Origin: Candidatus Limnocylindrales bacterium
Lineage (GTDB): Bacteria > Chloroflexota > Limnocylindria > Limnocylindrales > CSP1-4
Direction: 5' to 3'
DNA: 38,398 nt
NCBI GenBank assembly: GCA_036391495.1
Contig: DASVZT010000063.1
Span: forward strand, 1-38,398
Shown here: positions 1 to 38,398 of the stretch, piece by piece
How positions within the stretch are numbered: position 1 is the first letter of the stretch
How the letters are laid out: the number at the start of each line of letters is the position of its first letter
Notes under the pieces: generated by a model
What the model was told of the DNA's origin: nothing
Seen by the model: only the letters and a program-made list of their open reading frames with translations
Database searches by the model: none
Program-made: the position numbers and the translations under genes

Positions 1-28
1 ACGGGACGGCCGGAGGGCTCAGCGACCG

Positions 29-1057
29 ATGCGCATCGCGACCTGGAACGTCAACTCGCTGAACGCGCGGATGGAGCGTGTCGAGGGCTGGCTCAGGGCG
101 GCACAGCCGGACATCCTGCTGATGCAGGAGACGAAGCTGGCTGATGACGCCGTCCCCGAGATGGCCTTCGGGATGCTCGGCTACGAGCTCGTCCACCACG
201 GAGAGGGCCGCTGGAACGGCGTCGCCATCGCGTCACGGGTCGGGGCAAGCGACGTGGTGACGAACTTCGGCGACGGACCGGTAAGGTCGAGCGCGCTTCC
301 GGCGGCCGGGGCCGGCGGTTCGGCGGCCGGGGCCGGCGGTTCGGCGGCCGGGGCCGACGGTTCGGCGGCCGGGGCCGGCGGTTCGGCGGCCGGGGCGGCC
401 GCGGCTTTCCAGGAGGAGGACTTCGACCCGTTCGACGAGGCCCGGATGGTCAGCGCGGTTTGCGGCGGCATCCGGGTCGTCAGCATCTACGCCCCGAACG
501 GGCGGATCGTCGGATCGCCCTTCTATGCTGGCAAGCTCGCCTGGTTCGAGCGTCTCGGGCGCTGGCTCGGCGAGGCCGCCGACCCTGCCCTCCCGCTCGT
601 CATCGGTGGCGACTTCAACGTCGCCCCGACCGACGAGGACGTCTGGGACGCAGCGGCGGTCCACGGCGGGACGCACGTCTCCCCGGCCGAACGCGAGGCC
701 TTCGGTCGCCTGCTCGCGTGGGGGTTGACCGACACGTACCGCCTGCTCAATCCCGGCGCGGTGGCGCGCTTCACGTGGTGGGACTATCGCGCGGGCAACT
801 TCCAGCGCAACGAGGGGATGCGGATCGACCATCTGCTGGCGACCGCTCCGGTCGCGGCCCGCGTCGTCGGGGCTGACATCGACCGAGAGGCGCGCAAAGG
901 AAAGCCCACCCCGTCCGACCATGCGCCGCTCTTCATCGACCTCGACGAGCCCGGAGCCCCGATCGACACCGGGTGGAGCGACGGCGCCGACGAACGGTTC
1001 GCCGCGCGCCGGGCGATCGAGACCGCCCGGCGCGCTGCCCGGGCGCGGCACGCGTAG
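29..1057 (+). CDS. xthA: Exodeoxyribonuclease III / AP endonuclease (EEP fold) with an in-frame Ala/Gly/Ser repeat insertion
   Basis: ATG ORF. N-terminal MRIATWNVNSLNAR...PDILLMQETK, mid IYAPNG, GGDFNVAP and C-terminal RIDH...PSDHAPL are hallmark ExoIII motifs. The (AAGAGGS)n block interrupts a surface loop. Confidence 0.9.
   Translation: MRIATWNVNSLNARMERVEGWLRAAQPDILLMQETKLADDAVPEMAFGMLGYELVHHGEGRWNGVAIASRVGASDVVTNFGDGPVRSSALPAAGAGGSAAGAGGSAAGADGSAAGAGGSAAGAAAAFQEEDFDPFDEARMVSAVCGGIRVVSIYAPNGRIVGSPFYAGKLAWFERLGRWLGEAADPALPLVIGGDFNVAPTDEDVWDAAAVHGGTHVSPAEREAFGRLLAWGLTDTYRLLNPGAVARFTWWDYRAGNFQRNEGMRIDHLLATAPVAARVVGADIDREARKGKPTPSDHAPLFIDLDEPGAPIDTGWSDGADERFAARRAIETARRAARARHA
301..400. repeat. 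21-bp tandem repeat (ggcggccggggccggcggttc), about 4.7 copies, in frame inside xthA
   Basis: Four near-identical 21-mers read directly at 301, 322, 343 and 364, plus a partial copy. They translate to AAGAGGS repeats. Confidence 0.9.
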
Positions 1058-1064
1058 GTCCGCG

Positions 1065-1526
1065 ATGCGGACGAAGCTGCGGCCGGAGGACCTCGGCGAC
1101 TTCCTGGAGCGGCCCGAGTGCGCGATCCTCGGCGTCCACCTCGCCGACGGCGGCATCCTGCTGCGGCCGGTCTGGTACGAGTGGCGCGACGGCGCCATCG
1201 TCTTCACGACGGACAAGCAGGATCGCAAGCTGCGTTGCCTGGCGGCGGATCCGCGCTGCAGCGTGACGGTGGTGGAGGACGAGTGGCCGTACCGGACGCT
1301 GGAGGTGCGCGGGACCGCGTCGTGGACTCGCGACGGATACCGCGAAGCGGCGAAGCGCATCTTCTCCCGGTACTTCCCGCGCGGGGATGCGGAACGATAT
1401 GCCGAGGCGTTCGACGTCGAGGAGAGTCCGGGGGTCGTCGTCACCGTCGCGCCCGGCATCCTGACCGTCTTCGACTACCTCGACGAGAGGCCCGCGGGCA
1501 CCCGGGCCGGCGACAGGACCGGCTGA
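1065..1526 (+). CDS. Pyridoxamine 5'-phosphate oxidase (PPOX) family / F420-type split-barrel protein
   Basis: ATG at 1065, 8 nt after the xthA stop. Sequence ...ILGVHLADGGILLRPVWYEWRDGAIVFTTDK...VTVVEDEWPYRTLEVRG resembles PPOX class F420-dependent enzymes. The listed ORF start at 921 overlaps xthA and is unlikely. Confidence 0.6.
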   Translation: MRTKLRPEDLGDFLERPECAILGVHLADGGILLRPVWYEWRDGAIVFTTDKQDRKLRCLAADPRCSVTVVEDEWPYRTLEVRGTASWTRDGYREAAKRIFSRYFPRGDAERYAEAFDVEESPGVVVTVAPGILTVFDYLDERPAGTRAGDRTG

Positions 1527-1566
1527 CGGCTCGCGCGGCCGGCTGACGACAGCGGCGGCCGGCTGA

Positions 1567-3321
1567 CTACTCGAGCGTCACGCTCTGCCGCCAGGCCGGG
1601 ATCGTCGTCTCGAGGCCGAGGGCGTTGATCTTCGGTTCGATGGCCGCCTGTGCGTCCGGGTCGCCGTGGACGATGAAGACCTGCTTCGGCCATCCCGGGT
1701 CGCCGGCCTTCTTGCCGTTCGTGAAGTTGCCGATCCAGGCCAGGAGCTCCGACTCGTCCGCGTGGGCCGAGAAACCGCTGATCGAGCGCACCTGGCAGCG
1801 GACGTCGCGGTCCTGGCCGTCGATCCGGACCTTCGTCGCCCCCGCCTGGAGATGCGCGCCGAGCGTGCCCTGGCCCTGGTAGCCGACGAAGAGGAGCACG
1901 GCGGCGGGGTCGTCGATGAGGTCGCGCAGGTGACCGAGGACACGCCCGCCGGTCAGCATGCCGTTCGACGCGATGATCATGTACGGCCGCGGCGCCCTGG
2001 CGATCGCCTGGGACTGCCGGATGTCGGACGTGACCGTCTGCTTCGGGTAGTCGAGAGGCGTCGCGCCGATGTCGAGGAGCTTCCTGGTCTCGGCGTCGAA
2101 GTACTCCGCGTGGCGCCGGTAGATCCCCGTCGCCTTCGTCGCCATCGGCGAGTCCAGGTAGAGGGGCAGGAGCGGGATCGCGCCGATGTCGATGAGGCGG
2201 TCGAGCGCCCAGACGAGCTCCTGCGTGCGCCCGATGGCGAACGACGGAACGAGCAGGACGCCCTTGCTCTCGTCGACGAGGCGGACGATCTGCGTGAGCG
2301 TCGCGATCGCCTCCTGCTGCGGCTCGTGCTCCCGGCCGCCGTAGGTCGACTCGACGAGGAGATAGTCGGCGTCGGTGACGACCGTCGGGTCACGGATGAT
2401 CGGCGTGTTCGGCCGTCCGAGGTCGCCCGAGAAGACGATCCGTGTCGGCGTGGCGCCGTCGCCCTCCGAGACGGACAGCCTGATGATGGCCGAGCCGAGG
2501 ATGTGGCCGGCGTCGACGAACGTCGCGCTCACCCCCGGCGCGACATCGATCTCCTGGTCGTACTCGACGGGCCGGAACTGGTCGAGCGACCGGCGTGCCT
2601 CGTCCACCGTGTAGAGAGGCTCGTCGAGATCGACCTCGAGCTCCGGCGGCTGGCGCCGCAGCTCGGCCTCCGCGTCGACGTCGGGATGGCCCGAGCTCGC
2701 CGCGTGGGGGAGGTCGGCGCGAAGCCGGGCATCGGTCACGCCGGCACCCGCAGCCGTAGCACCGGCACCCGCGTCGGCGCCGGGCGCCGGCTCGACGAGG
2801 GCGGGCCGCGGGGCACGGGCGGCGACGGCCGGGGCGAGACCCGCCACGGGCACCGCGACGCGAGGGTCCTCCTCCAGCACGATGGGGACGGACGCGCCGG
2901 CCTCGGCGAGGCCGACGGCCGCTTCGAAGTGCTCCTGCTCTTCGCGGTCCTCCTGCGCCGCCCTCTCCGGATGCCGTCGCTCCCAGCGCGACTCGCGCTT
3001 GACGAACTCCTGCTGGAGCTTCCCGGAGTCGAGCAGGACGAGCTGGGCGAGCTCGCACGTGCCGGCCGTCGCGTAGATCGGCCCCGAGAAGCCCTCGGCG
3101 ACGACGTGGGGGATGAGGCCGCAGTGATCGAGGTGAGCGTGCGTCAGAAGGATCGCATCGACGTCGTGAGGGTCGTAGGCGAGCGGGACGCGGTTACGGA
3201 TGCCCTCGTTCGGGCCGCCCTGGAACATCCCGCAGTCGATGAGGACCCTCGCACGCTCCGTCACGAGCAGGTACTGCGACCCGGTGACGGTCGTCGCGGC
3301 GCCGAGGAAGTGGAGCTCCAT
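1567..3321 (-). CDS. Metallo-beta-lactamase / beta-CASP family hydrolase (RNA-metabolising MBL type) with a roughly 120-aa low-complexity insertion
   Basis: N-terminal MELHFLGAATTVTGSQYLL...IDCGMFQG, the HxHxDH motif (THAHLDHCG), a later FSGDLGR segment and C-terminal GFSAHAD are typical of beta-CASP MBL proteins. Confidence 0.8.
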   Translation of the reverse strand: MELHFLGAATTVTGSQYLLVTERARVLIDCGMFQGGPNEGIRNRVPLAYDPHDVDAILLTHAHLDHCGLIPHVVAEGFSGPIYATAGTCELAQLVLLDSGKLQQEFVKRESRWERRHPERAAQEDREEQEHFEAAVGLAEAGASVPIVLEEDPRVAVPVAGLAPAVAARAPRPALVEPAPGADAGAGATAAGAGVTDARLRADLPHAASSGHPDVDAEAELRRQPPELEVDLDEPLYTVDEARRSLDQFRPVEYDQEIDVAPGVSATFVDAGHILGSAIIRLSVSEGDGATPTRIVFSGDLGRPNTPIIRDPTVVTDADYLLVESTYGGREHEPQQEAIATLTQIVRLVDESKGVLLVPSFAIGRTQELVWALDRLIDIGAIPLLPLYLDSPMATKATGIYRRHAEYFDAETRKLLDIGATPLDYPKQTVTSDIRQSQAIARAPRPYMIIASNGMLTGGRVLGHLRDLIDDPAAVLLFVGYQGQGTLGAHLQAGATKVRIDGQDRDVRCQVRSISGFSAHADESELLAWIGNFTNGKKAGDPGWPKQVFIVHGDPDAQAAIEPKINALGLETTIPAWRQSVTLE

Positions 3322-3359
3322 GGCGCGAGTGTGCCACGTGCGCGGTTGCCTGCCAGGGC

Positions 3360-3460
3360 GGGACTGCGGACGTCGCCGGGACGGCGGGCAGCGCCGGGAC
3401 GGCGGGCCTGGCGGGCAGCGCCGGGACTGCGGGACTGCGGGCAGCGCCGGGACTGCGGGG
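3360..3460. repeat. Degenerate GGGAC(T/G)GCGG repeats (6 copies, 9/18-bp phasing) in a divergent promoter region
   Basis: Copies read at 3360, 3378, 3396, 3423, 3431 and 3449. They lie between the minus-strand start at 3321 and the plus-strand start at 3524. Confidence 0.8.
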
Positions 3461-3523
3461 CGCGAGGGCGGCCGGCACCCGGCTGGCCCTACGCGCGCCA
3501 GGCGCGCCGTCTACGATCGGCCG

Positions 3524-4186
3524 ATGCGCGATCGCTTCCTCTCGACGGCCATCCTGCCGAGACTGCCCGGACTCCTCGTGGGCCTCGTCGTGTTCGGGCT
3601 CGGCATCGCCCTCATGGCCCAGGCGGGACTCGGCCTCGGCCCGTGGGAGGCCTTTCACCAGGGGATCGCGAGGCTGACCGGGCAGGAGCTGGGCACGGTC
3701 AGCATCGTCGTGGGCATCCCGATCCTCGCCCTCTGGTGGCCGTTGGGTCAGCGGCCCGGCATCGGGACCGTCCTGAACGTGGCCCTGATCGGCAGCTCGA
3801 CGAACGTCGCCATCGCGCTCATCCCCCACCCGACCGAGCCCGTGGCACAGTTCGCGATGATGCTCGCGGGCGTCGTCGTCATCGGCATCGGGTCAGGGCT
3901 GTACCTCGGCGCCGATCTCGGACCGGGACCACGCGACGGCGTGATGACCGGGCTCCATCGCCGTTTCGGCTGGTCGATCCGGCGCTCGCGCACGACGATC
4001 GAGCTGTCCGTCCTTGCCGTCGGATTCGTCCTCGGTGGCAGCGTCGGCTTCGGGACCATCGCCTTCGCGTTCGGCATCGGGCCGATCGTCCAGTGGGCGC
4101 TGGGGCGCTTCGACCAGACGGGTCGGGCGTCGCATCGCCGCGAGATCCGCATCCTGGACGAGACGCCCGGATCGGTGGGTGAGTAG
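3524..4186 (+). CDS. YczE-like integral membrane protein (COG2364-type)
   Basis: ATG at 3524, in frame with ORF 3200..4186. Multiple hydrophobic helices. GLGIALMAQAGLGLGPWEAFHQG resembles the YczE-family N-terminal motif. Confidence 0.6.
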   Translation: MRDRFLSTAILPRLPGLLVGLVVFGLGIALMAQAGLGLGPWEAFHQGIARLTGQELGTVSIVVGIPILALWWPLGQRPGIGTVLNVALIGSSTNVAIALIPHPTEPVAQFAMMLAGVVVIGIGSGLYLGADLGPGPRDGVMTGLHRRFGWSIRRSRTTIELSVLAVGFVLGGSVGFGTIAFAFGIGPIVQWALGRFDQTGRASHRREIRILDETPGSVGE

Positions 4187-4608
4187 GCCGGGGCGCCGGT
4201 GGGCGAGCGGCCGGGGCGGTCAGACCGGGCGGGGGGAGCGCCTGCGTCGGCGCGCACCAGCACCCTGAGCGCGTCGATGTCGGCGATAGCGTCATCTGCG
4301 CGGGTAGGCGAGCCATAGAGCCTTCCAGCGGGGCTTCGAACCCCCGCCTGGAGCCCTCCCGCCATGCCCGCGACGCTGACCGAGCGCTCGAGACGCGTCA
4401 TTCGAGCACGGTCCGAACGGAGAGCGACCGCGCAGGGGACCAGCCGCGCAGGAGCGGGACCGCCCGACGCGGCTTACCGTCTCGTCTTGCGCTCAATGTG
4501 TCGCTGCCACCGACGCACTGGCGGCCAAGGCCGCGTGTCCGACCGCGCCGCGACGCATGAACTCCGCGGCGCCGAGGATGCCGGCGCCGGCCGATACCGG
4601 GCCGGCCG

Positions 4609-6633
4609 TCAGCCGATCGGGATGAGGACGAGCGCGTCGACCGCGACCGCGACGAACAGCAGGGTCAGGTAGCTGATCGAGTACTTGTAGAGACGGATCG
4701 CCTCGGCGGTCGACTGTTCCGGCGATTCGCCCTGGCGCCACAGGATCCACGCTCGGTACAGGAACACCGCGCCGAGCACCGCCGCGGCAACGAAGTAGAT
4801 CGCGCCCATCCGCGCAACTGCCCAGAGGATGAACGAGATCGCGACCATGAGGATCGCGTAGAGGAGGATCTGGCGACTCGTCTCCGGGATGCCCTTGACG
4901 ACCGGCAGCATCGGGACGCCCGCCGCTGCGTAGTCGCGCCGGATCCGGAGCGACAGCGCCCAGAAATGCGGGGGCGTCCAGTAGAAGACGAGGGCGAAGA
5001 GGATGAGTGCCGGGATGCCGACGGAGCCCGTCACCGCGGCCCAGCCGATGACCGGCGGCAGGGCCCCCGCCGCGCCGCCGATGACGATGTTCTGCGGCGT
5101 CGAGCGCTTGAGGACGAGCGTGTACACAACGACGTAGAAGGCGATGGCCAGGAGCGCGAGGAACGCCGCCAGGAGGTTGACGAAGTAGGCGAGGACGACG
5201 AAGGAGATGACGCCGAGCCCGATTCCGAAGACGACGGCGTTCTCGGGCGGGACCTCGTGCGCCGGGAGCGGGCGCCTGCGGGTCCGCGACATGAGCTCGT
5301 CGATGTCGCGGTCGATGTAGCAGTTGATCGCGTTGGCGCTGCCCGCCGCCAGGGTCCCGCCGACGAGCGTCCAGACGGCCAGCCACGTCCAGTCCACCAG
5401 CCGGATCCCGGGCACCTGGCGCGTCGCCAGCACCATCGCCGGGACGGTCGTCACCAGGAGCAGCTCGATGATGCGTGGCTTCGTCAGCGCGACGTAGGCG
5501 CGGATGGTGTCCTTGACCGTCGCCGGTGTCGGTGTCGTCGCGGTGTCGCGAGCCTCGACATGCCGACCGCCACCCCCGCCCGCGAACGGCCGTGTCCTGG
5601 CGTCGTAGTAGCTCACGACCGCCATGCCGAGCGTCGCGGCCCAGATGATCGCGCCGAGCGCGAGGTGGAGCGTCAGTGCCCACGGCGCCAACTGCGTGAG
5701 AACCTGCAGCCCGCCGATGAGCGCCTGGATCGGGAACAGCACGCCGGCGACCAGGGCGAGGCGACGGACCGTGTCGTTCTGCTGCGTGCGATAGGCGACG
5801 ACAGCCGTCCCGACCACGATCAGCCCGACGACGACGGCGACCCAGCGATGGAGGACGTGCGTCGTCGTGAGGGCCGTGAGCGGCGGGAAGGCGCTGCCGC
5901 CCATGAGCGGCCAGTCGGGGAAGACGAGCGCGGCCTCGACACCCCCGGCCGTGACGTTCGAGCCGAAGAGCAGGAGCGCGAAGGTCGACGCGGCCGCGAA
6001 CGCGGCGAGGAGCGTGAACCGCTGGCTCGCCCCGCGACCGCCGAAGCGAGCGGGGTAGCCGCTGCGCACGAGGATGTAGACGAGGAGTCCCAGGTCGGCC
6101 ATCGCGCTGGCGAGGTGCGCCGTGACCGACTCGCCCGAGTTGTTGAGGCGGACGGTCTCGCGGCCGAGCCACGCCTGGAAGCCGACGAGGACGATCGCCA
6201 GGAGCGACGGCCACAGGAGCGAACGGCGGTCGCGATGATCGACGAAGGCGAGGACCGCGACGCCGAGCACCATGAACCCGAGCACGGCGGCGATCCCGCG
6301 GTGGATCCACTCGAGCCACGCCTTGTAATCGCCCGGGGACGGGACGAGCTGGCCGTGGCAGAGTGGCCAGTCGGGGCAGCCCATGCCCGCGTCGTACGCC
6401 CGGACGATCACGCCCATCGTCACGAGGGCGAACGTCGTCACGAGCGTGGCGAGGGTGAGCTTCTGGAAGCGGGTCACGAACCCTCCTGGAGGGGACGCGT
6501 GCGGCACTCTGCGAACGTGCGACCGGACCGCACGCTCGGCCGTCGTCGGGAGAGCCGGACCGCCCGAACGACTGGCGGCCATTCTAGCGCGGAGTCGGCC
6601 GAGCACCATCCGGGCGACCATCCGGGCGACCAT
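4609..6633 (-). CDS. ctaA-ctaB: Fused heme A synthase (CtaA/COX15, N-terminal) and protoheme IX farnesyltransferase / heme O synthase (CtaB/COX10, C-terminal)
   Basis: N-terminal half: CPDWPLCHG..., WIHRGIAAVL, HVLHRWVAVV (CtaA-type His/Cys motifs). C-terminal half: YVALTKPRII, NCYIDRDID..M.RT..RPL, FYWTPPHFWAL (UbiA-type heme O synthase motifs). One uninterrupted ORF. The start is uncertain: 6633, or 6582 at MAAS. Confidence 0.85.
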   Translation of the reverse strand: MVARMVARMVLGRLRARMAASRSGGPALPTTAERAVRSHVRRVPHASPPGGFVTRFQKLTLATLVTTFALVTMGVIVRAYDAGMGCPDWPLCHGQLVPSPGDYKAWLEWIHRGIAAVLGFMVLGVAVLAFVDHRDRRSLLWPSLLAIVLVGFQAWLGRETVRLNNSGESVTAHLASAMADLGLLVYILVRSGYPARFGGRGASQRFTLLAAFAAASTFALLLFGSNVTAGGVEAALVFPDWPLMGGSAFPPLTALTTTHVLHRWVAVVVGLIVVGTAVVAYRTQQNDTVRRLALVAGVLFPIQALIGGLQVLTQLAPWALTLHLALGAIIWAATLGMAVVSYYDARTRPFAGGGGGRHVEARDTATTPTPATVKDTIRAYVALTKPRIIELLLVTTVPAMVLATRQVPGIRLVDWTWLAVWTLVGGTLAAGSANAINCYIDRDIDELMSRTRRRPLPAHEVPPENAVVFGIGLGVISFVVLAYFVNLLAAFLALLAIAFYVVVYTLVLKRSTPQNIVIGGAAGALPPVIGWAAVTGSVGIPALILFALVFYWTPPHFWALSLRIRRDYAAAGVPMLPVVKGIPETSRQILLYAILMVAISFILWAVARMGAIYFVAAAVLGAVFLYRAWILWRQGESPEQSTAEAIRLYKYSISYLTLLFVAVAVDALVLIPIG

Positions 6634-6636
6634 TCG
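6606..6636. repeat. 12-bp tandem repeat (ccatccgggcga), about 2.6 copies, at the annotated 5' end of ctaA-ctaB
   Basis: Read directly. It gives MVARMVARMV if translated, which makes the true start codon ambiguous. Confidence 0.8.
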
Positions 6637-6692
6637 GCTGCGCTCGGCTGGCCCGGGCGACCGCTCGGCCGCGCTCGGCTACGCTGTCGGAT

Positions 6693-7733
6693 ATGCGGAT
6701 CACATCCACGCTCGACGCCTCCGTCCACCGCCGCCTGCTCGCCATCGCCGCCGCCGTTGCCCTGGGGGCCGCGGCCTGCACCGGCTCGGGCGCGTCGACC
6801 GCCCCGTCGGATACCGCGAGCCAGGCGGCATCCTCGTCCGGCACCTCCGCCCCGGGTGGAACCTGCCAGACGGCCCCCGCCCCGGCAGCCGACCTCCCGG
6901 GCTGGCCCGCACCGGGGACGGTCCCGTCGACCTCGGTCTTCCCGGTCATCGTCTCGTCCGAGCAGATCTGCGGGAAGAACCGCTTCCTGTTCTCGTTCCT
7001 CGACAAGGCGAACACGCCGCAGGCCGCTCCGGATCGAACGGCCACGGTCGCGTTCTTCGATCTCGGGCGAGATCCGTCGAAGGCGGTCGCGAGCGCCACG
7101 GGCACGTTCCTCTGGGCGATCCAGGGATCCCGCGGCCTGTACGTCGCGAACGTCGAATTCACGGAGGCGGGCCAATGGGGCGCCGAGTTCACGACCGCCA
7201 AGGCCGGCGGCGCGCCGGAGACCGTCCGCGTCCGCTTCGACGTCAAGCCGAGCGGCGCGCCCGTCCCGGTCGGTGGTAAGGCCCCGTCGGTCAGGACGCC
7301 GACGCTGGCCGACGTCGGCGGCGACGTGGCGAAGATCTCGAGCGATCCGAAGCCGCGCTCGGCCTTCTACGAGACGTCGGTCGACGCGGCGCTCGCGGCG
7401 CACAAGCCGTTCGTCCTGATCTTCGCGACGCCCGCGTTCTGCACGAGTGGCCAGTGCGGCCCGACGCTCGACATCATCAAGGGTGTCGCCGACGCGGAGC
7501 CGACGATGACGTTCATCAATGTCGAGCCATACAAGTTGACGTTCGCGAACGGGCACCTGCAGCCGGTGCTCGACTCGGGCGGGAACCTCCAGCCGGTCGA
7601 CGCGACGAACGCCTATGGGCTGCTGAGCGAGCCGTGGATCTTCGTCGTGGATCGGAACGGCATCGTGACGGCATCGTACGAGGCGATCGTCGGCGCGGAT
7701 GAGCTGAAGGCGGCGGTCGACGCGGTGAAGTAG
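6693..7733 (+). CDS. Secreted thioredoxin-fold lipoprotein (TlpA/SCO-like), a possible oxidase-maturation factor
   Basis: Signal peptide with a lipobox-like LGAAAC. C-terminal PFVLIFATPAFCTSGQCGP...PWIFVVDRNGIV resembles a redoxin/thioredoxin-like fold. Divergently adjacent to ctaA-ctaB. Confidence 0.55.
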   Translation: MRITSTLDASVHRRLLAIAAAVALGAAACTGSGASTAPSDTASQAASSSGTSAPGGTCQTAPAPAADLPGWPAPGTVPSTSVFPVIVSSEQICGKNRFLFSFLDKANTPQAAPDRTATVAFFDLGRDPSKAVASATGTFLWAIQGSRGLYVANVEFTEAGQWGAEFTTAKAGGAPETVRVRFDVKPSGAPVPVGGKAPSVRTPTLADVGGDVAKISSDPKPRSAFYETSVDAALAAHKPFVLIFATPAFCTSGQCGPTLDIIKGVADAEPTMTFINVEPYKLTFANGHLQPVLDSGGNLQPVDATNAYGLLSEPWIFVVDRNGIVTASYEAIVGADELKAAVDAVK

Positions 7734-7778
7734 ACGCGGTGCCGTCGCGACGTGGGGGCCGCGGGCCACGTCGCGGCG

Positions 7779-7833
7779 GGCGGTCCAGCGGGGCATCGCG
7801 GGCGGTCCAGCGGGGTATCGCGGGCGGTCCAGC
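7779..7833. repeat. 22-bp tandem repeat (ggcggtccagcggggcatcgcg), about 2.5 copies, intergenic
   Basis: The core ggcggtcc recurs at 7779, 7801 and 7823. Confidence 0.85.
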
Positions 7834-7842
7834 CCCCAGGTC

Positions 7843-8078
7843 GTTGCAGCAAACGCAACCAAGCGAGCCCCGAGCGACGGGACGTCGCCCAGGCCGCCAG
7901 TCTCACGGGTCGATGGCGAGCTCGCTGCACACCCTGCGGTCCGCCATGCTCCTTTCGGCGCTCTGCAAGCCATGTCATCGGTGCCGAGCGGCGGATCACC
8001 CGCGCTCGGAGCGTGCCGACGACCGACTGCGGCCCGGTGGCATGGCGAGGGGCTGCCATGGTTGCGTTTGCCGCAACG
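7843..8078 (-). ncRNA. Candidate structured non-coding RNA (unknown family) in a convergent intergenic gap
   Basis: An 18-bp closing helix (7843-7860 with 8061-8078), plus nested helices (GGGCCGCAGUC/GACUGGCGGCC; GUCGUCGG/CCGAUGAC) and a strong hairpin (CCGAGCGCGG-GUGAU-CCGCCGCUCGG). Two non-Watson-Crick positions are G-U on the minus strand but A-C/C-A on the plus strand, which favours minus-strand transcription. No convincing CDS in the gap. Confidence 0.3.
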
Positions 8079-8089
8079 ACCCTGACGCC

Positions 8090-8166
8090 CGCGCCGGGCG
8101 GGGGACGGGCCGCGCCAGGCGGGGGCGGGCCGCGCCGGGCGGGGGCGGGCCGCGCCGGCCGGGCCG
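8090..8166. repeat. 20-bp tandem repeat (cgcgccgggcgggggcgggc), about 3.5 copies, intergenic
   Basis: Read directly at 8090, 8110, 8130 and 8150. Confidence 0.85.
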
Positions 8167-8206
8167 GACGAAGACGGGCCGCCGACGGGCCCTCAGGGCC
8201 CGACCC

Positions 8207-8725
8207 TCAGCCCGCGTCCTCGATGCGGTACGCGACGAGCAGGTCGCCCGAGGTGCGGAAGAACACGCGGACCGGCGCCGCCGTCGCCAGGTGCTCGGAC
8301 AGGTGGCCGAGCGGGAACTGCGCAGCGTTCTCGAGCGCTCCCGTCACCCGGAACCGAACCTGCGCGCCGCCAGTCAGGCGCAGCGTGAAGCCCGACACAC
8401 TCCCGAGTCCCGCCGAGTCGACCGCGACCACGACCCCGACGACCGGCGACGAGACAGCCCCCGGAGCCGAAGGCGCTGCGGAGCCGGGCGAAGCTGGCGA
8501 GATCGACGCCGCGGCGGACGTCGCCGGACCCACGCTCGACGTCGCCGGCGGCAGGATGGACGCCGTCGGCGACAGCGCCGGCCCGGAAGAGCCGGGCGAG
8601 CCACCGCACGCGACGACCGCCACGGCCAGGACGGCGGCCAGGACAGCGGCGGGGACACGGCCCAGGACACCAGCCAACGCACCAGCCGCGCCGACGCCGC
8701 AGGACCCGCGGCGCGCTCGTCTCAC
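8207..8725 (-). CDS. Hypothetical lipoprotein translationally coupled to pyrE
   Basis: GTG at 8725 overlaps the pyrE TGA (GTGA). Signal peptide with AVVACGG lipobox, a Ser/Pro/Ala-rich linker, then a small C-terminal domain. No family recognised. Confidence 0.55.
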   Translation of the reverse strand: MRRARRGSCGVGAAGALAGVLGRVPAAVLAAVLAVAVVACGGSPGSSGPALSPTASILPPATSSVGPATSAAASISPASPGSAAPSAPGAVSSPVVGVVVAVDSAGLGSVSGFTLRLTGGAQVRFRVTGALENAAQFPLGHLSEHLATAAPVRVFFRTSGDLLVAYRIEDAG

Positions 8726-9393
8726 GCCCCGGTCCCCGTGCTCCCCGGCGCGACGAGCGGCACGTCCTGCGCACATCGCGGACACGCGCCGCCGAACGCC
8801 TCCCAGGTCGGCAACTCCAGGCGCCACAGGGCGCCGAGCGGATAGACGCGCCCGCTCGTCGGCGACGCGAGCGACGCCAGTCCGCCGGAGCGATCCACGA
8901 GGACCTCGCAGCCGACGATCTCGCCGCCCGTCGCCTCGACCGCGGGGAGCATCGCCAGCAGCGACCCGCCGGTCGTCAGGATGTCGTCGACCAGGAGAAC
9001 GCGCTCGCCAGGTGCGATCGCGAAGCCGCGCCGGAACTCGCGCCGCTTCGACCCGTCGGCCGCCACGACCTCCTCCGCGAAGATGCCTCGCACGCCCAAC
9101 TGGCGCGCCGTCTCGAAGGCGAGGATGACCCCGCCCGTCGTCGGACCGGCCACGACGTCGACCACGGGCTGACCGTCCGCGTCACGGTAGCGGCGCGCCC
9201 AGAAGCCGCAGAGCTCGCTCGTCGCGGCGGCGTCCTGGAGGACCAGGAACTTCTCGAGGTAGCGGTCGCTGTGCCGGCCGCTCTTGAGGAGGAAGTGGCC
9301 CTCCCTCAGCGCGCCGGACCTCCTGAACAGCTCCTCGGTCCTGGCCGCGATCGCCGCACGTGCCGCGAGGTCGGAAGGTCGGATCGTCGTCAT
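8722..9393 (-). CDS. pyrE: Orotate phosphoribosyltransferase
   Basis: ATG at 9393 overlaps the pyrD stop (ATGA). GHFLLKSGRHSDRYLEKF and the PRPP-binding loop VLLVDDILTTGGS are present. Confidence 0.9.
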   Translation of the reverse strand: MTTIRPSDLAARAAIAARTEELFRRSGALREGHFLLKSGRHSDRYLEKFLVLQDAAATSELCGFWARRYRDADGQPVVDVVAGPTTGGVILAFETARQLGVRGIFAEEVVAADGSKRREFRRGFAIAPGERVLLVDDILTTGGSLLAMLPAVEATGGEIVGCEVLVDRSGGLASLASPTSGRVYPLGALWRLELPTWEAFGGACPRCAQDVPLVAPGSTGTGA

Positions 9394-10598
9394 GGCCGGT
9401 ACTCCACTCCCTTGACCGACGGACTTCCCGGGCGCCTGGGCAGCGCCGTCCCGATCAACGGCTGGTAGGACGCCAGGTTGCGATGCGCGCATTCCATGCG
9501 CAGCTCGTCGGACAGCCGGATCGGCAGCGTCGGATCGGCGAAGATCGCCGTCCCGACCTGGACCGCCACGGCGCCGACGGCCAGGAAGTCGAGCACGTCG
9601 GCGAGCTCGGTGACGCCACCGATGGCGACGATCGGGATGTCGACGGTCTGGGCGACCTCGTACACGATCCGCAGCGCGACGGGCTTCACCGCCGGGCCGG
9701 ACAGGCCGCCGTACACGTTCCCCAGCAGCGGCCGCGTTCGATCCCGTCCGACAGCGATCCCCGACAGCGTGTTGATCGCGGTCAGCGCGTCGGCCCCGGC
9801 CGCGGCGATCGCGCGGGCGATCGGCCGGACGTCGGCGACGTTCGGCGAGAGCTTCACGAGCAGCGGGAGATCGGTGGCACGCCGCACCGCCGCCGTCACC
9901 GAGCCCGCCGCGTCAGCGTCGATCGCGAACTGGAGCCCGCCCTTCCCGACGTTCGGGCAGCTGATGTTCAGCTCGATGGCGGCCACGCCGGGCACGCCGT
10001 CGAGGCGCCGGGCGACCTCGACGTAGTCGGACACGGACTCGCCCGCGACGTTGACGATGACCGGGACCTTCCATTCCTGCCACAGCGGGGCGTAGCGGTC
10101 GACGACCGCGTCGACTCCGGGGTTCTGCAGCCCGATCGAGTTCAGCATCCCTGCCGGCGTCTCGGTGACGCGCGGCGTCGTGTTGCCGATGCGCGGCTTG
10201 AGCGTCGTTCCCTTGCAGCAGATCGCCCCGAGCCGGTTGACGTCGACGACGTCGCCATATTCGATGCCATAGCCGAACGTCCCCGACGCGACCAGGATCG
10301 GGTTCGCCAGGCGCAGACCACGCCCGAGGTCGACCGAACAGTCGACCGCGAGGGCCGCGCGATCGAGGTCGGGCTCGACCGGGCGGATGGCCGGACCGGC
10401 GAGCGCAGTCGAACCGACCGACGACGAGCCACCGGACGACAGGCCGTTTCCTCCGCCCTGACCGACGGGCGGCAGGGACGACGGCTTCGACACGATGGCC
10501 GACCTGATCCGGCGGACCGTCGGCGTGCGGCCGCTCCGGGCGCCGCCCTTCACGACGGACGACCCGGGTCCGATCGAGACCCGCTTCTTCGCCTTCAT
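9390..10598 (-). CDS. pyrD: Dihydroorotate dehydrogenase B, catalytic subunit, with a basic/Gly-Ser-rich N-terminal extension
   Basis: LANPILVASGTFGYG, GAICCKGTT, IELNISCPN, LVKLSPN and YGGLSGPAVKP are class 1B DHODH motifs. ATG at 10598 has GAGGGG 7 nt upstream. No ATG/GTG/TTG exists closer to the catalytic core than GTG 10493. Confidence 0.85.
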   Translation of the reverse strand: MKAKKRVSIGPGSSVVKGGARSGRTPTVRRIRSAIVSKPSSLPPVGQGGGNGLSSGGSSSVGSTALAGPAIRPVEPDLDRAALAVDCSVDLGRGLRLANPILVASGTFGYGIEYGDVVDVNRLGAICCKGTTLKPRIGNTTPRVTETPAGMLNSIGLQNPGVDAVVDRYAPLWQEWKVPVIVNVAGESVSDYVEVARRLDGVPGVAAIELNISCPNVGKGGLQFAIDADAAGSVTAAVRRATDLPLLVKLSPNVADVRPIARAIAAAGADALTAINTLSGIAVGRDRTRPLLGNVYGGLSGPAVKPVALRIVYEVAQTVDIPIVAIGGVTELADVLDFLAVGAVAVQVGTAIFADPTLPIRLSDELRMECAHRNLASYQPLIGTALPRRPGSPSVKGVEYRP

Positions 10599-10632
10599 GG
10601 AACGCCCCTCGCCGTCCGACGACCGCGCACGC

Positions 10633-11499
10633 TCACCAGCCCGCCTCCCAGGCGATCTCGTCCGACGCGAAGACGGGTCCCTCGCGGCAGACACGCTGGG
10701 GCTGCCCGTTCGCGCCCATGACGACGCAGCCGAGGCACGCTCCGACGGCGCAGCCCATGTTCTGCTCGAGCGCGACCTGGAGGAAGGCCTTCCGCCGGGC
10801 CGCCGGCGAGCCCACCGGGTCGGGCCGGCCGCCGCCCTTCTTCCGCCCGAGCTTGGCCACCCCGAGCCGGTCCCGCCGGCCCGTCGCCAGGCGCGCGAGG
10901 GCGGCGAGCATCGGCATCGGGCCGCAGGCGAACGCCTGGTCGGCCCATGCCTCGTACTCGGGGAGGAGCTCGGTGACGAACCCGCGATGGCCGAGCGATC
11001 CATCGTCGGTGGCGACGACGTACTCGACCTCGTCCGGCAGGAGGTTCGACGGGTAGACGTCGCGGGCGGTCGCGGCACCGAAGAGGAGGACGACCTGGCG
11101 CCCGTCGCGGATCGCCTCGTCGGCCAGCATCCGGACGCCGGCGATCCCGAGCCCGCCGGCGACGAGGAGCAGGTGGCGGCTCCGTGCGTCGACCTCGAAC
11201 GGTCGCCCGAGCGGTCCGAGCATGTCGAGCCGCTCGCCCGGGCGGATCCGCGTCAGCCACTCCGTCCCGCGGCCGACGGTCCGGAAATGGATCGTGATCA
11301 TCCCCGACGCTGCGTCGGCGGTGTTGATCGAGAACGGCCGGCGCAGCAAGAGCCCCGACCAGTCGCCCGTCCTGACGTGGACGAACTGGCCCGCCCGCGA
11401 ACCCGTCGCGAGCTCCGGTGCGTGGAACGACTGGATCCACTGACCCGGCAGGATCTGCCGGCTCTCGACGAGCTCCGCCGCCACCAGGCGCATGGTCAC
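10633..11499 (-). CDS. pyrK: Dihydroorotate dehydrogenase B electron-transfer subunit (FAD/2Fe-2S)
   Basis: RRPFSI FAD-binding motif, LLVAGGLGIAG NAD(P)-type fold, and the C-terminal Cys cluster CAVGACLGC...C. GTG 11499 overlaps the upstream stop (GTGA); ATG 11493 is an alternative start. Confidence 0.85.
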   Translation of the reverse strand: MTMRLVAAELVESRQILPGQWIQSFHAPELATGSRAGQFVHVRTGDWSGLLLRRPFSINTADAASGMITIHFRTVGRGTEWLTRIRPGERLDMLGPLGRPFEVDARSRHLLLVAGGLGIAGVRMLADEAIRDGRQVVLLFGAATARDVYPSNLLPDEVEYVVATDDGSLGHRGFVTELLPEYEAWADQAFACGPMPMLAALARLATGRRDRLGVAKLGRKKGGGRPDPVGSPAARRKAFLQVALEQNMGCAVGACLGCVVMGANGQPQRVCREGPVFASDEIAWEAGW

Positions 11500-12383
11500 G
11501 CCCGGTCGTCGCCCTCCTCGTCGGCCTCGGCCTCCGTCCCGCCCGCCTCGTCGGCCGTGCCGGTGAGCTCGGGCGCAACGGACGGGAAGGCCTCGGCAAG
11601 CGCGTCGGCGAGGTCGCCGAACACGTCGGTCGGGTCATAGAACTCGACGAGATCCTCCGCGGTCGAGAGGGTTCGCCACTCCCCGTCCGAATCCTCCGGG
11701 ACGACCTCGGCCCGGAAGCCCCCGCTGGCCTCGAGGGTGAGCCGCTCGTCGTCATCGTCGACCACGATGAAGTCGCCGAGGTGGCGCGTGACGCGCTCCG
11801 CCGCGACCTCGAACTCCTCGATGAGCCTGGACTCCGTGGACTGGCTCCGCTCCTGGAACGTCAGCGCGAGGTCGTACAGGCGCTGCGCGGCCGACTCCTC
11901 GTCGCTCGGCTCCTCCTGCCCGGCCGCCCACGTGTCGGCCACCTCGGCATAGACGTCCTCACCGTCGAGCTGCACCGTCTCGTCGGGCGCGATGCCGGCG
12001 CTCTCCATGAGCTCGTCGGTCGCTGTCGGGAGAGAGGGAAGGCCGGCGGCCTCGCGCGCGGCGTCGGCGAACGCCTGGTAGACGTCGGCCGGGTTGTAGA
12101 GCTCGACGAGCTCAGCCGCACTCTCGATGACCTCCGTCTCGCTCACCCACTCGCCGGTGTCCTCGTCGAGGTAGCGGCTGCGGGATCGGAAGGTCAGGTC
12201 CGGGGCGATCGACAGGAAGTCCGGGTCGTCATCGATGAGCGTCAGCCCGCCGAGCTGCTTGATCCGCTGCTCGTTCGCCTCGAGGAACCGGCGGAGCTGT
12301 TCCGTCGACTGGACGAGGAAATCCGTCCGCTCGAGGGCGGCGTCGGCCGCGAGCTCGCCCAGCAGGTCGTTCCGCGCTTCCAT
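11496..12383 (-). CDS. Highly acidic hypothetical protein with an internal duplication
   Basis: ATG ORF. Two homologous halves: ...LIDDDPDFLSIAP...DTGEWVSETEVIESAAELVELYNPADVYQAFADAAREA, and ...VVDDDDERLTLEA...SDGEWRTLSTAEDLVEFYDPTDVFGDLADALAEA. The stop overlaps the pyrK start. Confidence 0.6.
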   Translation of the reverse strand: MEARNDLLGELAADAALERTDFLVQSTEQLRRFLEANEQRIKQLGGLTLIDDDPDFLSIAPDLTFRSRSRYLDEDTGEWVSETEVIESAAELVELYNPADVYQAFADAAREAAGLPSLPTATDELMESAGIAPDETVQLDGEDVYAEVADTWAAGQEEPSDEESAAQRLYDLALTFQERSQSTESRLIEEFEVAAERVTRHLGDFIVVDDDDERLTLEASGGFRAEVVPEDSDGEWRTLSTAEDLVEFYDPTDVFGDLADALAEAFPSVAPELTGTADEAGGTEAEADEEGDDRA

Positions 12384-12397
12384 CGCATCGCCTCCGA

Positions 12398-12724
12398 TCA
12401 GGGGTGGAACTCGAGGTCGGGACCCATCCGTTCACGCAGGAACATCGAGTGGTGGCGTTCGAAGATCCACTCGCCGGCCCGATGGCCGAGCGCGCGGGTC
12501 GCCTCGTCCGCCTCCAGCCTGTCCAGCGTGGCGTAGTCGGGCAGGTCGAGCAGGATCACGTTGTCGAAGTCCCAGCCGTGGGCCACGTTGTACCAGCCGA
12601 GGAACCTGATCCCGAACTTCTCCTCGTACTCGCGGACCTGCCGCGGGAACAGGGTCTTCATGAAGAACTTGAAGAACGGGTCGCGGCCGCGACGGACCGA
12701 GAAGTAGGTCGCGAGGACGGGCAC
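12398..12724 (-). CDS. Small hypothetical protein (possibly a GYD / dimeric alpha-beta-barrel-like fold)
   Basis: GTG-initiated 108-codon ORF ending 15 nt before the acidic-protein start. The composition is not shadow-ORF-like. FLGWYNVAHGWDFDNVILLDLPDYATL resembles GYD-type motifs (tentative). Confidence 0.45.
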   Translation of the reverse strand: MPVLATYFSVRRGRDPFFKFFMKTLFPRQVREYEEKFGIRFLGWYNVAHGWDFDNVILLDLPDYATLDRLEADEATRALGHRAGEWIFERHHSMFLRERMGPDLEFHP

Positions 12725-12814
12725 GACGTGCGGTTCCTCCGGGGTGCGTCGGGCGAGGATGATCGCCTGGGGTCGCGGCGGGTGTCGGGGTGTTGGTCGC
12801 CTGGGCCGGGCTGT

Positions 12815-12869
12815 GCTGGTTGGCTGGGGCCTGGTGCTGGTTGGCTGGGGCCTGGTGCTGGTTGGCTGG
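12815..12869. repeat. 21-bp tandem repeat (gctggttggctggggcctggt), about 2.6 copies, intergenic
   Basis: Copies at 12815, 12836 and 12857, between the stop at 12895 and the start at 12724. Confidence 0.85.
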
Positions 12870-12894
12870 AGGTATTGGTCGCCTTGGAGTCCGG

Positions 12895-13407
12895 CTATTG
12901 TCGCACGTCGCCTGCGTGGTCAGTCGCGGCGCGTTGGTGGTCGCGTTCTTCCGCGGGGGCGGCGCGTTCGTGGTCGCGTTCTTCCGCGGGGGCGGCGCGT
13001 TCGTCCTCGAGCTCGCCGACGGTCCTGCTGCCGCTCTTCAGGGGCCGCCGACGCGTTCGCCGGTCGGCTGCGACGAGCCGCAGAAGGAAGATGATCGTCT
13101 GGCCGGTCAGCAGCAGCAGCCCGATCGTGGCGAAGAGGAGGACGGCGCTGACCTCCGACGGATAGCCGAGCGACACGGTGAGCGGTGTCGCGACCACGAG
13201 GACGGCGAGGATCGCGACCTGGAACCAGAAGCAGCCGAGCCCGGGACCGCGCTCGGCGTCGAGGTCGCCGCCCTTGTATTGGACGGGGCGGTTCCCTGGC
13301 GGCCGCGACGGGTTCGGGGGACTCGACGGGTTCGGGGGGCTCGGGGGACTCGACGGGCTTGCGCTGGGCGGCGTCGTTCCGGAGGTCTCGGTCACGGCGG
13401 GGAGCAT
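12895..13407 (-). CDS. Hypothetical membrane protein with repeat-encoded termini
   Basis: ATG at 13407. Pro/Ser-rich N-terminus, two to three hydrophobic helices (CFWFQVAILAVLVVATPL..., VLLFATIGLLLLTGQTIIFLL), and a C-terminal duplicated ERAAPAEERDH. Confidence 0.5.
   Translation of the reverse strand: MLPAVTETSGTTPPSASPSSPPSPPNPSSPPNPSRPPGNRPVQYKGGDLDAERGPGLGCFWFQVAILAVLVVATPLTVSLGYPSEVSAVLLFATIGLLLLTGQTIIFLLRLVAADRRTRRRPLKSGSRTVGELEDERAAPAEERDHERAAPAEERDHQRAATDHAGDVRQ
12927..13008. repeat. 33-bp tandem repeat, about 2.5 copies, inside the 3' end of the membrane-protein CDS
   Basis: gcggcgcgtt(c/g)gtggtcgcgttcttccgcgggg read twice plus a partial copy. The unit length is a multiple of 3. 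Confidence 0.85.
13307..13358. repeat. Imperfect cgacgggttcgggggact repeats inside the 5' end of the membrane-protein CDS
   Basis: Read directly. They encode PPSPPNPSSPPNPS. Confidence 0.7.
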
Positions 13408-13490
13408 AGGCGAGGCGACGAACGCGCGCTCAACCGATCGGAGGGCCGGGACCGGTGTCCTCCGGTCGATCTCCCACTGCCGTCGTAGTC

Positions 13491-13692
13491 CTTGCGTAAT
13501 CCCGGAAATAGCCCCTCTTATGCGACTGAGCGCGGGGCCGCCCGGGCGGGAGAGGGCCGAACGATTCGAGTCTCGCAGATCGGCCGCCGGTGAAGCTCGA
13601 GATTCGTTGTCTGGAGGCGGATTCGGCTCGCCGCCGGGCCGTGGCCGGGTGGGCGAGTCGCATAAAGGTGGCGCTGGCCGGAGTTACGCAAG
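13491..13692. other. About 200-nt imperfect long hairpin (candidate rod-like ncRNA or palindromic intergenic element)
   Basis: Nested inverted repeats: CTTGCGTAATCCCGG (13491) with CCGGAGTTACGCAAG (13678); TTATGCGACT (13519) with AGTCGCATAA (13656); GCCGAA with TTCGGC; AACGA..CGAG with CTCG..TCGTT. Locally lower G+C. Lies between the pyrC stop and the next gene start. The strand is not resolvable. Confidence 0.35.
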
Positions 13693-13824
13693 AACGGCCT
13701 GCCGGAGGGGGACATCGGGCGCCAAGGGCCGGCGATGCCCGGCCGGGGACGACGCGAGGCGATTCGGGGGCAGCGCGGAGCGGCGACGGGACGGCGAGGG
13801 CGCCGGCGAAGGTCGGCGAGCGGC

Positions 13825-15373
13825 CTACTCGGCGGAGTAGGCGATCCGGCCGGCCGCGACCGTCAGGAGGACACGGCCGGGCAGTGAGCGCCCGAGGAGC
13901 GGCGTGTTCTTCCCCTTCGACAGGAGCGCCGCGGGCTCCACGCGCCAGGCGTCGGAGCGGTCGAACACGACGAGGTCGGCCGGCTGGCCCTCGACGAGGC
14001 CACGGACCGGGGCAAGGCCACGCACCGGGGCACCGCCACCGACCACGGCACCGCCACGGACCGCGGCACCGCCACGGACCGCGGCACCGCCGCCGACCAC
14101 GGCACCGCCGCCGACCGCGTCGAGACCCGGCCAGCTCGCGAGCACCGCGGCCGGACCCGAGGTCAAAGCGCGGATCGCCTCGAGCAGCGTCAGCTGACCC
14201 GCGTCGACCGCGGCAAGAAGCACGCCCAACGCAGTCTCGAGGCCGCCGATCCCGTTCGACGCCAGCCCGAACTCGACCTCCTTGTCGACCGGCGTGTGCG
14301 GCGCATGATCCGTCGCAACCGCGTCGGCCGTGCCGTCCGCGACGGCCGCCACGCATGCCAGGGCGTCGGCGCGCCCCCGCAGGGGCGGGTTGACGCGCAG
14401 CGACGTGTCGTAGGGAGGCGCGACGATGGCCCCGTCGCTCCACGGGTCGCCGCTCCCGTCCCACGACCAGCGCCGCGCCCCCGCGAGCCACTCGTCCGTG
14501 AGCGCCAGGTGGTGCGGCGTGACGTCGCACGTGACGGGAAGTCCGGCTGCCTTCGCACGACGGACCGCGTCGAGCGCACCACCGGTGGAGAGGTGCGTCA
14601 GGTGCAGCCGCGCCCGAGGCTCGTCCGCCAGGACGTCGGCCAGCACCGCGATGTCGCGCTCCACGCAGGCGATCTCGGCTCCTGCCGGCCAGCCCTTCAG
14701 GCCGAGGACCGACGCGACCAGCCCTTCATTCGCCTCGGCGCCCGCCGTCATGTCGGTCGTCTCCGCGTGTTCGACGATCGGCAGGCCGAGCATCCCCGCG
14801 TACAGCAGCGCGTTGCGCAGGAGTGCGGTTCGGACGGGTGCGCCATCGTCCGAGAACCCGACGACGCCGGCGTCAGCCAGCTCGCCCAGCGCCGCGAGCG
14901 TCTCGCCCTCGCGCCCGACCGAGACCGCGGCGTAGGCGAGCAGCTCGACAGGCGACCCCGAGGCCACGGCCGCAGCTCGGACGCGGCCGAGGATCGACGG
15001 CTCGTCGAGCGCGGGCGACGTGTTGGGCATCGCGCACACGGTCGTGAAGCCGCCGTGTGCCGCCGCGGCCAGCCCGGACGCGACCGTCTCGGCGTCCTCG
15101 AAGCCGGGCTCGCGCAGGTGGACGTGAAGGTCGATGAAGCCCGGTGCCACGACGACGGCGGACGCGTCGACGCCGTCGGCCTCGGCGCCCTCGAGCCAGG
15201 TGACCGCCTCGATGACGCCGTCGGTCACGACGATCTCGCCCGGGCCCTCGCGGTTTGACGCCGGGTCGACGAGCCACGCGCGGCTGATCTCGAGGTCGCC
15301 GACGACCGACCCGACGACCGAGCCGACGACCGAGCCGATCCGTCCGCCCGAGACCGCCGTTCCAGCCCCGGCG

Positions 15374-15381
<8 letters not shown>
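13825..15381 (-). CDS. pyrC: Dihydroorotase with in-frame repeat insertions
   Basis: GFIDLHVHLREPG, FTTVCAMPNT, the HHLAL region and ATDHAPH are metal-ligand motifs. GTG at 15381 overlaps the pyrB end by 8 nt; the listed ORF start at 15486 lies deep inside pyrB. Confidence 0.85.
13996..14121. repeat. 18-bp tandem repeat, about 7 copies, in frame inside pyrC
   Basis: Units (accgccacggaccgcggc and variants) read consecutively. They encode GGGAVV/GGGAAV/RGGAAV/.../RGLAPV. Confidence 0.9.
15301..15338. repeat. 12-bp tandem repeat (gacgaccgagcc), about 3 copies, at the pyrC 5' end
   Basis: Read directly. It encodes (GSVV)3. Confidence 0.85.
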
Positions 15382-17246
<1,865 letters not shown>

Positions 17247-17265
<19 letters not shown>

Positions 17266-17813
17266 ACGGGCGCCGTGCCCTGCCAGAGAGCGCAGCCACA
17301 GACGGCGACGAAATCCGAGGGCATGAGGTCGGCCACGCGAACGGGGTGATAGCCGGCGACAGGGCCGTAGTCGGTGACCGTCCGCTCGACGCAGCCGCCT
17401 GCGCCACAGATGACGACGACGGTCCCGCGTGGGAGCCTCAGCGCGGTCGTGCCGTTGTCGTACCAGGTCGCCCAGCCGTCCATCGTGTAGCGCGGCGCCT
17501 TCCAGGTCTTCGTCGCGGCCGGCTGGGGAAGCCTGGCGGCGGCACGGCCACGCGGGATGGGCGAGGTCGCGGCGGGTCCCGTCCCGACGTCGACGAGCGC
17601 GGCGTCGGACGCGATGTAGGAGGCCGATCGGAGGGCAGGGTCGAGCGGCCGGATGACGGGGACGAGTCCATCCGAACCGATGGCGAGATCCTGGAACGCG
17701 TCGTCGGGGATCGGTGTCGCGGGAGGCACTCCCGCCGAGCCGACCATCCCTGGGAGCGCGGCCAGCGCGAGGACGGCCGTGGCGGCCGCCCAGGCGAAGA
17801 CCTTCCTGGGCAC
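17247..17813 (-). CDS. RlpA-like double-psi beta-barrel (DPBB) secreted protein
   Basis: C-terminal GWATWYD...RLPRGTVVVICGAGGCVERTVTDYGP...VADLMPSDF matches the RlpA/DPBB pattern. GTG at 17813 precedes a signal peptide (RKVFAWAAATAVLALAALPG). The upstream extension to 17960 would overlap the neighbouring gene. The start is uncertain. Confidence 0.65.
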
Positions 17814-17901
17814 TGGAAGGGCACCATACGCCTCGCCGTCAAGCCACCGCAAGCCGCCTCGCCTGAGCGAAGCAAGCAGTCGCGCAGCGCCCTCGAGCGC
17901 A

Positions 17902-19170
17902 TCACGGGGCGAGCGCCCCAAGAGGCACCACGTTGACGCCGTCCGGGCGCGTGTACCCATAGCCCCACCCCGTGATCACGTTGAGGGACTGGGCGGAGCC
18001 CTGGCGGCTCCCAACCATCCTGGCCGCGAGCGCGCGCAGAGATGCTGCGCCCTCTTCGACCTCGGACGGGCCGAGCTTCATCTCGAAGGCCGCCCATCGG
18101 CCATCGGGACATTCGACGATGGCGTCGGCCTCGATGCGGGGTTCCCGGTAGTGCATCACGTGGGCGCCCATCGCCTGGGCGTAGACGCGGAGATCGCGGA
18201 TGACCAGCGATTCGAACAACAGGCCGAGTGTGTCGACCTCGAACACCAGGCGGTCAGGATCGGCGCCCAGGGCGGCGACCGCGAGCGAGGGATCGACGAG
18301 GTGACGCTTCGGGGAGGTGCGAGCCCGGGCGTTCGCGCGCAGCGTGGGGGCCCAAGCCGGCAGATCCTCGAGCACGTAGATCCGCGTTAGGGCGTCAAGA
18401 TACGACTTCACGGTCTCTCGGTCGATGGGGTCGTCCCCGGCGCGGATGTCTTTGGCGATCGTCTGCGACTGGATGGGAGTGGCGACGTGGCGCGCCAGGG
18501 ACCGGAGCGTGCGGAGGACGTTTTCGACGTCGTGACGCGGGCCGTCGAGGCGACGGAGGTCCACGCGTGCGGTCTCACGCAGGTAGCCGCCGAGGATCGT
18601 CAGCGCCTCGTTGACGGTGCGGCCTCGCAGCGCGGGCCAGCCGCCGACTGCCACGAGCTCGGCGATGTCGCGTATGTCGAGGCCTGGGTCGCCCGCCCGG
18701 ATAGGGCCGCCGCGCAGCAGGGCATCGAGGCTGATGTCGCCACTGCTGTGGCCCATCTCCGCAAGTGTCATCGGGCGCATCATGAGGCGCAGGATCCGCA
18801 GCGCCCCACTGTGGCGGGTGTGGTCCTCGCGCGCCTCGGTGGACCCCGTGAGGATGAATGATCCCGGCCTGCCGCCGGAGACGTCGATCGCGCGGCGGAC
18901 CTGGTTCCAGACCTGCGGAACCAGCTGCCACTCGTCGATGAGCCGAGGTCGGTCGCCCTGGAGGAGAAGCGAGGCATCGAGAAGGCCGGCCTCCCGAGCG
19001 GCATCGTCGACATCGAGGAGAACCCGGCTCGCGGATCGCCGCAGGGCGGTCTCCGTCTTGCCGCAGCCGCGTGCTCCTTCGATCAGGACCGCCCCCGAGG
19101 CGCGAAGGGCAGCCGCCAACTCGGCGTCCGCGATCCTCGGCAGGTAGTCGACCGGCTCCTCGTCCACCAC
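17902..19170 (-). CDS. AAA-family ATPase with a DUF4143-type C-terminal domain (AAA_14/DUF4143 family)
   Basis: Walker A-like GARGCGKT, Walker B-like RLIDEWQ, and a C-terminal ...LLFESLVIRDLRVYA...EADAIVE segment typical of DUF4143 proteins. GTG GTG at 19170/19167 is preceded by GGAG. Confidence 0.75.
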   Translation of the reverse strand: MVDEEPVDYLPRIADAELAAALRASGAVLIEGARGCGKTETALRRSASRVLLDVDDAAREAGLLDASLLLQGDRPRLIDEWQLVPQVWNQVRRAIDVSGGRPGSFILTGSTEAREDHTRHSGALRILRLMMRPMTLAEMGHSSGDISLDALLRGGPIRAGDPGLDIRDIAELVAVGGWPALRGRTVNEALTILGGYLRETARVDLRRLDGPRHDVENVLRTLRSLARHVATPIQSQTIAKDIRAGDDPIDRETVKSYLDALTRIYVLEDLPAWAPTLRANARARTSPKRHLVDPSLAVAALGADPDRLVFEVDTLGLLFESLVIRDLRVYAQAMGAHVMHYREPRIEADAIVECPDGRWAAFEMKLGPSEVEEGAASLRALAARMVGSRQGSAQSLNVITGWGYGYTRPDGVNVVPLGALAP

Positions 19171-19184
19171 ATTGCTCCGGTATC

Positions 19185-19276
19185 CCGCACTTCGTACGAG
19201 CGGTGGACCGCAGTTTGCACGCGCTCGACACCGCACTTTGTACGTGTTTTACACCGCACTTTGCACGACGATGGCA
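19185..19276. repeat. Four direct 23-bp repeats with a conserved 14-bp core CCGCA(C/G)TT(T/C)G(T/C)ACG
   Basis: Cores at 19185, 19208, 19231 and 19254, an exact 23-bp period with variable 9-bp spacers. Locally AT-richer. They begin 15 bp upstream of the ATPase start codon. Confidence 0.85.
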
Positions 19277-19327
19277 GAGCAGTCAAGGTCCATTCGAACG
19301 CGCGCCGGCTCGGGCCCTCGCCGGCCG

Positions 19328-21811
19328 TCAGCGAACGACGACCACCGTGGCCTGGCCGCTGACTGGCTGGCTGTCGAGCTGCCCGCTCCCCGCGACGCCC
19401 CAGCCGAGGATCTCGAGTCGACTCCCCTGCCCGTCCTGTCCGGGCGGGGTCGCCCAGGCGAGGCGCCCTTCGTCCAGCGAGATGCCGCCGAGCGCGGGCT
19501 CGTCCCGCAGGAGGCTCCTGTCGAGGTCGACGCGGCCCGTCGGGGAATCGACCGTCAGGAGGCTGAGGCGACCGAGCCGCGGGTCGATCGGGTCTGCGAC
19601 CCACACAGCCAGGTGGTCGCCGGTGGAACTCCACCGCACGTCCCAGTCGGCCGGCAGCGCCCCGAGGCCATTGGTCACCGTGATCCCCGGCAGGGGCTCG
19701 GGGGCGACGAGCAGCTCGAACGGCGTGGGACCGGGCGAGAGCGAGCCCGACCCCTCCGGCATGCTGCCGGGCGGCTGTGACGCCTCGGGGAGGCCACCGG
19801 CCTGGCCGGGCGTCGAGCCGGGCGCGCCGGGCGCGGCCGGCGAAGTCGCGGGTCCGAGAGGAGCCGGCGAGGTCATCTCGGGCACGCTCCCCGTGTCCGA
19901 GGGCCCAGGTGCGACGCTCCCATCCGATACCGAGGTCCCGTCGCTGAGCGCCGGCAACGACGGCAGCGGGGGCAGGAGGAAGGTCCCGTCAGAGCTCGAC
20001 ACGCCGGCGAATGCAGCCCACGGGGCGATGGCGAAGCCACCGTCGAGGGGGACCCACGCGAGCGTCGCCGGGTCGAGCGTGACGTGGCCGTCCCAGTAGA
20101 CGACCCAGCGCTCCGACGGGTCGACGATCGGCCTCCAGCCCGGAAGCGCCAGGTCGGCGCGGCCCCCGGAGGCGGGATCGAGGAGGAAGGAGACGGGCAT
20201 TGCCACGGGCCCGACGGGCGACGGGGCGGGCGACGCGATCCCGGTCGATCCGTCCATCGAGCCTCCCGGCCCGGGCTCCACGGAGGACGACACCGGGGTC
20301 GCCGTCGGCTCGGGCGCCTGGGATGGCCGGGGCGTGGGCAGAGGCCGGGGCGTGGCCCGGGGTGTGGGCGCCGGCGTCGTCGGACCCGCCGGCCCCGCCG
20401 GCCCCGTCGGACCCGTCGGCCCCGTCGGACCCGGAGTGCCTCCACCGGCGCTCGGCGAGCCCGACTCCGGGACGGTCGTCCCATCGCTGGCGCCCACCGC
20501 GGTGCCGCCCGTCGACTCCACCTCGGCGCGGCTGCCGAGGATGAGATCGCCGAGCCACGAGGCGAAGACGGATCGATGATCGCTCGTGATCGGGCGCGCC
20601 TGTGCGTCGCCGACCCGCCAGGCCCAGATATCGGTCCCGCTCGTGCCATCCGCGGCTCGGGCGGTGAAGGCGAACCAGGCCCCATCGGGCGAGTAGGCCA
20701 TCGTCTCGCCGACGACGACGATACCGGTGGCGATCGCCAGCGCGCTGCCGTCCGTCGCCGACCCTGTCGAGGCCGACGGCTCGGAGGCGAAGCCCGACCC
20801 TGACGCGAGGGGCGATCCCGATGCGACGGCCGATCCCGATGCGAGGGGCGGCTCGACGTCCGTCGCCGACGGCGTCGGGGTCGTTGCCGCGCTCGGCGTT
20901 CGTGACGGCCTCCCTGCAGGTGGAACCGTCGAGACCGGCGAGGGCCAGGCGGACGGCGGGGAGACCATGGCGTCGCCGGGTTCGCCCGTCCCGCTCGGGC
21001 CGGGCGTCGACGGTGGACTCGCGATCGCGATGACGGTCGGGCTCGAGGACGACGCGGCGGGCGAGGACGTCGGGGCGCTCACGGGCGTCGGAAGCCGGAC
21101 CATGTAGATGGTCCCACCGACCGACGTCGTTGCCGCGTCGAGGACGGCCAGCTGCGCGCCGCCGGGCGAGCGGAGCACGGCACGCGGAGCTGCGGACAGT
21201 CGCAAGCGCTGCCGCGACGCGCCGTCGACCGGCGCGCAACCCTCGGCGCCGGCCGGGCAGACGTCGGCGACCGCGACGACATTCAGCGCGTACGTTCCGT
21301 CGTCCTGTGGCGTGAACCACGCGACGTTCGCGGCCTCGACCGGCACCGGCGAGGGGACGGCCGCGGCGGATGGGAGGGGCGTCGTCACGGTGGGTGCGAC
21401 CGGCGCGCCGGTGGAGAGGAGCGTCGAGCCGACGACGACCGCGACGACCGCGGCGACGGCCAGGACCCCGTACGACGCGAGAGTGACCGGTCCGAGACGG
21501 GTGCCGGCGCGGCGCGAGCGGCGGGCGGCGGGCCGCCGTCGATCCTCCTCGTCGAGGGCCGCCGCCGTTCGCGCCCAGAGGTCGCGCGGCAGCGGCGGAG
21601 CGGCGGTCCGTCCGGCCCGGAGCGTCAGCGCGTCGCGCTCGTAGGCGGCGGCGATCGCCGCGCACTCGGCACAGCTCGCGAGGTGATCGTCCAGCCAGTC
21701 GGCATCGAGCGGCGCGAGCGCGTCAGAGAGGCGTTCGGCGGCCAGGCGGCGGGCGCGCTCGTGGTCGGTCGTGAAGCGGTGGCGGAGCCGGGCCCGGCGG
21801 AGGTGGCTCAT
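19328..21811 (-). CDS. Large anti-sigma factor: zf-HC2, one TM helix, Pro/Ser/Thr-rich linkers, and PD40/TolB-like beta-propeller-type extracytoplasmic regions
   Basis: HLASCAEC (H-x3-C-x2-C). TM segment VLAVAAVVAVVVGSTLL. YSPDGAWFAFTARAADGTSGTDIWAWRV resembles PD40 repeats. ATG 21811 overlaps the sigma-factor stop (ATGA). Confidence 0.7.
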   Translation of the reverse strand: MSHLRRARLRHRFTTDHERARRLAAERLSDALAPLDADWLDDHLASCAECAAIAAAYERDALTLRAGRTAAPPLPRDLWARTAAALDEEDRRRPAARRSRRAGTRLGPVTLASYGVLAVAAVVAVVVGSTLLSTGAPVAPTVTTPLPSAAAVPSPVPVEAANVAWFTPQDDGTYALNVVAVADVCPAGAEGCAPVDGASRQRLRLSAAPRAVLRSPGGAQLAVLDAATTSVGGTIYMVRLPTPVSAPTSSPAASSSSPTVIAIASPPSTPGPSGTGEPGDAMVSPPSAWPSPVSTVPPAGRPSRTPSAATTPTPSATDVEPPLASGSAVASGSPLASGSGFASEPSASTGSATDGSALAIATGIVVVGETMAYSPDGAWFAFTARAADGTSGTDIWAWRVGDAQARPITSDHRSVFASWLGDLILGSRAEVESTGGTAVGASDGTTVPESGSPSAGGGTPGPTGPTGPTGPAGPAGPTTPAPTPRATPRPLPTPRPSQAPEPTATPVSSSVEPGPGGSMDGSTGIASPAPSPVGPVAMPVSFLLDPASGGRADLALPGWRPIVDPSERWVVYWDGHVTLDPATLAWVPLDGGFAIAPWAAFAGVSSSDGTFLLPPLPSLPALSDGTSVSDGSVAPGPSDTGSVPEMTSPAPLGPATSPAAPGAPGSTPGQAGGLPEASQPPGSMPEGSGSLSPGPTPFELLVAPEPLPGITVTNGLGALPADWDVRWSSTGDHLAVWVADPIDPRLGRLSLLTVDSPTGRVDLDRSLLRDEPALGGISLDEGRLAWATPPGQDGQGSRLEILGWGVAGSGQLDSQPVSGQATVVVVR
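20379..20433. repeat. 9-bp tandem repeat encoding (GPT/GPA)n in the anti-sigma linker
   Basis: ggccccgtc/ggacccgtc units read directly. They encode GPTGPTGPTGPAGPAGPT. Confidence 0.8.
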
Positions 21812-22383
21812 CGGGAGCGGTCCCGGGCCGATTCGGCCGCCCGTTCCTCGGCGAGCGCCTGCCGCAGGCTCTCGCGTGCCCGCGTCAGGAGCGCCCGGGC
21901 GGCGACATGGCTGACGCCCAGTGCCGAGGCGAGCTCGAGGCCCGTCAGCTCGTGGAGCTCGGCCAGCAGCAGCGCTGCGCGCTGGCGCTCGGGGATGCGG
22001 AGGAGGGCGCGCTCGAGGTCGGCCGAGAGGTGCAGGTCCATCACCGTCCGCTCGGCGGAGACCGCCGAGCCGCGGGACTCGCCGGTCCAGGGCAGGAAGC
22101 GGATGATCCGCCGCCGGCGGATCTCGTCGAGCGCGATCCGGTGGGCGATCTGGTAGAGCCAGGCACGGGCGTGGCCGCGGTCCTCGAGCGAGTCGTACGC
22201 CCGGTACGCCTTCACGAACGTGTCCTGCGTCATGTCCGCAGCCAGCTCCGGTTCGCGCATCATCCGGAAGAGGTAGGCGTGGATCTCGGGGCTGTGGAGC
22301 GCATAGAGCCGCTCGATCGCGAGGCGCGCGTCCTCGTCGCGGACGGCGGCGACGTCCCGGCCGTCGGCCCGCTCGTCGGTCAT
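21808..22383 (-). CDS. ECF-family RNA polymerase sigma factor
   Basis: Region 2 (DMTQDTFVKAYRAY...AWLYQIAHRIALDEIRRR) and region 4 (IPERQRAALLLAELHELTGLELASALGVSHVAARALLTRAR). ATG at 22383 is preferred over the listed 22476. Confidence 0.85.
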   Translation of the reverse strand: MTDERADGRDVAAVRDEDARLAIERLYALHSPEIHAYLFRMMREPELAADMTQDTFVKAYRAYDSLEDRGHARAWLYQIAHRIALDEIRRRRIIRFLPWTGESRGSAVSAERTVMDLHLSADLERALLRIPERQRAALLLAELHELTGLELASALGVSHVAARALLTRARESLRQALAEERAAESARDRSR

Positions 22384-22561
22384 GCGATCGATGACGGGAC
22401 GCACCAGCGGGGCCAACGGCGGCACTGCGCCGGCCCGACCGTGGACCGGGATCGCTGACAGCTGGCCGAAGGGCATCCGGACTCCGTGACCTGACGGGAC
22501 GCAGGTGGATGGATCGTCCCCCGAGATGGAGGGACGGCGGGCGCTGTCCTCATGTGACGCG

Positions 22562-23557
22562 TCACCGCTCGACGTCGTCCGTCCGCCGCCTGGCCTGGCG
22601 GAGGAGCCGGTCGACCGCCTCCTCGGGGGCGATGGGGTTGACCGGCAGGCCGGTCCCGAGCTCGAGGCCGCCGATCGCCCGGAGCCGGGGGTGGATCTCC
22701 CAGTGCCAGTGATAGGTCTCGTCGACCCGCTCGCGCAGCGGAGCGGTGTGAAGGACCAGGTTGTACGGAGGGCCCGCGAACGTGGCGATCATGCCGAGGA
22801 CCTGTCGGAGCGCCTCGGCCGTCGAGGCGAGATCCGCATCGGTCGCCCGCGAGAAGTCGGCGTCGTGCCGGCGCGGGAGGACCCAGACCTCGAACGCCGA
22901 TCGCGAGGCGTATGGCGCGAAGGCGACGCTCCCCTCGTCCTGCCACACGAGGCGCTCGCCGCGGGCGACTTCCTCGCGCACGAGGCGGCAGAAGGGGCAC
23001 TCCCCGTTCTTGATGACGAAGCGCGCGGCTCCACCGACCTCTTCCGCGACGCGATGGGGCAGCTGCGGCAGGTCGTACAGGTCGAGGCAGAGATGGTTGC
23101 TCATCGCCCCGGCCTCGGCGCCGTAGTTCTGGACCACCTCGACGTACTCGGTCTGGCCGACCTGGCGCGCCGCCGCCACCTCCGAGCGGCACACGGCGAG
23201 GAGCTCGTGGATCGTCTCCCTGCCGACGGCATGGAGCGCGCGGTGCTCGCCGGGCCGGGCGACCACGGTCTTCCAGCTGCCGCTCGCGCGCGCTCGGGTG
23301 AGCGCCACCTGGGCGACGCTCCGGTCGAGGACGGCCGCCTCGTCCTCGGTCCCGACGAGGTTGAACGCGAAGTCCTTGAGCGTCCGGACGCGGATGCCGT
23401 CGCCGGGCGGCGTCGAGCAGTTGGCGCAGACGTTGTCGTCGCGGACGGCGCCCGCGGTCCGCTCGAAGCGGGCCGGATCGAACTGGCGGTCGACGACGAC
23501 GGCGACCCACCAGCCGGTGATGGCGTCCTTGCGGAGCTCGAACAGGCCGGCCGACAT
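22562..23557 (-). CDS. GalT-like (galactose-1-phosphate uridylyltransferase / HIT superfamily) nucleotidyltransferase homolog
   Basis: N-terminal CxxC (CANC), mid NYGAEAGAMSNH..., CPFC, and C-terminal YHWHWEIHPRL..GGLELGTG follow the GalT half-barrel pattern. ATG 23557 shares 1 nt with the lipB stop. Confidence 0.6.
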   Translation of the reverse strand: MSAGLFELRKDAITGWWVAVVVDRQFDPARFERTAGAVRDDNVCANCSTPPGDGIRVRTLKDFAFNLVGTEDEAAVLDRSVAQVALTRARASGSWKTVVARPGEHRALHAVGRETIHELLAVCRSEVAAARQVGQTEYVEVVQNYGAEAGAMSNHLCLDLYDLPQLPHRVAEEVGGAARFVIKNGECPFCRLVREEVARGERLVWQDEGSVAFAPYASRSAFEVWVLPRRHDADFSRATDADLASTAEALRQVLGMIATFAGPPYNLVLHTAPLRERVDETYHWHWEIHPRLRAIGGLELGTGLPVNPIAPEEAVDRLLRQARRRTDDVER

Positions 23558-24336
23558 CAGGCGACCGGCCGCTCAGGCGGGGCCGGCCGCCCCGGCCCGG
23601 CCGTCGGCGCGTCCCAGGCGAGCGCCGCCCCGAGATGCCGGGCGAGTGCAGGCGCGAAGGCGGCGGCCGCCCGCTCGACGTCCGCCGTGGACGGCGCCGT
23701 CACGGGCCAGCCGGCCTCCTTCGCGATCGACGTCGAGGCGACGCCCGGCATCCCGCACGGATCGATCAGGTCGAAGTCGCGCAGGTCGACCGAGACGTTC
23801 AGCGCAATCCCGTGATAGCTGACGCCCCGTTCGACGCGGATGCCGAGGGCCCCGATCTTGCGCGGCCGCGGGCCCACCGGATCGCACCAGCAGCCGGGAT
23901 GGCCCTCGCGCCGCGCCGCGTCCACGCCGAAGGCGGCGCACGTGTCGACCAGCGCGGCTTCGAGCGCGCGCACGAGCGGACGCAGGAGCAGCCCCCTGCG
24001 CTCGAGCGCGAGGATCGGGTAGGCCACGAGCTGGCCGGGACCGTGGTAGGTCACCTCGCCACCGCGCTCGACCCGGACGACCTCGATGCCGCGCTCCGCC
24101 AGGAGCGGCTCCGGCGCGATGACGTGCGTCTCGTCCGCGTTCCGGCCGAGTGTCAGGACGGGGTCGTGCTCGAGCAGCAACAGCTGGTCATCGATCTCGC
24201 CGGCAGCTCGCTGCGCGACCAGGCGATGCTGGAGCTCCCACGCGTCGCGGTACCGGACGCGACCGAGCCACTGCGCGTGGAGCGGTTGCCCGGCGGCCGG
24301 TGGCGCCGCGAGCGCGCGATCGACAGTGGCGTCCAC
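23557..24336 (-). CDS. lipB: Octanoyltransferase (lipoyl(octanoyl) transferase)
   Basis: LLLEHDPVLTLGR, RGGEVTYHGPGQLVAYPIL, KIGALGIRV and YHGIALNV are LipB motifs. A GTG start at 24336 is proposed; the listed ORF extends to 24744 across the divergent gene and is unlikely. Confidence 0.8.
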   Translation of the reverse strand: MDATVDRALAAPPAAGQPLHAQWLGRVRYRDAWELQHRLVAQRAAGEIDDQLLLLEHDPVLTLGRNADETHVIAPEPLLAERGIEVVRVERGGEVTYHGPGQLVAYPILALERRGLLLRPLVRALEAALVDTCAAFGVDAARREGHPGCWCDPVGPRPRKIGALGIRVERGVSYHGIALNVSVDLRDFDLIDPCGMPGVASTSIAKEAGWPVTAPSTADVERAAAAFAPALARHLGAALAWDAPTAGPGRPAPPERPVA

Positions 24337-24517
24337 GCCGGCACGATAGCAGGGCGCGCTCACCACGGACGTCCGGCCGGACAGCCGATTGCCGGGAAGA
24401 CTGTTCGCGAGGGCTCCGGCGACGCCATACTGCGGCCACTCGACCGCGGCCGGTCCGCGGCCAGGGATCGCGATAGCGGAACCAGGGAGACGAGCCCGTG
24501 CACGGAGCCTTGCGCCG

Positions 24518-25456
24518 ATGAGGATCTTCTTCTCGACCGACATCCACGGCTCGGAGATGTGCTGGCGGAAGTTCCTCAACGCGGCGCGGTTCCACGAGTC
24601 GGACGTCCTCGTGATGGGCGGCGACATGACCGGCAAGGCGATGGTGCCCATCGTCAGCCGATCCGGCGGCTGGGTCGTCACCCTGCAGGAGGAGCGCCAC
24701 GAGCTCGCCACCGAGGACGAGGTGCGGGCGATGGAGAAGCGCATCTCGGACCGCGGCTACTACCCCGTCCGCGTCGCCGACGACGAGCTCGCCGCGTGGA
24801 CCGAGGATCCGGCTCTCGTCGATCGGCGCTTCAAGGCGGAGATCGTCCGCGGCGTGGAGCGCTGGATGGCGATGGCCGACGAGCGCCTGGCAGGATCCCG
24901 GACGCGCTGCATCGTCTCGCCGGCGAACGACGACATCTTCGAGATCGACCCGATCATCGATGCCGCAAGCCAGGTGGAGCTGGGCGAGGCGAACACGATC
25001 GACCTCGACGGATTCCGGCTGGTCTCGACCGGATGGTGCAACCCGACGCCGTGGAAGACGTTCCGCGAGCTCGAGGAGCCCGAGCTGCGGGCGCGCATCG
25101 ACGAGCTCGTCTCCACGGCGGGCGACCCCAAGCGTCTCATCTTCAACTTCCACGCACCGCCGTTTCGCTCCAACCTGGACAACGCGCCCAAGCTCGACGC
25201 GGAGATGAAGTACGTCGCCGGGGGACAGGCGCTCATCCCGGTCGGCTCGACCGCCGTGCGCGAGGCGATCCTCGCCTACGGCCCCCCGCTGTCACTCCAC
25301 GGGCACATCCACGAAGGCAAGGGTGCCGTGAAGATCGGGGCGACGCTCGCCGTCAATCCGGGGAGCTCCTACGAGGACGGTGTCCTCCAGGCCGCGATCG
25401 TCGACCTCGACGTGAAGAAGGGAGGCGTGAAGCGCTACCTGCTCGTGAACGGCTGA
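24518..25456 (+). CDS. Calcineurin-like metallophosphoesterase
   Basis: ATG at 24518 with GGAG 9-12 nt upstream. MRIFFSTDIHGS, LVMGGDMTGK, ...FHAPP... and LHGHIHEG are metallophosphoesterase signature blocks. Confidence 0.75.
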   Translation: MRIFFSTDIHGSEMCWRKFLNAARFHESDVLVMGGDMTGKAMVPIVSRSGGWVVTLQEERHELATEDEVRAMEKRISDRGYYPVRVADDELAAWTEDPALVDRRFKAEIVRGVERWMAMADERLAGSRTRCIVSPANDDIFEIDPIIDAASQVELGEANTIDLDGFRLVSTGWCNPTPWKTFRELEEPELRARIDELVSTAGDPKRLIFNFHAPPFRSNLDNAPKLDAEMKYVAGGQALIPVGSTAVREAILAYGPPLSLHGHIHEGKGAVKIGATLAVNPGSSYEDGVLQAAIVDLDVKKGGVKRYLLVNG

Positions 25457-25511
25457 TCGTCCGCACGGGTTGCGCGGGCCCCGGAGGGGCCTGGAGGAGG
25501 AGACAAGACTC

Positions 25512-27305
25512 ATGACGTCAGTGAGCCGCGAGACTCCGTCGCTGTTCTTGAGGAACGCGACGGGTCTGGTCAAGGGCTGGTCCGGCTTCGACGCGTTCGT
25601 CTACTCGTTCATGTCGGTGAACCTGGTCACGCTGGGCATGTTCTACAGCCTGGCCGTGTTCGCCTTCGTCCCGGACGGATCGCCCGTGATGGCGATCGTC
25701 ATCTCGGCCATCGCCGTGACGTTCCTGGCGATCGCCTACGCCGGCCTGATCGCCGTCATGCCGCGGGCCGGCGGCGACTACGTCTGGCAGAGCCGGGTGC
25801 TCGACGGTCTGGCCGGGATCGTCACCGGGGCCGTCGTCGGCGGCGTGACCGGGCTCGTCGTCGGCATGGTCACCCTGGGCGGGGCAGCCGGACCCGTGAT
25901 CCTCGGGATCGTCGGGGCTGTCGTCGGCGGAGCGATCGGCCGGCTGCGCGGCGGCATCGGGTTCGTCCTCGCCGCGACCGGCTGGTGGTTCATCCTCGCC
26001 CAGTGGGCGCCGATCTACGGGTCGATCCTGAAGATCGAGTTCCTGCAGCCGCTGGCGGCGCTCGCAGGCTGGTCCGCGGGCGTCGACTTCTTCAACTCGG
26101 CCAACGGCGGCTTCGCGGCGTCGCTCATCGTCATCGTCCTGACGACGTTGCTCGTCTCGCTCGGGATGGCCGGATATGCGCGCGTCCAGCGCTGGAGCCT
26201 CTGGTTCGGGCTCGCCGGCCTGGTCGTCATGTTCATCCTGTTGATCGTCTTCAGCCAGGCCGACTTCCAGAATGCGTTCGACAAGGCGTCGAGCGACCTG
26301 TTCGGAGTCGGGGGTGCCTACGCGAAGACTGTCGCCCAGGCGGCGAGCAACAAGGACGTCGGTTACTCCGGGAGCCTCGATCCGCTCGCCATCGGCGGTG
26401 GGACCTGGCTGCTGATCCCGTTCATGATGTTCTGGATCCTCTACCCGAACTGGGGCTCGACCCTCTACGGTGAGGTCCGGGGTTCGGGCGACTTCCGCAA
26501 GGTCCTGCGCGGCATGCTGGGCGGCATCTGGGTGACGGCGGCTCTCGCGGTCGTCTTCGTCCTGCTCGCGGCGAAGACCTTCGGCTGGACGTTCTTCAAC
26601 GCCGCCAACGTCAACTACATCGACTACTCGTACGGCTACACCCAGACGGCGCCGATCATCCCCATCTGGACCTACCCGCCGCTCATCGCCTCGTTCCTGA
26701 TCGACAACCGCCTCTTCCAGATGGCCTTCGTCGTCGTCTTCGGGGCCTGGTTCCTGGGCTGGTCGGGGACCCTGTTCCTGTCGTCGACGCGGATGATCTT
26801 CGCCGCCGCGTTCGACCGCGTCCTCCCGGAAGCGGCCGCTCGCGTGTCGGAGCGCCGGGCCGTGCCATGGGTGGCGCTGCTGCTGATCATGGTGCCGTCG
26901 GTCGTCGTCGCCTGGCTGTACGCCTACCAGAGCGGCTTCTATCCGCTCACGCTCGACGCGTCACTGGTCATCGCCGTGACCTTCTTCGGAACCGCGATCG
27001 CGGCGACCATCCTGCCGTACTGGAAGAAGGACCTGTACGAGAAGTCCCCGATCGCGAGGCAGAAGGTCGCCGGGATCCCCCTGATCACGATCGGCGGAGC
27101 GGTGACCGTCCTGGTCCTCGGCTGGACCATCTACGAGTGGCTGTCGAACTCGCTGTACGGCATCGGGGTCGGCAACGCACTCTCGATCGAGTACCTCGCC
27201 GTGCTCTACGGCGCAGGGGTCGTCATCTACGTGGCTGCCTATCTCTACCGGCGGTCGCAAGGGGTCGACCTCGGCAAGATCCACCAGGAGATCCCGTCGG
27301 AGTAA
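25512..27305 (+). CDS. APC-superfamily amino acid/amine permease
   Basis: ATG at 25512 preceded by GGAGGAGGAG. About 12 or more hydrophobic helices. MPRAGGDYVW is the typical APC motif. Confidence 0.75.
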   Translation: MTSVSRETPSLFLRNATGLVKGWSGFDAFVYSFMSVNLVTLGMFYSLAVFAFVPDGSPVMAIVISAIAVTFLAIAYAGLIAVMPRAGGDYVWQSRVLDGLAGIVTGAVVGGVTGLVVGMVTLGGAAGPVILGIVGAVVGGAIGRLRGGIGFVLAATGWWFILAQWAPIYGSILKIEFLQPLAALAGWSAGVDFFNSANGGFAASLIVIVLTTLLVSLGMAGYARVQRWSLWFGLAGLVVMFILLIVFSQADFQNAFDKASSDLFGVGGAYAKTVAQAASNKDVGYSGSLDPLAIGGGTWLLIPFMMFWILYPNWGSTLYGEVRGSGDFRKVLRGMLGGIWVTAALAVVFVLLAAKTFGWTFFNAANVNYIDYSYGYTQTAPIIPIWTYPPLIASFLIDNRLFQMAFVVVFGAWFLGWSGTLFLSSTRMIFAAAFDRVLPEAAARVSERRAVPWVALLLIMVPSVVVAWLYAYQSGFYPLTLDASLVIAVTFFGTAIAATILPYWKKDLYEKSPIARQKVAGIPLITIGGAVTVLVLGWTIYEWLSNSLYGIGVGNALSIEYLAVLYGAGVVIYVAAYLYRRSQGVDLGKIHQEIPSE

Positions 27306-27338
27306 GCCCCTTGCCCACTCCAGTGGGCCCGTGGGGGT

Positions 27339-27364
27339 GCGAGGCGGCCGAGAGGCCGCCTCGC
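27339..27364. terminator. Strong GC hairpin (11-bp stem, GAGA loop) between convergent genes
   Basis: gcgaggcggcc-gaga-ggccgcctcgc, preceded by a second hairpin gcccact-cc-agtgggc (27313-27328). There is no U-tract, so the terminator function is inferred. Confidence 0.5.
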
Positions 27365-27379
27365 CGATTCCGCCCGGGC

Positions 27380-27418
27380 GGGCCGAGCCGTCGGGCCGAG
27401 CCGTCGGGCCGGGCCGGA
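27380..27418. repeat. 13-bp tandem repeat (gggccgagccgtc), about 3 copies, intergenic
   Basis: Copies at 27380, 27393 and 27406. Confidence 0.8.
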
Positions 27419-27427
27419 CGGGCAGGC

Positions 27428-28237
27428 TCAGCGGGCCACCGTCGTCAGGCCGGGATCGCCCTCCCGCGCGGGCTGACCGTCGCGCATCGCCGAGGCACGC
27501 AAGCGGGCCGAGACGCGGGCGGCCGAGGCGACGATCTCCGCCTCGATGACCTCCTCGGCGCCCGCCGCCGGGAAGCGGTACGTCGGCCCGTGGACGTGCA
27601 CGGCCGCCACCATCTCGCCGTGGGCGTCGGCGACCGGCGCCGCGATCGAGTTGATGCCCTCGGCGTACTCTCCGATCCCCCACGCGAAGCCGTCCCGGGT
27701 GGCGGCGGCGACACGCTCCCGGAGGACCGCGGCGGTCGTGACCGTGCGCGAGGTGAACCGCTCGAGCGGCCGCTCGAGATAGCGCGCGACGGCCGCATCG
27801 GGGAGCGACGCGAGCAGGACGATCCCCGACGGCACCGCGTGGAGCGGCGCCCGCGTCCCCGTCCAGTCGCGGACCCTGACCGGGTTCGGCGTCTCGACCT
27901 GGTCGACGTAGTGGACGCTCGTCCCGTCCAGGATCGACAGCCCCGTGGCCTCGCCGCAGCGTCGGGCGAGGTCGACGAGCTCCGGGTGGGCCAGCGCGAC
28001 GATGTTGCGCGTCGGCAGGACCGAGGCCGCGAGCGTGGCCAGCCGGGCGCCGATGCGGTAGTCCGTGCCGGCGGCGATCTGCTCGACCGCCCCCTCGCCC
28101 GCGAGCGTCGCGAGCAGGCGCGCGACCGTGCTCTTCGGCAGCCCGACGCGATCGGCGATCTCCGTCACGCCGAGCGGACCCTCACCGAGAGCCGAAAGCA
28201 CGGCGAAGGCTCGCTCGATGCTCTGGACTCTCGACAT
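27428..28237 (-). CDS. IclR-family transcriptional regulator
   Basis: N-terminal wHTH (SIERAFAVLSAL...LGVTEIADRVGLPKSTVARLL) and a C-terminal IclR effector domain. ATG 28237 has GGAGG 5 nt upstream. Confidence 0.85.
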   Translation of the reverse strand: MSRVQSIERAFAVLSALGEGPLGVTEIADRVGLPKSTVARLLATLAGEGAVEQIAAGTDYRIGARLATLAASVLPTRNIVALAHPELVDLARRCGEATGLSILDGTSVHYVDQVETPNPVRVRDWTGTRAPLHAVPSGIVLLASLPDAAVARYLERPLERFTSRTVTTAAVLRERVAAATRDGFAWGIGEYAEGINSIAAPVADAHGEMVAAVHVHGPTYRFPAAGAEEVIEAEIVASAARVSARLRASAMRDGQPAREGDPGLTTVAR

Positions 28238-28261
28238 CGCCACCTCCGATCCGGTAATGTG

Positions 28262-28295
28262 GTTCCATCATACGGCACCGTTCCATATCGTGGAA
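28262..28295. promoter_or_regulatory. Candidate operator: GTTCCAT direct repeat plus the inverted repeat TTCCA-N5-TGGAA
   Basis: gttccat at 28262 and 28280; ttccatatcgtggaa at 28281-28295. Lies in the AT-richer divergent region between iclR and the corrinoid operon. Confidence 0.4.
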
Positions 28296-28351
28296 TAGAG
28301 GACCGAACGGCGACCGTGCGGGACGAACACGACAGGGAGCAGACCGGGGAC

Positions 28352-29050
28352 ATGGCAGACGAGACGAACGAGCTCGACCTGAACGCCCTCTCCGACGACG
28401 AGCTCGTCGAGCAGATGCACAACGACCTCTACGACGGCATGGCGGCCGAGGTCGCCGAGGGCACCAACATCCTGCTCGCGCGCGGCTGGACGGCAAGCCA
28501 GGTCCTCGAGGACGCGCTCGTGGCGGGCATGAAGATCGTCGGCATCGACTTCCGCGACGGGATCCTCTTCGTCCCCGAGGTCCTGCTCGCGGCCAACGCC
28601 ATGAAGGCGGGCATGGCGATCCTGCGGCCGCTGCTCGCGGAGACCGGCGCCGAGCCGATCGGGAAGGTCGTCATCGGCACCGTCAAGGGCGACATCCACG
28701 ACATCGGCAAGAACCTCGTCGGCATGATGCTCGAGGGGGCCGGGTTCGAGGTCATCGACCTCGGCATCAACACCGACGCCGACAAGTTCATCGCCGCGCT
28801 GGAGGCCCACAAGCCCGACATCCTCGGCATGTCCGCGCTGCTCACCACGACCATGCCGTACATGAAGGTCGTCATCGAGACGCTGAAGGAACGCGGCATG
28901 CGCGACGACTTCATCGTCCTCGTCGGCGGCGCGCCGCTCAACGAGGAGTTCGGCCGGGCCGTCGGGGCCGACGCGTACTGCCGTGATGCCGGCGTGGCCG
29001 CCGAGACGGCCCGGGCGCTCATCGAGAGGCGGCGTGCCAGCGTCGCCTAG
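28352..29050 (+). CDS. Cobalamin-binding corrinoid protein (methyltransferase cognate, MtgC/MttC-like)
   Basis: ATG at 28352. N-terminal helical cap domain. B12-binding DxHxxG (GDIHDIGKN), SALLTTT and VLVGGAP motifs. Confidence 0.85.
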   Translation: MADETNELDLNALSDDELVEQMHNDLYDGMAAEVAEGTNILLARGWTASQVLEDALVAGMKIVGIDFRDGILFVPEVLLAANAMKAGMAILRPLLAETGAEPIGKVVIGTVKGDIHDIGKNLVGMMLEGAGFEVIDLGINTDADKFIAALEAHKPDILGMSALLTTTMPYMKVVIETLKERGMRDDFIVLVGGAPLNEEFGRAVGADAYCRDAGVAAETARALIERRRASVA

Positions 29051-29750
29051 CGTCGCCGCGATGGCCGCGGACGCTGCCGCTCTTCCGAACGCTCCCCGGC
29101 CGACCGGCGAGCGCGTCCTCGTCGTGGCCTGCGGCGCCCTCGCGCGAGAGATCCTCGGCGTCCTCGAGCGGGCCGGTCTCGACCACGTCGACGTCGCCTG
29201 CCTCTCGGCGCAGCTCCACATGCGTCCGGGACGCATCGCCGACGCCGTGGCGGCCAAGATCCGCGAGCGCCGCGACGGCTATGACCGCGTCTTCGTCGCG
29301 TATGCCGACTGCGGGACCGGCGGCGCCCTCGACCGCGTCCTGGCCGAGCCGGACCTGGCCGGCATCGAGCGCCTTCCCGGCGCCCATTGCTACGAGCTGT
29401 ACGCGGGCGCGAAGGCGTTCGAGCAGCTGGCCGACGAGGAGCCGGGCACCTTCTACCTGACCGACTTCCTGACCCGCTCATTCGACGCTCTCGTCATCAA
29501 GGGCCTGGGTCTCGACCGCCACCCGGAGCTCCTCGAGCTCTACTTCGGGAACTACCGGCGGCTGGTGTACCTGGCGCAGTCGGACGATCCGGCGCTGGTC
29601 GACGAGGCCAGGGCGGCCGCCGAGCGGCTCGGGCTCGAGTTCGAGCTGCGGCGCACGGGCTACGGCGAGCTCGAGCCGTTCCTCCTGGCCGGCACGAGCG
29701 GCGGCACGAGCGCCGCCACGACCACGGGCTTCCAGGCGGGAGCGGCCTGA
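29034..29750 (+). CDS. DUF1638-family protein
   Basis: RVLVVACGALAREI, VFVAYADCGTGGALD, GAHCYELY and FYLTDFL match my recollection of DUF1638. GTG 29034 has GAGAGG upstream; ATG 29061 is an alternative start. The stop shares 1 nt with the next start. Confidence 0.65.
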   Translation: MPASPSVAAMAADAAALPNAPRPTGERVLVVACGALAREILGVLERAGLDHVDVACLSAQLHMRPGRIADAVAAKIRERRDGYDRVFVAYADCGTGGALDRVLAEPDLAGIERLPGAHCYELYAGAKAFEQLADEEPGTFYLTDFLTRSFDALVIKGLGLDRHPELLELYFGNYRRLVYLAQSDDPALVDEARAAAERLGLEFELRRTGYGELEPFLLAGTSGGTSAATTTGFQAGAA

Positions 29751-30097
29751 TGCCCCCGGTCCTGACCGTCATCTACTGGCGCGACATCCCCGCCCAGGTC
29801 GTCGCGAAGGACGGCCGCCGCTCGAGCAAGATCGTCCTCCATCCGCGCTTCCAGGTCGCCATCGACCGGGCCGCCGTCAAGGCCGGCCGGCGCGAGATGG
29901 ACGCCTACATCGCCGAGTGGCGCAAAGAGCAGCGCCCGTGCGACGACGATCTGGAGACAGTCGCGCACGGCGAGGCCGACCGCCTCGAGGCCCAGTACAC
30001 GAGGGACGTCCTCGCCCGTCTCGTCGAGAGCGGTGGAGTGGACGAGCTGGCCCAGGATCCCACCTCATCCCCCGCCATCGAGGAGCCTGCACCGTGA
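29750..30097 (+). CDS. Small 'virulence factor'-annotated family protein (Virulence_fact-like)
   Basis: MPPVLTVIYWRDIPAQVVAKDGRR...AIDRAAVKAGRREMDAYIAEWRK matches the YWRDIPAQV-type family seen next to corrinoid methyltransferases (from memory; needs HMM confirmation). Confidence 0.55.
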   Translation: MPPVLTVIYWRDIPAQVVAKDGRRSSKIVLHPRFQVAIDRAAVKAGRREMDAYIAEWRKEQRPCDDDLETVAHGEADRLEAQYTRDVLARLVESGGVDELAQDPTSSPAIEEPAP

Positions 30098-31011
30098 CCG
30101 CGCCGCGCACCGTCATCGCCTCGCCCCGGAAGGAAGTCGTCATCGGCGGCGGGAACCGCTTCGTCGTCATCGGCGAGCGGATCAATCCGACCGGCCGCAA
30201 GCTCCTCGCCGAGGAGATGAAGAACGGCGACTTCAGCCGCGTCGAGACCGACGCGGTCGCCCAGGTCGCCGCCGGGGCCCACATGCTCGACGTCAACGCC
30301 GGCATCCCGCTCGCCGACGAGCCGGGCATCCTGGCCAGGACCGTCCAGCTCGTCCAGTCGCTCGTCGACGTCCCGCTCTCGATCGACAGCTCGATCGTCG
30401 ACGCCCTGGAGGCGGGACTCGCCGTCTACAAGGGCAAGGCGCTCGTCAACTCGGTCACCGGCGAGGAGGAGCGCCTCGAGCGCGTCCTGCCGCTCGTCCG
30501 GAAGTACGGCGCGGCCGTCGTGGCGATCAGCAACGACGACACCGGGATCTCGACCGATCCGGACGTCCGCTTCGCCGTCGCGAAGAAGATCGTCGAGCGG
30601 GCGGCCGACCACGGCATCCCGCGCGAGGACATCGTCGTCGACCCGCTCGTCATGCCGATCGGAGCGATGGCCACGGCCGGGCAGCAGGTCTTCCGCCTGC
30701 TCCGGCGCCTCCACGACGAGCTCCACGTCAACACGACCTGCGGCGCGTCGAACGTCAGCTTCGGCCTGCCGAACCGCGAAGGGATCAACGCGTCGTTCCT
30801 GGCGATGGCGATCTCGAACGGCCTCACGAGCGCGATCACGAACCCGCTGCTCGAGGAGGTGAAGCACGCCATCATGGCCGCCGACGTGCTGATGGGTCAC
30901 GACCAGGACGCCGCGACGTGGATCCGCGCTTTCCGACAGGCGCCCGTGGACGAGTCGCGCGGCCGGCGCGTCAACCGGCGCACCCTCGCCGGCGCCGGGG
31001 CGCAGGGCTAG
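30094..31011 (+). CDS. Methyltetrahydrofolate:corrinoid methyltransferase (pterin-binding, MtgA/AcsE/MetH-domain-like)
   Basis: GTG 30094 overlaps the upstream TGA (GTGA), with GAGGAG upstream. VIGERINPTGRK, MLDVN, SIDSS, VNSV and CGASNVSFGLP are pterin-binding TIM-barrel motifs. Confidence 0.85.
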   Translation: MTAPRTVIASPRKEVVIGGGNRFVVIGERINPTGRKLLAEEMKNGDFSRVETDAVAQVAAGAHMLDVNAGIPLADEPGILARTVQLVQSLVDVPLSIDSSIVDALEAGLAVYKGKALVNSVTGEEERLERVLPLVRKYGAAVVAISNDDTGISTDPDVRFAVAKKIVERAADHGIPREDIVVDPLVMPIGAMATAGQQVFRLLRRLHDELHVNTTCGASNVSFGLPNREGINASFLAMAISNGLTSAITNPLLEEVKHAIMAADVLMGHDQDAATWIRAFRQAPVDESRGRRVNRRTLAGAGAQG

Positions 31012-31033
31012 CGGACCCGGAGCGGAGAGCGAC

Positions 31034-33229
31034 GTGGCGCCGACGGGCGAGCCGCTCGTCATCTTCACGCCGTCGGGACGGCGCGCCCGCGTCCCCCTCG
31101 GCACGAACCTGCTCGACACCGCGCGCGGGCTGGGAGTCGACATCGACTCGGTCTGCGGCGGCCGGGGCATCTGCGGTCGCTGCCAGGTCCGCCAGAGCAT
31201 CGGGACGTTCGCCAAGCACGGCATCACGTCGAGCGCCGACCACCTGGCCGAGCCGGGCGAGGCCGAGGAGCGCTACCGCGCCGAGAAGGGCCTCGCGCCC
31301 GATCGCCGCCTGTCGTGCCTGACCAGCGTCTGCGGCGACGTCGTCATCGACGTCCCGCCCGAGAGCCAGGTCCACCGCCAGGTCGTCCGCAAGGGCATCG
31401 ACGTGCGGACGTTCAAGATCGATCCGGTCGTGAGTCTCCATTACGTCGAGGTCGAGCGGCCGACGCTCGCCTCGCCGAGCGGCGACCTCGCCCGGCTCCT
31501 CGCGGCGCTCGAGCGGGAGTGGGAGGTCCACGAGGCCGTCGCGGACCTCGCGGTCGTCCGCGCCCTCCAGCCCGCGCTCGAGAAGGGCGGCTACGCGGTC
31601 ACCGTCGCGCTGCATGAGCGCAGGGAGGTCATCGCGATCTGGCCGGGCTTCCGCGACAAGGCGTACGGCGTCGCGATCGACGTCGGATCGACGACGATCG
31701 CGGGCCACCTCGCCGACCTCGCCGACGGCCGCGTCCTCGCCTCGAACGGCGTCATGAACCCGCAGATCCGCTTCGGCGAGGACCTCATGAGCCGCGTCTC
31801 GTACGCGATGATGCATCCGGACGGAGCGGCCGAGATGACCCGGGCGGTTCGCGGCGCGCTCGACGGGCTCGTCTCGGGTCTCGCGGCGGCGGCCGGCATC
31901 CCGATCGACGCCGTCCTCGCGCTGACGATCGTCGGGAACCCGATCATGCATCACCTCGTGCTCGGCATCGACCCGATCCCGCTCGGCTCGGCACCGTTCG
32001 CCCTGGCCACCGATCGAGCCGTCGCGACGACCGCGCACGAGCTCGAGATCAGCGCCAACGCCGGCGCCCGCGTCTACGTCCTGCCCTGCATCGCCGGACA
32101 CGTCGGGGCCGACACGGCCGGCGTCATCCTCGCCGAGGAGCCGCAGCGCGCGACGCGGATGGAGCTGGTCGTCGACGTCGGGACGAACGCCGAGATCGTC
32201 CTCGGCAACCGCGACGGCCTGCTCGCGGCCTCCTCGCCGACGGGCCCCGCCTTCGAGGGGGCGCAGATCTCGGCGGGCCAGCGCGCCGCCCCGGGAGCGA
32301 TCGAGCGCGTCCGGATCGACCGCCAGACGCTCGAGCCGCGCTTCCGCGTCATCGGCGTCGACGCCTGGTCGGACGACCCGGCGTTCGCCCGGCGTGTCCG
32401 GAAGACAGGCGTCACGGGTATCTGCGGCTCGGGCATCGTCGAGGTCATCGCCGAGCTCTACCTGGCCGGCGTCATCACGCCCGACGGCATCGTCGACGGC
32501 TCGCTCGCGGAGCGGACGTGCCGCATCGTTCCCGACGGCAGGACGTTCAGCTACGTCCTCTACGACCCGGCCGAGCACGCGACCCCGAGCTCGAACGGCC
32601 GGGCGGCGGGCCCGGATGGCCAGGAGCCGGGCCCCGACGTGCACGCGTCGCCGGAGCCGACGGCGCGCATCCTCGTCACCCAGAACGACGTGCGCGCCGT
32701 CCAGCTGGCCAAGGCCGCCCTCTACGCCGGGACGCGGCTGCTCATGGACCACGCCGGCATCGACCACGTCGACGACGTCCGCCTCGCCGGCGCGTTCGGC
32801 AGCCAGATCGACCCGTTCCACGCGCTCGTGCTCGGACTCGTCCCCGACTGCGACCTCGATCACGTCAAGCCGGCCGGCAACGCGGCCGGGACGGGTGCCC
32901 TCATCGCCCTGCTGTCGAAGAAGGCACGGAACGAGATCGAGGCCGTCGTCCGGTCGGTCGAGAAGGTCGAGACGGCCGTCGAGCCCCGCTTCCAGGAGCA
33001 TTTCGTGGATGCGATGGCCTTCCCCCATCGCATCGCGCCCTATCCGAACCTCGAGCGCATCGTCACGCTGCCACGGGCCGCGCGCCCGGGCGAGGGACAG
33101 CCGGGCCGCGCGCGCCGGACCAACCGCAGGAACATGGCCGCCGGCGAGGCGGCGCGGGCCGCCCAGGGCGCGGCGCAGGCAGCCGTCGAGGCGACAGAGA
33201 CCGCCGTCGCGGCGAAGGAGGATCGATGA
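31034..33229 (+). CDS. RamA-like reductive activator of corrinoid enzymes (2Fe-2S ferredoxin domain plus ASKHA ATPase domain)
   Basis: N-terminal CGGRGICGRCQV...LSC ferredoxin motif. Central GVAIDVGSTTIAGHL and LVVDVGTNAEIVLG ASKHA phosphate motifs. GTG 31034 with GGAGAG upstream. Confidence 0.8.
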   Translation: MAPTGEPLVIFTPSGRRARVPLGTNLLDTARGLGVDIDSVCGGRGICGRCQVRQSIGTFAKHGITSSADHLAEPGEAEERYRAEKGLAPDRRLSCLTSVCGDVVIDVPPESQVHRQVVRKGIDVRTFKIDPVVSLHYVEVERPTLASPSGDLARLLAALEREWEVHEAVADLAVVRALQPALEKGGYAVTVALHERREVIAIWPGFRDKAYGVAIDVGSTTIAGHLADLADGRVLASNGVMNPQIRFGEDLMSRVSYAMMHPDGAAEMTRAVRGALDGLVSGLAAAAGIPIDAVLALTIVGNPIMHHLVLGIDPIPLGSAPFALATDRAVATTAHELEISANAGARVYVLPCIAGHVGADTAGVILAEEPQRATRMELVVDVGTNAEIVLGNRDGLLAASSPTGPAFEGAQISAGQRAAPGAIERVRIDRQTLEPRFRVIGVDAWSDDPAFARRVRKTGVTGICGSGIVEVIAELYLAGVITPDGIVDGSLAERTCRIVPDGRTFSYVLYDPAEHATPSSNGRAAGPDGQEPGPDVHASPEPTARILVTQNDVRAVQLAKAALYAGTRLLMDHAGIDHVDDVRLAGAFGSQIDPFHALVLGLVPDCDLDHVKPAGNAAGTGALIALLSKKARNEIEAVVRSVEKVETAVEPRFQEHFVDAMAFPHRIAPYPNLERIVTLPRAARPGEGQPGRARRTNRRNMAAGEAARAAQGAAQAAVEATETAVAAKEDR

Positions 33230-34767
33230 CCGAGGAGACCGTCCGCCGACGTCCGGGAGGCCGCGAGAGCCGGCGAGCGGCGCGACTCGCGTCCCACGTC
33301 GCACGCCAGCCGTTCCTGACGCGCAAGCTCGCGCCGTTCGAGATCCTCGACGAGGAGGGACTGTCGCTCCTCGAGGAGAACGCCGAGACGATCCTCGAGG
33401 AGGTCGGCGTCGAGTTCCGCGGCGACCCGGCCGCCCTCGACCTGCTGCGCAACGCGGGCGGCGACGTCGACGGCGAGCTCGTCCGCTTCCCGCGCGGCAT
33501 GTGTCGCCGGATCGTCCAGGCGACGGCGCCGCGCCAGTACACGCAGTACGCACGGAACCCCGCCAACAACGTCGAGATCGGCGGGATGAACACGGTCTTC
33601 GCGCCGAACTACGGCTCGCCCTTCGTGCGCGACCTCGACGGCGGCCGCCGTTACGGCACGATCGAGGACTTCCGCAACTTCGTGAAGCTCGTCTACATGA
33701 GCCCCCACCTCCACCACAGCGGGGGCACGATCTGCGAGCCCGTCGACGTGCCCGTCAACAAGCGGCACCTCGACATGATCTACGCCCACCTGCGCTACAC
33801 CGACAAGCCGTTCATGGGCTCGGTGACGGCCGCCGAGCGCGCCTACGACACCGTCGAGATGGCGAAGATCGTCTTCGGCGCCGACTTCGTCGACCAGAAC
33901 GCGGTCATCACGAGCCTCATCAACGCCGCGTCGCCCCTGGTGTGGGACTCCTCGATGCTCGGCGCCGCCCGCGCCTACGCGGAGAACAACCAGGCGACGC
34001 TCATCACGCCGTTCATCCTCGCCGGCGCGATGGCGCCGGTGACGTCCGCCGCCGTCTGCGCCCAGACCCTCGCCGAGGCGCTGGCAGGCATGGCGTTCGT
34101 CCAGCTCGTCCGCCCGGGCGCGCCGGTCGTCTTCGGCTCCTTCGCCAGCTCGATGTCGATGCAGACGGGCGCCCCGACGTTCGGCACGCCCGAGCCCGCC
34201 CTCGTCCTCTACGTCATGGCCGCGCTCGCCCGCCGTCTCGGCGTGCCGTTCCGCTCTGGCGGCGCGCTCTGCGCCAGCAAGCTTCCCGATGCGCAGGCGG
34301 CCTACGAGTCGGCGGCGACGATGCAGCCGACGATCCTCGCCGGCGTCAACTTCGTCCTCCACACCGCGGGCTGGCTCGAAGGGGGCCTCACGATGAGCTA
34401 CGAGAAGCTCATCCTCGACGCCGACCAGGCCGGGATGCTGGCTGTCTTCGCCCAGGGCATGGACCTCTCGGAGAACAGCCAGGGCCTCGCCGCGTTCCGC
34501 GAGGGCACGCCCGGCGTGCACTTCCTCGGCAGCGCTCATACCCTGGCCAACTTCGAGACGGCGTTCTATCGCAGCGAGACGGCCAACTACGACTCCTTCG
34601 AGCAGTGGTCCGAGGAGGGCGCCAAGGACGCCGCGACGCGGGCGAACGCGGTCTGGAAGCGGATGCTGGCCGAGTACGAGCAGCCGCCGATGGACCCCGG
34701 GATCGACGAGGCGCTGCTCGAGTTCATCGCCCGGCGCAAGGCGTCCATGCCGGACGCCCTGTCGTAG
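33226..34767 (+). CDS. MttB-superfamily methyltransferase, non-pyrrolysine type (quaternary amine / glycine betaine:corrinoid methyltransferase-like)
   Basis: ATG 33226 overlaps the upstream stop (ATGA). A 513-codon uninterrupted ORF with no in-frame TAG. LSLLEENAETILEEVGVEF, ...PLVWD..., LITPFILAGAMAPVT and FVLHTAGWLEGGL are typical of the trimethylamine methyltransferase (MttB) fold family. Confidence 0.8.
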   Translation: MTEETVRRRPGGRESRRAARLASHVARQPFLTRKLAPFEILDEEGLSLLEENAETILEEVGVEFRGDPAALDLLRNAGGDVDGELVRFPRGMCRRIVQATAPRQYTQYARNPANNVEIGGMNTVFAPNYGSPFVRDLDGGRRYGTIEDFRNFVKLVYMSPHLHHSGGTICEPVDVPVNKRHLDMIYAHLRYTDKPFMGSVTAAERAYDTVEMAKIVFGADFVDQNAVITSLINAASPLVWDSSMLGAARAYAENNQATLITPFILAGAMAPVTSAAVCAQTLAEALAGMAFVQLVRPGAPVVFGSFASSMSMQTGAPTFGTPEPALVLYVMAALARRLGVPFRSGGALCASKLPDAQAAYESAATMQPTILAGVNFVLHTAGWLEGGLTMSYEKLILDADQAGMLAVFAQGMDLSENSQGLAAFREGTPGVHFLGSAHTLANFETAFYRSETANYDSFEQWSEEGAKDAATRANAVWKRMLAEYEQPPMDPGIDEALLEFIARRKASMPDALS

Positions 34768-34781
34768 CCTAAGGTCGCGTC

Positions 34782-34811
34782 GGCCGGCGCCCGCGTCCCC
34801 GGGCGCCGGCC
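34782..34811 (+). promoter_or_regulatory. Intercistronic 12-bp GC hairpin between the mttB homolog and the MTHFR gene
   Basis: ggccggcgcccg-cgtccc-cgggcgccggcc. There is no U-tract. Followed by a C-rich stretch and the ATG at 34830. Confidence 0.4.
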
Positions 34812-34829
34812 GTCCCCTCCCCCACCCCG

Positions 34830-35702
34830 ATGCCTCGTCGACTGGCCGACCTCCCGAGCGACCAGCGCGCCGCGATCGTCGCGCTCCTCCGCGCGCCGAC
34901 GTTCGAGCTCATCCCGCTCAAGAACGCCCACGAGCAGGCGGCCTTCCTGCCGGACGGCTCGCTCGTCTCGGTGACGGCGTCGCCGGCGAAGGGAATCGAG
35001 GCGACCGTCGAGCTTGCCGAGCAGCTGGCGTCCGTCGGTCACCGCCCCGTCGTCCACCTCTCGGCGCGGATGATCCGCGACCGCGCCCACCTCCGGGCGC
35101 TGCTCGATCGCCTCGCGGCCGGGGGCCTCGACCGCGCCTTCGTCGTCGGCGGCGACGCGGACGTGCCAGGCGAGTTCCGCGACGCCCTGTCGCTGCTGCG
35201 CGCGATGGCCGAGATGGGGCACGCGCTGCGGGAGATCGGCATCGGCTGCTACCCCGACGGCCACCCCGACATCCCCGACGACGCACTCGTGGGCGCCCTC
35301 CACGCCAAGGCGCCGTACGCAAGCTACATGACGACGCAGATGTGCTTCGACCCGCGCAAGATCGGCGGGTTCATCGCGGCGCGCCGATCCGAGGGCATCG
35401 CCCTCCCGGTCCATCTCGGTCTGCCAGGCGTCGCCGAGGTTGCCAAACTGGCGCTCATCTCGGCACGGATCGGGGTCAAGGATTCGAAGCGGTTCATGCG
35501 CAAGAACGTGCGCCTCGTCGGCCAGCTCGTCCGGCCGGGCGGCTACCGCCCCGATGGGCTGCTCGAGTCGCTCGGGGATGTCCTCGCCGACCCGACGGCG
35601 AGGGTCGACGATCTCCACGTGTACACGTTCAACCAGGTCGAGACGACCGAGGAGTGGCGGCGCGGCTACCTGCGCGCGCTGCGCGAGGAGGACCAGGCAT
35701 GA
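34830..35702 (+). CDS. metF: Methylenetetrahydrofolate reductase family protein
   Basis: FELIPLKN, VSVTASP, the HLSAR region, VVGGD, IGCYPDGHP and the MTTQMCFD region resemble the MTHFR (PF02219-type) TIM barrel. Confidence 0.75.
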   Translation: MPRRLADLPSDQRAAIVALLRAPTFELIPLKNAHEQAAFLPDGSLVSVTASPAKGIEATVELAEQLASVGHRPVVHLSARMIRDRAHLRALLDRLAAGGLDRAFVVGGDADVPGEFRDALSLLRAMAEMGHALREIGIGCYPDGHPDIPDDALVGALHAKAPYASYMTTQMCFDPRKIGGFIAARRSEGIALPVHLGLPGVAEVAKLALISARIGVKDSKRFMRKNVRLVGQLVRPGGYRPDGLLESLGDVLADPTARVDDLHVYTFNQVETTEEWRRGYLRALREEDQA

Positions 35703-36199
35703 GCGGAGATGGCGACAACGGGAGCGGGATCGGCGCCCGACCGAACCGCGCGGCGGTCGTCGAGCGCCTGGCGTCCGCGCCTGAGCGCCTGGAGACGGCT
35801 GCCCGACTGGCGGCGGTCGCCGTCGCCGCGGCGGGCGGGACCGGGGGCGAATGGAGCCCCGTCGAGAACGTCCGCCACCTCATCGCCGTCGAGGGCGCCG
35901 TCTGGCACGGCCGTTTGCGGGCCCTCGAGCTGGCCGAGCCCGGTATCGAGCCGCGCTGGGCATGGGCCGAGCCGACATTCGACGACGGACCGGCCGACCG
36001 TTCGCTCGAGGAGGTGCTGGCGACCTTCGCCGGGCGGCGGTTCGCGACGATCGCGATGCTCGCGGCGCTCGACGACGCGGGCTGGGCCCGAACGGGGATC
36101 CACGCGACCTATGGCCGCCTCGACGTATCCGGGCTCATGCGGACGGCGGCCGACCACGACGACGAGCACATCGAGACCCTGAAGAGACTCGGGCGCTGA
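35699..36199 (+). CDS. DinB-superfamily (DinB_2-like) protein
   Basis: ATG 35699 overlaps the MTHFR stop (ATGA). His residues are spaced as in DinB four-helix bundles (NVRHLIAVE...WHG...DHDDEHIETL). Confidence 0.55.
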   Translation: MSGDGDNGSGIGARPNRAAVVERLASAPERLETAARLAAVAVAAAGGTGGEWSPVENVRHLIAVEGAVWHGRLRALELAEPGIEPRWAWAEPTFDDGPADRSLEEVLATFAGRRFATIAMLAALDDAGWARTGIHATYGRLDVSGLMRTAADHDDEHIETLKRLGR

Positions 36200-36247
36200 C
36201 GCGTCCCGATTCGCCCGGCGCCTGCGGCGAGGGACGGAGGACGCCCG

Positions 36248-37048
36248 TCAGCCGCCCGACCCCGTCGTCGACTCCGATGTCGGGGTGGTCTCGGGCGTGG
36301 CGGCCGGCGTGGCGCTCGGCTCCGGGCTGTGCGACGCGTCCGGCGTCTCGGTCGGGCGAGGCGATCGCGTCGGGCTCGGGCTGGCCGTAAGGCGATTGGT
36401 CGGGCGCGGGGCGGCAGGCGTCGCGGCCGGCGTGGCCGGCGTGGCCGTCCGACTCGGTGCCGTGGTCGCTGCGGTCGCCGGCGCCGAGCTTGGCGAGGGC
36501 TCATTCGACTCCGACGGCAAGGCGGACGCCCCATCCGTCGTGAGCGATCCGGGCGCGATCGACGGACCGACGGGCGCCGACGGCGCGCCGCCCACGGCCG
36601 GTCTTCCATCACGGAACCCACCCACGAGGGACAGCCCGCCGACGCCGCCCAGGGCGCCGAGCCCGACGGCGGCCACGAGCACGGCCACCAGCGCCAGCGC
36701 CGGGAGGCGGACCGCGAACGGGCGCCCCGGACCGACGGCCACGCGGAACGCATCGCCGATGGCGGCGACGATCGCGGGGAGCCGCCGGACCAGGCCCTCG
36801 CCCCCGAGCCCGCGCAGCGCGACGGTCGGGGCGGGCAGCGGCTCGGTCGCGACGGCGGCCATGATGCGATCGACGAACGCGGGATCGATTCGAGCCGAGG
36901 CTCCGCGGACGCCCTCGATGGCGACACGCTCGAGCTCGCGGGCGACGTCGAGCGGCGCCGGGGACGCGGCGAGATCCTCGCCCGCGTCGACCTCCGACGG
37001 ACGGAACGGACCGGGCCGCGACGCGGCGCGGCGCTCGCGCTCGCTCAT
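36248..37048 (-). CDS. Putative anti-sigma / membrane protein with a Pro/Thr/Ser-rich exterior tail
   Basis: ATG 37048 overlaps the sigma-factor stop (ATGA). One TM segment (LPALALVAVLVAAVGLGALGGVGGL). No zf-HC2 motif seen. Confidence 0.55.
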   Translation of the reverse strand: MSERERRAASRPGPFRPSEVDAGEDLAASPAPLDVARELERVAIEGVRGASARIDPAFVDRIMAAVATEPLPAPTVALRGLGGEGLVRRLPAIVAAIGDAFRVAVGPGRPFAVRLPALALVAVLVAAVGLGALGGVGGLSLVGGFRDGRPAVGGAPSAPVGPSIAPGSLTTDGASALPSESNEPSPSSAPATAATTAPSRTATPATPAATPAAPRPTNRLTASPSPTRSPRPTETPDASHSPEPSATPAATPETTPTSESTTGSGG

Positions 37049-37587
37049 CGCCGGACCTCGGTCACCCTGATTGCGGGCCGGCCGGCGCCGGCGGTGCCGG
37101 TCTCCTGTTCGGCCAGGACGTCGCGCAGACGGAGGAGGCCACGTCGCAGGTGGGTCTTGACCGTCGGCAGCGGGCGCTCCACGACGCGGGCGATCTCGAG
37201 GAGGGACAGCTCCCCGAAGAAGCGGAGGGCGACGACCTCGCGGTACGGGTCGTCGAGCCGGGCGACGGCCGAGCGGACCTCCCGCGCCCGCTCCGAGCGG
37301 AGCACGATGGAGGCCGGGTCGAAGGCGCCGGACGAGGCCGGGGACGCCGGGGACGGAGTCGGCGCACCCGGCTCGTCGGTCTCGAGCGGGGCGAGCCAGC
37401 CGATCGATCGACGTCGTGCCGCCGTCCGCAGCGCGATCCGCACGGCGATGCGGGTCAGCCAGGCGCCGAAGGGCCCTTCGCCGCGCCACGAGGGCAGCGC
37501 CCGGTAGGCGGTCACGAACGCCTCCTGGGCGGCATCCTCCGCCTCGTGACGGTCGCCGAGCACGCGGAAGCAGGCACGGACGACCAT
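37045..37587 (-). CDS. ECF-family sigma factor (annotated from the first canonical start; conserved region 2 continues upstream)
   Basis: DAAQEAFVTAYRAL...AWLTRIAVRIAL (region 2) and DDPYREVVALRFFGELSLLEIARVVERPLPTVKTHLRRG (region 4). The upstream in-frame translation ...RRAVEAVLRGDREAFRVLVERESG is also sigma-like but contains no ATG/GTG/TTG. Confidence 0.75.
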   Translation of the reverse strand: MVVRACFRVLGDRHEAEDAAQEAFVTAYRALPSWRGEGPFGAWLTRIAVRIALRTAARRRSIGWLAPLETDEPGAPTPSPASPASSGAFDPASIVLRSERAREVRSAVARLDDPYREVVALRFFGELSLLEIARVVERPLPTVKTHLRRGLLRLRDVLAEQETGTAGAGRPAIRVTEVRR

Positions 37588-37826
37588 CCCCGATTCACGC
37601 TCGACGAGGACCCGGAACGCCTCGCGATCGCCACGCAGGACGGCCTCGACCGCTCGCCGCGCCTCGTCGTCGGACGGGGCAGCGGCGAGGGCCGGGACCT
37701 CCTGGGTTCCTTCGCGCTCGCGCTCGATCGGTCGGGCCTCGCTTGGGCGGTCGAGAGGTGCCCGGGACGGGCGACGGACATCATCGCCGCCGATCCGCCG
37801 GGAGCGCTAGAGGACGTTCGGGCCCG

Positions 37827-38381
37827 TCAGTCTCCCTCGCCGGTACCGGAGCCGTCGCTGCCGCCCTGGCTGCCCTGGCCGCCGTCGTGCTCGCCGCCGG
37901 AGTGGTCGCCACTCGTCCCGGCGGTCGCCTCGGGCGTCTCTGTCGCCTCGGGCGTCTCTGTCGCCTCGGGCGTCTCGGTCGCCTCGGGCGTCTCGGTCGG
38001 CTCGGCCGTCTCGGCGGCCTTCGGCTGATCGGTCTCGTTGGCGTCGTCACCCTGGGCGTCCTCGCCCTGCGCCTCGTCGCCCTGGGCGTCCTCGCCCTGC
38101 GACGTCCCGGCGGTGACCTCGGTCAGCGTGATGCCGCTCGTCGCGTCCTCGGCGGCGGTCCCGGAGGTCGCCTCGGGCGTCTCCGACGGCTCGACCGTCT
38201 CGTCCGGCTCGGTCCCACTCGTCGACTCGATGCCGCTCGTCGCGTCGGCGTTGGTGACATGCAGGAGGCCGGGCGAGGGCCGGTCGTGGAGGATCGCGTC
38301 GGCGCCGAACGCCACCCCGACGACGAACAGCCCGGCCACGCCGGCCGCCCCGATACCCCCGATGAGACGTGTCTTGTCCAC
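37827..38381 (-). CDS. Membrane-anchored or secreted, highly acidic tandem-repeat protein
   Basis: ATG ORF. N-terminal TM/signal segment (IGGIGAAGVAGLFVVGVAFG), then (TETPEA)n and (GEDAQGDEAQ)n repeats. Confidence 0.55.
   Translation of the reverse strand: MDKTRLIGGIGAAGVAGLFVVGVAFGADAILHDRPSPGLLHVTNADATSGIESTSGTEPDETVEPSETPEATSGTAAEDATSGITLTEVTAGTSQGEDAQGDEAQGEDAQGDDANETDQPKAAETAEPTETPEATETPEATETPEATETPEATAGTSGDHSGGEHDGGQGSQGGSDGSGTGEGD
37924..38013. repeat. 18-bp tandem repeat (gtcgcctcgggcgtctc[tg]), 5 copies, coding for TETPEA
   Basis: Copies at 37924, 37942, 37960, 37978 and 37996. Confidence 0.9.
38045..38100. repeat. 30-bp tandem repeat, 2 copies, coding for GEDAQGDEAQ
   Basis: Exact 20-mer cctgggcgtcctcgccctgc at 38051 and 38081. 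Confidence 0.85.
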
Positions 38382-38398
38382 GATGCCCTTCCGATCAC

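What the first reader, a model, noticed from the sequence alone, without database searches (positions are those of the whole stretch)
27428..36199. Complete non-pyrrolysine MttB-family corrinoid methyl-transfer operon, of unknown substrate, in a heme-A (aerobic-type) genome
Eight translationally coupled genes follow a divergent IclR regulator. In order they encode the corrinoid protein, DUF1638, a 'virulence-factor'-family protein, methyl-THF:corrinoid methyltransferase (MT2), a RamA-like 2Fe-2S/ASKHA reductive activase, an MttB homolog (MT1, no in-frame amber), MTHFR and a DinB protein. An APC permease lies immediately upstream. This is everything needed to strip a methyl group from a quaternary or methylated amine and pass it via Co(I)-corrinoid to THF, then oxidise it to methylene-THF. 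Characterised non-Pyl MttB enzymes (glycine betaine, proline betaine, carnitine and gamma-butyrobetaine methyltransferases) come from strict anaerobes. Here the same window encodes a fused heme A/heme O synthase, which implies an aa3-type oxidase lifestyle. The substrate, how an O2-sensitive Co(I) cycle is sustained, and the roles of the fused-in MTHFR and DinB genes are not explained by described systems.
Basis: partly seen in the sequence, partly recalled or inferred. Interest (0 to 1): 0.75.

Follow-up and report, generated by a model that had tools for sequence, protein, structure and literature searches.

The report
Aerobic-type corrinoid glycine-betaine demethylation operon
This is a real, complete vitamin-B12-dependent operon for removing a methyl group from a quaternary amine, most likely glycine betaine; the same system was described in aerobic bacteria in 2025, so this is a new, compact member from a different phylum, not a new kind of system.

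Summary

- **Already described in aerobes.** Corrinoid-dependent MttB-family demethylation is known in aerobes as MtgBCD plus a RamA-like activase, DUF1638 and MetF2 in Ruegeria pomeroyi and Sinorhizobium meliloti (PMC12478193; PMC5764234). Six window proteins are 50-72% identical to the S. meliloti cluster.
- **MTHFR explained.** It resembles the methyl-THF-oxidising S6MTHFR family (PMC11868366).
- **Widely conserved.** The same operon order recurs in 60 of 66 related loci from Chloroflexota (Limnocylindrales-like, about 80% MttB identity), Actinomycetota and Alphaproteobacteria.
- **Substrate most likely glycine betaine.** Sibling loci carry dimethylglycine-dehydrogenase-like genes (20), ETF (about 25) and BetA/BetB-like genes. 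Three of four experimentally defined MtgB betaine-contact residues are conserved. The fourth (F356) is Gly, with an invariant Trp nearby, so specificity is not proven.

Still unexplained are the PF13769 'virulence factor' protein (66 of 66 loci, no literature, no fold match), DUF1638 and the lineage-restricted DinB.

Verdict: new member of a known kind; modest interest.

The parts
25470..27305 (+). APC-superfamily permease (611 aa). It is a possible substrate importer but is not in the operon, being convergent with IclR.
   Evidence: AA_permease_2 at 29.5 bits against a cut-off of 27. A 58-74% identical homologue lies upstream of the operon in only one related locus, L087, where an aldehyde dehydrogenase lies between it and IclR. 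It is absent from the other loci, although most of those have only about 2.4 kb of upstream flank.
27428..28243 (-). Divergently transcribed IclR-family regulator.
   Evidence: HTH_IclR 59 bits and IclR_C 127 bits. An IclR homologue is present in 51 of 66 related loci, at about 61% identity in the Chloroflexota loci.
28261..28296 (.). Candidate IclR operator in the IclR/corrinoid-protein intergenic region. It consists of a half-site, GGTTCCATCATACGG, and a palindrome, GTTCCATATCGTGGAA.
   Evidence: GGTTCCATCATACGGCACGGTTCCACGATGTGGAAC, or close variants of it, recurs in the same intergenic region of all 16 Chloroflexota-type loci inspected. The exact TTCCA-N5-TGGAA palindrome is found in 12 of them. 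A related TTCCAC-N3-GTGGA motif occurs in Acidimicrobiia loci. Function is inferred, not shown.
28352..29050 (+). Corrinoid (cobalamin-binding) protein, MtgC-like, with the DxHxxG motif (GDIHDIG).
   Evidence: B12-binding_2 and B12-binding domains. The best NCBIfam match is glycine betaine-specific corrinoid protein MtgC at 215 bits, below the cut-off of 370. It is 72% identical to the S. meliloti cluster protein and 84-89% identical to most Chloroflexota relatives.
29061..29750 (+). DUF1638 protein, an accessory factor for corrinoid reactivation whose mechanism is unknown.
   Evidence: PF07796 at 103 bits. It is 51% identical to the S. meliloti cluster protein. Genetic requirement in P. inhibens is reported in PMC5764234. 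C24, C84, H109 and C110 are invariant in 32 homologues. The AF2 model has pLDDT 87.5, with no convincing PDB fold match.
29750..30097 (+). PF13769 'Virulence_fact' small protein, a universally co-occurring component of unknown role.
   Evidence: PF13769 at 77 bits. It is present in 66 of 66 related loci and in the S. meliloti cluster next to the MTHFR genes. No paper mentions PF13769. The AF2 model has pLDDT 82, with no PDB fold match.
30094..31011 (+). Methyl-corrinoid:tetrahydrofolate methyltransferase (MT2; MtgD/MtgA-like).
   Evidence: Pterin_bind at 101 bits. NCBIfam PRK07535 at 366 bits, above its cut-off of 259. It is 64% identical to the S. meliloti 'methyltetrahydrofolate cobalamin methyltransferase'.
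31034..33229 (+). RACo-type ATP-dependent reductive activase, with an N-terminal 2Fe-2S ferredoxin domain followed by RACo linker, middle and ASKHA domains.
   Evidence: Fer2, RACo_linker, Raco_middle and RACo_C_ter domains. It scores below the AcsV and RamA equivalog cut-offs. It is 55% identical to the S. meliloti ASKHA protein. The same architecture as the P. inhibens RamA-like protein is described in PMC5764234.
33226..34767 (+). Non-pyrrolysine MttB-superfamily substrate:corrinoid methyltransferase (MT1; MtgB-like).
   Evidence: PF06253 at 755 bits. PDB matches are 4yyc (S. meliloti) 715 bits, D. hafniense MtgB 2qne/9yce 407 bits at 43% identity, and Pyl-MttB 101 bits. Leu348 occupies the Pyl position. 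The pocket residues Y129, R343 and H379 are conserved, G387 replaces F356, and W383 is invariant.
34830..35702 (+). MTHFR of the S6MTHFR-like (CH3-THF-oxidising) kind; MetF2-like role.
   Evidence: Pfam MTHFR at 33 bits. PDB 7xg9 S6MTHFR scores 128 bits against 37 bits for T. thermophilus MTHFR. Properties of S6MTHFR are in PMC11868366. An MTHFR follows MttB in 53 of 66 loci. S6MTHFR L48 and R78 are Ser and Met here.
35699..36199 (+). DinB_2 superfamily protein. Its start overlaps the MTHFR stop by 4 nt. It is a lineage-specific accessory gene of unknown role.
   Evidence: DinB_2 at 57 bits. It is found near the operon only in Chloroflexota-type loci (16 of 66), and is sometimes displaced by several genes. 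There is only a weak PDB sequence match, TTHA0303 at E=0.002.

Best explanation
This is a self-contained operon of the aerobic MtgBCD type for corrinoid-dependent demethylation of a quaternary amine, most probably glycine betaine.

Inferred mechanism:

1. The MttB-family MT1 (33226-34767) binds the betaine. The carboxylate contacts R343 and H379, and the trimethylammonium group contacts Y129 and probably W383. MT1 presents a methyl group to the Co(I) form of the corrinoid protein (28352-29050), giving methyl-Co(III) and dimethylglycine.
2. The pterin-binding MT2 (30094-31011) passes the methyl group to tetrahydrofolate.
3. The S6MTHFR-like MTHFR (34830-35702) oxidises 5-methyl-THF to 5,10-methylene-THF for C1 oxidation or assimilation.
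4. When Co(I) is oxidised to inactive Co(II), for example by O2, the 2Fe-2S/ASKHA RACo-type activase (31034-33229) re-reduces it at the expense of ATP. DUF1638 and perhaps PF13769 assist.
5. The divergent IclR regulator controls the promoter through a conserved palindromic operator.

Status of the evidence:
- Shown here by sequence: domain content, orthology to the S. meliloti cluster, conservation of the operon, pocket residues, and neighbourhood genes.
- Inferred: every catalytic step, the substrate, and the regulation.

The host is probably an aerobic Chloroflexota of the Limnocylindria type. This is inferred from best hits and shared synteny only.
For: **Domain assignments.** All are above Pfam thresholds. 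MT2 is above its NCBIfam cut-off.

**Orthology to a described aerobic cluster.** Identities to the S. meliloti cluster are CoP 72%, MT2 64%, MttB 64%, RACo 55%, DUF1638 51% and PF13769 50%. That cluster also holds bmt (MtgE) and a glycine betaine/proline ABC transporter. It is the cluster described by Mausz et al. 2025.

**Published genetics and proteomics in aerobes.** These cover MtgC, MtgD, RamA-like, DUF1638 and MetF2 (PMC12478193; PMC5764234).

**Conservation.** The order CoP-DUF1638-PF13769-(MT2)-RACo-MttB is colinear in 60 of 66 loci across Chloroflexota, Acidimicrobiia, Thermoleophilia, Actinomycetes and Stellaceae.

**Substrate context in orthologous loci**:
- DAO-FAO_M-GCV_T (dimethylglycine/sarcosine dehydrogenase-like) genes in 20 loci.
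- ETF genes in about 25 loci.
- BetA-like GMC oxidoreductase in 13 loci and BetB-like aldehyde dehydrogenase in 4-5.
- The 67%-identical Azoarcus homologue sits beside betA, betB, a choline-binding protein, folD and ETF-QO.

**Pocket residues.** Three of the four betaine contacts of D. hafniense MtgB (Y97, R312, H348; PMC13080624) are conserved in the window protein and in all or nearly all of 89 homologues (R and H in 89, Y in 88).

**MTHFR.** It is closest to CH3-THF-oxidising S6MTHFR.

**Dedicated catabolic role.** Full-length canonical MetH lies just downstream in 9 related Chloroflexota loci. The operon is therefore not needed as a split methionine synthase there.
Against: - The fourth MtgB contact, F356, is Gly387 here. 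The compensating role of W383 is only a guess.
- The protein is 43% identical to biochemically characterised MtgB. MttB-family enzymes with 53% identity (MtcB and MtyB) have different preferred substrates (PMC8604678).
- No MtgB of the aerobic clade has been assayed in vitro. In R. pomeroyi the MtgB paralogues are implicated by proteomics only.
- The window itself contains no dimethylglycine dehydrogenase, ETF, betA/betB or BCCT/ABC betaine transporter within 38 kb.
- The corrinoid protein scores below the NCBIfam MtgC cut-off (215 against 370).
- The MTHFR lacks two residues highlighted for S6MTHFR (L48 to S, R78 to M). It has no detectable similarity to the MTHFR of the S. meliloti cluster.
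Confidence: 0.7

Rival explanations
1. The machinery and mechanism are the same, but MT1 acts on a different methylated compound, such as proline betaine, carnitine, gamma-butyrobetaine, choline or phosphocholine, trimethylamine, or an unknown quaternary amine.
For: The F356-equivalent is Gly, and the pocket motif WLEGG differs from ILQYF of MtgB. Identity to characterised MtgB is 43%. Specificity changes within this family occur at higher identity than that. R312 and H348 are also conserved in enzymes for other acidic quaternary amines. The window has an APC-type permease rather than a typical betaine transporter. S. meliloti 4yyc was deposited with an unknown ligand; this last point is from memory and was not checked here.
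Against: Dimethylglycine-dehydrogenase-like, ETF, BetA-like and BetB-like genes flank the orthologues in many genomes. The Azoarcus and S. meliloti orthologues sit in choline and betaine contexts. The aromatic Y97 that is specific to MtgB among characterised members is conserved. The pocket is invariant across all 88 orthologues, which suggests one common and abundant substrate.
Confidence: 0.2
2. The operon's main role is biosynthetic. The corrinoid protein and MT2 would form the core of a split methionine synthase, as in Phaeobacter inhibens, and the MttB protein would be an accessory methyl donor.
For: MtgC and MtgD are dual-function in R. pomeroyi, and the same five-gene logic was first found as a split MetH.
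Against: No homocysteine-binding (PF02574) gene lies in or near the operon. Related Chloroflexota genomes carry a complete MetH with its own activation domain 1.5-4 kb downstream of the operon. The MTHFR is of the oxidising kind. The catabolic neighbours are dimethylglycine dehydrogenase and ETF.
Confidence: 0.05
3. One reading: an unprecedented aerobic corrinoid methyl-transfer system with unknown substrate and unexplained oxygen tolerance.
For: PF13769, DUF1638 and DinB have no known mechanism. The phyla involved have not been discussed for this pathway.
Against: The same component set in aerobes has been published. The S. meliloti cluster contains every core component. Aerobic corrinoid methyl transfer, as in MetH and CmuAB, is long established (textbook knowledge for MetH).
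Confidence: 0.05

Closest known systems
Aerobic MtgBCD glycine betaine methyltransferase system of Ruegeria pomeroyi and Sinorhizobium meliloti (Mausz et al. 2025, PMC12478193)
   Same: It has the same component set: a non-Pyl PF06253 MT1, a B12-binding protein, a pterin-binding MT2, a ferredoxin+ASKHA activase, DUF1638 and a dedicated MTHFR. Proteins are 50-72% identical to those of the S. meliloti cluster, which also contains PF13769.
   Different: - Here all parts are in one compact operon with an IclR regulator. In R. pomeroyi they are scattered, and in S. meliloti they are spread over about 12 kb on both strands.
- No MtgE/bmt lies nearby.
- Relatives carry canonical MetH, so a dual role in methionine synthesis is unlikely.
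- The MTHFR is a single S6MTHFR-like protein, not the MTHFR plus MTHFR_C pair of S. meliloti.
- A DinB gene is appended.
- The host phylum is probably Chloroflexota rather than Pseudomonadota.
MtgABC of Desulfitobacterium hafniense (anaerobic glycine betaine:THF methyl transfer; MtgB structures 2qne and 9yce)
   Same: The three-component logic is the same. MT1 is 43% identical, with Leu at the Pyl position and with Y97, R312 and H348 conserved.
   Different: F356 is replaced by Gly, with Trp four residues after the His. According to Mausz et al. (PMC12478193), the aerobic-type corrinoid protein MtgC forms a lineage distinct from D. hafniense MtgC. The host carries heme A synthesis genes.
Split methionine synthase with RamA-like and DUF1638 reactivation proteins in Phaeobacter inhibens (Price et al. 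2018, PMC5764234)
   Same: It uses the same corrinoid protein, pterin-binding protein, ferredoxin+DUF4445 (RACo_C_ter) activase and DUF1638 module in an aerobically grown bacterium.
   Different: That system delivers methyl groups to homocysteine through a PF02574 subunit. The operon here has an MttB-family donor enzyme and an oxidising MTHFR instead.
CmuAB/MetF2 chloromethane pathway of Methylorubrum extorquens CM4, and the S6MTHFR family (PMC11868366)
   Same: It is an aerobic, corrinoid-dependent catabolic methyl transfer to THF, followed by oxidation of CH3-THF by a specialised MTHFR. The window MTHFR is closest to S6MTHFR.
   Different: MT1 belongs to a different family (the CmuA fusion rather than MttB). 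Two residues highlighted in S6MTHFR are not conserved here.
Pyrrolysine-containing trimethylamine methyltransferase MttB of methanogens
   Same: It has the same Pfam family (PF06253) and TIM-barrel superfamily.
   Different: There is no in-frame UAG, and Leu348 occupies the Pyl position. The score against TIGR02369 is 251 bits against a cut-off of 525, and only 101 bits to 7xcl. The common database label 'trimethylamine--corrinoid protein Co-methyltransferase' is therefore a misnomer for this clade.

Membership tests
Aerobic MtgBCD-type glycine betaine demethylation system (Mausz et al. 2025) | A non-pyrrolysine PF06253 methyltransferase (MtgB) | tested here: met
   PF06253 at 755 bits with no internal stop. 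It is 64% identical to the S. meliloti cluster protein (4yyc-like).
Aerobic MtgBCD-type glycine betaine demethylation system (Mausz et al. 2025) | A stand-alone cobalamin-binding protein (MtgC) and a pterin-binding methyltransferase (MtgD) | tested here: met
   PF02607+PF02310 and PF00809. They are 72% and 64% identical to the S. meliloti cluster proteins.
Aerobic MtgBCD-type glycine betaine demethylation system (Mausz et al. 2025) | A RamA-like (ferredoxin + ASKHA/DUF4445) activase and DUF1638 | tested here: met
   Domains. They are 55% and 51% identical to the S. meliloti proteins.
Aerobic MtgBCD-type glycine betaine demethylation system (Mausz et al. 2025) | A dedicated MTHFR paralogue (MetF2) that oxidises CH3-THF | tested here: inconclusive
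   An MTHFR follows MttB, and its best structural relative is the oxidising S6MTHFR. It has no detectable similarity to the S. meliloti cluster MTHFR. I could not obtain the R. pomeroyi MetF2 sequence for comparison.
Aerobic MtgBCD-type glycine betaine demethylation system (Mausz et al. 2025) | Requirement for growth on, or induction by, glycine betaine | not testable with these tools
   Only indirect evidence is available: dimethylglycine dehydrogenase-like, ETF, BetA-like and BetB-like genes next to orthologous operons.
Aerobic MtgBCD-type glycine betaine demethylation system (Mausz et al. 2025) | Dual use of MtgC/MtgD with a homocysteine-binding MtgE for methionine synthesis | tested here: not met
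   There is no PF02574 gene in the window. Related Chloroflexota loci carry a full MetH. The rest of the genome is unknown.
MtgB sensu stricto (glycine betaine:corrinoid methyltransferase, D. hafniense) | The betaine-contact residues Y97, R312 and H348 | tested here: met
   They correspond to Y129, R343 and H379. In 89 homologues R and H are invariant and Y is conserved in 88.
MtgB sensu stricto (glycine betaine:corrinoid methyltransferase, D. hafniense) | The second cation-pi aromatic residue, F356 | tested here: not met
   The aligned residue is Gly387. An invariant Trp383 lies four residues after the His.
MtgB sensu stricto (glycine betaine:corrinoid methyltransferase, D. hafniense) | [quoted passage not shown] | not testable with these tools
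   This needs a biochemical assay.
Pyrrolysine-dependent trimethylamine methyltransferase (MttB, TIGR02369) | An in-frame amber codon encoding pyrrolysine, and a score above the equivalog cut-off | tested here: not met
   Leu348 occupies the Pyl334 position. The score is 251 bits against a cut-off of 525. No pylT is present in the window.
RACo/RamA ATP-dependent reductive activases of corrinoid enzymes | An Fe-S domain plus RACo linker, middle and ASKHA ATPase domains | tested here: met
   Fer2 26 bits, RACo_linker 87, Raco_middle 159 and RACo_C_ter 278. It is below the equivalog cut-offs for AcsV (349 against 800) and RamA (90 against 500), so it is a family member but not either named orthologue.
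S6MTHFR-type CH3-THF-oxidising MTHFR (PMC11868366) | Conserved sequence fragments in loop beta2-alpha3, helix alpha8 and loop beta8-alpha11 | tested here: inconclusive
   It scores 128 bits to 7xg9 against 37 bits to canonical MTHFR. S6MTHFR L48 and R78 align with Ser and Met. The remaining fragments were not examined.

The most novel reading that the evidence does not exclude
The invariant YRH + WLEGG pocket may define an MttB-family enzyme class of aerobic soil and freshwater Chloroflexota and Actinomycetota whose specificity or binding mode differs from every characterised member. The universally linked but unstudied PF13769 protein, together with DUF1638 (invariant Cys24, Cys84, His109 and Cys110) and, in this lineage, DinB, may form a previously unrecognised module that keeps or restores Co(I) under oxic conditions.
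Probability: 0.12. Interest if true: 0.6.

Novelty: new member of a known kind. Interest (0 to 1): 0.3.

Why it matters
- **Ecology.** If the assignment holds, the aerobic cobalamin-dependent glycine betaine pathway is not confined to marine Pseudomonadota, where it was recognised only in 2025. It would also be a very highly conserved, single-operon trait of abundant soil and freshwater Chloroflexota (Limnocylindria-like) and Actinomycetota. The search returned at least 8000 homologues, and the top 120 are 78-83% identical.
- **Annotation.** MAG surveys currently count these genes as 'mttB' and as evidence of anaerobic trimethylamine methylotrophy (PMC11264602). This affects how such surveys read methylotrophy and B12 demand.
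- **A route to the unknown components.** The compact operon is a convenient minimal gene set for reconstituting the aerobic system. It could be used to find out what PF13769 and DUF1638 do.

Tried and rejected
1. **Exact-sequence look-up of the window MttB** in the assembly index found nothing, so the source sample remains unknown.
2. **Fold search with the PF13769 model** (pLDDT 82): best Foldseek E=0.12 and TM no higher than 0.27, so no assignment. The PDB sequence search also gave nothing.
3. **Fold search with the DUF1638 model** (pLDDT 87.5) returned only generic alpha/beta matches such as ATCase and FtsZ, with TM no higher than 0.29. I rejected these as uninformative.
4. **DinB** gave only a weak PDB sequence match (TTHA0303, E=0.002) and no NCBIfam family. 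No role could be proposed beyond 'DinB-fold, possibly metal- or thiol-dependent'.
5. **Cobalamin riboswitch or other Rfam elements**: none found in the window. The sigma-70 promoter and terminator scan was uninformative in this 72% GC DNA.
6. **Trimethylamine as substrate** was considered and rejected. There is no Pyl, the score is below TIGR02369, and the neighbours are dimethylglycine dehydrogenase and BetAB.
7. **Actinobacterial origin**, suggested by the high GC, was considered and rejected. The closest full-operon relatives, including DinB and the operator, are Limnocylindrales and 'Chloroflexia' MAGs.
8. **A full phylogeny** with MtpB, MtcB, MtyB, MthB and R. pomeroyi SPO2108/SPO2134 could not be built.

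Full report
**1. What is in the sequence**

The window has about 72% GC, so raw ORF lists are crowded with spurious frames. Third-position GC and start-codon inspection resolve one + strand gene string between 28352 and 36199, with a divergent gene at 27428-28243.

Pfam scans give these assignments:

- IclR regulator: HTH_IclR 59 bits, IclR_C 127 bits.
- Corrinoid protein: B12-binding_2 59, B12-binding 100.
- DUF1638: 103.
- PF13769 'Virulence_fact': 77.
- Pterin-binding methyltransferase: 101.
- A 731-aa protein with Fer2 (26), RACo_linker (87), Raco_middle (159) and RACo_C_ter/ASKHA (278).
- MttB-family protein: 755 bits, full length.
- MTHFR: 33 bits, weak but above threshold.
- DinB_2: 57.

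NCBIfam places MT2 above the cut-off of PRK07535, methyl-THF:corrinoid methyltransferase (366 against 259). The corrinoid protein is closest to 'glycine betaine-specific corrinoid protein MtgC' (215 bits, below the cut-off of 370). The MttB homologue is well below the Pyl-MttB equivalog (251 against 525).

The MttB ORF has no internal stop. The pyrrolysine of M. barkeri MttB (X334 of 7xcl) aligns with Leu348, as in MtgB. No pylT or riboswitch was detected.

The junctions are as follows:

| Junction | Relationship |
|---|---|
| Corrinoid protein / DUF1638 | 10-nt gap |
| DUF1638 / PF13769 | 1-nt overlap |
| PF13769 / MT2 | 4-nt overlap |
| MT2 / RACo | 22-nt gap |
| RACo / MttB | 4-nt overlap |
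| MttB / MTHFR | 62-nt gap |
| MTHFR / DinB | 4-nt overlap |

No + strand terminator-like site lies inside the string.

The upstream permease (25470-27305) barely passes AA_permease_2 and is convergent with IclR. The fused CtaA-CtaB protein (4609-6678, -) is real.

**2. It is a described system**

The best solved-structure match of the MttB homologue is 4yyc, a Sinorhizobium meliloti 'putative trimethylamine methyltransferase' (715 bits). D. hafniense MtgB comes next (407 bits, 43% identity), and Pyl-MttB is far behind (101 bits).

A tblastn search of plasmid and replicon records recovered the S. meliloti locus. Its annotation shows these genes within about 12 kb:

- a cobalamin-binding protein
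- DUF1638
- 'virulence factor'
- MTHFR plus an MTHFR C-terminal-domain protein
- methyl-THF:cobalamin methyltransferase
- an ASKHA protein
- the MttB-family gene
- a ferredoxin
- bmt
- a glycine betaine/proline ABC transporter

The window proteins are 72% (corrinoid protein), 64% (MT2), 64% (MttB), 55% (activase), 51% (DUF1638) and 50% (PF13769) identical to these.

This is the cluster discussed by Mausz et al. 2025 (PMC12478193). In aerobic Ruegeria pomeroyi, mtgC and mtgD knockouts lose growth on, and consumption of, glycine betaine. MttB-family MtgB paralogues, a RamA-like protein, DUF1638 and the MTHFR paralogue MetF2 are induced on betaine, choline and carnitine.

Price et al. 2018 (PMC5764234) had already shown by fitness genetics that a ferredoxin+DUF4445 'RamA-like' protein and a DUF1638 protein are required for a split, corrinoid-dependent methionine synthase in aerobically grown Phaeobacter inhibens. 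The statement that such systems are known only from strict anaerobes no longer holds.

Keeping Co(I) alive in air is handled in these systems by ATP-dependent reductive reactivation. Canonical MetH and the CmuAB chloromethane pathway handle the same problem in their own ways (MetH from general knowledge).

**3. The MTHFR**

The window MTHFR matches 7xg9 at 128 bits, against 37 bits for Thermus MTHFR. 7xg9 is S6MTHFR of Sphingobium lignivorans SYK-6. That enzyme oxidises CH3-THF, barely uses NADH, and defines an MTHFR group that partners THF-dependent demethylases, including CmuAB (PMC11868366).

This accounts for the MTHFR gene in the operon. It corresponds functionally to MetF2 of R. pomeroyi. 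Two caveats apply:

- S6MTHFR residues L48 and R78 align with Ser and Met.
- The protein shows no detectable similarity to the MTHFR of the S. meliloti cluster.

**4. Conservation and likely host**

The MttB homologue has thousands of relatives in metagenomes. The top 120 are 78-83% identical, and many are labelled 'trimethylamine--corrinoid protein Co-methyltransferase'.

A scan of species-representative genomes returned 80 loci. Those closest to the window (77-82%) are Limnocylindrales and 'Chloroflexia' MAGs. Acidimicrobiia, Ilumatobacteraceae, Thermoleophilia, Gaiellales, other Actinomycetota and Stellaceae follow at 68-74%.

Gene content among the 66 related loci that include the upstream region:

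| Gene | Loci (of 66) |
|---|---|
| PF13769 | 66 |
| Activase (RACo) | 65 |
| DUF1638 | 62 |
| MT2 | 57 |
| MTHFR | 53 |
| IclR | 51 |
| DinB | 16 |

Sixty loci are colinear for corrinoid protein, DUF1638, PF13769, activase and MttB. All 16 loci with DinB are of the Chloroflexota type.

The IclR/corrinoid-protein intergenic region carries a conserved motif, GGTTCCATCATACGG followed by GTTCCAC-N3-GTGGAAC. In the window it lies at 28261-28296. It recurs in all the Chloroflexota-type loci inspected and in variant form in Acidimicrobiia. It is a plausible IclR operator.

The shared DinB, the operator and the highest identities indicate a Limnocylindria-like Chloroflexota host. This is an inference, because the exact contig is not in the index.

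**5. Substrate**

Picking et al. 2026 (PMC13080624) defined the betaine site of D. hafniense MtgB by mutagenesis and a ligand-bound structure. Y97 and F356 make cation-pi contacts, and R312 and H348 contact the carboxylate. R312, and partly H348, are shared with enzymes for other acidic quaternary amines, but the aromatic pair is not.

In the window protein these residues are Y129, G387, R343 and H379. Trp383 lies four residues after the His. The pattern Y-R-H-W-G-G, with Leu at the Pyl position, is invariant in 88 of 89 homologues from the related loci. The motif test is therefore three of four. By itself it cannot fix specificity, especially as MtcB and MtyB are 53% identical yet prefer different substrates.

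Gene context is more telling:

- A DAO-FAO_M-GCV_T dehydrogenase, the architecture of dimethylglycine and sarcosine dehydrogenases, lies within the flanks of 20 orthologous loci.
- Electron-transfer flavoprotein genes lie in about 25 loci.
- A GMC oxidoreductase 48-52% identical to an annotated choline dehydrogenase lies in 13 loci.
- A BetB-like aldehyde dehydrogenase lies in 4-5 loci.
- The 67%-identical Azoarcus KH32C homologue lies beside betA, betB, a choline-binding protein, folD and ETF-QO.

Only glycine betaine links all of these. The window itself lacks such neighbours within 38 kb. Its only candidate transporter is the weakly matching permease, which recurs next to the operon in one other locus (L087). 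I put glycine betaine at about 0.7 and a different quaternary amine at about 0.2.

**6. Catabolic rather than biosynthetic**

Nine related Chloroflexota loci encode a complete five-domain MetH, including the PF02965 activation domain, 1.5-4 kb downstream of the operon. No homocysteine-binding MtgE-like gene is in the window. Unlike in roseobacters, the corrinoid protein and MT2 pair need not double as a methionine synthase here.

**7. What remains unexplained**

- **PF13769.** It is the most faithfully linked gene (66 of 66), yet no paper mentions the family. A confident AF2 model (pLDDT 82) has no PDB counterpart.
- **DUF1638.** It has an invariant set of residues including C24, C84, H109 and C110, which hints at a metal site. 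It gives a confident two-lobed alpha/beta model with no informative match.
- **DinB.** It is restricted to one lineage and is sometimes separated from the operon by other genes. I regard it as a loosely associated accessory gene.

**8. Verdict**

It belongs to the aerobic MtgBCD kind described in 2025 and is not a new system.

Three things are new:
- the taxonomic setting (Chloroflexota and Actinomycetota of soils and fresh waters);
- the compact IclR-controlled single-operon form, with an S6MTHFR-like MTHFR and DinB;
- the clade-wide pocket variant.

Surveys currently read these genes as anaerobic 'mttB' methylotrophy markers, and that reading deserves correction. Interest is modest, at 0.3.

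Noticed in passing
window 28261-28296; same intergenic region in L001-L019: A conserved motif lies between IclR and the corrinoid-protein gene: the half-site GGTTCCATCATACGG followed by the palindrome GTTCCA-N5-TGGAAC. It is nearly identical across Chloroflexota-type loci, and a related TTCCAC-N3-GTGGA motif occurs in Acidimicrobiia loci. It is probably the IclR operator.
   Followed up: partly
L001:12071-16036 (+); also L004, L005, L009, L010, L012, L013, L014, L018: A full-length canonical methionine synthase MetH (S-methyl_trans, Pterin_bind, B12-binding_2, B12-binding, Met_synt_B12) lies 1.5-4 kb downstream of the operon in nine related Chloroflexota genomes. It is not present within the 2.2 kb that remain downstream in the window.
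   Followed up: partly
window 29750-30097; 66 of 66 related loci; L081:7108-7410: The PF13769 'virulence factor' protein is the gene most constantly linked to this operon. It has no literature and no PDB fold relative. W10, D12-V17 (DIPAQV), R23, Y53 and W57 are invariant in 32 sequences that include proteobacterial ones. C64 is nearly invariant there and invariant among the 30 closest homologues.
   Followed up: partly
window 29061-29750: DUF1638 homologues share invariant Cys24, Cys84, His109 and Cys110, and a nearly invariant Cys47. This suggests a metal or Fe-S site, which nobody has reported for this reactivation-linked protein.
   Followed up: partly
L024, L027, L029, L031, L032, L034, L051, L054, L076: Nine Acidimicrobiia or Actinomycetes versions of the operon lack the MT2 (pterin-binding) gene between PF13769 and the activase. 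MT2 must be encoded elsewhere, or those lineages pass the methyl group on differently.
   Followed up: no
window 4609-6678 (-): A single 689-codon open frame (stop to stop; start codon not determined) fuses heme A synthase (COX15-CtaA, N-terminal) with heme O synthase (UbiA/CtaB, C-terminal). This is consistent with capacity for an aa3-type oxidase.
   Followed up: partly
window 25470-27305 and L087:569-2384: The weakly APC-like permease recurs (58-74% identity) upstream of the operon in one other Chloroflexota-type contig. There, an aldehyde dehydrogenase and IclR lie between it and the operon. It is a possible choline or betaine importer of an unrecognised type.
   Followed up: partly
window 27339-27364: A G+C-rich perfect hairpin (GCGAGGCGGCC-GAGA-GGCCGCCTCGC) sits between the convergent permease and IclR genes. 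It is probably a bidirectional terminator without a T-tract.
   Followed up: no
window 19279-19373 (-): ARAGORN calls a tRNA-Asp(GTC) that spans 95 nt, unusually long for this tRNA. I did not examine it.
   Followed up: no
one search hit list; PMC11264602: Many of the close homologues of this non-Pyl enzyme listed are named 'trimethylamine--corrinoid protein Co-methyltransferase' in public annotations. MAG surveys count such genes as anaerobic methylotrophy markers, which is probably a systematic mis-annotation.
   Followed up: no

Follow-up and report, generated by a model that had tools for sequence, protein, structure and literature searches.

The window analysed here, a stretch of 38,398 nucleotides from a probable Chloroflexota MAG, contains an operon that, judged by its predicted genes, is a corrinoid methyl-transfer system of the MtgBCD, aerobic type, with the gene order corrinoid protein (CoP), DUF1638, VirF (the Pfam family 'Virulence_fact'), methyl-tetrahydrofolate (methyl-THF) methyltransferase (MT2), RamA-like activase, MttB and MetF (Table 1). 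A preliminary description had placed two ORFs, of the DUF1638 and VirF families, between the CoP and MT2 genes, and both are indeed there, each scoring above its Pfam cut-off. The start/stop overlaps around them are likewise as described. DUF1638 can start at GTG 29034, preceded by GAGAGG 4 nt upstream and overlapping the CoP gene (whose TAG stop is at 29048–29050) by 17 nt; with the alternative start, ATG 29061, the two genes are 10 nt apart. DUF1638 and VirF meet at TGATG (29748–29752), VirF and MT2 at GTGA (30094–30097), and the RamA-like and MttB genes overlap similarly at ATGA (33226–33229). DUF1638 and VirF are members of the methyl-transfer operon, and the overlaps fit coupled expression; that the pair is co-expressed stoichiometrically with its neighbours, as was also proposed, is what such overlaps would suggest. 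Two coordinates were corrected, the start of the CoP gene being fixed at ATG 28352 and that of MttB at ATG 33226.

Table 1. Genes of the methyl-transfer operon and of its upstream flank, with positions in the window.
Feature	Position	Strand	Assignment and remarks
Membrane permease, 611 aa	25470..27305	+	Divergent from the IclR gene; weak AA_permease_2 match (E 4.7e-07, 29.5 bits vs cut-off 27)
IclR-family transcription regulator	27428..28243	-	HTH_IclR and IclR_C matches
Corrinoid (B12-binding) protein, MtgC type, 232 aa	28352..29050	+	B12-binding_2 and B12-binding; DxHxxG motif is GDIHDIG
DUF1638 protein	29034/29061..29750	+	PF07796; start GTG 29034 or ATG 29061; 229 aa from ATG 29061
VirF ('Virulence_fact'), 115 aa	29750..30097	+	PF13769
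MT2, methyl-THF:corrinoid methyltransferase, MtgD-like	30094..31011	+	Pterin_bind; NCBIfam PRK07535, 366.5 bits vs cut-off 259
RamA/RACo-like ATP-dependent reductive activase, N-terminal 2Fe-2S ferredoxin domain	31034..33229	+	Fer2, RACo_linker, Raco_middle, RACo_C_ter
MttB-superfamily substrate methyltransferase (MT1)	33226..34767	+	PF06253, E 2e-227
MetF-like methylene-THF reductase	34830..35702	+	PF02219, E 4.4e-08, 33.2 bits vs cut-off 24

The neighbouring genes define the setting. For the CoP, the top NCBIfam match was the glycine-betaine corrinoid protein MtgC, under its cut-off; the D, H and G of its DxHxxG motif are invariant in 41 sequences, and it is 68–91% identical to DUF1638-adjoining corrinoid genes of other phyla. 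The activase matches the NCBIfam AcsV and RamA models below their cut-offs, and MttB has no in-frame stop and is therefore a non-pyrrolysine member. Pfam matches of the operon ORFs revealed no homocysteine methyltransferase (MtgE) gene. Upstream, the permease scores far under the cut-off of the NCBIfam amino-acid transporter model and has a counterpart of 68% identity in the equivalent place of another locus (L064), and it is probably the importer of the methylated substrate; a relative of the IclR regulator occurs in 21 of 80 related loci, chiefly in Chloroflexota and Actinomycetota. The MAG (73% complete) has a single copy each of the DUF1638 and VirF families. The window also encodes a CtaA-CtaB (COX15+UbiA) fusion, the sole respiration marker examined in this 73% complete genome, which would fit an oxygen-respiring host. 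Two soil metatranscriptome libraries contained short contigs 97–98% identical to part of the DUF1638 gene (29165–29315) and to the CoP/DUF1638 junction (28949–29096), a weak hint of transcription, as such libraries can hold DNA and their cover is patchy.

The same set of parts (an MttB-family MT1, an MtgC-type CoP, a pterin-binding MT2, a MetF2-like protein, a 2Fe-2S RamA-like protein and DUF1638) makes up the aerobic MtgBCD(E) system of Ruegeria pomeroyi and Phaeobacter inhibens, a glycine-betaine methyltransferase and split methionine synthase (Price 2018; Mausz 2025). The CoP here is 68–75% identical to the DUF1638-adjoining CoPs of Rhodobacteraceae loci, and VirF is common to this locus and the genera of that system. 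Unlike in Ruegeria and Phaeobacter, however, all parts lie in one overlapping operon, which lacks MtgE and is flanked by genes for an IclR regulator and a permease of unusual kind.

DUF1638 matched PF07796 over profile positions 1–160 of 161 (E 2e-29, 103 bits vs cut-off 27). The preliminary description had pointed to three conserved-looking cysteine motifs, and these turned out to be the signature of the family: in an alignment of 16 divergent DUF1638 proteins, with 14–24% identity to the protein of this locus plus one at 56%, no column is invariant other than those of Cys24, Cys84 and Cys110 (counted from ATG 29061), and these three are also invariant across 33 close homologs. The residue preceding Cys110 is Asp, His or Asn. 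In the secondary structure of the AF2 model (pLDDT 88.4), which has a two-lobed alpha/beta fold, the first two cysteines are predicted to follow strands 1 and 3, respectively, and the third to lie where the second lobe begins, and the conservation of all three would be accounted for if they were ligands of a metal centre. Some longer homologs, of 300–370 aa, were considered as fusions and rejected, as their C-terminal extensions are of low complexity, have no Pfam match and are probably over-long gene calls in GC-rich DNA.

In Foldseek against the PDB, the best E-value for the DUF1638 model was 7.6e-4 with a TM-score of 0.26, the best TM-scores were 0.26–0.32, and ornithine and aspartate carbamoyltransferases occupied the top rows; in VIA-align wide the highest Z was 8.6, a value common for models without a true match. 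The matches are generic two-lobed alpha/beta proteins at background level. No Fe–S protein was present among the Foldseek and VIA-align fold matches, which still leaves room for an Fe–S cluster. The profile search of PDB sequences gave a best E of 0.2, NCBIfam held no model matching DUF1638 or VirF, and a relationship of DUF1638 to the B12-binding domain was rejected (hhalign probability 0.2). One reading of these data would make DUF1638 a thiol-dependent enzyme of Asp/Glu-racemase or carbamoyltransferase ('ATC-like') architecture, whose target would be a small molecule or the corrinoid's upper ligand, as in dealkylation or in the reduction of Co(III) forms ahead of RamA. Asp/Glu racemases and carbamoyltransferases belong to one shared fold class with cysteines at the cleft. 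Besides the carbamoyltransferases heading the Foldseek rows, 7 of the top 27 VIA-align rows were members of the Asp/Glu racemase superfamily (aspartate racemases, maleate isomerase, arylmalonate decarboxylase; Z 7.4–8.4). Such Z values are nonetheless at a commonly seen level, TM-scores stay at 0.2–0.3, there are no conserved substrate-binding residues besides the cysteines, and the use of the domain as a sensor input, described below, would be unusual for an enzyme, so that we regard this reading as quite improbable.

VirF is a clear member of PF13769 (profile positions 2–81 of 81, E 1.6e-21, 76.8 bits vs cut-off 25), a family matched by 835 representative clusters at E ≤ 0.001. Its conserved residues are W10, P14, L30, F34, D39, A42 and Y53, with no conserved cysteine among them. 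Its AF2 model (pLDDT 90.1) yielded nothing at E ≤ 0.001 in Foldseek, a best Z of 3.9 (to a GIY-YIG domain) in VIA-align wide and no usable match in the ESM Atlas, and the profile search of PDB sequences gave a best E of 0.94; as modelled, VirF resembles no solved fold among the structures searched. Nor did the literature searched contain any work in print on VirF or papers using PF13769.

The linkage of the two families to corrinoid genes was examined in 80 loci, retrieved by their DUF1638 genes from Chloroflexota, Actinomycetota and Alpha-, Beta- and Gammaproteobacteria; 75 of them had room for neighbour counts. A CoP gene lies directly upstream of DUF1638 in 61 of these 75 and VirF directly downstream in 56, and within 10 kb are found MT2 (57/80), RamA (52/80) and, in only 33/80, MttB. 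Among 151 Alphaproteobacteria the distributions nearly coincide: VirF is present in 30, DUF1638 in 35, RACo in 36 and MttB in 34; the 30 with VirF include 29 with DUF1638, 29 with RACo and 30 with MttB, VirF, DUF1638 and RACo occur jointly in 28, and DUF1638 adjoins VirF in 21 of 29. In 201 genomes of the host phylum, against a background of 66/201, RACo is present in all 19 genomes with VirF and in 30 of the 33 with DUF1638; the two genes adjoin one another in 10 of 10 genomes that have both, and VirF lies within 3 kb of RACo in 7 of 9 that have VirF but lack DUF1638. Related genomes are not independent, and fewer independent events underlie these counts than the numbers imply. Co-occurrence with corrinoid methyltransferase genes elsewhere, which the preliminary description had named as the test on which its reading could fail, is nevertheless clearly conserved, in loci and in genome counts alike.

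Arrangements other than that of the operon described here are also found. L086 is of a RACo–DUF1638–VirF type, and L085, an annotated case lacking DUF1638, has the order VirF, RACo, homocysteine methyltransferase and URO-D. RamA directly follows VirF in two alphaproteobacterial loci (L032 and L035), and in Gammaproteobacteria VirF is followed by MetV-like, MetF and MT2 genes. VirF does not adjoin CoP and DUF1638 in Rhodobacteraceae, where, in 5/5 genomes checked, it is the first gene of a separate operon and is followed there by MetF-like and MT2 genes, RACo being present in all five. DUF1638 is also found outside corrinoid contexts: at 9 of 14 further Chloroflexota loci no corrinoid gene was found within 4.5 kb among the ORFs scanned, the neighbours including alpha/beta hydrolases, a glycosidase and an ABC transporter, and RACo is missing from three genomes whose match is of the DUF1638-GGDEF type.

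These distributions bear on the possibility that the pair is a passenger, a regulator or a virulence factor unconnected with methyl transfer. The name 'virulence factor', used by Pfam and NCBI, points that way, as does a PF13769 match in the Bacillus subtilis control genome, where DUF1638, RACo and MttB have none, and nothing else does. Against it stand the near-coincident distribution of the pair with RACo and MttB, a gene order kept across five phyla or classes, the existence of fusions, the nature of the hosts, which are free-living soil and marine bacteria, and a literature in which, as far as searched, PF13769 does not figure. We consider it most improbable, and the database label of VirF to be misleading.

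Whole-domain fusions connect the same proteins. DUF1638 is fused to VirF in three proteins (P0280 of Ilumatobacter coccineus, P0275 and P0232), to CoP in P0278 and to RACo in P0283, and VirF occurs with Fer2 and RACo_linker in P0201; in a VirF+Pterin_bind form (P0210) the VirF part is partial. Fusions with CobN, FGGY, a dehydratase, an acetyltransferase, or partial B12-binding or RACo domains were set aside, as the domains are cut at the junction and such forms are likely frameshift or assembly artefacts. DUF1638 moreover heads signalling proteins, namely a histidine kinase (DUF1638+PAS+HisKA+HATPase) and a diguanylate cyclase (DUF1638+GAF+GGDEF) encoded downstream of a CoP and an MtaA-like gene. 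In one such sensor cassette, L084 (CoP, MtaA-like (URO-D), DUF1638 and signalling protein), the same DUF1638 domain with its three cysteines adjoins CoP as in our operon but, unlike there, is fused to a signalling protein or encoded just before one, and VirF, MttB and a pterin-binding gene are lacking.

Sensor use and fusions could also be read as signs that DUF1638 is not an electron carrier but a chaperone or state reader of the CoP, its cleft binding the corrinoid or the B12 domain (for loading, cap displacement or recognition of an inactive form) and its cysteines having a ligand (thiol or cobalt) or redox-switch function. No neighbour but CoP is shared by every corrinoid-linked context, whether the 61 of 75 loci, the L086 type or the L084 sensor fusions, the two are fused in P0278, and input-domain use fits a binding domain; the fold, too, is a two-lobed cleft like that of periplasmic-binding and LacI-type ligand binders (Z 7.6–8.4 over 137–173 aligned residues). 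Those structural matches are, however, at background level and, beyond the three cysteines, there are no conserved residues to line a corrin-sized pocket, so that we think this role unlikely.

Published work bears directly on DUF1638. In Phaeobacter inhibens, DUF1638 mutants are methionine auxotrophs and cofit with split MetH, which shows the ortholog to be genetically required; the authors explicitly made no proposal for what DUF1638 does, and noted that systems with DUF1638 mostly lack the AdoMet-binding activation domain of MetH (Price 2018, PMC5764234). In Mausz 2025 (PMC12478193), DUF1638 is labelled B12 reactivation and induced on N-osmolytes, the R. pomeroyi protein SPO2162 (DUF1638) being listed at +3.95 on glycine betaine in Dataset S1. 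The same dataset gives SPO1861, an uncharacterised protein of 98 aa encoded directly before MetF2 and MtgD, seven peptides on N-osmolytes and none on succinate. The VirF orthologs found for Ruegeria and Phaeobacter, none of them assigned to R. pomeroyi by name, are all of 98 aa and carry the NCBI label 'virulence factor', and those of Ruegeria are placed like SPO1861, which by size and position, rather than by sequence, is the probable VirF ortholog; the searched passages, sections and supplements of Mausz 2025 (PMC12478193) do not mention VirF. A link of DUF1638 to B12 reactivation is hence already in print (Price 2018; Mausz 2025). The earlier statement that neither family has an assigned role accordingly holds for VirF and not for DUF1638, and the preliminary interpretation as a whole is partly supported.

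For VirF, its neighbours raise the question of which enzymes it would serve. It could be an accessory of the folate side; MetF or MT2, and not the activase, would then have it as a small subunit or need it for assembly. MT2 lies directly after VirF here and at many other loci, MetF and MT2 are its steadiest downstream neighbours, including the MetV-like, MetF and MT2 genes of Gammaproteobacteria and, in 5/5 Rhodobacteraceae, the MetF-like and MT2 genes that follow it apart from CoP and DUF1638, and SPO1861 is co-induced with MetF2 and MtgD in the dataset cited above (PMC12478193). The P0210 form would join VirF to a pterin-binding domain, with the reservation that its VirF part is partial. On the other hand, where DUF1638 is absent VirF directly precedes RACo, the L085 operon having no pterin-binding gene, RamA directly follows VirF in L032 and L035, and forms with VirF, Fer2 and RACo_linker exist. 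An exclusively folate-side role is a serious possibility, if one that we would not expect to hold.

On balance, we favour the view that DUF1638 and VirF are conserved accessory proteins of an aerobic-type, RamA-dependent corrinoid system (composed of an MttB-family MT1, an MtgC-type CoP, an MtgD-type methyl-THF MT2, a RamA/RACo-like activase and MetF), with DUF1638 as an Fe–S relay or gate and VirF as an adaptor. The two proteins would belong to the constant core that returns oxidised Co(II) to Co(I), and not to the variable, substrate-specific part. DUF1638 (~200 aa) may ligate a metal centre, most likely an Fe–S cluster, through its three cysteines in the cleft between the lobes and, acting on or beside the CoP, could serve the RamA step as redox relay or gate; kinases and c-di-GMP cyclases adjoining CoPs would then have taken over its domain as their input. 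VirF (~100 aa, with no cofactor signature) would be an adaptor linking the activase, as well as MT2 and MetF as the enzymes of methyl-THF, to DUF1638, and both would make physical contact with these partners. A bolder version, which we put forward tentatively and with some doubt, is a three-part corrinoid repair machine of RamA, DUF1638 and VirF, in which the Cys3 Fe–S or metal centre of DUF1638 would read or set the redox state of the CoP cobalt and VirF would be a docking subunit of new fold; DUF1638 might then represent a new class of sensor domain for the state of B12 bound to protein, given its place at the N-terminus of histidine kinases and diguanylate cyclases next to CoPs.

Such a system can be set beside known modes of reactivation. 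The activase gene of our operon belongs with the RACo/RamA/AcsV activators, whose distribution DUF1638 and VirF share and to which they are fused in some genomes, although unlike these activators neither has an ATPase or a ferredoxin domain. The described activators act as single proteins and are not known to have a subunit resembling DUF1638 or VirF. The MetH reactivation module, consisting of the AdoMet-binding activation domain with flavodoxin or methionine synthase reductase, likewise brings Co(II) cobalamin back to the active cycle, by reductive methylation with AdoMet, whereas RamA uses ATP-driven reduction. The proposed DUF1638/VirF system would do the same job as this module, to which it is not known to be related in sequence or fold.

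Corrinoid methyltransferases are prone to losing cobalt(I), and more quickly so in air. Aerobic bacteria of oceans and soils nevertheless run them at high flux, both to break down glycine betaine and to make methionine (Mausz 2025, PMC12478193). DUF1638, which is genetically implicated, and VirF would add two further conserved parts beyond the RamA-like ATPase to the means of keeping these enzymes active, and the probable ortholog of VirF is already, unnamed, among the induced R. pomeroyi proteins (PMC12478193). The three-cysteine signature, the sensor use and the fusions lend themselves to cheap and concrete experiments in organisms with genetics. Because both proteins accompany the B12-repair enzyme in many bacteria, they probably belong to its machinery as parts so far overlooked, and are probably not virulence genes.

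The plus strand of the window (G+C content 72%) carries a tightly packed methyl-transfer operon that runs from the corrinoid protein (CoP) gene to that of a MetF-like reductase, and the open reading frames, junctions and Pfam scores bear out the preliminary description of DUF1638 (PF07796) and a Virulence_fact protein (PF13769; hereafter VirF) as overlapping genes within it. DUF1638 and VirF meet at TGATG, VirF and the methyl-THF methyltransferase (MT2) at GTGA, and RamA and MttB at ATGA; the GTG start of DUF1638, preceded at 4 nt by GAGAGG, gives a 17-nt overlap with the corrinoid gene, and the alternative ATG start leaves a gap of 10 nt after that gene. Both proteins score above the Pfam gathering thresholds over the full profile length, and each occurs once in the window's genome, which is 73% complete. 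The closest relatives' records are Chloroflexota (Limnocylindria-like) MAGs, and DNA near-identical to the window is present in soil, rhizosphere and sludge metagenomes from several studies; the CtaA-CtaB haem a/o synthase fusion would point to an oxygen-respiring host, a prediction made from that gene.

Methyl-transfer operon and other features of the window
Feature	Position	Strand	Remarks
COX15/CtaA + UbiA/CtaB fusion, 674 aa	4612-6633	-	haem a synthase + haem o synthase
AAA_14 + DUF4143 ATPase	17905-19236	-	amid housekeeping genes
ORF, 827 aa	19331-21811		no Pfam match; comes after the ECF-type sigma factor gene
ECF-type sigma factor	21811-22476
Permease, 611 aa	25470-27305		upstream of operon
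IclR regulator	27428-28243	-	upstream of operon
Corrinoid protein (CoP)	28352-29050	+	B12-binding_2 + B12-binding; GDIHDIG motif
DUF1638	GTG 29034 or ATG 29061 to 29750	+	Pfam
VirF (Virulence_fact/PF13769), 115 aa	29750-30097	+	Pfam
Pterin-binding methyl-THF methyltransferase (MT2)	30094-31011	+
RamA/RACo-like activase	31034-33229	+	2Fe-2S domain; ASKHA match in two stretches; ~26-residue insert (32582-32659); Ala/Gly/Arg-rich C-terminal tail of ~60 residues
MttB-family methyltransferase	33226-34767	+
MetF-like reductase	34830-35702	+

Gene order around DUF1638 was compared by tblastn with the window's proteins, taking one genome per species and the best 80 of at least 592 confirmed loci (among at least 600 pattern matches); these span Chloroflexota, Actinomycetota and Alpha-, Beta- and Gammaproteobacteria and, being the closest DUF1638 relatives (52-67% identity), describe one subfamily. 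There is room for immediate neighbours in 75 of these best 80: CoP lies directly upstream of DUF1638 in 61/75 and VirF directly downstream in 56/75. Within 10 kb, MT2 was found in 57/80, RamA in 52/80 and MttB in only 33/80. In Gammaproteobacteria, a Cys-rich MetV-like gene and metF fill a 1.8-kb gap after VirF. The adjacencies and 10-kb counts therefore delineate a constant core of CoP, DUF1638, VirF, (MetV/MetF), MT2 and RamA, to which MttB genes are a variable attachment.

Across 151 sampled Alphaproteobacteria, the distributions of VirF (30 genomes), DUF1638 (35, one below cut-off), RACo_C_ter (36) and MttB (34) nearly coincide, although neither these nor the following genome counts can be read as statistics because related genomes are not independent. 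The 30 VirF-bearing genomes include 29 with DUF1638, 29 with RACo and 30 with MttB; VirF, DUF1638 and RACo occur all together in 28, and DUF1638 is followed immediately by VirF in 21/29. DUF1638 without VirF was seen in six genomes, including a contig-edge match, a fragment and a sub-threshold match. Rhodobacteraceae are apparent exceptions, having CoP and DUF1638 without a nearby VirF; in all five genomes checked, VirF lies elsewhere, heading a VirF, MetF-like, MT2 operon, and RACo is also present. Among 201 genomes of the window's phylum, 33 have DUF1638, 19 VirF and 66 RACo, the last accompanying VirF in 19/19 genomes and DUF1638 in 30/33, and wherever DUF1638 and VirF co-occur they are adjacent (10/10). 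VirF without DUF1638 occurs in nine genomes of this phylum, in seven of them less than 3 kb from a RACo gene; the single annotated case (locus L085) comprises VirF, RACo, a homocysteine S-methyltransferase and URO-D. The linkage of VirF, DUF1638 and RACo recurs in separate phyla, and the co-occurrence with corrinoid methyltransferase genes that the preliminary description had singled out for checking is found both in these distributions and in the position of CoP. The Bacillus subtilis control genome has a PF13769 match and none for DUF1638, RACo or MttB, so some VirF-family members live without the corrinoid system.

The predicted DUF1638 model (pLDDT 88.4) has two alpha/beta lobes and only background-level matches to solved structures (best Z 8.6, TM at most 0.32), namely carbamoyltransferases, Asp/Glu racemases, and periplasmic-binding and LacI proteins. 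In an alignment of 16 members (14-24% identity to the window's protein, one at 56%), invariance is confined to three columns, Cys24, Cys84 and Cys110 (numbered from ATG 29061), the same three that had been picked out earlier as conserved-looking; Asp, His or Asn precedes Cys110. These three cysteines suggest that DUF1638 holds a putative metal centre, most likely Fe-S; that they instead mark a thiol enzyme seems improbable. VirF is predicted as a small sheet-plus-helices domain (pLDDT 90.1) with conserved residues that include Trp, Arg, Asp and Tyr; no conserved Cys was found, and no PDB structure is similar to it (no Foldseek match at E <= 0.001, best Z 3.9).

DUF1638 also occurs in other settings. 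In small complete genomes of the window's phylum it forms the N-terminal part of a PAS histidine kinase, whose gene precedes that of a response regulator; in one of these, G057, the kinase has 604 aa (DUF1638 + PAS_3 + HisKA + HATPase_c; locus L083:1966-3777, minus strand) and the regulator is OmpR-type, and frames of 585-617 aa contain DUF1638 in four related genomes. A different lineage has DUF1638 at the head of a GAF-GGDEF cyclase, whose gene comes immediately after those of a corrinoid protein and an MtaA-like protein; the locus in genome G036 (L084:2086-7148, plus strand) reads corrinoid protein, URO-D (MtaA-like), DUF1638-GAF-GGDEF cyclase, ARMT1-like protein. Kinase and cyclase both keep the three invariant Cys. 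This use as an input domain suggests that DUF1638 reads or sets redox or cofactor state; that it is, as an alternative to a metal-centre protein, a chaperone or state reader we consider unlikely. DUF1638 adjoins RACo at two further loci (L096, L098), and at L102 it is preceded by an ARMT1-like gene, itself preceded by genes for NuoF-like and NuoG-like Fe-S proteins. Another operon (L094:587-3142, minus strand) consists of DUF1638, radical-SAM and pterin-binding methyltransferase genes; a radical-SAM gene also adjoins the CoP and DUF1638 genes of Phaeobacter inhibens (Price 2018, PMC5764234). At three loci (L099, L100, L106) DUF1638 directly follows an alpha/beta-hydrolase gene, with no corrinoid gene found within 4.5 kb among the ORFs scanned, and this looks like a separate subfamily. 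Given the kinase, the cyclase and these unrelated-looking contexts, the family is wider than the present operon.

Fused forms came from searches of representative and of longer proteins and were then re-scanned with Pfam, whole domains being required on both sides. DUF1638 is fused to VirF in P0280 (Ilumatobacter coccineus), P0275 (four members) and P0232, to CoP in P0278 and to Fer2 and RACo in P0283, and VirF is fused to Fer2 and RACo_linker in P0201. Many further fused forms, with domains cut at the junction, were set aside as probable frameshift artefacts. A 214-aa protein, P0129, has two tandem Virulence_fact domains.

According to Price 2018 (PMC5764234), the P. inhibens DUF1638 ortholog is cofit with a three-part methionine synthase, methionine rescues its mutants, and its distribution in Alphaproteobacteria matches that of a RamA-like protein; its authors state that they propose no specific function for DUF1638. 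Mausz 2025 (PMC12478193) names RamA and DUF1638 as cobalamin reactivation modules and reports induction of Ruegeria pomeroyi SPO2162 (DUF1638) on N-osmolytes; 'virulence factor' is absent from the text and supplements searched. Its Dataset S1 lists an uncharacterised 98-aa protein, SPO1861, directly before MetF2 (SPO1862) and MtgD (SPO1863); seven of its peptides were detected on carnitine, choline and betaine, compared with zero on succinate plus ammonium. SPO1861 is very probably VirF, judged on size and position, because the Ruegeria and Phaeobacter VirF orthologs are all 98 aa and stand at the same place before MetF-like and MT2. No mention of PF13769 was found in the literature searched, and the main text of a 2025 MtgBCD preprint does not mention RamA, virulence, hypothetical or unknown-function proteins. 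The earlier statement that neither family has an assigned role therefore stands for VirF, within that literature, and falls for DUF1638, whose involvement in reactivation is already published.

Taken together, the data show that DUF1638 and VirF belong to the conserved part of the RamA-dependent corrinoid system, where they are tied to CoP, the activase and the methyl-THF enzymes and not to a particular substrate methyltransferase. From their co-distribution with RamA and the P. inhibens phenotype, we infer that both serve corrinoid reactivation, in which VirF may be an adaptor, leaning to RamA or to MetF/MT2. The pair is a real, well-conserved feature whose mechanism is testable in existing model organisms.
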